Assembly: GCA_020629735.1 (NCBI GenBank)
Contig: JAHDCT010000001.1
Span: 1-42,914, forward strand
Source: a bacterium
GTDB taxonomy: Bacteria; Patescibacteriota; Gracilibacteria; Absconditabacterales; Absconditicoccaceae
Direction of reading: 5' to 3'
Length of the DNA: 42,914 nucleotides
In this document: piece after piece, positions 1-42,914 of the stretch
How positions within the stretch are numbered: position 1 is the first letter of the stretch
Layout: each line of letters begins with the position of its first letter
Translations under genes and position numbers: made by a program
Notes under the pieces: generated by a model
Database searches by the model: none
What the model was told of the DNA's origin: nothing
What the model saw: the letters and a program-made list of their open reading frames with translations, nothing else

Positions 1-720
1 TCGAAATAGAACGAAAAATGATTTAGAGATAAAGGTCATGGAATATGGCAATAAACACCTTAGAGAATGACCTGTTAGATTGAGTATGAGACTGTACGAT
101 GAATGTTGAATCAAGATACATCAATCAACTGTATACAGGATCTTGAAAAGAAAAGGTATTAGATATTACGAGGAGTATGCTAGAAGTAGAAAACGTAGGA
201 AGAAGAATAGGTTGTATGCTTTGGACACACCATGAGTTCAGGTACAAGTTGATACTTCTTTCCCTTACTGACGTAAGAGAAATTTAGTGATATATAGTGC
301 TATAGATGATTGTACGAGGAAAGTATATTCGAGAGCTTATAGAAGGCATTGTTGAGTACAACGAAAAGATTCATTATGAGCTTAAGAAAGAATATTGAGT
401 ATTGTATACAGACTATAAGAACAGATCAAGGTACAGAGTTCAGTGCTACTATTAGTGATTGGTTGTGAGCAAGATGAATTAAACATATCAAGAATGAAGC
501 CTATCATCCAGAGCACAATGGGAAAGTTGAAAGATATCATAGGACAATGAAAGAAGAAGCAATTAGTAAACGAGATCCAGATATAACATTACAGGAAGCG
601 AATTATCTGCTCCGACATCGAATGGCCTATTATAATAGATCCAGAAGACATACCTGATTATGAATGAACTGACTAACTCCTAAACAAAAACTGAAAAATG
701 TAACCTTGATTCTGCAATAG
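1..720 (+). mobile_element. IS481-like (rve/DDE) transposase gene remnant, 5' end cut by window edge, internally frameshifted
   Basis: With UGA=Gly, frame 2 (2..~342) reads ...STVYRILKRKGIRYYEEY...LDTPGVQVQVDTSFPYGRKRNLVIYSAIDDCTRKVYSRAY. Frame 1 (~343..720) reads ...IQTIRTDQGTEFSATISDWLGARGIKHIKNEAYHPEHNGKVERYHRTMKEE...YYNRSRRHTGLGMNGLTPKQKL, with stop TAG at 718-720. The D..D..E context is typical of IS481/IS3-type integrase-core transposases. Frame 2 hits TAA at 383-385 and frame 1 has TAG at 340-342, so the two halves need a frameshift. Element ends were not identified. Confidence 0.8.
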
Positions 721-957
721 AACAACCCTCTAACTTGCCCCTAAACCTTACTTTCACTAATTTCCTTGACTTCCTCTTTTAGAAATATATAAAAAATCAC
801 TTTACTTAAATAAAGTAGCATATGTTACTTTTCTCATCATTTTATCTTATTCATCATCATGCCGCTCAAAAGCATTGTTTCTGGATAGGCTAAATGTGTA
901 TTTCATACTTCAACCTTCTCCAGACATGGGGATTTTTTTATTCTTAGATACAACACT

Positions 958-1197
958 ATGAAAAATCTAACATGTAAAAATAAGACACAACTTAAAAAAC
1001 AAGCGGAAAATTTCTTAACTAGAACGAATACTCTTACCAAGCAACAATCTTGAGCACTACTTAACTCACTAGACTCTACAAGTTTAAAAGACACATCTGC
1101 TGTCAAAAAGATGATACAGAGCAAGGTTTGAAACGAGGTTGATGTAAATTTACTGCGAAAAGACTATGCTACCTCACTAAAAGGCAAAAAGACATAA
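958..1197 (+). CDS. small hypothetical protein (79 aa)
   Basis: ATG at 958, TAA at 1195-1197, two in-frame TGA read as Gly (MKNLTCKNKTQLKKQAENFLTRTNTLTKQQSGALLNSL...). An intrinsic terminator follows directly. No family recognised. Confidence 0.4.
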
Positions 1198-1213
1198 CGC
1201 TCTGTACAAGTTC

Positions 1214-1237
1214 AAAACTCGCTAAAGCGAGTTTTTT
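1214..1237 (+). terminator. rho-independent terminator
   Basis: Stem AACTCGC / GCGAGTT with loop TAAA, then a T-run (1232-1237). Confidence 0.6.
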
Positions 1238-1304
1238 AGTACCTAGGAATAAAGACCATTACGACACTAGCACATACCCTAGATTTATCCTAAAGCCTCT
1301 TACC

Positions 1305-2090
1305 CTATTTTCATTTTTTTTCTTCCACCACCTTGAGCTGCTCAAACAGAAAATGCAGCATGGTCGTTACTGCTTTACTCGAAATCTTTAATCCAAAAGG
1401 CACTTGTTCAAAGAGTACTATATAGAGATGAGATCATACTAGGTAAAAGTTTACTGCAGAATTTCACGCTGGTAATTCAAAGAGTTCTTCCATGGAGGTT
1501 GAGCGCGAAAGATACTCCATCAAAGAAATTCCGTTTGCTAAAAGGATGTCAGTATACACTTGTTTTTTCTTAAGTCTTTGAAAGGTATCTTGTGCATAGT
1601 CCTGAAGGCTCTTTGGTGCTGTTCCATACATATCTAAGGTGTTTGATGCTATAACTGTGATGACTCATCGTCATTTATCGATGGTTGTTGCATAGAGATC
1701 ATCGTAGAGGTTTTCTATTCCGCTCATCCCGTCAAAGAGGCTAATTTTGGGAGCAAAGGAATATCTTTTTTCATCGTATTGCGTGAAATGCTCTAACACT
1801 TCTGGCAAGTCTTTTTCTAAAGCTGATGCTCAAGACAATTTTTGTTGCACTTTACGCTGCAGCACTGAGATATCTTCTACGTAATAGTAGGCTACTCCTC
1901 CCCTTCTTGTTTTTGCGAGAAATCCTTTTTTTACTAATTTTTCAAGAGCCTTATACACCTTTGTTCTTTCTTCTCAGCATTGCTTAGCAATGTATGAGGC
2001 TGGCCTTGATCATCATGCGTAGACATGCTCAAATACCTTGCTTTCTGTCTCTGTGCATCCAAGCTTCTGCAGAAATATGTGAATATTCAT
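1305..2090 (-). CDS. TrmB-family transcriptional regulator (261 aa)
   Basis: Walked codon by codon: ATG at 2090, TAG at 1305-1307, 9 in-frame TGA out of 18 Gly codons. The N-terminal wHTH MNIHIFLQKLGCTETESKVFEHVYAGGSRPASYIAKQCGEERTKVYKALEKLVKKGFLAKTRRGGVAYYYV resembles TrmB-type regulators. Confidence 0.8.
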
Positions 2091-2167
2091 TTTCTCTTAA
2101 AACATTTATTTAAAACATTTTTTCAACATGTTGTGAACATAGTTTCACAAAAAATTATATTTTATCA

Positions 2168-2197
2168 TTGACAAAAAACAAGTCAATTCTATATACT
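2168..2197 (+). promoter_or_regulatory. sigma70-like promoter of Cys-rich protein gene
   Basis: TTGACA (2168-2173), 18-nt spacer, TATACT (2192-2197). The ATG at 2204 lies about 7 nt after the -10, so the mRNA would be leaderless or nearly so. Confidence 0.5.
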
Positions 2198-2203
2198 GTG
2201 TTT

Positions 2204-3922
2204 ATGAATTATACAACTAAAGAAGCTTACCTAGCAATCTCAAAACAATTTAGCGACCCAATTCTTGAGCGAAAATCTTGTCGCCTTTCGTGAAAAGAGT
2301 TTCCTCTTTTTTCTTCTGAAAGAGATCGTTTTAAGAAATTTTCTTATGATTTGTGAAACTCTCGCATCACTATTCCTTACCCAACCCTCTGCCCTGAGGA
2401 AAGAATAAGAAGAAGATTGATGTTTAGAAATGAGAGGGTCTTATATAAAAGAAACTGTGATTTCACCTGAAAGGAAATTATCTCAATTTACTCACCTGAA
2501 CACAAACAGGTGGTGTATAAACGCGATATATGGTGGTCAGATATGTGGGATGCTATGAAAACTGGTGTTCAAATGGATTTCACAAGACCATTTTTTGAAC
2601 AATTTGCTGAGTTGAGAGAAAAGACGCCTACTCCGAATGTTTTTATTACGGATAGTGAAAACAGTGAATACTGTAATCATGTAGGTGAAATGAAAAGTTG
2701 TTTTATGGTTACTGCTGCTTGGAGAAATGATATGTGTCTCTATTCTTCGAATATTCGAGATTGCGTTAACTGTTGTGATTTACTTGAATGTTCACACTGC
2801 CACTGGAGTTATGAATGCACAAACTGTGAACATTGCTACAAACTTTTTTGGTCTGAATCAAGCGAGCACTGTAAAGACAGCATGTTCCTTACTGATTGCC
2901 TTTCTTGCTCTTCTTGTCTCTGATGCTGGTGACTAGAGCATAAGGAATACCATATTTTTAATAAAGCGAGCACCAAAGAACAGTATGAAAAAACAAAAAA
3001 AAGACTTCTTAGCAGTAATGAATTTCGCCAGCAATTTCTACAAACATATCTTTCTCTTCGCTCTGTTCTTTTACAACATGAGAGATGAATCAAATGATCA
3101 GATGCATGTTTATGAGATAAAATAACTGACTCGAGTAATTCGCTTTTTTGTTTTAACGTCTGAGATGCTCAAGATTGTTTGTATTGTGAAAATGGCGCAC
3201 TGTGATTCACTGATTGCCAAGATTGACTAGGAATCTGAGTGAATAGCTCACTCATGTACGAGATCATCGATACTGGGCTCAACAGTACGCGTTGTTTTTT
3301 CTCTGCTGTATGACACTCTTGCCCCAACTCAACTTATATTTGGAACTGCCACACCTCATCCTATCTTTTTTGATGTGCAGGATTACGCGATAAAAAATAC
3401 TGCATTCTCAATACACAATATACTCAACATGAGTTTGAGACTCTTGTGCCTAAAATTATTAATCATATGAAGGAAACCTGAGAACGAGGTGAGTTTTTTC
3501 CTGCTTCTTGCTCACCTTTTTGCTATAACGAAACAAGAGCTCAAGATTATTTTCCGTGCACTAAAGACCAGGCAGTGTGAAATAATTGGAAGTGGCTAGA
3601 CTCATTCCCTGATCCTAAAGTCCCACAATGAATAGAAACGCTCTGTAAGAAAAATTTCAACTCTCTCCAACGAGATACTTTGCAACAAGACTCTAGTATT
3701 TACAAAAAAGTATTTAGCTGCGAAAAAAGTTCTAGACCTTATAGAATACAACCCGTTGAATTAAAGTTCTACCACACACTTTGATTACCTCTTCCTTCTT
3801 TGCATCCAGATAAAAGACACTTAGCGAGATTCTTGAAAAGGCCTGGGAGGTCAGCTGGTGTTACTTATGCATCAAATTGAACTGAAAAACTCAACTTTCT
3901 TAAACGTTCTCATCACTTTTAA
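2204..3922 (+). CDS. Cys-rich tandem-repeat protein, paralogue 1 (572 aa), function unknown
   Basis: Frame checked line by line and only TGA interrupts it. N-terminus ...CRLSGKEFPLFSSERDRFKKFSY...PYPTLCPEERIRRRLMFRNERVLYKRNCDFTGKEIISIYSPEHKQVVYKRDIWWSDMWD. Centre has degenerate Cys-containing repeats ...CVNCCDLLECSHCHWSYECTNCEHCYKLFWSESSEHCKDSMFLTDCLSCSSCLGCWGL...CAGLRDKKYCILNTQYTQHEF. C-terminus ...YRIQPVELKFYHTLGLPLPSLHPDKRHLARF. Paralogous to 39820..41325 and 41338..42819. Confidence 0.85.
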
Positions 3923-4010
3923 TAAAATCTCTACATACACTATCATTGCCCTTGCTTTAACTTCATTAGCATGTATATAGAAAGTAATTCATCTACTCAC
4001 TTTTTTTGAA

Positions 4011-4208
4011 ATGGTCACCTGATCTTGACTAGTTAATGTAGCTTTAGAAATTAAAAACTGATACTGAGATAAGGTTCTTGATCTTTACCAAAAAACAAAA
4101 GAAATCATTAAAGATTCTTGATTCAAGACTGCACGTGAGGTAACAAGATCTTATGAGAAAACTGAAGAAATACACCAAAGGACTAAGTCTTCTTCTTGAT
4201 CTACATAG
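4011..4208 (+). CDS. possible small protein (65 aa)
   Basis: ATG at 4011, TAG at 4206-4208, five in-frame TGA (MVTGSGLVNVALEIKNGYGDKVLDLYQKTKEIIKDSGFKTAREVTRSYEKTEEIHQRTKSSSGST). No family and no clear signals. Confidence 0.25.
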
Positions 4209-4347
4209 ATTACTTTTTCTACACATCATTCTAGCCTCATCTCATTTACCAAGAATTTCAAAATCCGACAAAATCATCAAACTCTATTGACTTAATATCA
4301 AATCATATTAACATATTTTCGCTTTATAAATTTAAATTTTTCTTCTC

Positions 4348-5631
4348 ATGAGTACATTCTGAAGCGTTCAAACATTCGTTGACCACTCTAATCTGGTCAT
4401 AGAAAAAGATAAAAAAATCGCTGCTTGGCAAAGCGATGTTGAAAAGTGAAAACTTGAGGAAGCTACTAAAGAAATCATTACTACTTCAATCTCAAATACT
4501 CAATCTGAGGTAAAAGAACTTATTGAATGAAAATACTCATCAGTAGACGAACTCAAAGAACACCTCATGCTTATTGCTACTCTCAAAAAAGAGCTCAATG
4601 AATTAAAGCAAAGAGTACTTTCGATTCCTAAGGTCTGAGAGTATGTTGACGAGTGAATACAATTTTCACTCACTAAAGTTCTATGAGACATCTGAGTCAA
4701 AATTCAAAATCCTAATGACTTGTTACATCTTGATCAACTGAATTACCCAAGTGCCCTTAGTGAGATTGGAAGCACCACGGCATTCACAAAGATCCTATCA
4801 ATGGAAGAAGAATGAGCACTCATTCAGCGCTCTATCAATACCCATAATACACATATGGATCAGCTTAGAGAAGAAGTAAAAAAAGATGAGTACAAATCCC
4901 ATGACCTCAAGACCTATACAGAAGACAGCCGTCACACTAGTACCGTATATTTCAAAACTGAGTGAGATGAGACCCTATATTCTACTCATCAAAATACTGA
5001 GAGTGTCTGAACTTTAAAGAGATGAAGTGACTACTTCAGTAAGTGACTTGCTCGTTTTGAAAACTGAGAGGCAAAATTTCTCACTACTATGTCGTTCTAT
5101 AAGGTTATAGAAGTTTGAAATTACTTTTTCATGAATAAAGAGGATCATGGTCCGTTTGCAATTTTTGATAGAGAAGGGAATATACTTACACCATTTATGT
5201 ACCACAATGTTAAGATTAAAAAGTCACAGAAACATATCGTTCATGTAGACACAGATTATAGGACCTATGTAGACTTCTTGGAAAGATGAGTTACTAACTC
5301 TAACCACTCTACTCAGTTCTATGTTGACCTCAGCTCAGATGAAACTGTTTGAAACCTTCTTCAAAATGTTCCTGCTTGAAATGCCACAACTGGAAGATTA
5401 GAAAAAATAGAAATTACGAGAAAACTTGTACATGGAGAAGTCACTCTTGAAACTGAGTGCGTTGACGTTGTTCATCTATGAATAGTAAGAAAGAAACTTA
5501 AGGGACTTGGTATTGCAACTCTTAAAGATGCTAAGAAGAGAAAAGAAGAGATTCTTGGTTGTTCTCCAACTGTTATCTCTACGATGAAAAACATCTTTAG
5601 AGATGCTAAGAACTTATCTTGGGATGAATAG
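4348..5631 (+). CDS. hypothetical protein (427 aa)
   Basis: ATG at 4348, TAG at 5629-5631. Frame checked line by line with many in-frame TGA and no TAA/TAG. Coiled-coil-like N-terminal half (...EVKELIEGKYSSVDELKEHLMLIATLKKELNELKQRV...). No family recognised. Confidence 0.8.
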
Positions 5632-5651
5632 AATTATTAAGATAGATTAAT

Positions 5652-5687
5652 AAAAAAAGAGAACCTATGAATGGCTCTCTTTTTTTT
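5652..5687. terminator. bidirectional intrinsic terminator between convergent genes
   Basis: A-run (5652-5658), stem AGAGAACC / GGCTCTCT with one mismatch, T-run (5681-5687). Lies between the 3' ends of 4348..5631 (+) and 5794..7011 (-). Confidence 0.6.
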
Positions 5688-5793
5688 ATGCTCTTCTTTG
5701 AAACTCTGATTTATGTGATTTCAATTTACTTATTTTTTCCCCTTTTTTGTTCAAGGTTTTGCAGCGATACCTTTTCTACCTTATCATTACTGA

Positions 5794-7011
5794 TTACTCA
5801 AATTCATGTGCATCAATCGGATAGTACCCTATAATTTGTCTGTTCGTTGGATGACCTATTGCTAGTCACACATATACTCTATCACTTATGTAGGCAATTT
5901 CTCCTAAGTATACACGTTCGTTGATTCATCGATTTCTTTGGAGTTCTTCTGGGATACTTCCATCTACCACACCTTCTACGGTGTAGTTTCTTAGGTTAAT
6001 CTTATAGACGAAATCGTCTCTATCTATTACGTATGCATAGTTTTCGTTCTCGTCAATCGCTGCATCCGTTGGAAAATTTTCTACTTCAATTTGAGCTATA
6101 TGTGTCAGTGAGTTACTGTCTACAATTTGCAATGCTTTTGTCGACGTTAGGTAGAATATTTTTGAACCATCTTTACTCACCTGTAAAAATTTCGCTCATG
6201 ATCAAAGATCTCCATGATCAGATTCGTCAATGGTAATCGTTTGACCTAGCTCATTGGTTCCATGGCGAGTAATGTTTGCCGGACTTGACGACATTGGTGC
6301 TAAATAAATTTTCTTAGTTGCGGGATCAGCGCCAATCAAGGTTCTGCCTGTATTACTATACTGATTCGTGTTTTGATGGTTATTTTCTAATAAATCCCCT
6401 GATGTCATGCTGAATATAGCAAGGTCTTCTCGTCCATCACCAAAATGTGTTACATAGAGATTGTCTCCAATAACTGCTATATCAAATGGGTTGTATCCTA
6501 CGTTATATTCGTCGACCACGTTCATATTCGTCACGTCAACTTTTGCTACAAAGGTAGATCATTTGTTTGCTACGTAGGCATATTTTCCTTCTAGTGTTAC
6601 TGCAACTGGTTGAGATCACACAAAGACAGAGTCCATGATATACATATGCTGGTCTAGCTTATAGAAGCTGTTTGTGTGAGGTGAAACACCGAATACTCCA
6701 TACTGATTTTGCTGTGGGTCACTCCCTCCTTCAAGCCCGAATACCTGTCAGATAATTTCATCAACACTTGTAAGAATGAAACTGTATCTTTCGTTTGAAG
6801 CATAGAGTCAAATTACTCCTCAAAGCTTCTGATGAATTTTATACAGCCTTTTATGCCCTCCATCTTTGCTTGCTACATTTCAAATCATGTCAGCAACCTG
6901 TACGATCAGCTGTGCATCTGCTTGCGATGGTTGATACTCAGCGAAAGCTACTGGAGTAAGGAGCAGACTTATACTTGATGCCATTCAGAAAAACAGTGTT
7001 TTGATATTCAT
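5794..7011 (-). CDS. secreted YVTN-type beta-propeller repeat protein (405 aa)
   Basis: ATG at 7011, TAA at 5794-5796, frame checked. Signal-peptide-like MNIKTLFFGMASSISLLLTPVAFAEY. Repeats such as GKYAYVANKGSTFVAKVDVTNMNVVDEYNVGYNPFDIAVIGDNLYVTHFGD and KIFYLTSTKALQIVDSNSLTHIAQIEV...NYAYVIDRDDFVYKINL match the 40-residue YVTN beta-propeller pattern. Confidence 0.75.
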
Positions 7012-7217
7012 ATGTGTGTTTATGAGATAAATATGAGCTATGTATAGCTACGGCGCGATGGTTTACAAAGGGAATCGGTGCTTAGAAAAACTAGAATACA
7101 CTACGCTACAAGTAAGTGTGATAAAAAAAATTGCAAATATCTTTAGTTATATTACTGGGTTATTCATAATCTCTTATCTTTTCACCTCGCTGAATACTTT
7201 GTTTCTACGATTTTTTC

Positions 7218-7964
7218 CTACTTACCTTTGAGCATGTATCCTCAATCAACAAGGATATTTTCACCGGTAATATATTTTGCTTCATCTCAGGCAAGAAATA
7301 AAGCTACAGGTGCTATGTCATCCGGGGTTCCCAATCTCGAAAGGAGTATACCTCAATCAATTCTTTCTTTAGTCTCATCTGACCATTTCTGTGACCGGCC
7401 TGTTTGTATATATCCTGGAGATATCGCGTTACATCTAATATTGTCTTTCCCATAAGTTTTTGCGATACTTCTTGTGATACTTAAGACTCACGCTTTAGCT
7501 GCTGCATATGTTATACTACTTATCGTCGAAAGCTGAGGTATTCACTTCATTGAAGCTATATTGACTATACTTCATCCTCATTTTTTTTGCATAGCTGGAA
7601 TGACTGATTGCATACAGTATAATGATCATAAGACATTCACCTCTCGTTCAGCCAAAGATTTCTTCCCATCAAATTCTTCTATTTTCTTTATATCTACCGT
7701 TTTGACTCCAGCATTGTTTATCAAACAGTCTATACACCCATGATGCTTAATATATTCTCATATTTCCTTTTTTACTGTCTCCTGATCTGATATATCAAAA
7801 AACAACTTATCTGATCACTCAAGATCTTTGTGGATATTTTTTAGCTCATCAGTATCAGTCTTGGAATGCACAATCACTTTCCATCACTCTTGATGAGCAA
7901 GTTGTGCAATTCATTTACCAATTCATGAATCAGATCCTGTAACTAGGATAGTTTTTTGAGACAT
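7218..7964 (-). CDS. short-chain dehydrogenase/reductase (SDR, FabG-like; 248 aa)
   Basis: ATG at 7964, TAG at 7218-7220, length divisible by 3. Motifs VTGSDSGIGKGIA (TGxxxGxG), LINNAGV, YAAAKAG (YxxxK), NAISPGYI and VDGGY. Several of the conserved Gly residues are encoded by TGA. Confidence 0.85.
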
Positions 7965-8190
7965 AGACAGAGACGTAAATTAAAGCAATTTTATTACATA
8001 CATAGCAAATATCATGCGTTACTTATATGAGAAAATAGCGAAAATTACAAAACTTTCTTACCTCTTACTTAATTTTTCTATCTCTCTACTGTTTTAAACA
8101 CATACATACCAATACTTATGAGTAACCGATATGCAAATACTCGAATGCATGTTCTCATGAGAACGAAGCAATTTTCCTCAATAAAAAAAA

Positions 8191-8263
8191 TGCCCCCAGC
8201 TGGACTCGAACCAGCATTACAGTCTTCGCAGGACTGTGTCCTATCCTGTTGAACGATGGGGAC
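8191..8263 (-). tRNA. tRNA-Arg, anticodon GCG
   Basis: 73-nt cloverleaf GTCCCCATCGTTCAACAGGATAGGACACAGTCCTGCGAAGACTGTAATGCTGGTTCGAGTCCAGCTGGGGGCA. Acceptor GTCCCCA/TGGGGGC (one U-G pair), D arm GTTC/GGAC with GG in the loop, anticodon stem CAGTC/GACTG with loop CTGCGAA, T arm GCTGG-TTCGAGT-CCAGC, discriminator A. No encoded CCA; a T-run follows. Confidence 0.85.
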
Positions 8264-8329
8264 ATTTACACCGCATGTTTTTAGTGAAATAGGGAGAAAT
8301 AGCAAACCTTTAAAAGGAGGAGAACCATC

Positions 8330-8357
8330 TTGACATAAAATTAATTTAAATTATAGT
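8330..8357 (+). promoter_or_regulatory. sigma70-like promoter of small membrane-protein pair
   Basis: TTGACA (8330-8335), 16-nt spacer, TATAGT (8352-8357). Confidence 0.5.
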
Positions 8358-8414
8358 AATTTCTTAGACTTAACCGTAGCTCAACCTATGTGCTGATGTT
8401 ACAAAACAACAAAA

Positions 8415-8756
8415 ATGAAAGCATTCTTCTTTAGCCATCTTATCTGGATCCTCGGTTTTCCTGTAAGTACGGCAGTTTCATACTTCCTTTACAAGGTTAC
8501 CTTGAGTGATCGATACATTGCTATTGGCTTTGAGACATGGTTTATCTACGCATCTTTATATGTGGTAGTAAACATGATTCTCACCTAATCACCAACCAGT
8601 CAAAAGACTTTTTGCTGGTTTATGGTTCTGTACCCAACGGTCTGGGACATCTTCAACTATTTCCAACCTGAGTATTCTTATGATATAAGTTTAGCCTTAT
8701 TTTCGATAGGCTCATATCTTTTTGGAGGATATATACTTTGGAAATTGATACAATAA
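8415..8756 (+). pseudogene. small multi-TM membrane protein paralogue interrupted by in-frame TAA
   Basis: Single frame: MKAFFFSHLIWILGFPVSTAVSYFLYKVTLSDRYIAIGFETWFIYASLYVVVNMILT, then TAA at 8586-8588, then SPTSQKTFCWFMVLYPTVWDIFNYFQPEYSYDISLALFSIGSYLFGGYILWKLIQ, then TAA at 8754-8756. Full length aligns with its neighbour 8780..9097. No TGA codons. Confidence 0.6.
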
Positions 8757-8779
8757 AAACACACATTAAATTTACATCT

Positions 8780-9097
8780 ATGTTACAACGTCCATTAGTG
8801 ATTTGGGGAATTGGGTATCCCTTAAGTCACACGTTATCATGCTTAATCTGCCAACCATCTTATGAAGCCTTCATTGCTATAATTGGAGCTCATATTGTCT
8901 TGTATATTCTTGTATTTGCCTCGGTGCTTATGAGTTCATCATGCAAATTACAGTTTGTGCGGTTCATGGTTGCTTTCCCACTTTGCTGCGATATTTTCCT
9001 AACAGTCCTTCCCTCTACTCAATACGATCTGTACATCACCCTTGCTGCTTTGCTTGGTTGGTATATGGGTGGGAATTACTATTGGAGTCGTAGCTAA
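8780..9097 (+). CDS. small multi-TM membrane protein (105 aa)
   Basis: ATG at 8780 (MLQRPLVIWGIGYPLSHTLSCLICQPSYEAFIAIIGAHIVLYILVFASVLMSSSCKLQFVRFMVAFPLCCDIFLTVLPSTQYDLYITLAALLGWYMGGNYYWSRS). About 4 hydrophobic helices. No TGA codons. Tandem paralogue of 8415..8756. Confidence 0.7.
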   Translation: MLQRPLVIWGIGYPLSHTLSCLICQPSYEAFIAIIGAHIVLYILVFASVLMSSSCKLQFVRFMVAFPLCCDIFLTVLPSTQYDLYITLAALLGWYMGGNYYWSRS

Positions 9098-9103
9098 ACT
9101 CCT

Positions 9104-9173
9104 CCCTGTGAGGATTCTTAATTATCATATATTATTTCCTCACAGGGGTCCCTCTTGTGGGGATTCTTTTTTG
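9104..9173 (+). terminator. long hairpin plus T-run downstream of membrane-protein pair
   Basis: 11-bp stem CCCTGTGAGGA (9104-9114) / TCCTCACAGGG (9137-9147). A second weaker hairpin follows, then a T-run at 9166-9172. Confidence 0.45.
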
Positions 9174-9295
9174 CTAGAAATACTTATTCAGACCTAGATT
9201 ATGTCAAACTTCACACCTATTGACAATAAACAATACATATTTATCATCTACTTCATCCATTTCGTCATACAGCTCTACCGTTCTCTCTTTTTTTC

Positions 9296-10678
9296 ATGGA
9301 AAATCCTTCTGATAAGCTTTGAGCACTACATCAAAACAACAGCGATTTCAACGATAAGGTTGAAATTTTTAAGCTTATCTGCTCAGAGGCGCTTACTTTT
9401 GATATAGAAGCACTTCTTACACAGTTGCTTGAGAAAAATAAATTTAATAGTGATAGTCTTTACTGATTTACTGGTGTTATTACTGAAGCGAATATTATTA
9501 ATTATTATGAAGTACAAGATGTATACGACACATATTGAGAAGAACTGAGCATAGAAGATCTCTGAGTGTTTCATACACTTCGCTACTTACCCAGAGATTA
9601 TCTTACTTTTCTTCATACGGTTCATGCACTATCATCAAATGTATCAAAGCATCCTCTCCATCACCAACTCTTACATTTACCACATGAGAGCAGAGATGCG
9701 GCTTTAGCAGAATTCTTCTATATCACCTCACCGATAACTGCTTGGTTGCATTGAAATCTGTTTCAGTTACGAGAAATCTTACAAGAAAACATTATTCAGA
9801 ATACGGACTGATCTACTACGGTCTACCTTCCCTTTGGAGCTAAAAGAGAGCGTCAGACGGGGTATACCTATAATCCTACTACGCATAGTTCTCACGCATT
9901 AAGCTCTCAACAAACTTCTGCTCTTGAAGAGATTTTACCAGGTCAGATGACGATTGATGTTTTTTCTACTAATCCATTAGCAAAGGAAATGTTATTTGGT
10001 TTTGCCTATCAAGAGTGAACCGCTTATTTAAAGCAGATATCACTAGAGACTTTTTGAAGGGTTGAATATAAGATTGACGAAAAACAGATGAAAGCCTGTC
10101 TTGAAATTCTAAATACTTCTGAATCTATTCAGGAAAGCTTTCAAATGCTTGATAGTGCATTTGTAAGGGCAAATACCCTTTCTCAGTCGCATGCATATAA
10201 TGCTTTGTTCTTAGCTATACAGGAGAGACTCAATAAGAGCTTTGACTGAGTTTGATCTGAGCCAGAGTGAGCTGTACACCATACCATCGAGGCACTTTTG
10301 GATATAGATAGCTGAGCATATGACTATAGCTGATTTTTGATATATCAAAATCCTGCTATAATTTCCCACTTAAACTCATTGATCAAAACATATTCTCATG
10401 GGTCACCTACTCTTATAGGAATTTCTTACTCTGAAAAAGATAAAGCCATTGAAATTGGTATTGACAAGCTTACTCATCATTGGGACTGAGATGATACGTG
10501 AATTACCTTAGATATGTTTTGATATAAGTGAAAAATCTTTCCGTTTAAACATTTTATCCCTTTCTTGTGAATTGAGGATGGGAAATTTATGATTGAGCAT
10601 GAAGGGGGAATATCCTGATTTACTCCTGAGGATATTATTCAGTTGTTTGATGTATTGTATATTATTGAGAAGCAGTAA
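9296..10678 (+). CDS. hypothetical protein (460 aa)
   Basis: First ATG (9296) after an in-frame TAA at 9227. TAA stop at 10676-10678. Frame checked line by line, with many in-frame TGA. No family recognised. Confidence 0.8.
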
Positions 10679-10786
10679 GTTTTTGTAAAAAATATTATTT
10701 CTAGTTGAGTCAATACGATTTGCATAAAGTTTTAAAAAACATATATTTTGCTTTTCTGTATTAAAATCAAAAATGCAAATTTAATT

Positions 10787-11317
10787 ATGTTAAGTAAAAA
10801 AAATAAAAATAAAATAGGTAATACCTCAGTAGGTATAGATTTAGCATCTTTAGAAGCTGCCTTACTAAAAGGTGGATTTGTTCCCTGTGATGGGAAACGC
10901 AAGATTTTATTCATCGTTGGTATTAACCACGATTCGAAAAATCATAAAAACAACTTTGAATTTGGCAGTTCAAGGTTTGTGCTTAAAAAACATGCCACAA
11001 GTGCCCCCCTAACTTCCTTTGATGTATTCGATGAGTCGTTCAAAGAGGAGACTGCAATAAAAACCACCATCACTAAAGTAATTATTCCAGATACTAAGCG
11101 CTTTACAAAAAAGCAAAAAGGTATTGTGGCATTTGGTGAAGGTACACTCATCTGGAACAAAGGAGTAGTTGAGTTTACATCAATTTCACTAACAAGAAGT
11201 AGGTCTATCGAAGAAGGTAGCCTTCACAAATTAAAGTGGTACGACGGCTTGAATGAAGTCGCTACAAGAAGAACTTCATACGCATCATTTTATGATTTTT
11301 TATATGATGTGAAATAA
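10787..11317 (+). CDS. UGA-free small protein, paralogue A (176 aa), possible Gly-Gly-type leader
   Basis: ATG at 10787 (MLSKKNKNKIGNTSVGIDLASLEAALLKGGFVPCDG...KGIVAFGEGTLIWNKGVVEFTSISL...). Shares ALLKGG(F/I)xP and G(I/V)(V/L)xFG(E/K)(G/A)TLxW(N/S)xGx(V/I)xF with 11510..12004. 13 Gly, none encoded by TGA. Confidence 0.75.
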   Translation: MLSKKNKNKIGNTSVGIDLASLEAALLKGGFVPCDGKRKILFIVGINHDSKNHKNNFEFGSSRFVLKKHATSAPLTSFDVFDESFKEETAIKTTITKVIIPDTKRFTKKQKGIVAFGEGTLIWNKGVVEFTSISLTRSRSIEEGSLHKLKWYDGLNEVATRRTSYASFYDFLYDVK

Positions 11318-11340
11318 ACTATCCTTTTCTATTTTTCAAA

Positions 11341-11420
11341 GTACAGAGAAGACCCGTTAAGATATTTATCGGAAGGGAAATACTGGTTCGACCTCATAGG
11401 AACGGACCAGTCTTTTTTTT
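11341..11420 (+). terminator. conserved 3' UTR element plus intrinsic terminator (copy 1)
   Basis: GTACAGAGAAGACCCGTTAAGATATTTATCGGAAGGGAAATACTGG..., then stem ACTGGTTCG (11382-11390) / CGGACCAGT (11403-11411), then T8. Near-duplicate of 12016..12096. Confidence 0.7.
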
Positions 11421-11509
11421 ATAGAATAAAAATATTGTCAATATATGTTGTATATAGGAGGTAAAAATGTATTAGTAAAGTTTCCTGTACACAATAAATA
11501 GAAACAAAT

Positions 11510-12004
11510 ATGATAATACCAGGTACCACAAGTATGTCAGTATCAATAGGGAATATGATGCTTGGCATTGCTTTACTAAAGGGCGGCATTATGCCGGATA
11601 ATACAGAGCATACGCTCAATTTCGTCTCGGGCGTTGGCTTTGAAGACGATATAAATAAATTCTATTTTAATAGTAGTTGTTTTGTAAACACAACAAAAGG
11701 TAATAATACTTTTTTAGAGTTTACGAAAAACTACACTCAGGGTTCAGTCAATAACCTTGCAGCTCTTCAAGTTGAGATGTGTGAAACACCATCTTTCAAA
11801 GACGAAGAAGGGGTCTTGGTTTTTGGCAAAGCGACGCTTACCTGGTCTGATGGCAAAATAAAGTTCGCTAACATGGAGATAGAACAGTATGCACCCATTT
11901 CCATATCTGATTTAAATAAGCTTCACAAACCAAATAGCTTAGGTAAAATCAGTAACAATCTTAAACAATTTTTTGAACTACACGGCGTTGCCGTATCTAA
12001 ATAA
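11510..12004 (+). CDS. UGA-free small protein, paralogue B (164 aa)
   Basis: ATG at 11510 (MIIPGTTSMSVSIGNMMLGIALLKGGIMPDNTEH...EGVLVFGKATLTWSDGKIKFANMEI...). 14 Gly, none encoded by TGA. Paralogue of 10787..11317. Confidence 0.75.
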   Translation: MIIPGTTSMSVSIGNMMLGIALLKGGIMPDNTEHTLNFVSGVGFEDDINKFYFNSSCFVNTTKGNNTFLEFTKNYTQGSVNNLAALQVEMCETPSFKDEEGVLVFGKATLTWSDGKIKFANMEIEQYAPISISDLNKLHKPNSLGKISNNLKQFFELHGVAVSK

Positions 12005-12015
12005 TTTTACGAAGT

Positions 12016-12096
12016 GTACAGGAAAACACCCGTGAAGAAAACTTTCGGAAGGGAAATACTGGTCTGCCATGATGTGGTTGGGCCAGTCTTTTTTTT
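12016..12096 (+). terminator. conserved 3' UTR element plus intrinsic terminator (copy 2)
   Basis: GTACAGGAAAACACCCGTGAAGAAAACTTTCGGAAGGGAAATACTGG..., then stem ACTGGTC.. / ..GGCCAGT with G-U and compensated positions relative to copy 1, then T8 (12089-12096). Overlaps the stop codon of the convergent gene 12095..13777. Confidence 0.7.
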
Positions 12097-13777
12097 ATGG
12101 GAGGATGTGGGAGCCTGGTTTTGAGATGAAACCGATAGATATAGAATTTTTCGCTTCATCAAGCGAGACTGTAAATTCATATAATCAACCATGACATGAA
12201 ATTGGGAGCTCTCTTGAAAGCTTATTTCTCAGATAATTTTGAAGAGGAAGAATTATCTTGCTTATCATCTCATTTTTATTTTTACTATAACTTGAACGAG
12301 GGAACTCTGTATTAAAAACATCTCTTCAAGGTGAGTTAATTAATTTCAATAGTATATCTACAGTTGCAGACTGAGATTGAATATCCTTTGAACTTAGCTT
12401 TTCTCATAAACAATATATCTTTTTTGAAATCCCATCTAGCAGAATATCTGAACTCGACTCTTTTATAATATCTTTCATTTTCACTGGTTTTTTGAATCCA
12501 GCATCATCATAAAACAAAACACTATTTTTATTTAAATAATCAGAATACAATCAACTACCTAAATCCTGCTCAATCTTAATTCACTCTTCATCCACATTCT
12601 CCTGCGACGAATCGTAATCTACGTACAAATGCGTTCAAAGACTTAAATTAATCTCTTTACATATTTTTTCTAACCTTTGCACCACTACTCAAGATTCAAC
12701 AATAATTAAAATTCTTCAATATCAATCTAAAGTTGTTAATGGTAAAGTTCAAAATCTTTCAACTCATCAAATCTCTTGACTCAACTTCTGATGAAATTCA
12801 ATACCGAATGAAGTCATCACATCATTACTCATATGTTGTAAGAATACTTTATGTGATATTCAAAATAGTCTATTCAAATTTTTCTTGCTTGGAGATGATA
12901 TATACTGATTTAACAAATAAAATAACTTTAGATATTTTTGATTTAAGATATCGTCATCTTTTCAGAAAGTATCATAAATTTGTCCGAGTAAATTTTTACT
13001 AAAATAATCATCAAGTCACTCAAAATCTTCATACTTAGAGCTGATTGTTGAGTTCTTTGGTAACTTACCTCATCAATCAATGATAAAAAATTCAAATCAC
13101 AAATATTGAACTTCATTAAATACTCACTTAAATTCTCTAATATTACTCTTTATGTAATTTACACTTATATTTGATCACATATCATTAATACATGTTGCTC
13201 ACAAATTCGCGACCGGAAAACAAGTTTCTTTAAGACTTGCATAAACATGAAATCAGCTATCGTTTCATAACAACCCAACCTCTTTCCTCATTCTAAAACT
13301 TAATTCAGCTATTCTTTTGATTAAATCTACCGTGGGAAACCTGAAATTTGTTTTTTCATCTTTCAAGTAAATAAATAAAGCAGACAATAAAATAAAAAAC
13401 GATGAAGTAAATAACGATCATTGCCCTCTTCTAAATTCAGAAAAAAAATTAATCTCACCAAAATCCACACTATAAATTCATGCATATTTCAAAATAAGAT
13501 GATTTAACTTTTTTGCGCTACTACTACCGTACAAATCGTTTACCTTCATTTTTTCTATAGTTCATTTACTTATATTACAGTATACAAAGTCGCCCAAACG
13601 TGATTTACTACCTTTTTTAGAAAATCAAAGATATATTTTCCTATTTATCTTCCAATATACTTCCGCAGTTAATATATCTTTTTTTAATCACACCATTCAC
13701 CATGGTATTACTTGCGGCAGACTAAGTACTATAGAATTTTGTAAATAAAAGTTACTTTTTTCTTTATCAATTGACAT
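12095..13777 (-). CDS. hypothetical protein (560 aa), possible C-terminal OmpR/PhoB-like winged-helix domain
   Basis: ATG at 13777, TAA at 12095-12097, walked codon by codon. C-terminal ...DGISKKIYCLGEKLSSKDIQSQSATVDILLKLINSPGRDVFNTEFPRSSYSKNKNEMISKIILPLQNYLRNKL loosely follows the trans_reg_C pattern (target, K-E/D, LL..L, then helix). No receiver domain is evident. Confidence 0.8.
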
Positions 13778-13875
13778 ATTTTTAAAACATATAAAGTATA
13801 TGTATTTAGTAATACCAAATTATACATATATGTAAAAGAATAAAGCACGAAATATTTTTCTCTTTCCATCTCTAC

Positions 13876-13900
13876 AAAAAAAAACCTCCCAACCGGGAGG
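13876..13900 (-). terminator. rho-independent terminator of adhesin-like gene
   Basis: On the - strand: CCTCCC-GGTT-GGGAGG followed by T9 (plus-strand A-run 13876-13884), 34 nt after the stop codon. Confidence 0.7.
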
Positions 13901-13933
13901 CTTTTCTTTTTACCTATTCTACTTTACTCATTT

Positions 13934-16900
13934 CTATGCGTCAGCTCATGTAGCTGGGAGTAATGCTGGAAGTTCATTATCAAGAACTCACGCTGATCCA
14001 TGTTGCTCGAAGTCGAATGCTTCTAGTTCGATTTCTTCTTTCTTTTCTTCTATGATTGCAATAATCTTGTTGTCTTCTTCTGTGTATACGATTGGTTCTT
14101 CTTCTGGTTCTTCGATTACTTCTGGTACTGGTTCTTCTTCTGGCTCTTCAACCACTTCTGGATCATTACTTGGAGGCCTTGAACCTGTTCATCCTGTATC
14201 TTCTTTACTCATAAGTACTACTTGAGCTGGATCGTGATCATCTTCGTCTCCTCCATCGAATCCACTTTGATCGATTACGTTGTCGTCATCTAGGTCATCT
14301 GTTTCACCTGCTTGGTTAAAGTTTCCATCATCTGGTGTACTATCGATATCAAATCCTCGATCAGCTCCGTTATCAGAACTAATTTCAGCCCAGTTTCTAA
14401 ATACTTCGTTTCCTTGACTTGCGTCTACGATGTATGTTACTGGAATCGTTAGTGAATCACCTGCAGCAAGTACATAGGTCATTGAGTCTGCTGTTTGGTC
14501 TCCGTTATCTGTCCAGTCTGCATCGTTCAAGATCAATCCTACTGGGATATAATCTGTTACTACGATGTCTTCTGCGTATGTGTTACCTTGGTTTACAATA
14601 GTAATTTCAAAGTCAGCGTCTCCTTGGTCAATTACGAATGGCAATTCTCCTGTGTATTCCTTGTAAAGAGCTAGATCATGGTATGGATCTACTACAAGCA
14701 ATGCTGGATCATGGTCATCTTCATCTCCATTATAGTTATCAACTACGTTGTCTGTGTTGTCGTATACGTCGTCTGTTTGATCAGAGTTTGGTGTACTATC
14801 AACATCGTCTCCGTCGTCGTTACTAATTTCAGCCCAGTTCCATAGTTCTCCAATGATATGGTCATCTACGGTTACTGAGATATCTACCGTTACTCCTGTA
14901 CCTGGTTCTAGTGTTCCTGGTACCGTGTATGTAGCTGTTCCATCATCATTTACTCCCCAGTCTCCACTTGTTACGGTCAGTCCAGCTGGTACGTAATCAG
15001 TAATTACAATATCTGATGCTGGCATATTACCTTGGTTGAATACTTCGATAGTAAAGGTAGCAGCTGATCCTGGATAGAATGGTCCATCTGTTACAAGTAC
15101 TTTTGTAAGAGAAAGATCATATACGTCTCCAATTGGAAGTACTGCAGGATCGTGATCATCTTCATCACCTCCGTTCTTACCGTCTTCATCAATTACTCCA
15201 TCGTCATCAAGGTCGTTTGTTTCACCGTCTTGGCTGAAGTTTGTTGCGTCTGGCATACTATCTACGTCGTCTCCAAATGCTGCACCGTTATCTGCGCTAA
15301 TTTCTGCTCGGTTCACTACTTCTCCTGTAAGATCGTTTTCATAGCTGTTTACTACAAGTCCGATTGTTACGATTTCTGATTCACCTGGAGCAATCATGTC
15401 AGCAACTGTGTGAGTCGCTGTTCCATCTCCATTGTCATTCCAGTTTGCATCTGAGAGAGACAATCAAGCTGGGATGTAGTCTGTAATTTCTACTCCATCA
15501 GCAACGATATTTCATTGGTTTGTTACTCTAATTTCAAAGGTAGCTACATCTCCTGGCTCTACCACATCAGTCGTCACAAGGTATTTCACAAGTGCTAGAT
15601 CGTAATACGGATCAACTTCGATTGACGCAGGATCATGGTCATCTTCGTCTCCGTTTTCGTTGTTAATTGTATCGTCTTCTGGACTTTCTGCTAGCTCATC
15701 ATTTATTGTATCTGGTGTAGAATCCCAGTCACCTCCTAAGTAAGCTCCATCATCTGAGCTAATTTCAGCCCAGTTTGTTACCGTACCGAGGATGTAATCA
15801 TTTACTTGAAGATCGATGCTTACTGTGGTTGATTCTCCTACTGCAAGTTGATCAGTAATAGTCATTGCAGCTTCAGTAGCTGAAACATCATTCCAATCAT
15901 CGTCAGCTAATGTCATTTCAGCTGGAATGTAATCTGTAATGGTAAACATATCTGCTGGTACTGTACCTTGGTTTGTTACCGTAATATCAAATGTTACGAT
16001 ACTTCCTGGGTAGAATGGTCCTTTACTTGCAAGTGTCTTCACAAGTGCTAGATCATAGTAATCAAGCGTAATCATTTCTGGGTCATGATCATCTTCATCT
16101 CCTCCATTCTTACCGTCTTCAGTATTAATGTTGTCATCGTCTAAGTCGTCAGTTTCACCATCTTGGTTAAAGTTGATTGAATCTGGCGTACTATCTACAT
16201 CTGATGTTCCGTATGTTGTATCACTATCGTCGTCAGCAATTTCTGCCCAGTTGATAGCTGTACCTGTTTCTGTTCCGTTGTTTACGAATGAAACCATAAT
16301 TTCAGCTGTTTCTCCTGGTGCCAATGGTCCTACTGCATTGTTGTACGTAGCCACTCCTGCTCCAGCAGTCCAATTAGTATCTGCTAGGTCAAGTCCTACT
16401 GGGTAGTAGTCTACAAGTCCTCCGGCTGGGATTGTTGCGTCAACCGTACCTTGATTTTCAATAGTGATTACAAAGGTTGCTGTGTCTCCAATTCCGTATG
16501 CTGATGGTGCTCCTACTGGCAATGTCTTGATAAGGGCAAGATCATACACATCAATAATAATTTCAGCTGGATCATGATCATCTTCATCACCTCCATTTAA
16601 TCAATCTTGATCAATTACATTATCATCACTAAGATCATCTGTTTCCCCATCTTGGCTAAAGTTTTCTGAATCTGGTGTACTATCTGTATCACTTACCGTT
16701 GATCAATCAAACCCTAAGAATGAACTAACTTCTGCCCAATTAATTATACTTCCTGCTGGGGTATCCATATCTACAGTAAACTCAATAGTCACTGTATTTG
16801 ATGCACTTGCAGCTAGGTCGAATGGTTTTACTAATGTAGCTGTTCCATCACCATTATCATTCCATGCTGTATCATTTAATGTTAATCAAACTGGAATATA

Positions 16901-19900
16901 ATCTATTATTTCTATTGCTGTAGCGTCCATGTTCCCTTGATTTGTTACCGTAATCTCGAAAGCCACTGAATCCCCTGGAGTTACCACGTCTATTCCTGCT
17001 GCTACTACCTTAGCAAGAGCCAAATCATATACTGGTGGAGATACACTAATTGTTGCCGGATCGTGATCATCTTCGTCTCCATTTTCATTCTCTACAGTAT
17101 CATCTTCTGGACTTTCTGTTGTTTCGTCATTGATTGTATCTGGTGTACTATCAGCATCATTTCCATCATCTACACTAATTTCTGCCCAGTTGGTAATATC
17201 TCCATCTATCACTGTTCCATCAAAATCGAAGACAATGTCTACTGTCCCTGTTTCTCATGCTGCTAATGCTCCATAGTTATATGAAGCTGTCCCATCTAGG
17301 TTATCTGTCCATCCTGAATTTGTAGCGTTCAGTGTTAATCATGCTGGGATATAATCTGTGATTGTGAACCCTGCACTATCGATTGTTCCTTGATTTATTA
17401 CTGAAATAGTAAAGGTTACTGTATCTGTTATAAGATAAGGACTGTTATCTGGGTTAGCTACTTTTGTAAGTGCTAGATCGAATACTGGAATTACTACCTC
17501 AGCCGGATCATGATCATCCTCATCTCCTCCATTTAGACCATCTTGGTCAGTTACTCCATCATCATCTAAGTCATCTGTTTCTCAATCTTGATTGAAGTTT
17601 GTGCTATCCGGCGTACTATCCGCATCACTTACCGTTGACCCATCAAACCCTAAGAATGAACTAATTTCTGCCCAGTTAACAATACTACCTGCTGGCGCAT
17701 CTGCATCTACCGTAAATTCAATAGTTACTGTATTAGTTGCACCTGCAGCCAGATCAAATGGTGTCGCTAAGGTAGCTGTTCCATCTGCGTTATCTGTCCA
17801 TGTTGCATCATTTAGTGTTAATCCTGTTGGCATATAGTCAGTAATTGTAACTGCTGTAGCGTCCATATTACCTTGGTTAGTAACTGTAATATCAAAGATT
17901 ACTGGATCTCCTGGTAACACCTCATTGGTTCCTGCTGGTGTCGACACCACCTTTTCAAGGGCTAGATCGTATACTGGTTCTTCGGTAAGCGTTTCTTCTA
18001 CAGTCGAACTATTATTTGTTAATATTTCTTCTGTACAAGTACATGCTTCTGCTCAGATTTCCATCTCCCAAGAATATTCATTTAATACTGCAGCATTAGC
18101 TTCAGCTGTTGCTGATATAGACATTGAAATATCAGTACTAATTGTTTCACCTCAAGATACAGGGATATTCGTCCAGGTAATTACTCATGGGACTGATGTA
18201 TCTGGTACTACCCCATTTATTTCTGCTACAATTGGATTTTCTAGAACACCACCGTATGTATCTGTCAGCGTCACTGTTCAAGGTCTTGAATCTGGATTAC
18301 TTACAGAAATGGTATACGTATGAGTGCTTCAAGCAACGATCGCTGTAGAATCATTTGTTCACATAGTTTTTGATCAGGTTGGCAGCGGTGGTGGTGGTGG
18401 TGGCGTATACGTGTTTTCTATAGTTCATGTGTCTTCTGCATTGTTATTATCTGTTACATCTACTACAATTACTCCAAATCCGTAATCATATCATACTGTT
18501 GATTCGAAATCAAAGGTTGCTCAATTTGGTGCATTTGAACTAATAACAAATTCGTGAGTCATAGTAACACATTCTCATGAAGTAAGAGACATATCATTTG
18601 TCATAATCTCAGCTCCTTGAATGACTACTGAAGCACCCGCTGGCTCTCATGTAGTACTTACGTGACTTAGAAATTGTGCGTTATATGATACTGTATTAGC
18701 AATATTAGTCATATCAAATGCACTATCATTACAGGTAATTGACTCATATAAAACCGTCTCTCATGGTACATATGCACTCCCTCAAGCAGGTGGAGAAACC
18801 GTTGTTCACACAGAAATATCTTGACCTGGTCACTCAGCACATGCACTTACATCCAATGTCGCTGTTGTTGTATTATCATCTCCAGGATTTGTTCCTCATG
18901 GAATTATTGACTCTACTTCTGGATCCCATGAATATGTATCATATGAACATCCAACTGTATTACTCGTTGCCGCACATGGATAATAATCACTGAAACCTGT
19001 TGTATCAGTTCATTGACTCATGGAAGATGAGACGTGTGCAGAATTCGTATATGTTTCAAGAGCTCAACTTGCTGGACAGACTGGAATCAATTCGACAACT
19101 ACTTCCATAGTATCTGCAACATCACAGGTAAGAAATCAAGTAATTGCTACTCAACTGCTTCAATTTTGTGCTATGTCTGCGTCTACAAAAGGAATTCATC
19201 ATGCATACCTCACATCAGTCCCTCACACACTTACTGTTGTAGAGTTTGCAGCTATCGAATCTGCTAGATACGTATTATATTCTTCATAAGTAAGAGTCGA
19301 ATAAGCTCAAGTATCAGCACATACATCACCATCTGATCAACGTACTCCTACTTCAAGACAATCATTTCTTGTATAGAAGAGTTCTGGTTCATATACTGGC
19401 CCCGCTAGAGCTCAAGTATGTTCTGCTAATACTTCAAACTCGAAATCTGCTGCTGATAAGTTTGCATTTGCGTAAGTAGGAATTATCTTCGCCATTGTTG
19501 ATAGAAATGAATCATATCATACAGCATCCAATGCCTCATTAAGCAGTCCAGTGTTAATATTTCAAAAGAAAGTCTGCGCCAAAGAACTAGATAAAATACC
19601 ATTTAACGCATCCAACTGAGTTAGTGTTTCTGCGTCAGCAAGAGCTGGAGTATATCCGTTTTGCAGGTAGAGATTATAGATTCTATTATACTGACATTCG
19701 TACATCCAAGAGTATACGTTTTGATACCCCGCTCAAGCTCATGCTTCATACCATTGTGCATATAAACTATAAGCATCAACAATTGCTGATATGTGGGCTG
19801 AAACAATCGCTTCGTCCTCAGAGCTTCAATTCGCAATATTAGTAGCATAGTATGTTTGAATTCATGCCCAATATGCTTCTAATACAGAAGCTTCAATTTG

Positions 19901-21943
19901 TAGTATTTCATTAAAGAAACTAGGATCATCTAAGATAGCATTTCATGTCGGAACAGATGTAAATCAACAACCTCACGGAGTATATGCTCCTTTAGCAAAG
20001 AAGAGAGGATCTGGAAAGTCTGACCGTAATTCAGGCGCCTCTGTTAAAGGAGGAAAGATTGAAAATGCAACCGTACCTCATCCAAAACTGTCGTATCTCA
20101 CTTCTGTGATTCATTCACACTCTACTTTTTGATCTTCAGCATATGCAGTTGTTAACCATTCTACATAATCAGTATCCTCTAGATAGGTAAATTCATCATT
20201 AGAAACTACTCCATTAAAGATAAAGTTATCCCCCCAATCATCACCAATATATCAATACGTCCACACAATTGGGTCAATTTCAGCAAATGACGCATTAATT
20301 GTCGCGTGAACTGGCTCTAACGGATTAACCGCTCATGAAATTGGAGCTCAACTTGTATCTGTAAATTCCTTACTATTCACCGCCCAATCATGTTGAGCAG
20401 ATCCTCATGGAGCACCTGGACATGAGTTCGCTGTTATACTAACTGTAGCCTCGCTTGCATTGTTACCTACATTTGTTGTATTTACAGCGTTTCAAAGCAT
20501 GATTTCAGTTCATCACGCTTGTGCTCCAGACCTTACTGTTAAGATTCAATCGTTTGCCTCAAAGGTAATATCTGAAAGGTTTTCAACCGTACCTGGATTA
20601 CATCATGCTTGTACATTATATGTTATCTCAATAAATCACTCATCAGTTCCTCCAGGATTCCCATCATCAGCTGTTAAAGAAATATCTCTAAAAACTAATG
20701 TATCCGTTGGATTAGGAGGTCATGCCATATAATAATCATATGATGTTAGTCAAGAAAAGTTAAATTGAGCTTCTGGCATATCAGCTCAAAGATGAGAGGT
20801 GTGAGAAGCATAAGAAAGAAATCCTCATCCTGAAGTCATCTGATCAACTATTACAATATCAGTTAGGTCTTGACTTGAGTTATTGCTATAGTCTAGTCTA
20901 AAAATTACCTGCTCTCCATCTGAATATGTCGTAGCTCATGTTCCTGCAATCGATTTTACAATATCGATATCAATAGGAGGCTGAGTTAACTGAACCTCTC
21001 ATGTATTGTTCCCACCTGGATCCGTTTCTGTACTCCAGTCTGTAAGGTATAATACTCAATCTCAAGTTGCAGATATATCAAATCTACCTATTTGAGCATA
21101 ATTATTAATTTCAAGAGCTCAGTTGACTAGCACTTCAAATGTTACGGTAATTGTTTCTCCTGCTGCTCAATCTACTAGGGGAACTGAATCCCATACCAGC
21201 TGATCAAAATCACCTATTGCCTCTACAACTGTTGGGGCAGCTAAACCAGGAATAGTACTTGTATATGAAACGTATTGTAAATTCCGATCTTCAAAGTAGT
21301 CAACTATTCTTATATCATTTTCAAGGTATCCTGAATTACCAACGGTTAGTGTAAAATCAACCATATCTCCTTGTGACACAACTGTTGATGTCGTTGTTTT
21401 ATCTAACGATAAATCATAATCATATGATGGAGGAGGCGAATATACTATTGCACTCGATGCTCCTTCTCAACTATAACTAGCTCCTGGTAAACACCCAGCA
21501 CAGTCTGTACTTTCGTTATTTGGAAGTGCTAGCGATCACGTATTTGAGATAGTATCTCACGCTACTGCTCATCAATCAACTATAAAATCTACCGTGATAG
21601 ATCCAGATTCATCTGCTGCCAGATCTAGTCAGCTCCACTCAAGCGTTCATGCCCCAATTGTATCTGGAGTTACACTTGCTGTGTCAAACGTCAAATTAGA
21701 TCAGAAGGTGTCAGTGATTGTAACTCAGTCTGCTGTTGCAGGTCATGAATTTACATAATCAATCTGATACGATACCGTATCTCAAGGACTAACATCTCAC
21801 GTTGTTATTAACGTTTTCGTAATTTGCAGATCGTTTGGATACGATTGGGCAAATACAAGATTAGAAAAAAATGCTTGTATCAGAAGCATTGTTATTGCAA
21901 ATCCTCTCAGCAAATTTGCAAAAAATCAGTTTTGTTTGACCAT
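13934..21943 (-). CDS. giant secreted repeat (DUF11-type) adhesin-like surface protein, 2,669 aa
   Basis: All five standard-code fragments (14189.., 15512.., 16886.., 17582.., 21167..) share one frame. I scanned every inter-fragment segment and found only TGA, with no TAA/TAG, from ATG at 21943 to TAG at 13934-13936. N-terminal signal peptide MVKQNGFFANLLRGFAITMLLIQAFFSNLVFAQS. At least 8 modules of ~130-140 aa (YDLAL.K...PG....F.I.V.NQG...A....ITDY.P.GL...NWAEIS.D.G..D.DSTPD...DD....GGDEDDHDPA). A non-repeat middle region spans ~18.3-20.3 kb and includes a PPPPPPLP linker. Confidence 0.9.
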
Positions 21944-21975
21944 TTTTTGTTTGTAAATATAAAAACAACGATAAC

Positions 21976-22004
21976 ATTATATTATGCAAACAGAATTTTG
22001 TCAA
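21976..22004 (-). promoter_or_regulatory. consensus sigma70 promoter of adhesin-like gene
   Basis: On the - strand: TTGACA (21999-22004), exactly 17 nt (AAATTCTGTTTGCATAA), TATAAT (21976-21981). It lies about 30 nt upstream of the ATG at 21943. Confidence 0.65.
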
Positions 22005-22127
22005 ATTTCAACACACTTGTTTATAACAGAAAACTTTACTCGCTCTTTTCTCTTTATGATTACATAAAAAAACACTTCTCGATTTTTTCAAAAAGTGCTT
22101 CTATTTTTTCTCTAGCATATTACTTCC

Positions 22128-22757
22128 CTATTTTCTTGTTGCTAACTGGGTTACCCCATCATACACAACCTGACCTTCTTCAATCAACAAATCAACTGAA
22201 CTTGGAAGGAGAATAGAAACTTGTGATCACAACTTAATTAATCCAATTGTATCTGCAGAATCAACTTCTTCGTCAAGCTCTACGTAATCTACTATACGTC
22301 TTGCTAACAATCCTGCTATCTGGACTATTTTATAGGTAAATCAGTCGTCTGTTTGGAAGGTAAGTTCATTACGTTCATTTTCGAAGTGAGCCTTGAGTCC
22401 TCATGCATCTCTCACTGCGTTTAGAAAGCGTCCAGGTACATATTCTTCTTTAATTAGTTTACTCTTGAGTGGAGCACGCTGGTAATGAACGTTATGCAAA
22501 TTCATTGCAATGTTAATCAGATAACCTGATTCTCAAATATCTTCTGTCTGCGTTTCAAAAATAGCTGCGTACTTCTTTTTCACATCAACACTCTCTCCAT
22601 CTCGTTCTATAATACGGCTTACTTTTCCATTAGCAGGAGAAAGAATTACGTTTTCATCTTCAACTCCTACTCTTTCTGGATCACGAAGAAAATATCAAAA
22701 ATAGAAAAGTAAGAGAAGAACTAAAACCCCTAAAGATCGAGTAATAACGTTTGGCAT
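22128..22757 (-). CDS. psd: phosphatidylserine decarboxylase proenzyme, short (archaeal-like) type, 209 aa
   Basis: ATG at 22757, TAG at 22128-22130, frame checked. N-terminal TM helix. ...VILSPANGKVSRI...YLINIAMNLHNVHYQRAPL...YVPGRFLNA... and the self-cleavage motif GLIKLGSQVSILLP. The Gly of LGS is encoded by TGA. Confidence 0.8.
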
Positions 22758-22855
22758 TATGATATATATTGAAAAATAGAATAAAGAAGACTACTGCATC
22801 TTTTGATTTACTATATGAATCTTTTCTAACGATGCAATTTTTCCTTTTCGCATAT

Positions 22856-22893
22856 AAAAAAAAGCGGATTTGCTGTTAATTCAGCAAATCCAC
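22856..22893 (-). terminator. rho-independent terminator of UPF0182 gene
   Basis: On the - strand: GTGGATTTGCTG-AATTAA-CAGCAAATCCGC followed by T8 (plus-strand A-run 22856-22863). Confidence 0.7.
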
Positions 22894-22925
22894 CTCGAAT
22901 AAAGTTGTCGTCCTTCATTCATTAA

Positions 22926-25900
22926 TTAATTGCCTTGTTCACCCCCTGTCGGAAAGAGGATGTTGTAGGCTTTTTCAGCATCAGATACAGCAGAACGAAA
23001 TTTGAGGATTGCCTCTTTCATTAAACGCTGAGCTTCTGCCTTATTGTTTGCAGTTGTGTTTTCAAAGGTTAATTCGCCATTGTTGACAACAGGTATTGGA
23101 ACATTGAAACCTTGCTTTTGAGCAGTACTTATTTGGTAATCCGTTATAAAGCGGTCTTCATAAAGGTTTGGTATTTCACCTGTCATGCGCTCATATTTAA
23201 CTATTTCATAAGGTGGTATCCCCATTACTAAGTTAAAAATCGCCTCGTCAACGGTTCTTCCCCAAGCTAAGTTATCACCTTCAGCAGCAATAATTAACTT
23301 GATTGATGGCAACTCTGCCTTTCCATCTTCGAAAGCTGACACATAAAAAGGCTCAATAAAAACCACCGTAGAGTCAATAGGTATGGTTATCATGTTACCA
23401 CGAAGTACCTTCGACCCTTTATCATCGAGCCAACTAATTTGAGTTGACATCAATGTATTTCCTGAAATCAAAGACTCAATTTTCCATGGAGCATACACAT
23501 TTAAGTCCATTGGGTAATAGAGCAACTCTAAGTCAAGATAGGTTTCATAATCAGATGAACCTGCAAGAATAGCTCGCAAAAAATCTCTTGGCTCTCCATC
23601 CGACTGGGGCTCAGGAGTAAAATTAATAACAGTATTAAAACCAAAATGCCCATGAGCATTTAACATCATTTGTCTTGGAACCATCTGTGTTCTCTTACCT
23701 AAGTATTTCTCATGTCCTACCTCCCAACCATAAAAGTTAGAATAAAACTCTTCAGGCTTATCTTGGTGGTATCTTTTAAGCATATACTTTTGCGCATAGA
23801 TGTAATCCAAAGGATAGATGAGATGTTCTAACACATCTGCAGGCATGCTCTCAAAGGGTTTGAACATTCCCGGCAGAATTTTCATAATTGTAGTCATTAT
23901 TGGATCCTCTTCAGGATACACAGAATAGAAATCTACTGTTCCATCATAGCTATGGACTATTGCCTTCGCTGATGGACGGATGTAGTTAAATTTCTCGTCC
24001 TTCGTAGAGTCCAATTCTGACATATTTAGATGATTTGAGTAAGGGAACTTATCTGATTTGGTGTATCCATGCACCATCCAAACCAAAGAGCTATCCTCCG
24101 TAATTATTGGATGTGCATCTTCGTCCCAATCAATCATTGGACATAAAGCCTCAACTCTTTCCTTAACCTGTCTACGCAACAAGATTCTTGAGTTCTCATT
24201 AATGTTTGGCTGCCCAAATACTAACTTAGAGTCGTACTCATATCCAAAAAACCACTTCTTCCAACCTGAACCAATATTAATTCCTGCCTTACCCTTATAG
24301 ACAGAACGCCTTGTTTTATTTCCATCAGGAAAGTCATATTCTTTAATGTTTGTATTAACATAGAAGAATTTTCCTCCCTTGTTGTCCGCCTCTTGAAAAT
24401 AAATCTTTGGAGATGGTTTAAGTTGTTTGAAGATTGGAAACCCTGTTTGTAAATCATACTCATTAGCTACCATTGAAAAGAAACCGTCCCCATGACCATA
24501 CTCGTAATACTGAGTAATATAGGTCTTAGGATCTAAACCTTCCTGGCTTAACTCAATAGGAGCATACATCATCAAAACGCTATCTTCTCTACATATATCA
24601 ATATCACCCACAATGTACTGAGGAAATTTGGTTACGTTCTCAGTTACAATCCTACTTGTCGCACTAAAGTCCAAAACTCTTGCATTACCGATAAGAACAC
24701 GATTTCTCCGCACACTTTCGATAGTCAAGCCGGGCTTATAGGCAACTTCCTTTTTGGTCAACCTACTTGATAAGCCAAAACCTTCAAGGGTAGACTGAAT
24801 ATTATTATTGATATACTCTTTTTCCACATTACTCTCATTTGGCGCAACAACATAACTTTGAATCAATCCTGGCACAACAAGACTGTTCAAAAGCAATTGT
24901 ATTCCCACGATATTTACTATAATATTTATAGGAACTGAGTATTCATCAGGCTTATGCTGTCCCCAAAAGAACCAAACTAAAGCATAGATTCCTGCTGTTA
25001 CTATACCTACAATAATCCAATGGGTGTACGCACCACCTGACATAATCAACGGCAATGCAATGGCGAAAATTGCTATGCCGAAAGTTGCATGTGACAAGTT
25101 ATGAAACAACTTGCTTTTTGACTTCACAAAAGTTATTAAAAGCGCAATAATAGACAAAGCTAAATAGATAAATTGGGAGGCTTTGCTAACAGGAATTCGA
25201 ACATTTTTATCGGTGTAACCAACTCCGATCATATTCAAATTAGTACCCGCTTCATGACTCGAAGAAAGTAAATTGTAGAGGTCTAACTGAACGCCATAGA
25301 TGGATACTAAGCACCAGACAGAAAACCAAACTCCTACTGACTTAGGAAAATGATCAAGGAACTCCTCTGTATCCCAATTGTTTCTGCTTGTTTTGACACC
25401 ATGGTAAATAAAAGCCATAAGTCCCATAACTACAGCAAACCATAACACACTTGAGACAAGCATATCTCTAACAGACAAATCCATCAAATAAAATGCGTTA
25501 TCCAAATTGAAAATTTTATCTACTGAAGCTCCCATTTCTCCGTAGTTCCAAAATTTCAATAATTCAAACCATTTTGAGCTTAATGTGCCTGCAAAAAGAG
25601 ATGCGAGTGAAATGCCAACCAACCCTGATACTATACCATTTAGATAGGGTTTTAATTCCTTATTTTTTTTATATTCAATGCTTTGGTTGAACAAATAAGC
25701 AGAATACACGGTGAATAAAGTTCCCAGCACCGAAAAAATAAGAAAGAATGCCTTAAGTTGACCAAAATTCTGCAACCAAAAGACATCTTCACGACCAAGT
25801 TTTTTAAACCACCAAAAGTCAGTTAGGTAGCCTGCCAACAGATCATGGATAATTATCCCGACTAATGTGACTATAGGTAAAACCCAATGCCACCATCTCA

Positions 25901-26024
25901 GCCAAGACAATTTCGTTTCCTCACTCTCTTTATTAGAGTTCGCTTTCTTATCTCTACGATAAAAAGCCCACGCTCCTGGGACAAAGGAGAGAAGGAAAGT
26001 TGTTAAGAAGATAGTTAAATACAT
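22926..26024 (-). CDS. UPF0182-family large polytopic membrane protein (1,032 aa), UGA-free
   Basis: Uninterrupted even in the standard code. N-terminal third has about 7 TM helices (...FWWFKKLGREDVFWLQNFGQLKAFFLIF...), followed by a large soluble domain. Overall layout and length match UPF0182 as I recall it. About 69 Gly by my count, none encoded by TGA. Confidence 0.85.
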   Translation of the reverse strand: MYLTIFLTTFLLSFVPGAWAFYRRDKKANSNKESEETKLSWLRWWHWVLPIVTLVGIIIHDLLAGYLTDFWWFKKLGREDVFWLQNFGQLKAFFLIFSVLGTLFTVYSAYLFNQSIEYKKNKELKPYLNGIVSGLVGISLASLFAGTLSSKWFELLKFWNYGEMGASVDKIFNLDNAFYLMDLSVRDMLVSSVLWFAVVMGLMAFIYHGVKTSRNNWDTEEFLDHFPKSVGVWFSVWCLVSIYGVQLDLYNLLSSSHEAGTNLNMIGVGYTDKNVRIPVSKASQFIYLALSIIALLITFVKSKSKLFHNLSHATFGIAIFAIALPLIMSGGAYTHWIIVGIVTAGIYALVWFFWGQHKPDEYSVPINIIVNIVGIQLLLNSLVVPGLIQSYVVAPNESNVEKEYINNNIQSTLEGFGLSSRLTKKEVAYKPGLTIESVRRNRVLIGNARVLDFSATSRIVTENVTKFPQYIVGDIDICREDSVLMMYAPIELSQEGLDPKTYITQYYEYGHGDGFFSMVANEYDLQTGFPIFKQLKPSPKIYFQEADNKGGKFFYVNTNIKEYDFPDGNKTRRSVYKGKAGINIGSGWKKWFFGYEYDSKLVFGQPNINENSRILLRRQVKERVEALCPMIDWDEDAHPIITEDSSLVWMVHGYTKSDKFPYSNHLNMSELDSTKDEKFNYIRPSAKAIVHSYDGTVDFYSVYPEEDPIMTTIMKILPGMFKPFESMPADVLEHLIYPLDYIYAQKYMLKRYHQDKPEEFYSNFYGWEVGHEKYLGKRTQMVPRQMMLNAHGHFGFNTVINFTPEPQSDGEPRDFLRAILAGSSDYETYLDLELLYYPMDLNVYAPWKIESLISGNTLMSTQISWLDDKGSKVLRGNMITIPIDSTVVFIEPFYVSAFEDGKAELPSIKLIIAAEGDNLAWGRTVDEAIFNLVMGIPPYEIVKYERMTGEIPNLYEDRFITDYQISTAQKQGFNVPIPVVNNGELTFENTTANNKAEAQRLMKEAILKFRSAVSDAEKAYNILFPTGGEQGN

Positions 26025-26067
26025 AATTTTCTTTTAAACTTTGTAATTTTAATGGACGACAAATCAC

Positions 26068-26095
26068 TTTATATATACTACAAAATAAATGTCAA
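26068..26095 (-). promoter_or_regulatory. sigma70-like promoter of UPF0182 gene
   Basis: On the - strand: TTGACA (26090-26095), 16-nt spacer, TATAAA (26068-26073). Embedded in the last codons of the upstream gene. Confidence 0.45.
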
Positions 26096-27652
26096 TATAT
26101 TTAAAATACAAAAAAAACACCAAACAATCCCTGTTTGATGTCTTTATTTTTCTTACTTCTAACCAGTATATTTATATCCTACTCTTTCTACGGTGTAAGC
26201 GTTTCATAATCAGATTTGGTCTAACTTTATTTTCTTCTCTTTTACCTCTCCGTCTGGTCATTCTCATCTGACGATAATATGATCATTTCACACTTCGTCA
26301 ACTGTTACTTTGTAAAGATTTTCATTATTCTCTGCTAGAAAGCATTTCATGTTTTTTTTGAATGAAAGTGTTGCATTTGGATTTGGTATTTCATCGTCAT
26401 ATCAACTAAAGAATCTAAAGTTTTCTGAGTAAATCTTATCTCCTATACGAGTAAGAGCCTCATTTAAATTATCTCCTATATGGACTTTCCCTTTTTTGAT
26501 ATGTGTAGAGCGAGCAAAATCTTGAATCATTTTATCTATCTGAACTTTATACTCTCAAATTTTGCCATGATCTTCTAATACCAGAGCTTCAAGTTGCACT
26601 AGGACTTGCTCATCGTATGCAGCAACAATATCTTTTTTATACAGTTTTACTTTTCTAGCAAATTCCTTTAATTTTCGCTCATTTTTATAATATCGTTCAT
26701 CTGCTCATTTGAATATATGCTTTACTTCATTTCCCTTTGCGTACATATCTGCAAAATTCAGTTTTATTCCACCAAGTTTTACTCCATCATTTAAAACTTC
26801 TTCAATTGATCCTTCTATATTATTTCATTGGTTATTATATTGGATATACATTCCTACTTTCAGTTCTTCTTGCCCGAGTGATCTCTCAAGTTTTTGAAGT
26901 TCTTCAGAATTTATCACGGAAATTATCTCCTTAAATACTTCATTATCTAAATTATCGCTAGATGAATAGCTCCTTTCTGTATAATCTATAAATACCTGAT
27001 GCTGAGTGAGCTCAAAAATGCTTTCTTTGTATCTGTCTAAATAGACATACTTTTTGTGGTATCAATCAAGTCTTCTGCATATTTTTAAAAACGCTTCCCC
27101 TTCCCCTGTATTCTCCCCATACGTTTCTTGGCCCAAAATCATTTTCAACTTCATCTGATTTTCGAGAGATTCAATATACCAAGCATCTTCATCTTTGTAT
27201 TCAATTTCAGCAGATACGATACTACTTTCTTTGAGACGAGAATCATCTTCCATTATAAGAATTGAGTCATCTTCTGATGAAGTGAAATCTTTTATCTTTC
27301 ATGTTACCGTTTCTCCTTCGTTGGTAATGAGGACGACTTGCATTCCTGACCCTAAGAGATCTGGAGTCGCCATTCTTAGCTTTGGACTTTCGGCGTACTC
27401 GATATCTGGTAATTCCCCTTCTCTATACTTATTTAAAAGTAACTTTGCCTCATCTAATCACGATGCGAAAATTATTCAACTTGTCTCTTTTGTTCACTCT
27501 TCCATAGGTACAATAGGTGCATTTTTACGCATCATAATTTTTACCGCAAACTCCGCTTGGAGCTCGATTATTCTCATAAGTGCGTCTTCATCTACGTGAT
27601 GTAAAATTTTATCGTTTTCGAATTTATACATCTTATCTTGCTTATTCTCCAT
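26078..27652 (-). CDS. hypothetical protein (524 aa)
   Basis: ATG at 27652, walked codon by codon to TAG at 26078-26080. Many in-frame TGA. No family recognised (MENKQDKMYKFENDKILHHVDEDALMRIIELQAEF...). Confidence 0.8.
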
Positions 27653-27713
27653 AGTGATTGCTAAGGTTAAAACAATTATAATATACCCGATTCTTCGATT
27701 AAGTCAATTTTTC

Positions 27714-30700
27714 TTACTTTTTGAAATCTACCAACAGTGCCTTTGAGTAGTCTCAATGTAACTGTAAATCTTCAATATGCGCCTTATCAATCTGTTCTGT
27801 CAGTACAGCTAATGCTATTGGAGAAGCTCCAGCCGTCGCTCCAGCAAGCTGCTCTAGTTTAAATAGCATTTTTTTCAACATTTTCACATTAGTGAAAGAG
27901 ACCGTTTCATGAGATATAGGTATACTATTTACAAATGCGGTAACTGGTAGATTATGCTTTCTTGCGAAGAGTATTCGGGGGAGATAGTGCTCCAGAAAAT
28001 TATATGAAATTTCTTCAAGTACGCCTTCCGGACTATCTCTGTACTGATACATGATTGATTTTTTTGTTTCTGGTACCAGATGAGAACGACTAAAATTTAT
28101 TACTATCTTATCATAATTCTCAGGGATAAGTTTCCATCATTGACCCGCTAAATATGCTTCTGCCTCCTCAAATAGATTCCTACTATCTTCCTTACTTACT
28201 TCTAGGTACGAGAGAAAATCACGAGAAGAGCTTCTTTTTACTGTATGTGATGCTCATAGTTCTTCTACAAGTTCTTCTATTGAAGCCGTTGAGATAGTAT
28301 GCCCTAGTTTTGTCAGCCCATCTTTGATATCTTCTCGATCTTCAAACCACTCTTTTTTCTCATCTTCATCAACTACTAACCCAATTGTTGAAAGTTCTGA
28401 AACAGACAAATAATCTTTTTCCTTGATTAGCTTTGCAATTTCGTCTCTAAATTTATGCACTCGTTGTATACGATATTTTACTTCCCCTAATCATACTAAT
28501 GCTGCTCACACTGCTGAAAGCATAAACAGAATTAATCCTATCATTCATCGATAAGATCAAATATCTCTGTACTCGTTATGTCCATACGGATCAACTACGC
28601 TGAGTATTTTTCTATGTGTATCAGCGACCACCTTTTCATCTACTTTTTTTCCATCTTTAAATTCTTTTGCAAGCTTCGTAAAGATTCTTTTTACTCAGGC
28701 CAATTGCCTTTGCGTCAGCTCTTGTCCTCACATAACTACTGTATACAATTTGTAAGGCTCTACTGCTCACAAATTTATATAGTATTCTCGTACTTCGTCT
28801 TCAGTGAAAAGCTCTGGGTATTTAACGACATCATGCATTTTACTTACTGCCCTATATGTTCTAGCTTGATCATTCCATGTAGGAAAATTATCTAAATGTT
28901 CTTGTGCATTCTTTGATACTACTTTTAGTTTTAATGAATCCATATCAGAAACATTCAGACATATCACACTCATTACTAAGCAAAAGATTGCTGATACCGT
29001 ATATGGTGTACGCTTATTTTGATTTTCTGCTTCTAGAGTATCAAGCCGGTTGTCAATTGGAAAAGAGAGCTTGCCAGAATAAAGCTCATTGAACTTCTTC
29101 GCCAGCTCTTTCATTGTCTTTCTCCTTCTCTTTGTGTAAACAGCAAAAAAGGCTAGTAAGTATACTCCCAATGTACCAACAAGATATATAAAATAATCTC
29201 TTATATCACTGTTAACCTCATCTAAAAAGTCGTAGATTTCCTTTGCAAGTGGACTTCTATCTTTAATCATTGGATCGAGATACTGATCTAAGGTATGTTT
29301 GAATCAGTCTGATTTTTTTAACATATCTGCCGCATTCTTCTTATTTTGCTGACGAAAGTACTCTTCCACTGCTTGACTAAATCACACTCCTTGGCCATTC
29401 ATATATCTGATAATTTCTTCTTTTGCTTGCTCATCGTCATGTATCTTAAATGATACATCGATTTGTGACTTGATAAAAGCAGCCTGATCTTCCATTATTT
29501 TATCAACTGCTTCATGCTTTCCTTTATAGAGCTCATCAAAAAACGGAACTGTTTCTTCAAAGTTATAGATATGAAAGATACTATCTACTTGTTGAGTAAT
29601 TGTTGCACGCAATGTAGTCGTACTAATAATTTCATCTAAAGAAATAGTTCAATTCTTTTCACATTCTTCAGCAAGATATGTTATCGTTCTTCTTGATACT
29701 GATTCTCATACAAGGTCTTTTTCTTCAAGATACTCTTTTATAATTGTTCAGCTCGCCTGCCTCAGACCGTATTTCGGATCGTTATAGTGAAAAATAAAGT
29801 TTTGGTCTTTTTTTCGATCTTCATATGCTTCATCGGAAAATAGGTGTATTCTTAGTTTCTCAGCTAGATATTCGAGATCTTTCATATACTTCATATGGAG
29901 AAAGTTAATCACCTTCTCTTCTGCCTTTGAAGGTTGCTGATAAGAAGCCCAGCGGGGTTTGAAAAGCTTATTGTATATATTTTCTCTTAGCGTTGAATCT
30001 ACTTGATAAGAGAAGTAGTTTGGATCATATTCTCATTTGCCGGTGAAATTAAAAGTATCTACTTGCACTCCAGCATACTTACTTCAACTTCACTGAATTT
30101 CTTCGGCAATTTCTTCTTCAAACTGCTTTCTTGTATTAAAAAACCAGTCTAAGCCTCATTCTCTTCCTTGTGATGTTCAATTCCCTTTTCCATTACCTCA
30201 GCCTCTTCACCCACTCCCTGTTCCGATTCATTCTCATCATGTATCCTGCTCATCGTTCTTTTCTTCTTTTTGGGGTCTTTGATGTCATAAGTTTTCGTTT
30301 GTTTCAAAATCAACATCCGGTACATTACCTGGCAATTGATCTTTAGGGCTTCTCGTAGCGAGCTCCTCAGCATTTTCTAAAAGGTAGTTCATTCATTTCT
30401 TTGCTTTTTCTGCATCTGAGATATCGAGTTTATCGATTTCATAGAAATAACTCTGTTGATATCTAATAATTAAATCTGTCAATGCATCTCTTGTTCATGG
30501 TGTTTGTAGAGAGTGTGATCTTGCTGCTATTATTCATTTTGTTCATCAACAAAAAAATGCGATAGCAACAGGATCAACAATATCCTCGCTGAATATTCTA
30601 ATAACTTTTTGTAAATGTTTAGCATAGTCTCGATTTGGTGGCTGAGAGTCTGAGTTTTTATAATTATAATACAGTTTTGCTGAAAAATTTTCAAATCAAT

Positions 30701-32324
30701 CATAGCCTCAATATGCCTTGTCTATCATAAGCATATTTAGTATATGAGGCGCATATGGATCATATTCGTCATATACATCGTGGTTCGTCAATTTATAGAG
30801 AATATGTTGTGTTATCGCTTCAGTAAGTCATTCATTTCTCATAGTTGAAGCTGATGTTCAAGTAAGTCCATGAACAAGTTCGTGTATGATAACATGTATT
30901 ACTTCTCGCGTATTTCCTCTTTTGAGGAGTTCCTCATCTAGATAGACATCTTTATCAGTTGGATTATCAGCCCGTGATTTATATAGTCCAATGACATGGC
31001 CAGGCAGGTCCTCCACCCTAATTTCATCTACTATTCAAACCTCAAAATCAGCTTTTTTTACCGCGTCTTTTCAACGTACGGTTTTTATGGTTTCATAAAA
31101 CGCCAACTTCACTAAATCAAAATCGATAACTTCGTTATTTTCTACCGTTTCTTCTAGGTTTGAAAAATCATTATGTTTGTGAAAGTGTCCAATTTCGTGT
31201 TCATGAGGATGTCCATGCTTGTGATGGTCAAATTCATCTTTATCAGGTATAGTTAGGACACTGATTCAGGTTGCTCCGTGATCATATAAATTCTCGTAAT
31301 CTCTAAAAAGCAGTTCATTATCTATTTCTTCAGCTGGTATCGCATCATCATCTTTTTCTTGCCAAGGATACTGGATCTTCTTTCCGATAGGTCATGCACT
31401 AGTTTCTATCGCTATAGGCTCGTTGATTATCTCTGCAACTTTCGTTCAAACAACACTTAAGATCGCAATCGTTCCAATTCCTACATAGGTCCAGTTAACT
31501 GCTTTGGGTCTTTTTCTTAACATCTTCTTGAAAAGCTTCCGATGCTTCTCTTGATGAGTCTTTCAATCTCGTTCTTCTTCAAAATATGAAAAATAGCTCT
31601 TTACAGATTCTGAGTCTAGTTCATGCACGGCAGCATGACCTACATATCTTAATCATGCTGCTATTACTCAAGATACTTTGCTTAGCAAAGGTGCAAAATC
31701 GATATTATTTTGGAAATACAATCACTTAATTTCTTTCAACAATGCTTCTATTGTCTCCTTATCGTATCCATCTTGAACGCACATCTTGAGTAAGTCACAA
31801 TACGCACAAAATATAAGTGGTTTACTATATCCTTCTCAAGTTTCAAGGAAAGGAAATGATTTAAGCAGACTCTTTCACTCCTCTAGTTTTTCAAAGGAAG
31901 CATAAAGCGGCTTCTTGTAAGAATATTCACGTTCTCCAAGAGTGAAATCTATTCCCTTTTCTCCTCTTTGATAGCCAAAGGTTGTTCGTTTTCTACGCTT
32001 CTTCTTCCTCTTTTCCTTTCATTCTTTTTCTATTTTTCCCTTATCTTCTTTTCCTTTTGATACCCAGGTACGGTCAAGAAAGGGATATGAGGTATATATA
32101 TCTATCTCGCGAGGCTCCTCATCTACTTTAACTCATTTATTTCACCTAAATGACTCTGTATAAAAATTCTGTAAACTTTTTTCGATTAGGGCTTTGTAGT
32201 TTTGACGGAGAAATTTCTGTTGTTTGTCATTTTTTCCAAGCACCTCAAAAGCACTCTGATTATAGCCAGAGATATGTGTTGTAATATTTTTCGAATAAGA
32301 AAACGAGTCTAATCTAAATATCAT
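27714..32324 (-). CDS. 1,536-aa membrane-anchored protein with HExxH (gluzincin-like) metalloprotease motif
   Basis: Five standard-code fragments (32142.., 29382.., 28767.., 28254.., 27753..) share one frame. All gaps were scanned and contain only TGA, from ATG at 32324 to TAA at 27714-27716. TM helix ...KAVNWTYVGIGTIAILSVVGTKVAEII. His-rich DKDEFDHHKHGHPHEHEIGHFHKHND. VIHVIIHELVHGLTGTSASTMRNEGLTEA (HELVH at 30870-30884, with NEG..E 12 residues later). Gly-rich linker. Three further hydrophobic helices (YFIYLVGTLGVYLLAFFAVY, TVSAIFCLVMSVICLNV, MIGLILFMLSAVGAALVGLG). Confidence 0.85.
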
Positions 32325-32749
32325 ATAAACCTATTTATAAATCATATACTTCTCTTCTTCACGCAGCCTAGCAAACCTTATTCGTGACAGTCCGTCCTTC
32401 AAAGACCTATACAGTTCTTCAAATGAAATACACTATTTGTGACCTCACATCTTGCTTTAGGTATAAAATGAATTCGTTTATCTGTTTTGGCTCTCACTAC
32501 GATCATATTTGAAAATCTAATTCTTCATTCCATACGAGAGTATTTTAACGGTATTTATTTTTTTACGGCCGCATGTAATTCTTCGGTTTGCAAAAGAATT
32601 ACTATAACTAGCTCAGTCTTTCAACTCTATGCTTTTATTGTCAAGCATCCAAATCATTCTCGTATCTGTTTACTCTTTTTATACAATTGTTTTCTCGATT
32701 TGATTTTCTTTGAGCACTATAATGAAAAATCTATGCTCAAACGTATACT

Positions 32750-32777
32750 TTTATATGTAAATCACAATCATTGTCAA
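32750..32777 (-). promoter_or_regulatory. sigma70-like promoter upstream of the 1,536-aa gene (long leader)
   Basis: On the - strand: TTGACA (32772-32777), 16-nt spacer, TATAAA (32750-32755). Lies about 420 nt upstream of the ATG at 32324. Confidence 0.4.
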
Positions 32778-32812
32778 TACTTATAATTCAATGAATATTC
32801 TTTGATATAAAT

Positions 32813-32837
32813 AAAAAGCGTGCCTAAACACGCTTTT
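32813..32837 (-). terminator. intrinsic terminator after RT gene
   Basis: Stem AGCGTG / CACGCT with a 6-nt loop. Flanked by an A-run (32813-32817) and a T-run (32834-32837). Starts 9 nt after the RT stop. Confidence 0.6.
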
Positions 32838-32845
32838 CTACAACT

Positions 32846-34387
32846 TTAAAGGAGGTTTGAATTTGGACTCACTCAGTCTGTTATAATCACATTGGGTGCA
32901 ATCTTCACCTTTGGAAAGAGATTCTTCTTAGCTAATTTAAACCGCTTGTCAAATTCGTTAGGCACCTTTCTCTTAATATCTTTAATAAAATTTCTAATTC
33001 CATGTAATACGTAGGCAACTTGCATAACATCTACCTCTCATCCAGTTGTTAGATACTTTGTACTTAACTGCTTCGGGTTTTGTGCTACTAGTTTTGCAAA
33101 TGCTATATAGTTGAGCATTTTTTTCTCAGCAATACCCAAGCGACCATCAGGTCAAATGGTAATTCAGGTAATTTCTTTAGCAGTGGCTGATAATGGTGTC
33201 CACATTTTTTCTTTTTCAAACTTCAGCTTTCGATTATTTTGCCCTTGCACAATTTTTATCAAACGTAGTCTAAGCTGTTCAAACTGGTCTTCATTTTCTG
33301 CTCAATCAACTCATTTCAGGGACTTGTCAAGTATTCAAATTTGTGTAAAGATTTTCTCTTTGTGGCTGTTGAGTTTCGCTTTTATGAATTCATTATCACG
33401 GAGACCTTCTAATCACTGCTTAATTAAAATGATTGCATTGTAGGTACGACGCTTCGAGTCTTGATCTTCAAATATTTTTTCTGCAGGCGTTTCTATATTT
33501 ATAAATCAAACTAACAACTGCTCTACTTGTAAGAGTATTGAATCTATTTCTTCTCATACCGTAGTTGGCTCATTTGAATTATTTTTTACTTCCTCTCCTA
33601 GTTTCTTTATTTTCTTTATCACTTTATGAACAGCCTTTGAAAATTCTCAGAAGTTTTCAAAATATTTAAAGCTGATCGCCATATCATCAATATATCTTGT
33701 GAACATAGGATTTACTAAGATCGAATTCTTATCATTGAGTGCTCAAATGATTTGACTATCCGTCTTTCACATAACGATATTTAACATACGAGCACTTGTA
33801 GGTGATCATTGAGGTAACTTTCCTTCATGAGAAGTTAAGGTTGTTAGCACATCAACAAACGTCTTTCTTTGTTCACTATCTAGATATGGATATGAAAGAT
33901 CAAATATTTTTTCTAATCATCCGTTTAAATTTGCATTAATTCTTCCTGCATCTACTGAAGGGTATGCACTTGCGATATCAGTTGTTAAAAGATACCCAGA
34001 CTGTCTATGAAAATTAGCGTTTTTACTTGGTCTGGTTCCTAGTTCTCATCATTGCACTGCTGTCGAAACAGGCACTTGTCTCAAGTTAACTAATAAGCTT
34101 TTTTGCAATCTTTTTAGCGGAACACTTGGTGCTGATATCCTTCTTTTCTCTTTACTTTTTCCTCACTTATCAACGAGAAAATCAAAATACCCTCATGTTA
34201 ATTTCTTTTCCACGTCACTTCCTCTGAGAGTAACCATTCCTGTTGATTTTGGGGTTAATCTTTGTTTTAGCGTTTCTTTTAACGAGTTTTGAGAACAATT
34301 CAAGAAATGACAAAGTGCTTTCAAGACTTGCTTATCTCTCAAAATTGGCATAATTTCTTTTGAATCTTCCCATTTTATAGCTTCCAT
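32846..34387 (-). CDS. retron-type reverse transcriptase (513 aa)
   Basis: ATG at 34387 (a TTG at 34414 is also in frame), TAA at 32846-32848, frame scanned line by line. Motifs: KRRISAPSVPLKRLQKSLLVNL; GYLLTTDIASAYPSV; GKLPQGSPTSARMLNIV; FTRYIDDMAISF (YxDD, 33683-33694); AKEITGITIGPDGRLGI (33165-33173, resembling the VTG motif of retron RTs). No maturase/endonuclease tail. Confidence 0.85.
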
Positions 34388-34800
34388 CAACTCTCGTAAC
34401 GTAAAATAAAACAAAGATATTGTACCTAGCTCCTACCCTGATTATCAGTCTACTGGATTCTATTGTATATCCTCTTCTTATCGAATTGGGGGTGTCACTT
34501 ATTTTGTGTACCCCCATAATTGGTTTGTGCAAAAGGATTAGGGAAAACTAGGGAAAACTCAGTAATCTTACATGTAAGCTTACATGTATGCATACAAGCA
34601 TAAAGCTCTGAAAATCAGTAAGTTACAAGGAAAAATAACTTAAAATAACTGAGCAATAACTTATAATAACTGAAGTCCCGAAGACCCGTGTACCTTAAGC
34701 ACGCAGTTAGATGAATCCTTACTCCAGCCTATCGCGAGAGTATCTACCTCAGAGGGTATACGGACATCTGTGATGGGAAATCCCATTCAAAAAAACCTGC
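34388..34800 (-). ncRNA. RT-proximal structured non-coding unit 1 (candidate RT-associated ncRNA / msr-msd-like leader)
   Basis: Lies between promoter 34807..34834 and the RT start, with no credible ORF. The 5' ~110 nt and the 3' hairpin region are conserved with unit 2, including a 45-nt identical core (34733-34777). The central ~150 nt is unique and full of short repeats and palindromes. Confidence 0.55.
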
Positions 34801-34806
34801 CCTCAA

Positions 34807-34834
34807 GCTATATTTATTACTAAACTTAAGTCAA
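34807..34834 (-). promoter_or_regulatory. sigma70-like promoter of unit 1 / RT
   Basis: On the - strand: TTGACT (34829-34834), 16-nt spacer, TATAGC (34807-34812). The same arrangement and flanks (ATATTGACTT...TATAG.TTGAG) occur at 35283..35310. Confidence 0.5.
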
Positions 34835-34856
34835 TATACTTTTTTCATTTATCTAT

Positions 34857-34886
34857 AAAAAAACCTATCTTAAGAAAGGTTTTTTC
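34857..34886. terminator. bidirectional intrinsic terminator separating unit 2 from unit 1
   Basis: A7, then AAACCT-loop-AGGTTT, then T6. On the - strand the stem is followed by T7. Confidence 0.6.
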
Positions 34887-35276
34887 TAAACTTGCTGTAT
34901 TATCGTCTTTTTTTTTCAAGTTGGGGCGATAGGTTATTCCTACTCCCCCAAAATTGGTGTGTACTAAAATGGTCGTGTGAATGGTTCACATAAATTTATG
35001 AATGATTCACATAAATTTGTGAATGGTTCACATGAATTTACGAATGATTCACAAAGCTCGCAAATCTTTGATTATCAGGCTATTATAAGCTAGATAACGC
35101 CAGATAACAATTCCATGGAAATTCCGAGAAATTTCCAGAAATTTCCGTAAATATTCATGATCTTCAGGACCTTTAGTAGGCAGTTAGACCATCCTTACTC
35201 CGGCTTAACGCGAGAGTATCTACCTCAGAGGGTATACGGACATCTGTGATGGGCACTACCCATTCATTAGTTCTGC
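34864..35276 (-). ncRNA. distal structured non-coding unit 2 (stand-alone paralogue of unit 1)
   Basis: Own promoter (35283..35310) and terminator (34857..34886). Conserved 5' block includes the 45-nt core identical to unit 1 (35209-35253). The conserved 3' motif GTACACACCAATTTTGGGGG opens a G/C hairpin (34921-34951). The central ~200 nt is unrelated to unit 1. Confidence 0.55.
34977..35060. repeat. four tandem 21-nt repeats, each containing a 13-nt palindrome
   Basis: GTGAATGGTTCACATAAATTT / ATGAATGATTCACATAAATTT / GTGAATGGTTCACATGAATTT / ACGAATGATTCACAAAGCTCG. Palindromes are GTGAAnnnTTCAC and the junctional CATAAATTTATG (34989-35000). Confidence 0.9.
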
Positions 35277-35282
35277 ACTCAA

Positions 35283-35310
35283 ACTATAAATCTTCAGATC
35301 ATGAAGTCAA
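35283..35310 (-). promoter_or_regulatory. sigma70-like promoter of unit 2
   Basis: On the - strand: TTGACT (35305-35310), 16-nt spacer, TATAGT (35283-35288). Confidence 0.5.
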
Positions 35311-35324
35311 TATATTCTCATTCT

Positions 35325-35912
35325 TTACTCATTTTCTGGAAATAATCCTTCTTTGATAGCCTTTTCGTAATATCTCTCAAAAATTGATGCCGTCTGCTGA
35401 GAATACCCCATTACCTTCTTGTTGTGCGCTCTACTTTTCTCTTGTGTAATTCATTCCTCATTCCGCAATCTCCCATCACTATTTTGGGCGAGAGCTTGTA
35501 ACTTATCAAGTGTTTTGGCAAATTTTGCTTCTTCATTTGACTGCTCTTCATACATGATTCGTAAATCATGAAATTCTTTTGCTTCTTTTTCCGGCAGCTG
35601 ACTAAATAACTGATGAGCAGATTTTTTTTCACGTTCCTCTTTTTATTTCTTTCCTTTCTCATCAAACGCAAACACATCCTTTGCATAAATTTCTACTAAA
35701 TCATGTACAAGGATAATTTTTAGCGTTAGAAGGAGGTCTACATCAGTATATCATAACTCGTCTTTTAGCAGTATTGCAAACATACACATGTGTCGCTCGT
35801 GTTCTGCGTCATTTTCTCTTCTTTGAATCCCTCAGACATACCCTCTTCTAAAGGTTCTTTTAAACTTATCTAACTCTGCTAGAAAGTCGATTTTCATCTG
35901 AATTTTATCCAT
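35325..35912 (-). pseudogene. HD-domain phosphohydrolase (YfbR-like) interrupted by one in-frame TAA
   Basis: ATG at 35912 and TAA at 35325-35327 are in the same frame, with an internal TAA at 35643-35645 confirmed by coordinates. MDKIQMKIDFLAELDKFKRTFRRGYVGGIQRRENDAEHERHMCMFAILL...LKIILVHDLVEIYAKDVFAFDEKGKK, stop, KEEREKKSAHQLFSQLPEKEAKEFHDLRIMYEEQSNEEAKFAKTLDKLQAL... Contains H..HD..D-type motifs. Confidence 0.7.
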
Positions 35913-36056
35913 CTTTCTTTTTTTTATGTAAATACTTTTCTTCTATACTGATCATGCTTTTCACTTCAAAAGACTTCAGCAAAATGAACAGTTAAGGCCT
36001 ATTGACTTCTTCTTCATTTTATTTATTTTATCTTTATTTTATTTCAACTCTATTCT

Positions 36057-36623
36057 ATGTCTATTAGCTTGTGAGACCTAAGACGATATGAAGGAATCAA
36101 GAATGCAGAAAGATATGAAAAGCCAAGAACGAGACTTGGGTACCATGTTGATTTTCTCTTAAAAAACCTTTGATTCAGAAGTCTATGAGACTTTGCAGCG
36201 GCTGATCCCGTGACCTATAGGAAACTCAGCAAACTCTGAAGAAAATGACTCATGTATAAAAACGAGATGGAGCCCCTTCTCAAATCTAGATCTAGTAGCA
36301 TCCTGATGAAGAGTAACGGACGTCTCGTTAAGACAGATCTTAATGATTACTCACTTAAAAGCTGAGACAAGCTTAACGAATACCTTCGTGAAAATTGGCA
36401 AGGTCTCAATCCTTCAGTTACTATTACTCTTGTGAACGATTCATGAACAGAAAGAGAATTTGAAGTTATTAATTATATCAGTCGTGATGGTCTTTGATGA
36501 GCTATTTACTCACAAAGCTGGATTAGTGATTATGTGAACTATATTGTGGTTCGCGAAAATCTCTGAGGCAATGATCCTGAGTATTGAGAAGAGTTTATTA
36601 TGCCTATTAGGTTAGATCAGTAG
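36057..36623 (+). CDS. hypothetical protein (188 aa)
   Basis: ATG at 36057, TAG at 36621-36623, frame checked, 14 in-frame TGA. No family recognised. Confidence 0.7.
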
Positions 36624-36677
36624 TTTCTTCAGACTGTTTAATAACTTTTTTAAGAATATATTTAATTAACTTTATTC

Positions 36678-37238
36678 ATGTCAAAGAAAGCACTCGAATT
36701 AAGCTTTGATAGATACGATGAAACTGATTTAATTTCCGTTTTAAAGTTTGCCAGTAGTTTTCTATCGTCAAAATCAAAAGCTATCGCAATATTAACCATT
36801 GATGAAGAACCAAAACATGAAATAAATGTTTTTCTTATGAAACTATGAAATGAATTGGCAGAACTTAGTGTTCTCGTCTCTTGAGAAGAAGTTGAAAGTT
36901 GACTAAAGATAACACTTTCGAAAATTGACGAAAATATTCCCTTATCAACACTCACAAAACATACTATATGAGACGTCTTAAATGAGTTAGAATGCCTTTC
37001 TGGTAAGACTAAGACTAAAGACATCCTTCTCGGCGTATGTAGTCAAAAAGGGGTGACTAATTTGTTTGATTTTGTACATTCTTTTTCAGAGGACTCATTT
37101 AAAGGTATTAAATGAATAGGTAAATCGACACGAGTCTGGATCTGTACGGATATGAGAGATTTTATTGATGAGCAATATACAGAATGACAATGAGATATCA
37201 TTATGAAAAAATTTAGACCTAATCCTAAGTGGTTTTAA
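36678..37238 (+). CDS. hypothetical protein (186 aa)
   Basis: ATG at 36678, TAA at 37236-37238, frame checked, 8 in-frame TGA (MSKKALELSFDRYDETDLISVLKFASSFL...). Preferred over the antisense standard-code ORF 36662..37024. Confidence 0.6.
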
Positions 37239-38665
37239 ACAAGAGAAGCTGCTTCCTCCCCTATTTTTTCAACGATATCCTCATCGACACAGTGACCTCC
37301 TTCATAGGTATTCAGTTGATACTCATCAGGAACTACTAAGTATCAAATATATCCATTTGTGTAGGAACTAAACACCATATGCTCTGGCACGATTCCTTTT
37401 TCTTCTTTGAAAAGAGAAAGGATTTTTAACTTGCCTTTCACGGTAAGCTCTCCTGGAAGCATTACGATATAGATATCTCACATCTTTTTTACAGATATCT
37501 CTGCACTTTGAGGAAGGCAGTCCATTCATTCTTTTTTCATTAAATACTTCACTTTTCTCACAAGAGGATCAACGATTGGTAGTGCTGCTGATAGCAAATT
37601 AAGCTTTGTAAGCGAATATGATCACATTACTCTCCCTTCTGAATCTAGTAAACTTGGTCTGTGCGTTTTTTTTCTTACTTTTGCTATCTTGGTCCAAAGC
37701 TTACTAACCAGCTGAGCATGTGTAGGTCATTTTCCATCAAAAGTTCCTTCTATAATTTTTGGTCATATCGCTCACGTCACATCTATCCTTGAAAATGACT
37801 GTTGTATAGACGGATGAATTTCTTTCCTTTCTTTCCCGTAAAGAACTTCTTCTAACACTGTTTTTGCTAATCACCTTCATATCTCTTTCGCACGTTTCCA
37901 TTCGGTCTCTCTTTTTCTTTTTTTAGGATGGACCAACTCAGAGTAAGGTGACATATTTCAAGCATTGCTAGGTACGACTGATACAACTACATCTTCTCCT
38001 AAGTGCGCGTTAATAGACTCACGAAAAAAGGTTATCCAATCCCCATGAGGTACTCGATTCTCATTTCAAAGACAGGTTGGATGAGGCCCTCAAAATACTT
38101 CAAGTCAGTGAATATATCACTCCTTGTCTTTAAACACAAATATATCTAGTGTTTGATCGACTAGTGGATCTTGTACATTGAGTCTATCGTGAAAAAATCT
38201 CCTTAATCACATTGTTCTGACAAATTCTACATCACACTCTTCAAGTGCATCTTTTGCTTGAAGAACAACTTCAACCGACTTCTCTACTAATTCTTCGACC
38301 CATTCCTCACTTTTTCCTCCTGCAGATGCGTCATATAATGCCACTCCTACATGCCCTCAAAAACTTGCATGCGTATGGGTAGCTGATACGGAAATATGGA
38401 CCTTTTTGCTTTCTATTTGCAGCGCATCAATTACTTCGTTTCTTATACGATTGATGACTCCATTTCCCCAAAAGCACACATCTCCACAGATAGTAATAAA
38501 AATATCTTCCCCAACTTTCTGATAATGCGCCTGCATTTCCAAATTTGCATGTATTTTGTAACAGCCTTCTTTGTCTGGGCGGTTTTTTTGAAAGTTTGCG
38601 TATCATAAAAATCATTGATCAATATCGGTCTTTAAGTTGACCGAACCTCAGCCATATTCTAACAT
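37235..38665 (-). CDS. neutral-ceramidase-like hydrolase (476 aa), assignment tentative
   Basis: ATG at 38665, TAA at 37235-37237, frame scanned. ...GFLGYANFQKNRPDKEGCYKIHANLEMQAHYQKVGEDIFITICGDV...KVHISVSATHTHASFGGH... resembles the N-terminal ceramidase-type fold motif (SATHTHsgPgG). Overlaps the convergent gene by 4 nt. Confidence 0.75.
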
Positions 38666-38744
38666 ATATTTTTCTTTTTCTTAGTTGCAAAAAATGTAGT
38701 TACCATACGGATCGAGCAAAGAAAATCAAAGCTCACTAATCAAA

Positions 38745-38777
38745 AATCACACGTTTTTTACGTGTGATTATTTTTTT
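38745..38777. terminator. bidirectional intrinsic terminator
   Basis: Perfect 9-bp stem AATCACACG / CGTGTGATT with a 7-nt loop and T-runs on both strands. Lies downstream of 38796..39647 (-). Confidence 0.6.
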
Positions 38778-38795
38778 GTTCTCTTCGGCCTTTTC

Positions 38796-39647
38796 TTAGC
38801 AATTATCAAATAGCTCACATAAGGTATCTTCTAAGTCGATTGCTGGATTCTCAATCTCTAGCTGAAGAGTCATTGTATTGTTTTGCATATCCGTGTGAGT
38901 TTCCTCGAGTCAGGTATAGACTTTTACTTCTATGTCATAATTTCCAACATCAAGAAGTATTTCTTCAACATCATACATTAACCTACACCCAAGCTCTGGA
39001 ACAGCATACTTTCCTGATCACAGGTGTTCACATGATCATGACATTTCTCGCATATCTGCTTTTTTTACCAGTATTCAATCCTGCTTGATAGATATCTGTG
39101 CGGTAACTTGTTCTGAACGTGCTAGATTATGTTCAAGCACAACTTCAACTTCGGCAATGTCCCCTAGATCAAACACGTTATTACTACTACTAACTCATGA
39201 TCCATTACTCATTATAAACTGCATAGCAACAATGCGGAAATCAGGATCTATTCCTTTTGGTATGGTTCTTTGTGCTATTTCACGTTCTAACGCATAGTGT
39301 ATTACCTCTAAGTAAAACTCGACCATGACACTTAGTCCATCGGTTGCAAGCATTAGTTCGATTCTTTTAAGCCTTTCATTAATCCGTTTTAGGTGTTCTG
39401 CTACTCCTACTTTTTGTATATTTCCCTCTGCTCGTCCTTCAACAAAATCTTGAATTGTTTTAGCTGGAGCTTCAAATTCTGAACCACAGGCAAGAGGCAA
39501 GACACGTGCATTATCTCCTGCACAGTGCTTTGTTATTATTATTGAATCATATTGAAAACTTATCGATTCAGTTTGCCAAGCAGATTGAGTTATTGAAATC
39601 ATTCATAATGCGCACAAAGTGAAAAGTGCTTTTTTCAAAAGAGTCAT
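38796..39647 (-). CDS. secreted hypothetical protein (283 aa)
   Basis: ATG at 39647, TAA at 38796-38798, frame scanned. Signal-peptide-like MTLLKKALFTLCALGMISITQSAWQ. No family recognised. Confidence 0.8.
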
Positions 39648-39819
39648 TTTTAAATATTATTTTTAAAACATTACTTTACCTCACTTAGATGTAATGACTT
39701 TTTAGTCTTATACAATATTATCGTTTATTTATACAATAAACTTGACATCACAAACATCTTCATCATTCTTTTACTATTATTTTCGTCTCATTCTTTAACC
39801 TATACCCAAACACTTCTTT

Positions 39820-41325
39820 ATGGAACAACTCGATCATATTAGAAAAACCATACAAAAAAAAGCGTGGTCTCGAACCCGAGAAGAGTTTGTCTATCGCATT
39901 ATGAGTCGATTTCCTGTTGTTCTGTACAAACATGATTGAGTTGTTTCCAGACATCCGAAAACTTCCAGAGTCTTATGAGTCAAACATATGACGGAGTTTG
40001 AAGAATACAGACAAGATATCCCTTTTCTTGAAGAAGAGGAAATTGTCCGAAATGATTTTTTTCTTACCTATCAAAAACTTTTTTCTCGTGTTTCGCTCCC
40101 TGCTATTATCTTCTTTTTTGAGAATGAGAACTGCGAATATGCAGATGCAGTTCTTGGTGTAAAAAATGTGTATCTAAGCTTCGTTGCTTCTAAGGGATCT
40201 GAAAACGTTTGTTACAGCTTTAGTGTTAAAAGCAAATGTATCAATATTTTTAATAGTTTTCTTGTGTGGAATCATTGTGAAAATATTTACTCATCAAAAT
40301 GAATCACCTCCTCATATAATATTTTCTACTCCAAGTATATCTGGAACTGTCGTGATTGTTGGTTTTCTCATGGACTGATTTGATGTACGGAGTGCCTTTG
40401 ATGCACTGACCTAGAGAATGCTTCATACTGCATTGAAAATAAACACTACTCTCAAGAAGACTATCAACGCCTTAAACAGTGATATATTAATAAGCAGTTG
40501 CAAAAAATTATCGATGGATCCTACTCACCACCAGAAGGAAGAAACTTTTGTATTTCTTCAGACAAGGTTACATGATCTTACATAATTTCATCGGAACACG
40601 TAGAAAACTGATATTTCGTCCAATCTCTCCGTAAAGGGAAAAATCTCTATGTTACTTGATCATGATCATGATGATGATCATCTGACCAAGCTAATGTTTT
40701 TTCATGATGAGGTACATCGCATTTTTATAACATCATGTGATGAGGAAGAAGCTGCGAGCATATTTATTGTTCCGCAAATGTTGTCGCATGCTATAACGTC
40801 TTTTACTCCTACTTTATGGACTCATGTTCCTACTGCTTTTGATGTATCTGACTCAAAAATAAAGAATATTGTCTTTTTAATAAACAATATAGTAAGGAAG
40901 ACCGATATGAGCATATAGACCGTCTGACTCAGTATATGGAACAACAGGAGGTTCTCTGAGATTTTTTCCCATGATCAATGAGTCCTTTTTACTTTAATGA
41001 CAGTGCTGCCGCCCTTGTCCTTTGAGAGACTGTTAGTAAGGAGCAAGTTCTAACTGATGGATATCTCTGGAGGGATGAGTCTATTGTTATCGATCTTCCT
41101 GAATGAACCACCTGTATTTCATCAGCTGATCTCAGCAATTTCGAAACTCGAACTACAGACTGAATTTCAATTGATCCGTCTATCCTCCAGCAGGTCATAG
41201 AAACACCTACCTGAGATAAATATAGAATTATAGCTATGGAGCTTGCTTTTCTTCAGAAATACTGACTTCCTCTCCCTAGACGTCATCGGTTAGAAAGATT
41301 AAGAAGCATGTTTCGCCTTTACTAA
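39820..41325 (+). CDS. Cys-rich tandem-repeat protein, paralogue 2 (501 aa)
   Basis: ATG at 39820, TAA at 41323-41325, frame checked line by line. ...ENENCEYADAVLGVKNVYLSFVASKGSENVCYSFSVKSKCINIFNSFLVWNHCENIYSS...CSYCFGCIGLKNKEYCLFNKQYSKED...FFPGSMSPFYFND...YRIIAMELAFLQKYGLPLPRRHRLERL. Confidence 0.85.
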
Positions 41326-41337
41326 TAATTTTTTCGC

Positions 41338-42819
41338 ATGAGCCTTCAGCAACGACAGAAGATTATTCAAGAAAAGAGAAAGCAAACTACTTGGGAAGAC
41401 TATATCCATCAACTTGCGAGTTGGCTTCCATTGGTTTTTTATAAGATAGGAGAAGGTATTGCTATCTCTAGGTATCCAAAAACTGATAGGCTTGATCGTA
41501 TCGTTTCACCTCAAACTTTTGAAGATGAAAAAGGGGATTTCCTAAAAACCTGACCTTGATACCAGTCTGGTGTCGATTTTTTTGACCAGATGGTTGCACT
41601 TTATAGACAAGTACCCCAACCTGCAATTCTTAGAGATCCTTTGAGTGAAAACGTTAGATATGCAGATGCAGTCTGGTTTGGGAAAAATGTTTACCTAAGC
41701 TTCATTGTCATAGATAATTGCGAGAATATTGCTTACTCCTTCTATATCCAAAATAATGTCAGGAATTGCTACAACAGCGTTATGGTATGGAATCATTGTG
41801 ATAACGTCTATCATAGTAGTTGAGTCATTCATTCTAGTGACATATTTTATTCATCATGCATTCTTAATTCGTCTTCTTGTTGGTTTAGCACTAATCTAGT
41901 TTGATGTAATGAATGCTTATTTTGCGATGGTCTCGAAAACACATCATTCCATATCCATAACACCGCTTATTCAAAAGAAAATTATTTTAAGAAAAAAGAA
42001 GAGCTCCTGTCTCAGAAACACCAATTTTCACAACGAGCGCAAGAAATCTCACCTACAACTGAGAATTGGTGATCAAAAAATGTCGAATGATATTGCTGTC
42101 TAAAATCAACTGACCTACATCAAGCTGCTTACTCCTATAGAATTCATGGATGAAGAAATGTCTTATTTGCTTGAGATGAAGAAGGAAAAAAAGAAATCTA
42201 CGATGTTGTTTGAGCTGATCAGATATGAGAAGGAAATATGTATGCCTGCACTAATATGTGAACTTCCTCCCATTCATACTGCAGTGACTGCTGCCAAATT
42301 ACGCAGAGTTTCTACTGTTTTTTCTGTATCCAATGCTCGTATTGTTTTTGATGTGTTTGACTCAGTAATGCTTCCTACTGTATTCTTAACAAGCAATACA
42401 CCAAAGAAGAACGACATCGTATTGTTGACGAGATCTGTGCAGACCTGAATCAAAAATGAACCTTATGAGACGTTTTTCCTGCTCATATGAATCCCTTTTA
42501 CTATAACGATACTTTAGCTCATCTTATTCTTCCAAAGGAGAAAGAAGAGGTTACAAAAAAAGGATATCTGTGGAGAGACGAAGATGTACGTGTAAACATC
42601 CCTGAATGAAAAGATATTGTCTCTTCTACTGACGTACAAAAGTGACTCCTTGATTGAAAATATTCGTACTCTGACCTTCCCTGACTTATTTTATCTGATG
42701 CAGGTTGAGATGTCTTCACTATCCAGCAATTGGAAGCTGAATTCCTTGAAAAGTATCAGTTACCTTTACCAGAACTGCATTGGTTGAAAAGAATTAAGAG
42801 TCATATGAAGTGATTATAA
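41338..42819 (+). CDS. Cys-rich tandem-repeat protein, paralogue 3 (493 aa)
   Basis: ATG at 41338 (12 nt after the previous stop, same frame), TAA at 42817-42819, frame checked. ...SENVRYADAVWFGKNVYLSFIVIDNCENIAYSFYIQNNVRNCYNSVMVWNHCDNVYHSS...CSYCFGCVGLSNASYCILNKQYTKEE...VFPAHMNPFYYND...FTIQQLEAEFLEKYQLPLPELHWLKRI. Confidence 0.85.
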
Positions 42820-42914
42820 GGTATAACCAATTCATTTAAATGGAAAGAAAAACATTCATCAGCAAATTGCTAAAATTACTGCCTTTAAATGAACTATAAG
42901 CAATTATATGAGGT

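Follow-up and report, generated by a model that had tools for sequence, protein, structure and literature searches.

Why should two short neighboring genes in a genome that reads UGA as glycine contain no UGA at all, and what ties each of them to the structured element that follows it? We examined this question for a pair of genes, A and B, in a window of 42,914 nucleotides (the whole stretch of DNA that was analyzed). The window uses genetic code 25, in which UGA encodes glycine: open reading frames of at least 100 aa add up to 3,987 aa under translation table 11 and to 17,764 aa under table 25, and the SDR gene at 7218-7964 (-) carries TGA at the conserved glycines of its TGxxxGxG motif and of VDGG. 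In the reading that we favor, to which we give a probability of about 0.45, A and B would be an old tandem duplicate of a lineage-restricted family, organized as code-neutral transcription units that share a conserved architecture of 5'/3'-UTR end-pairing and terminator. The features discussed below are collected in Table 1.

Table 1. Sequence features of cassettes A and B, in window coordinates.
Feature	Position	Strand	Remarks
Cassette A, upstream conserved block, promoter-like	10687-10750	+	AAAAATATT, GTCAATA, TTGCAT (10720-10725), 16-nt spacer, TATATT (10742-10747)
Cassette A, 5' arm of P1, CTTTTCTGTATT	10751-10762	+	complementary to 11340-11351: 10 Watson-Crick and 2 G-U pairs
Mini-ORF ATGCAAATTTAA	10773-10784	+	3' of the cassette A 5' arm; read from sequence
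ORF A	10787-11317	+	176 aa, pI 9.7, 0 TGA, GGY 10/13 Gly codons, TAA stop
Cassette A, 3' arm of P1, AGTACAGAGAAG	11340-11351	+	start of the conserved 3' element
Cassette A, small hairpin P2	11354-11372	+	CCG.TAA ... TTA.CGG; one U-A to G-U double change relative to B
Cassette A, intrinsic terminator P3	11373-11420	+	A-rich tract, GC-rich hairpin, T8
Cassette B, upstream conserved block, promoter-like	11428-11480	+	AAAAATATT, GTCAATA, TTGTAT (11448-11453), 16-nt spacer holding AGGAGG, TATTAG (11470-11475)
Mini-ORF ATGTATTAG	11467-11475	+	inside the cassette B upstream block; AGGAGG at 11456
Cassette B, 5' arm of P1, TTTCCTGTACAC	11481-11492	+	12-bp perfect complement of 12014-12025
ORF B	11510-12004	+	164 aa, pI 5.6, 0 TGA, GGY 12/14 Gly codons (8 are GGC), TAA stop
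Cassette B, 3' arm of P1, GTGTACAGGAAA	12014-12025	+	pairs with TTTCCTGTACAC
Cassette B, small hairpin P2	12030-12048	+	structure prediction
Cassette B, intrinsic terminator P3	12049-12096	+	abuts the stop codon of the convergent gene 12095-13777 (-)

The two proteins are paralogs, as the first-pass annotation had proposed: they align with 26% identity (E = 2e-16), and the alignment contains both the ALLKGG(F/I)xP motif and the FG.(G/A)TL.W..G...F block that had been pointed out. Their coding sequences share 43% nucleotide identity and just 35% at third codon positions, indicating that the duplication is old, and synonymous sites between them appear saturated. The pair is also an orphan one. 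A word-indexed search returned the query alone, and an exhaustive profile search of 1.84 billion representatives recovered only A and B. Nothing relevant was found in Pfam, PHROGs, NCBIfam or PADLOC, nothing in the PDB by profile search, nothing among phages (tblastn against INPHARED), and nothing in pattern-plus-tblastn scans of IMG/VR and of GTDB genomes and contigs; the window holds no third paralog. AlphaFold2 models were uninformative (pLDDT 42 for A and 53 for B), with no Foldseek match in the PDB under E 0.4, and the profile and structure searches proposed in the first-pass annotation yielded no homolog. Both proteins are modeled as soluble alpha/beta proteins with an N-terminal helix that ends in ALLKGG. 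Neither has a Sec signal or a membrane segment, in agreement with the earlier remark that a Sec-type hydrophobic core is missing: the N-terminal hydropathy maximum is 1.35-1.8, whereas Sec signals from this genome reach 2.2-2.4.

The ALLKGG motif had suggested that A and B are secreted, bacteriocin-like or effector precursors, whose leader of 26-30 residues would be cut after the glycine pair by a C39-peptidase ABC exporter encoded elsewhere. Double-glycine leaders are about 15-30 aa long and end in GG (or GA/GS); their positions -4, -7, -12 and -15 are hydrophobic, and position -8 is acidic. The motif lies inside this usual length range, the region preceding it is helical in both predicted models, and any export would have to be non-Sec given the missing signal; fast divergence of tandem paralogs would also suit secreted products. 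Protein A (GG at 29-30) has L at -4, A at -7, E at -8, L at -12 and G at -15, for agreement at 5/7 positions, and in these features it resembles substrates of C39-peptidase ABC exporters (PCATs). Protein B (GG at 25-26) fits poorly, with L at -4, I at -7, G at -8, N at -12 and S at -15 (4/7), and thus lacks both the acidic residue at -8 and the hydrophobic one at -12. Unlike PCAT substrates, neither protein matches a leader or bacteriocin family of Pfam or NCBIfam even at E <= 10, and the mature parts, of about 140 aa, are large for the class. The residues immediately after GG are equally conserved and enter a predicted beta-sheet, as if the motif were part of the fold, and no homologs were found that could show conservation of GG. 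As had been noted at the outset, no C39 peptidase or ABC protein was found in the window (23 main ORFs scanned with Pfam). We consider the leader interpretation doubtful and improbable, since it gained no positive support. A type IV pilin signal was rejected, as no hydrophobic stretch follows the glycine.

The absence of UGA is statistically real. None of the glycine codons of A (0/13) or B (0/14) is TGA, compared with 389/884 (44%) in the other genes of the window, where the share per gene is 31-75% with the exception of one UPF0182 gene. The probability of 0/27 is 1.6e-7, and 4.5e-5 at the lowest per-gene rate, which bears out the earlier observation that 27 glycine codons lack UGA next to genes that use it for roughly half. 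Nor is this a property of short genes, a concern raised with that observation: all five other window genes of about 210 aa or fewer carry at least 5 TGA each. The bias is not limited to UGA, as GGA is shunned as well, and GGY accounts for 22/27 glycine codons (81%) versus 18% elsewhere (P 1.7e-12). With no in-frame TGA and TAA stops, A and B are code-neutral, as had been proposed, and in this they are atypical of the short genes of the window. The anomaly is specific to glycine; the remaining codons are host-like, with non-Gly codon usage z values (-1.3 and -1.5) inside the range of other genes. General translational selection was rejected as a cause, for 31% of two-fold codons end in C, the same as in other genes. 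Because synonymous sites appear saturated, the avoidance of UGA and GGA is probably either kept up by selection or a legacy of a code-neutral source.

The UPF0182 gene at 22926-26024 (-) is the third UGA-free gene of the window (0 TGA among 69 Gly codons). It likewise has complementary flanks. Recent transfer of this gene is not demonstrable, as its best homologs, from code-11 organisms, are just 29% identical.

A rival account is transfer, in which the A/B pair was inserted between two resident genes and its UGA avoidance was inherited from its source; this would be compatible with the UTR architecture described below. The TGA-free genes, their TAA stops and a glycine codon choice unlike that of the host are what such an origin would leave, and Gracilibacteria and Absconditabacteria are predicted hosts of code-11-compatible phages without in-frame TGA (Liu et al. 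2023, PMC10746230). Like the genes of those phages, A and B are associated with a code-25 host, end in non-TGA stops and can be read under either code. The phage cases comprise whole genomes, whereas A and B are two chromosomal orphans that lie among UGA-rich genes, bear no phage hallmark and, glycine apart, have host-like codons. The genomic context also counts in its favor: homologs of the downstream neighbor, a 560-aa gene, occur in a different context without A or B, and AGGAGG stands ahead of B, in a genome where Shine-Dalgarno sequences are otherwise not seen. The genes that flank the pair are UGA-rich and chromosomal, and the upstream neighbor has no relative in GTDB genomes. Small genes beside the homologs of the downstream neighbor encode Sec signals and contain UGA codons; they are unrelated to A and B. 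Transfer has to contend with the lack of any match to A or B in PHROGs, INPHARED, IMG/VR, PADLOC or GTDB contigs, and with a Pfam scan and repeat search that found neither mobile genes such as an integrase nor att-like repeats beside the pair. Outside glycine, codon usage resembles that of the host throughout, as does GC content, so a compositional island was rejected. The apparently saturated synonymous sites would in addition require either that the divergence preceded transfer or that the pair resided for long without gaining a single TGA. Recent horizontal acquisition, as envisaged in the first-pass annotation, thus finds no donor, phage or mobile-element relative, and the comparison with the other window genes shows host-like usage of non-glycine codons; transfer as such is unlikely. 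A link to a DGR was also rejected, because repeats near the reverse transcriptase lack adenine-specific mismatches.

What follows each gene is far better conserved than the gene itself. The element described earlier as near-identical and about 80 nt long occupies 11346-11422 in cassette A and 12022-12098 in cassette B; its copies are about 77-80% identical (77% over these intervals), compared with 35% at third positions, and include an exact 18-mer, TCGGAAGGGAAATACTGG, whose identity structure alone is insufficient to explain. The two copies are the only ones in the window (0.03 expected). A peptide-coding role was rejected, as substitutions are not 3-periodic. The element closes with an intrinsic terminator in each cassette, a stem of 9-13 bp followed by T8. 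Comparison of the two stems shows four positions with a one-sided G-U change and one with a double change, so the G-U and compensated positions noted earlier are indeed there. A simple scanner missed both terminators because of bulges in the stems; hairpin-plus-T-run ends are visible behind about seven other genes of the window. Among Rfam covariance models tRNA-Arg alone reaches its gathering score, and all matches within 10600-12300 have E >= 1, so that no family is assigned to the cassettes. The 18-mer is absent from IMG/VR, and all 21 matches in metagenomes are due to chance and lack the flanking sequence. It had been cautioned that the element might be simply a recent duplication with no conservation elsewhere. 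The first part does not hold, given third positions that are 35% identical; as to the second, no copy was found elsewhere.

The same comparison bears on the plainest account of the locus, namely that A and B are two ordinary hypothetical genes, that their flanks are the residue of duplication or gene conversion, and that the missing UGA is a sampling accident. Such an account would agree with there being two copies only and nothing related elsewhere. It would have to produce third positions that are 35% identical beside flanks that are 77% identical, with the latter a mosaic of exact blocks and compensated stems, a pattern indicating neither neutral decay nor a single recent conversion tract. 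It would also have to absorb a codon anomaly of P ~1e-7 to 1e-12. We therefore regard this account as already disfavored and very improbable.

The first part of the 3' element, GTACAG.GAA, is complementary to the leader of its own gene. In each cassette this part forms one arm, and the 5' leader the other, of a predicted 12-bp helix (P1) at homologous positions, spanning about 530-590 nt and ending 17-24 nt 5' of the start codon, which is left uncovered. Among the 22 genes compared, no other 5'/3' helix is as long as those of A and B. Compared with shuffled leaders, the duplex scores z -3.85 in A and z -5.4 in B (p <= 0.001), with the other 20 genes between -2.8 and +1.1; with Watson-Crick pairs only, the A helix is not significant (p 0.31). 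Of the eleven pairs common to both cassettes, none is broken and 7 are identical; 2 differ by a one-sided change that gains or loses a G-U pair, and in another 2 both partners are replaced (U-A by C-G, and U-A by A-U). In register, 92% of cells are paired, versus 38-65% when slid; in a covariation control, which comprises two sequences only, 139/500 shuffles reach the observed score, so that the covariation is not significant. Whole-mRNA folds predict an identical P1-P2-P3 layout for both cassettes and give P1 a probability of ~0.98-1.0 for 5' ends close to the arm. Per pair, the values are 0.77-1.0 in A for 5' ends at 10730-10750; in B, nine pairs reach 0.99-1.0 and the outer three, all U-A, 0.39-0.86. 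The gene upstream of cassette A (9296-10678) has no obvious terminator, and read-through from it would lengthen the A leader; with a 5' end at 10700 the P1 probability falls to 0.42. At the level of sequence, both cassettes thus have leader/3'-UTR complementarity of at least 10 bp beyond chance, as in hbs- and icaR-type mRNAs. The start of the 3' element appears to be conserved mainly for pairing with the 5' leader, a point that the first-pass annotation had missed.

Complementary arms are also inverted repeats, and we considered whether the 12-bp repeats act as DNA, either as an inversion switch that turns each coding region on and off or as the terminal repeats of a small mobile cassette. 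They do bracket each coding region, and in B they are perfect. In A the repeats match at 10/12 positions as DNA and both mismatches are compatible with G-U pairing, which argues for RNA rather than DNA pairing, and between cassettes the arms covary rather than keep one recombinase-binding sequence. There is no adjacent recombinase or transposase, the sole IS fragment of the window being at 38-720, and contigs from three runs of an algae metagenome (3-5x depth) contained the reference orientation only, with no strand-switch joints; the metagenome yielded no informative variants either, and no RNA run was found to contain the sequence. A role as DNA is therefore extremely unlikely. Integron attC cassettes also combine short genes with a similar structured element of about 80 nt behind each. 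The window has no IntI integrase, and neither GTTAAGA, the sequence in the element of A, nor GTGAAGA, that of B, conforms to the GTTRRRY core, so this candidate was rejected. In contrast to attC sites, the element lacks an R''/L''-L'/R' organization and consists of a rho-independent terminator with UTR helices, and each gene apparently has its own promoter.

The regions upstream of A and B align collinearly, and their conserved blocks are candidate promoters. A promoter scan of cassette A returned TTTGCA-17-TATATT, and TTG.AT is spaced from the CTGTA core by 36 nt (A) or 37 nt (B). The tiny ORFs reported ahead of the genes do exist. The one ahead of B comes with its AGGAGG, as reported, and lies at a distance of 43 nt from the ATG, not 47 nt. 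The two mini-ORFs are on opposite sides of the conserved 5' arm and are not positionally homologous, and that of B overlaps the region that aligns as promoter spacer and -10 box. Because nothing in B corresponds in position to ATGCAAATTTAA, and none of the window's genes is preceded by a Shine-Dalgarno sequence, this mini-ORF is probably fortuitous. Regulation by mini-ORFs and Shine-Dalgarno sequences was rejected on the same two grounds.

Together, these observations appear to suggest a model for the paired cassettes. Each copy, self-contained as had been proposed in having its own conserved leader, 3' element and terminator, would be a transcription unit of its own, transcribed from the promoter-like block with a short leader. 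The first 12 nt of this leader would pair with the first 12 nt of the 3' element, with P2 and then the strong terminator P3 directly after. P1 would in this way connect the 5' end with the 3' UTR of the same mRNA, in a post-transcriptional role. By analogy with hbs, the helix may restrict the access of 5'-end-dependent or endonucleolytic RNases, or may couple mRNA stability to translation.

Two known systems are close to this architecture. In the hbs mRNA of B. subtilis, a 14-bp interaction between 5' and 3' UTRs modulates cleavage by RNase Y and hence mRNA stability (Braun, Durand and Condon 2017, PMC5737220). A and B would share with it a leader-3' UTR helix of similar size (12 bp) on a short monocistronic mRNA with a terminator. 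They have no sequence similarity to hbs and encode unrelated proteins, their 5' arm is apparently at or near the 5' end, and the genome appears to lack Shine-Dalgarno sequences; the effect on A and B is a prediction, in contrast to that on hbs. In the icaR mRNA of S. aureus, base-pairing of the 3' UTR with its own 5' UTR covers the Shine-Dalgarno sequence and brings in RNase III (Ruiz de los Mozos et al. 2013, PMC3868564). Pairing between the two UTRs of one mRNA controls expression there and is predicted in A and B, where the helix would lie upstream of the start codon and leave it free.

A further proposal, which we regard as a long shot, is that A and B are resident genes that form a code-robust stress or defense module that stays readable when the decoding of UGA (and GGA) fails or is subverted, for example upon infection by a code-11-compatible phage or an attack on tRNA-Gly(UCA)/(UCC). 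The end-paired, terminator-capped mRNAs would then survive RNase activity under those conditions, and the proposal might extend to the UPF0182 gene, which is UGA-free and has complementary flanks.

To our knowledge, almost nothing is known of mRNA turnover or translation control in such alternative-code bacteria. If the pairing is real, the cassettes would represent, for an uncultivated bacterium of this kind, a module in which the 5' and 3' UTRs pair and covary. As A and B are free of UGA, E. coli or B. subtilis could express them without recoding, which makes the proteins as well as the UTR module directly accessible to experiment. These data also illustrate that single chromosomal genes of a code-25 genome can remain free of the reassigned codon, and the glycine anomaly bears on the tolerance of codon reassignment, on gene flow across codes and on code-neutral phages.

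The two neighbouring small genes, ORF A and ORF B, are paralogues, as the first-pass annotation had proposed: BLASTP aligns them over 151 residues at 26% identity (E 2e-16), and both carry ALLKGG(F/I)xP on the N-terminal side and FG.(G/A)TL.W..G...F on the C-terminal side. Only 35% of third codon positions agree between them, and just 14 of 42 identical residues use the same codon; synonymous sites thus look saturated, and the duplication is old. The window holds no third copy. Homologues were lacking in a word-indexed search of 5.8 billion clusters, in Pfam, PHROGs, NCBIfam and PADLOC at E <= 10, in a profile search of the PDB, in tblastn against 50,697 phage records and in pattern-plus-tblastn scans of IMG/VR and GTDB species genomes; an A+B profile HMM run exhaustively against 1.84 billion representatives recovered only A and B themselves. 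AF2 gave low-confidence models (pLDDT 42 and 53), which concur in an N-terminal helix with ALLKGG at its end, a pair of long beta-hairpins and C-terminal helices; Foldseek returned no match for them.

That ALLKGG marks a double-glycine leader, as had been suggested, is a conjecture. A matches the consensus fairly well, but B matches it poorly, neither protein matches a leader or bacteriocin profile, and no C39 or ABC exporter was found within the window. Both proteins lack a membrane segment and a Sec-type signal (N-terminal hydropathy maxima of 1.35 and 1.8, versus 2.2-2.4 where the same contig encodes an evident signal peptide). On related code-25 contigs (L024-L028, about 10650-13720, minus strand), paralogous genes of ~190-205 aa form tandem arrays convergent to lepA; these have clear Sec signal peptides and UGA codons, and no kinship with A/B.

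Features of cassettes A and B
Feature	Position	Strand	Description
ORF A	10787-11317	+	176 aa
ORF B	11510-12004	+	164 aa
3' element of A	11346-11422		~77 nt
3' element of B	12022-12098		~77 nt
P1 of A (predicted leader/3'-element helix)	10751-10762 CTTTTCTGTATT / 11340-11351 AGTACAGAGAAG	+	10 Watson-Crick and 2 G-U pairs
P1 of B	11481-11492 TTTCCTGTACAC / 12014-12025 GTGTACAGGAAA	+	12 Watson-Crick pairs
P2 (small hairpin)	upstream of P3		one U-A to G-U double change between copies
P3 (intrinsic terminator)	final 48 nt of each 3' element		

The near-identical 3' element and terminator described after each gene were confirmed: the two copies are 77% identical and share an exact 18-mer (two occurrences in the window versus 0.03 expected). 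Four one-sided G-U changes and a double change distinguish the two terminator stems. The element did not occur in the sequences searched outside the window. A hairpin and T-run after the stop codon is visible in about seven other genes of the contig.

The start of the 3' element (GTACAG.GAA) can base-pair with the leader of the gene that it follows, the two segments together forming the predicted helix P1. In register, the helices of A and B have 11 pairs in common, seven of them invariant and none broken; two pairs differ by one-sided changes (U-G/U-A, U-G/C-G) and two by two-sided changes (U-A/C-G, U-A/A-U). For these two sequences, 92% of cells are paired in register, versus 38-65% after sliding the partner. 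Compared with dinucleotide-shuffled leaders, the duplex gave z-scores of -3.85 (A) and -5.4 (B), against -2.8 to +1.1 for 20 other genes, and A and B rank at the top of the 22 genes tested for leader/3'-UTR helix length. In whole-mRNA folds (about 620-690 nt), P1 reaches a probability of about 0.98-1.0 for 5' ends set close to the arm, and P1, P2 and P3 follow in identical order in both predicted folds, with linkers of 0-4 nt. The A helix relies on two wobble pairs (p 0.31 with Watson-Crick pairs only), and its probability is 0.42 with a longer leader, as read-through from the upstream gene would give. A role of the arms at the DNA level, as inversion sites or terminal repeats, is less favoured than one in RNA: the G-U pairs of the A helix favour RNA, as do arms that covary rather than keep one sequence, no recombinase is encoded nearby, and the inverted form was not seen in the few contigs at hand.

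The regions upstream of A and B align collinearly, with AAAAATATT, GTCAATA, TTG(C/T)AT, a 16-nt spacer and TAT(A/T)(T/A)(T/G) in common, and the distance from this block to the 5' arm is conserved (36 and 37 nt). A promoter scan found the A version promoter-like, and the block is a candidate promoter in both cassettes. If it is the promoter, transcription would begin with the 5' arm or immediately ahead of it, and the putative mini-ORF of B (AGGAGG...ATGTATTAG) would lie in the spacer and -10 box, outside the mRNA. Mini-ORFs reported before both genes do exist, but because they lie on opposite sides of the 5' arm they are not homologous features. A Shine-Dalgarno sequence is absent upstream of all 23 predicted genes of the window, about eight of which have a hairpin and T-run past the stop codon.

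The complete 42.9-kb contig derives from an 'algae metagenome' sample (3-5x depth, three DNA runs). It uses genetic code 25 (UGA = Gly): ORFs of at least 100 aa total 17,764 aa with table 25 versus 3,987 aa with table 11, and in the short-chain dehydrogenase (SDR) gene (7218-7964, minus strand) TGA stands at conserved glycine positions of both TGxxxGxG and VDGG. Code 25 is known from Gracilibacteria and Absconditabacteria (PMC10746230). Contigs that supply homologues of one neighbour gene likewise have in-frame TGA, in their LepA. The absence of UGA noted in A and B holds against this background: none of their 27 glycine codons is TGA, compared with 389/884 (44%) in other genes (P 1.6e-7; P 4.5e-5 against the lowest per-gene rate), where per-gene shares run from 31% to 75% except in the UPF0182 gene, which has none. 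Short genes of the window do not usually lack UGA, since all five other genes of up to about 210 aa have at least five TGA codons. Instead, 22 of the 27 glycines (81%) use GGC or GGT, versus a background of 18% (P 1.7e-12; 0%-33% per gene elsewhere, only UPF0182 being higher at 52%), and GGA is depleted (2/27, versus 51% of GGN codons elsewhere; P 1.7e-6).

The anomaly is specific to glycine. Codon usage without glycine (z -1.3 and -1.5) lies inside the spread of other plus-strand genes, and C-ending two-fold codons are typical at 31%; we therefore rejected both a compositional island and general translational selection. Horizontal acquisition had been raised as a possibility; a recent one likewise gains no support from composition, and no donor was found. 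Either selection has long excluded TGA from both genes, or A and B diverged from each other in a code-neutral context before they arrived. The latter is plausible, as code-11-compatible phages are predicted for Gracilibacteria and Absconditabacteria (PMC10746230), although both genes lack any phage or mobile hallmark. The cassette organisation and code-neutrality of A and B both stand.

The third UGA-free gene of the window encodes a UPF0182 membrane protein (22926-26024, minus strand, 1,032 aa; TGA at 0/69 glycine codons). Its overall codon usage is atypical (z -3.85), and its closest homologues, at only 29% identity, are from standard-code organisms. A GC-rich 9-bp inverted repeat (p 0.007) brackets it, with one arm, TTGTCGTCC, ~30 nt ahead of the ATG and the other, GGACGACAA, ~13 nt past the stop, so that all three UGA-free genes of the window have complementary flanks.

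The neighbourhood looks chromosomal, with genes for a TrmB-like regulator, SDR, tRNA-Arg, phosphatidylserine decarboxylase, UPF0182 and a ceramidase-like protein, as well as the IS fragment, DUF11 protein and reverse transcriptase described next. The IS fragment (38-720, plus strand), which lies at the end of the contig, has two overlapping frames with HTH and rve_3 integrase-core domains. A secreted 2,669-aa protein (13934-21943, minus strand), probably a surface adhesin, combines a Sec-type signal peptide with at least 10 DUF11 repeats (internal repeats of ~450-930 nt). Three Cys-rich proteins of ~500-580 aa match no Pfam family (2168-3922, 39820-41325 and 41338-42819, all plus strand); two of their genes adjoin and have DNA repeats in common (40122-40186 and 41643-41707). 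A reverse transcriptase gene (RVT_1; 32846-34414, minus strand) is preceded on the same strand by two ~137-nt elements (34715-34851 and 35191-35327), each with ATATTGACTT in front and a nearly identical ~45-nt core, and with three 21-nt tandem repeats between them (34976-35053). Mismatches are not A-specific, which rules out a DGR TR/VR pair, and Rfam gave no convincing match (best E 0.012, under the gathering score); the elements may be RT-associated non-coding RNAs.

On the best-supported explanation, A and B belong to an old gene pair restricted to this lineage, and each is transcribed as a unit of its own. Their non-coding parts would be more constrained than the coding parts because they would carry an mRNA architecture in which a 12-bp helix ties the 5' end to the 3' UTR and stacks next to a small hairpin and the terminator. 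This reading draws on two sequences only and leaves the exact 18-mer conservation unaccounted for. The nearest experimentally studied parallels to this predicted end-pairing are the B. subtilis hbs mRNA, in which a 14-bp 5'/3'-UTR interaction modulates RNase Y cleavage and hence stability (PMC5737220), and 5'/3'-UTR pairing in the S. aureus icaR mRNA (PMC3868564). The feature is real, statistically solid and built from ordinary parts, namely paralogous orphan genes, terminators and UTR pairing; what is unusual is the glycine-specific avoidance of the reassigned codon together with a predicted, covarying end-to-end mRNA helix. Being free of UGA, both genes could be expressed in standard hosts without recoding.

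Follow-up and report, generated by a model that had tools for sequence, protein, structure and literature searches.

Tandem structured RNAs with a common scaffold and exchangeable, repeat-rich cores precede a retron-type reverse transcriptase gene in a Gracilibacteria genome

In the window, a 42,914-nt stretch of DNA from an Absconditabacterales bacterium, a reverse transcriptase (RT) gene is preceded by two tandem non-coding units on the same (-) strand, each with its own promoter. The RT ORF is broken up under translation table 11 but forms a single intact frame of 513 aa under table 25, the translation that the initial annotation of this DNA had called for. The same annotation regarded the genome as UGA-recoded. 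Indeed, the window sequence LPQ[UGA]SPTS aligns with LPQGAPTS of relatives using real glycine codons, which shows that UGA is read as glycine. The RT motifs listed at that time (LLTTDIASAYPSV, LPQGSPTS, YIDD, and ITGITIG) were all reproduced, as was every other sequence feature claimed. The features are as follows, with helix names explained below.

32813..32838 (-): intrinsic terminator 3′ of the RT gene, an 11-bp stem followed by a T-run
32846..34387 (-): RT gene of 513 aa when read with code 25, in which 19 in-frame UGA codons stand for glycine; retron RT superfamily
34388..34484 (-): spacer leading from the unit 1 hairpin to the RT ATG; no terminator, and weak promoter-like sites only
34485..34536 (-): unit 1 3′ module, with b2 CCTTTTGCAC (34527-34536) joined by an ACCAATT linker to a G/C hairpin (34485-34517) that lacks a T-run
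34537..34692 (-): unit 1 variable core, with four copies of AGTTATT (34631-34672), a palindromic ACATGTAAG/CTTACATGTAAG array (34562-34596), and two copies of AGTTTTCCC (34538-34560)
34693..34800 (-): unit 1 scaffold, with P1 (34771-34789), P3 with a CUCUGA loop (34740-34761), an interrupted P4 (34722-34740), and b1 (34693-34702)
34807..34834 (-): unit 1 promoter, TTGACT-N16-TATAGC, mirroring the unit 2 promoter
34857..34885 (-): intrinsic terminator of unit 2, a palindrome
34921..34974 (-): unit 2 3′ module, with b2 GACCATTTTAGTA (34962-34974) joined by an ACCAATT linker to a G/C hairpin (34921-34951)
34975..35167 (-): unit 2 variable core, with a GGAAATTTC array (35108-35147), two copies of GTTATCT (35089-35109), and 3.6 copies of a 21-nt repeat with palindromic GTGAAYCATTCAC (34975-35052)
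35168..35276 (-): unit 2 scaffold, with P1 (35247-35266), P3 (35216-35237), P4 (35198-35216), and b1 (35168-35178)
35283..35310 (-): unit 2 promoter, TTGACT-N16-TATAGT, 10/12 matches

The two units were compared with each other. The TTGACT-N16-TATAG(C/T) elements that had been noticed before each unit lie at 34834..34807 and 35310..35283. A block of 137 nt is common to the two units with 76% identity, and the identical 45-nt run lies inside it at exactly 34733-34777 and 35209-35253. As described earlier, the stems are kept and the loops differ in this block (ATGGG-ATTT-CCCAT versus ATGGG-TAGTG-CCCAT, and GTAT-ACC-CTCTGA-GGT-AG-ATAC). The cores (152 nt and 193 nt) are unrelated in sequence, and they are followed by the GCACAAACCAATTATGGGGG/GTACACACCAATTTTGGGGG motif and the G/C hairpins at 34485-34517 and 34921-34951. 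Unit 2 is terminated at 34857-34885, whereas no terminator separates unit 1 from the RT ATG. Since the spacer has no terminator and its promoter-like sites are weak, unit 1 and the RT probably share a transcript. The unit 2 terminator is palindromic and thus reads as a terminator on the (+) strand too, where weak terminator-type matches to Rfam were obtained. An Rfam search of positions 32000-36500 at E<=1 gave nothing but terminator-like matches, and in the whole window a single tRNA alone reached the gathering score and no intron RNA was found. A 114-aa ORF at 34719..35063 was rejected as an artefact of the 21-nt repeat, for it spans a terminator and a promoter.

Is this arrangement found beside other RTs of the family? 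At least 26 full-length RT relatives were found. In 13 of the 13 other RT loci with usable upstream DNA, one to three units lie directly upstream on the RT strand; the window has two units, L010 two, and L019 three. The same layout precedes every related RT with usable upstream DNA, and the unit architecture is far beyond chance. The extra ncRNA unit, which the initial annotation had pointed out in the window, is a recurrent trait. In L010 and L019, a further promoter copy, belonging to the RT, follows the terminated units. The initial annotation had placed the locus in a UGA-recoded CPR genome, but the family is not restricted to such genomes, as relatives occur in UGA-recoded lineages and in organisms using the standard genetic code (L024 and P0012-14/17/33). 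A metagenome scan added only one new locus (L016), and a search of viral contigs did not find the RT family.

The scaffold folds into a hairpin P1 followed by a three-way junction of a closing stem P2, a hairpin P3 with a CUCUGW loop, and an interrupted P4. In a structure-blind MAFFT alignment of eight relatives, 89% of the cells are paired, versus 36-50% with slid partners; the scaffold structure was derived from the same sequences as this first pair count. Double changes occur at 10 of the 17 scaffold pairs of the eight-relative alignment, and the observed values were reached by none of 500 shuffles. A covariance model built without the window sequences (R1) finds both window units, three L019 units, and one L010 unit, with no further match at E<=1 in 205 kb. 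The matches in the window (unit 1 at 34706-34767 and unit 2 at 35179-35243) are individually weak, with E values of 0.4-0.6, and R1 misses L010a, L020, and L025, the last of which has its 5′ end cut by the contig edge. Over 14 units, P3 and P4 are paired at about 95%, and P2 at only 68%. The hairpins P1, P3, and P4 show covariation, and the units lie upstream on the RT strand in 14 loci. The covariance check proposed with the first description thus yielded a covarying, RT-linked three-way junction in relatives and recovered both window units with R1. These results show the RNA architecture, the covariation, and the strict RT linkage of the units, which are structured RNAs with a common scaffold and exchangeable cores.

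In every unit, a stem is predicted to enclose the core, its two strands being b1 at the end of the scaffold and b2 in the 3′ module. Its sequence changes in a compensatory manner among units (CGUGCG/CGCACG versus CCUGCG/CGCAGG), as it does within the window, where unit 1 has GUGCUUAAGG/CCUUUUGCAC and unit 2 has UACUAAAGGUC/GACCAUUUUAGUA. The conserved 3′ motif of the initial annotation is present, although it is partly one strand (b2) of this core-closing stem. An alternative partner for b1 exists in several relatives, namely the 5′ arm of the terminator hairpin at the 3′ end. Folding of core-spliced units with predicted transcript ends, and inspection by eye, gave no consistent terminal a1/a2 duplex, and no branching G was located in the core-spliced folds. 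A possible pseudoknot was seen in units of the L010/L019 type.

Each core strings together short repeats and palindromes at spacings of 10-12 or 20-22 nt. Local 7-mer repeats number 203, versus 10.2 +/- 4.2 in shuffled sequences, and palindromes 33, versus 7.7 +/- 2.7. The spacing families are 10 nt (29), 11 nt (9), 12 nt (7), and 20-22 nt (17), and most repeat families have exactly two adjacent copies at a fixed offset of 10-11 nt. The cores had been called msd-like, but they do not form one long stable stem-loop. They fold into two to nine small hairpins, with 36-74% of the bases paired, and are built from direct doublets and short palindromes. The core words recur across genomes and loci in either orientation. 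Between clear orthologues, the words are 67-82% conserved and the linkers 54-61%, and the copy number of words differs between close relatives. The cores of L020, L010b, and L019c have TTGC-N6/7-TTGC runs, and TGTCCGGACA is a further word among the core repeats. The words were also considered as common genomic operators, but within the window and every flank retrieved from relatives, they stay inside the cores. A viral origin was not supported either: AGTTTTCCCNAGTTTTCCC has only two matches in IMG/VR, both in unrelated phage DNA of higher GC content, which is about the estimated chance level.

The RT was then classified. Retron RTs are defined by NAxxH in region X and the (V/I)TG (VTG) triplet of RT7 in region Y (Mestre et al. 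2020, PMC7736814). The window RT has NANFH and its relatives have NALHH; both have ITG, in which the glycine is the most conserved residue. The top 25 PADLOC matches to the window RT are all retron RT models, and the NCBIfam E values are 1e-31 for retron_St85, 5e-7 for Drt2, 1e-5 for group II, and 1e-3 for Drt3a. A PDB sequence search matched only retron RTs. Pfam gave RVT_1 only, in line with the earlier remark that maturase, endonuclease, and integrase parts are missing. A structure model from seven sequences was unusable (pLDDT 53), while an AF2 model from a 26-sequence alignment headed by the standard-code member P0014 reached a pLDDT of 90.8. With the latter model, the top 18 Foldseek matches are retron RTs (best 4e-11), whose fingers, palm, and thumb all superpose; DRT2/DRT9 (4e-5 to 1e-4) and a DGR RT (7.5e-4) follow as weaker non-retron structures. 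Judged by the ranks of these profile, sequence, and structure searches, the RT groups with retron RTs by wide margins, as had been surmised from its motifs, and group II and DGR enzymes are far behind.

No described retron type captures this RT. All 26 family members match every retron type in PADLOC with no single type favoured, and the scores fall under the cut-offs of every type-specific model in PADLOC and NCBIfam. A family-specific helical insertion of about 130 residues lies between RT5 (YIDD) and RT6/7 (ITG); it is common to all 26 aligned members and is the sole constant extra. The best reading is that the family is a previously undescribed clade of retron-type RTs.

The neighbouring genes were examined for an effector. 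The HD gene upstream occupies one frame (35912..35325), which an in-frame TAA at 35643-35645 breaks. The HD gene and the HExxH protein had been suggested as accessory or effector genes, an idea that finds no support, as neither is conserved beside related RTs or matches a defence profile. No effector gene common to the family was found among the neighbours of related RTs. In PADLOC, the HD gene, the 1536-aa HExxH protein, a TrmB-linked protein of 770-970 aa, an AAA_5 protein, and a 243-aa protein of L024 have no significant match, the only match among the neighbours being a marginal one of the AAA_5 protein to GajB (E 1e-4). One sub-family has a TrmB-type HTH gene and a conserved palindrome upstream of the promoters.

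The loci resemble known retrons (Ec86/Eco1 and types II-A, III-A, and VI) in the NAxxH and (V/I)TG motifs and fold of the RT, in an ncRNA immediately upstream on the RT strand, in the three hairpins of the 5′ part (an msr has one to three), and in the variable, stem-closed 3′ part, which occupies the position of an msd. Unlike retrons, they have, for each RT, one to three ncRNA genes with promoters and terminators of their own, cores that are multi-hairpin chains of phased short repeats in place of one long stem-loop, and the helical RT insertion. Tripartite retrons differ further in that they have a conserved effector. The retron layout proposed at first is thus partly supported: the retron RT and the scaffold with exchangeable cores stand, but of two canonical features of retron ncRNAs, the long msd stem-loop is missing and a consistent a1/a2 duplex was not located in the core-spliced folds.

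Retron RTs recognise the msr and use the msd as the template that they copy. By analogy, it is probable that the present RTs are a new retron-type clade that copies the exchangeable cores of one to three cognate ncRNAs into DNA. Each RNA consists of the conserved 5′ scaffold, a variable core within the predicted b1/b2 stem, and the 3′ G/C hairpin; the RT may bind the common scaffold and reverse-transcribe the enclosed core, so that every unit would give rise to its own small DNA through a single enzyme. Such products would take the form of arrays of short sites, either repeated or able to form hairpins. Their role would most likely be anti-phage surveillance, as for other retrons, and it is conjectured that the product is bound or modified by proteins of the invader.

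What could such DNAs be for? The core words have the features of operators, iterons, and phage CII-type TTGC-N6-TTGC boxes, namely palindromic words of 10-13 nt, direct repeats at one or two helical turns, and orientation independence, and the TTGC runs of the three cores mentioned above resemble CII-type boxes. Unlike known arrays of binding sites, the words lie inside a structured RNA gene tied to an RT and are absent elsewhere in the sampled genomes. A speculative and fairly unlikely proposal sees the cores as exchangeable collections of sites for DNA-binding proteins (palindromes resembling operators, 21-mers resembling iterons, and phased direct doublets such as TTGC-N6-TTGC), copied to multicopy DNA and made double-stranded or kept as an RNA-DNA duplex, which would titrate or sense the DNA-binding proteins of invaders as a "decoy immunity". 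An extra ncRNA unit would add a new decoy set, and the turnover of units, by gain, loss, and change of words, would be fast.

Reiterative synthesis, in a telomerase- or DRT3-like manner, is an unlikely explanation of the same cores. The direct doublets would serve as realignment modules: once the 5′ copy has been transcribed, the end of the growing DNA would re-pair with the identical 3′ copy, and the RT would thus add many copies of a word of 10-11 nt, giving long tandem-repeat DNA. Two adjacent copies at an offset of 10-11 nt are the minimum for such realignment, and the variation of word copy number among close relatives is in keeping with it. Repetitive DNA is known from the ACACAC repeats of the DRT3a template, the 5′-ACACAC-3′ RNA giving poly(dTdG) (PMC13174585), and from template re-use by DRT2, which makes concatemeric cDNA from its ncRNA (PMC12039810). 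The present loci share with DRT2 and DRT3 an upstream structured ncRNA that may act as a template, and the possible pseudoknot of the L010/L019-type units is a further likeness. However, the RT is of the retron class and not of the UG/DRT class (Drt2 5e-7, Drt3a 1e-3, and DRT2 structure 4e-5 versus retron 1e-31 and 4e-11), and its cores contain diverse words of 7-21 nt in place of one repeated mono- or dinucleotide. Each core has several different doublets in series as well as palindromes, so that reiterating one would block the others, and slippage alone leaves the reuse of words in both orientations unexplained. Synthesis of a gene in the manner of DRT2/Neo was rejected: stop codons are present in all three frames of 12 of the 17 cores in the RNA sense and of 14 of the 17 in the cDNA sense, and most cores having no stop-free frame makes a Neo-like gene unlikely.

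Equally improbable is a function of the units as RNAs, without reverse transcription, either as sponges for proteins or RNAs or as a leader or attenuator of the RT, with the repeats being binding sites at the RNA level. Sponge RNAs typically carry repeated short motifs, the predicted promoters are strong, and in most loci the units have terminators of their own; the alternative pairing of b1 with the 5′ arm of the terminator hairpin in several relatives would permit attenuation. However, words are found in both orientations with respect to the scaffold (GGATAACT/GGGAAAACT in L010 and L019 versus AGTTATCC/AGTTTTCCC elsewhere), which is hard to fit with recognition of single-stranded RNA. Since the RT of L010 and L019 has its own promoter behind the terminated units, these units are not leaders of the RT. 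In the DNA examined (205 kb), moreover, the units adjoin only this RT clade.

Palindromes, phasing at 10-11 and 21 nt, and orientation independence are hallmarks of duplex-DNA sites for proteins. The arrays might therefore be functional as genomic DNA, as clusters of transcription-factor sites that regulate the RT locus or as road-blocks, with the RNA structure being secondary. The TrmB-type HTH gene and the conserved palindrome before the promoters in one sub-family would fit, but no HTH gene was found near the units in the window. The arrays lie inside the predicted transcribed unit, between covarying helices and within the compensating stem, and neither the remainder of the window nor the flanks of relatives contain the words, so this explanation is very unlikely. 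Finally, although the RT adjoins repeated non-coding DNA, a fragment of a DGR or group II intron, with the units as template repeats or intron RNA, is effectively refuted by the lack of a variable-repeat copy of either core in the 43-kb window (all matches <=16 nt, E>=0.5), of an Avd or target gene, of any match to an intron or other RNA in Rfam, and of a maturase or endonuclease domain, together with the weak structural match to a DGR RT (7.5e-4) and the group II model score (1e-5 versus retron 1e-31).

In published descriptions, a retron pairs one RT with one msr-msd RNA and yields a single DNA product in the form of a hairpin. The literature search found nothing relevant on retrons in these lineages or on retrons with several ncRNAs, and little is reported on the immune systems of Gracilibacteria/Absconditabacteria-type bacteria. 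Within the literature searched, this would be the first retron-type system described in such bacteria with the UGA=Gly code. The family appears to break the rule of one RT and one RNA, with several RNAs per enzyme, phased-repeat cores with a shared vocabulary, and a large RT insertion. Helical phasing of the words, together with their independence of orientation, leads to the hypothesis that they are duplex sites for proteins; decoy immunity, if true, would be templated and modular, with no described precedent. If the cores are templates, one RT would produce a programmable set of small DNAs, which would bear on the purpose of retron DNA and on multiplexed DNA production in cells.

Under the standard bacterial code, the region of the reverse transcriptase (RT) gene consists of small broken ORFs. 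Reading UGA as sense reveals genes as long as 2669, 1536, and 1032 aa in the window and turns the RT gene, at the coordinates of the initial annotation, into a single ORF (32846..34387, minus strand) of 513 aa with 19 in-frame UGA codons under table 25. On alignment, UGA is glycine here, since LPQ(UGA)SPTS and IT(UGA) of the window match LPQGAPTS and ITG of relatives using ordinary glycine codons. The ORFs at 13934-21943 (minus strand, 2669 aa) and 22926-26024 (minus strand, 1032 aa) are likewise visible only with UGA as sense. Code 25 is not known outside Gracilibacteria and Absconditabacteria. The MAGs behind the closest relatives are labelled Absconditabacterales and Peribacteria. Only six full-length relatives of the RT came out of a word-indexed search through 5.8 billion proteins. 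When 1.84 billion cluster representatives were searched exhaustively with a profile, 49 proteins fell below 1e-30, and some 25-30 of them are full-length clusters. No member was found in the viral contigs searched. Ordinary glycine codons are used in the family proteins P0012, P0013, P0014, P0017, and P0033 and at locus L024, whose RT is translated correctly under code 11. Thus, the family is not restricted to recoded lineages.

Is this a retron RT? Pfam assigned RVT_1 only. The best 25 PADLOC matches listed were all retron RT models, with RT_VI at the top (1e-28). The motifs NAxxH and (V/I)TG define retron RTs (Mestre et al., PMC7736814), and they read NANFH/NALHH and ITG in this family. When PDB sequences were compared with the family profile, only retron RTs (Kva2, Ec86, Ec78, Ec67, and Ec83) rose above noise, while Drt3a scored 1e-3. 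In NCBIfam, retron_St85 reached 1e-31 against 5e-7 for Drt2 and 1e-5 for both AbiA and group II, with a retron score of 110 bits, which is below the cut-off of 235. The standard-code member P0014 was modelled by AlphaFold on 26 sequences (pLDDT 90.8), and the model was searched against the PDB with Foldseek; the best 18 matches were all retron RTs (E 4e-11 to 5e-7), and other RT classes began at 2e-6. These searches bear out the retron-type assignment of the initial annotation and speak against clustering with group II RTs. Since all 26 full-length members match every retron type model about equally, the family is placed by sequence and predicted structure within the retron RT superfamily and is captured by no described type. 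The family is marked by an insertion of five helices and about 130 residues, located between RT5 (YxDD) and RT6/7 in all 26 aligned members.

Upstream of the RT gene, two tandem non-coding units with their own promoters and a shared block were found exactly as first described:

34834..34807, minus strand: promoter of unit 1, TTGACT-N16-TATAGC
35310..35283, minus strand: promoter of unit 2, TTGACT-N16-TATAGT
34733-34777 and 35209-35253, minus strand: 45-nt identical run in the shared block of units 1 and 2

Other particulars were also confirmed: the variable cores of the two units are unrelated, a common ACCAATTNTGGGGG motif opens into G/C hairpins in both, and a terminator is present after unit 2 and absent after unit 1. 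The G/C hairpin is kept in both window units without a T-run and is thus more than a terminator. The upstream DNA was readable for 13 RT loci besides the window, and all 13 share one layout on the strand of the RT: a sigma-70-like promoter is followed by a structured scaffold, then by a core rich in repeats and by a G/C hairpin, after which a T-run usually comes (the 5′ end of the L025 unit is lost at the contig edge). The extra RT-less copy is recurrent: locus L010 has two complete units, each with a promoter and a terminator, and a third promoter copy driving the RT, while L019 has three units and an RT promoter. Since these two RTs are 88% identical, the number of units changes quickly. At L023, a tRNA-like gene with a terminator (about 228-305, judged by eye) lies directly upstream of the ncRNA promoter. 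At loci encoding a TrmB-like HTH protein, an imperfect palindrome, TGTTAC-N9-10-TAACAACA, is conserved a few tens of nucleotides upstream of the ncRNA promoters and is likely an operator; it is absent from the window.

L002 4970-4990; L006 1806-1826; L008 30-55; L016 3588-3612: palindrome
L005 4842-4862 and 5870-5895; L001 9140-9165 and 9585-9612: palindrome

The scaffolds of eight relatives were aligned by MAFFT with no structural input, and a three-way junction was then defined by inspection. In this junction, 89% of the cells are paired, a share that drops to 36-50% if the 3′ partners are shifted by 1-3 columns, and 10 of 17 scaffold pairs have changes on both sides; none of 500 shuffles reached the observed values, which were counted on the sequences from which the structure was derived. 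A covariance model (R1) built from the same eight sequences, with the window excluded, was searched against 205 kb on both strands. Besides the eight seeds, R1 hit unit 1 (at 34706-34767) and unit 2 (at 35179-35243) of the window, one of the L010 units, and all three at L019, and nothing else up to E=1. The non-seed matches are individually weak (E 0.06-0.6), and each lies at the exact expected place and strand. In the 14-unit alignment, which was fitted to R1, pairing reaches about 95% in hairpins P3 and P4, where double changes are numerous, and is weaker in the closing stem P2 (68%). R1 detects none of the further promoter-bearing non-coding units at L001 8530-9560 and L005 4880-5340; located after the large upstream protein gene and before the RT-proximal unit, these have another conserved scaffold (ATGAGTATTCGATCCNGTAGATAAAC) and repeats of their own (GATGTAAGT x3).

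In every unit, a segment after P4 (b1) is predicted to pair with one just after the core (b2). Compensatory differences are seen between L006 (CGUGCG/CGCACG) and L002 (CCUGCG/CGCAGG), and in the window between unit 1 (GUGCUUAAGG/CCUUUUGCAC) and unit 2 (UACUAAAGGUC/GACCAUUUUAGUA). Since this pairing closes the core, the conserved 3′ motif of the initial annotation, which is indeed present, is in part one strand of a stem. In L010/L019-type units, the helices GAUGAUUGAGA/UCUCAAUCAUGC and GUGGAA/UUCCAC cross, which would give a pseudoknot or two alternative folds.

The cores are composed of short repeated words. Across 17 cores, 203 7-mers recur locally (10.2 +/- 4.2 in dinucleotide shuffles, with a maximum of 25), and there are 33 perfect 5+5 palindromes (against 7.7 +/- 2.7). 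Repeat family spacings are 10 nt (29 cases), 11 (9), 12 (7), and 20-22 (17), with almost nothing else. Words are common to different genomes:

AGTTTTCCC x2: window unit 1, L002, L006, L008, L023; near-exact doublets in L001 and L016
ATGTAAGCTTACAT: four units
TGTCCGGACA: L020, L024
TCTAGRGAA: L010b, L019c, L025
AGTTAGNA and GGATAACT: doublets among the reused words
TTGC-N6/7-TTGC runs: L020 2770-2800; L010 3715-3770; L019 2840-2870

The last pattern is presumably the same as that of the phage lambda CII binding box. In L010 and L019, words are reverse-complemented relative to a homologous scaffold of unchanged orientation. Neither the rest of the window nor the flanks of the relatives contain these words. 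Clear orthologue pairs retain the order of their words, with conservation of 67-82% in words against 54-61% in linkers; they differ, among other things, in copy number and by swaps of one word for another. Folding of the cores is better than that of shuffles (mean z -3.6), and it gives 2-9 short hairpins and no single long stem. A 114-aa code-25 ORF (window 34719-35063, minus strand) arises from a 21-nt (7-codon) repeat of unit 2; it crosses the unit 2 terminator and the unit 1 promoter and is thus almost certainly no gene. A similar spurious ORF was called over the L020 core (2496-2993). A viral origin of the words was rejected: IMG/VR has just two occurrences of the AGTTTTCCC doublet, both in unrelated phage DNA, which is near the estimated chance. 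The exact doublet AGTTTTCCCNAGTTTTCCC lies in intergenic, repeat-rich DNA of two unrelated phage contigs (L021 9172-9190 and L022 199-217); the L021 match to window unit 1 is longer, up to TAGTTTTCCCTAGTTTTCCCTAA, with the match number near estimated chance.

The HD gene and the large HExxH protein gene of the window had been suggested as accessory or effector genes; neither recurs beside related RTs. RT neighbourhoods are of three kinds:

L001, L002, L005, L016: TrmB-HTH gene and a 770-970-aa protein upstream; in L006, the large protein is retained at the end of the contig
L010: AAA_5 protein plus HExxH protein downstream; the AAA_5 protein is also in L019
Window: HD_3 gene upstream, 1536-aa HExxH protein downstream

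The HD_3 (YfbR-like) gene (35325-35912, minus strand) is one frame of about 195 codons with an in-frame TAA at 35643-35645. The TAA could mean that the gene is a pseudogene, that it is read through, or that the sequence is in error. The gene ends with a stop codon (35325-35327) some 15 nt before the -35 box of unit 2. The 1536-aa protein had no Pfam or PADLOC match. The zinc-protease signature HExxH is found after the RT in three contexts that otherwise differ:

Window 27714-32324, minus strand: HELVH
L010 8163-9446: HEMQH
L024 5042-5773: HEIGH

These proteins have no detectable mutual similarity, and TrmB-type loci have none; the recurrence is a hint, not a finding. The window has a single TrmB-like HTH gene (1305-2090, minus strand), with 27-31% identity to those linked to RTs; it is some 30 kb away from the RT and is not accompanied by a large partner gene. 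Thus, the window locus lacks the partner pair of its closest RT relatives.

A retron-class RT is accompanied by a strictly linked, covarying scaffold and a stem-enclosed, fast-evolving repeat core, and some genomes have more than one such unit for a single RT. If the analogy with retrons holds, the RT would bind the scaffold and copy the enclosed core, so that each unit would yield its own DNA; I consider it fairly probable that the cognate RNAs template core-derived DNA in this way. That the words are palindromic or paired as direct doublets, spaced by one or two helical turns and found in either orientation, points to their recognition as duplex nucleic acid by proteins. Such recognition would need second-strand synthesis or a persistent RNA-DNA duplex. 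An invader protein can read retron DNA, as phage SSB does with Eco8 (PMC13402713); that core-derived DNA is read here as a decoy or sensor is an unlikely, if conceivable, outcome. DRT3 makes repetitive, even double-stranded, DNA from short repeated templates (PMC13174585), and telomerase- or DRT3-like reiteration from the doublets seems slightly less likely. DRT2-like gene synthesis was rejected since in most cores, stop codons interrupt all frames of either sense, a DGR since the window has no second copy of either core and no Avd, and a group II intron since there is no ribozyme and no maturase.

The proposed RNA-templated system would work like a retron, and its RT is retron-class; it differs from retrons in having neither a single long msd stem-loop nor a conserved effector. 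When units were folded with their cores spliced out, they gave no consistent terminal a1/a2 duplex with a branching G. No comparable system was found in the literature searched. This is a new clade of retron-type RTs, with a large insertion, multi-unit ncRNA arrays, and cores built as arrays of words.
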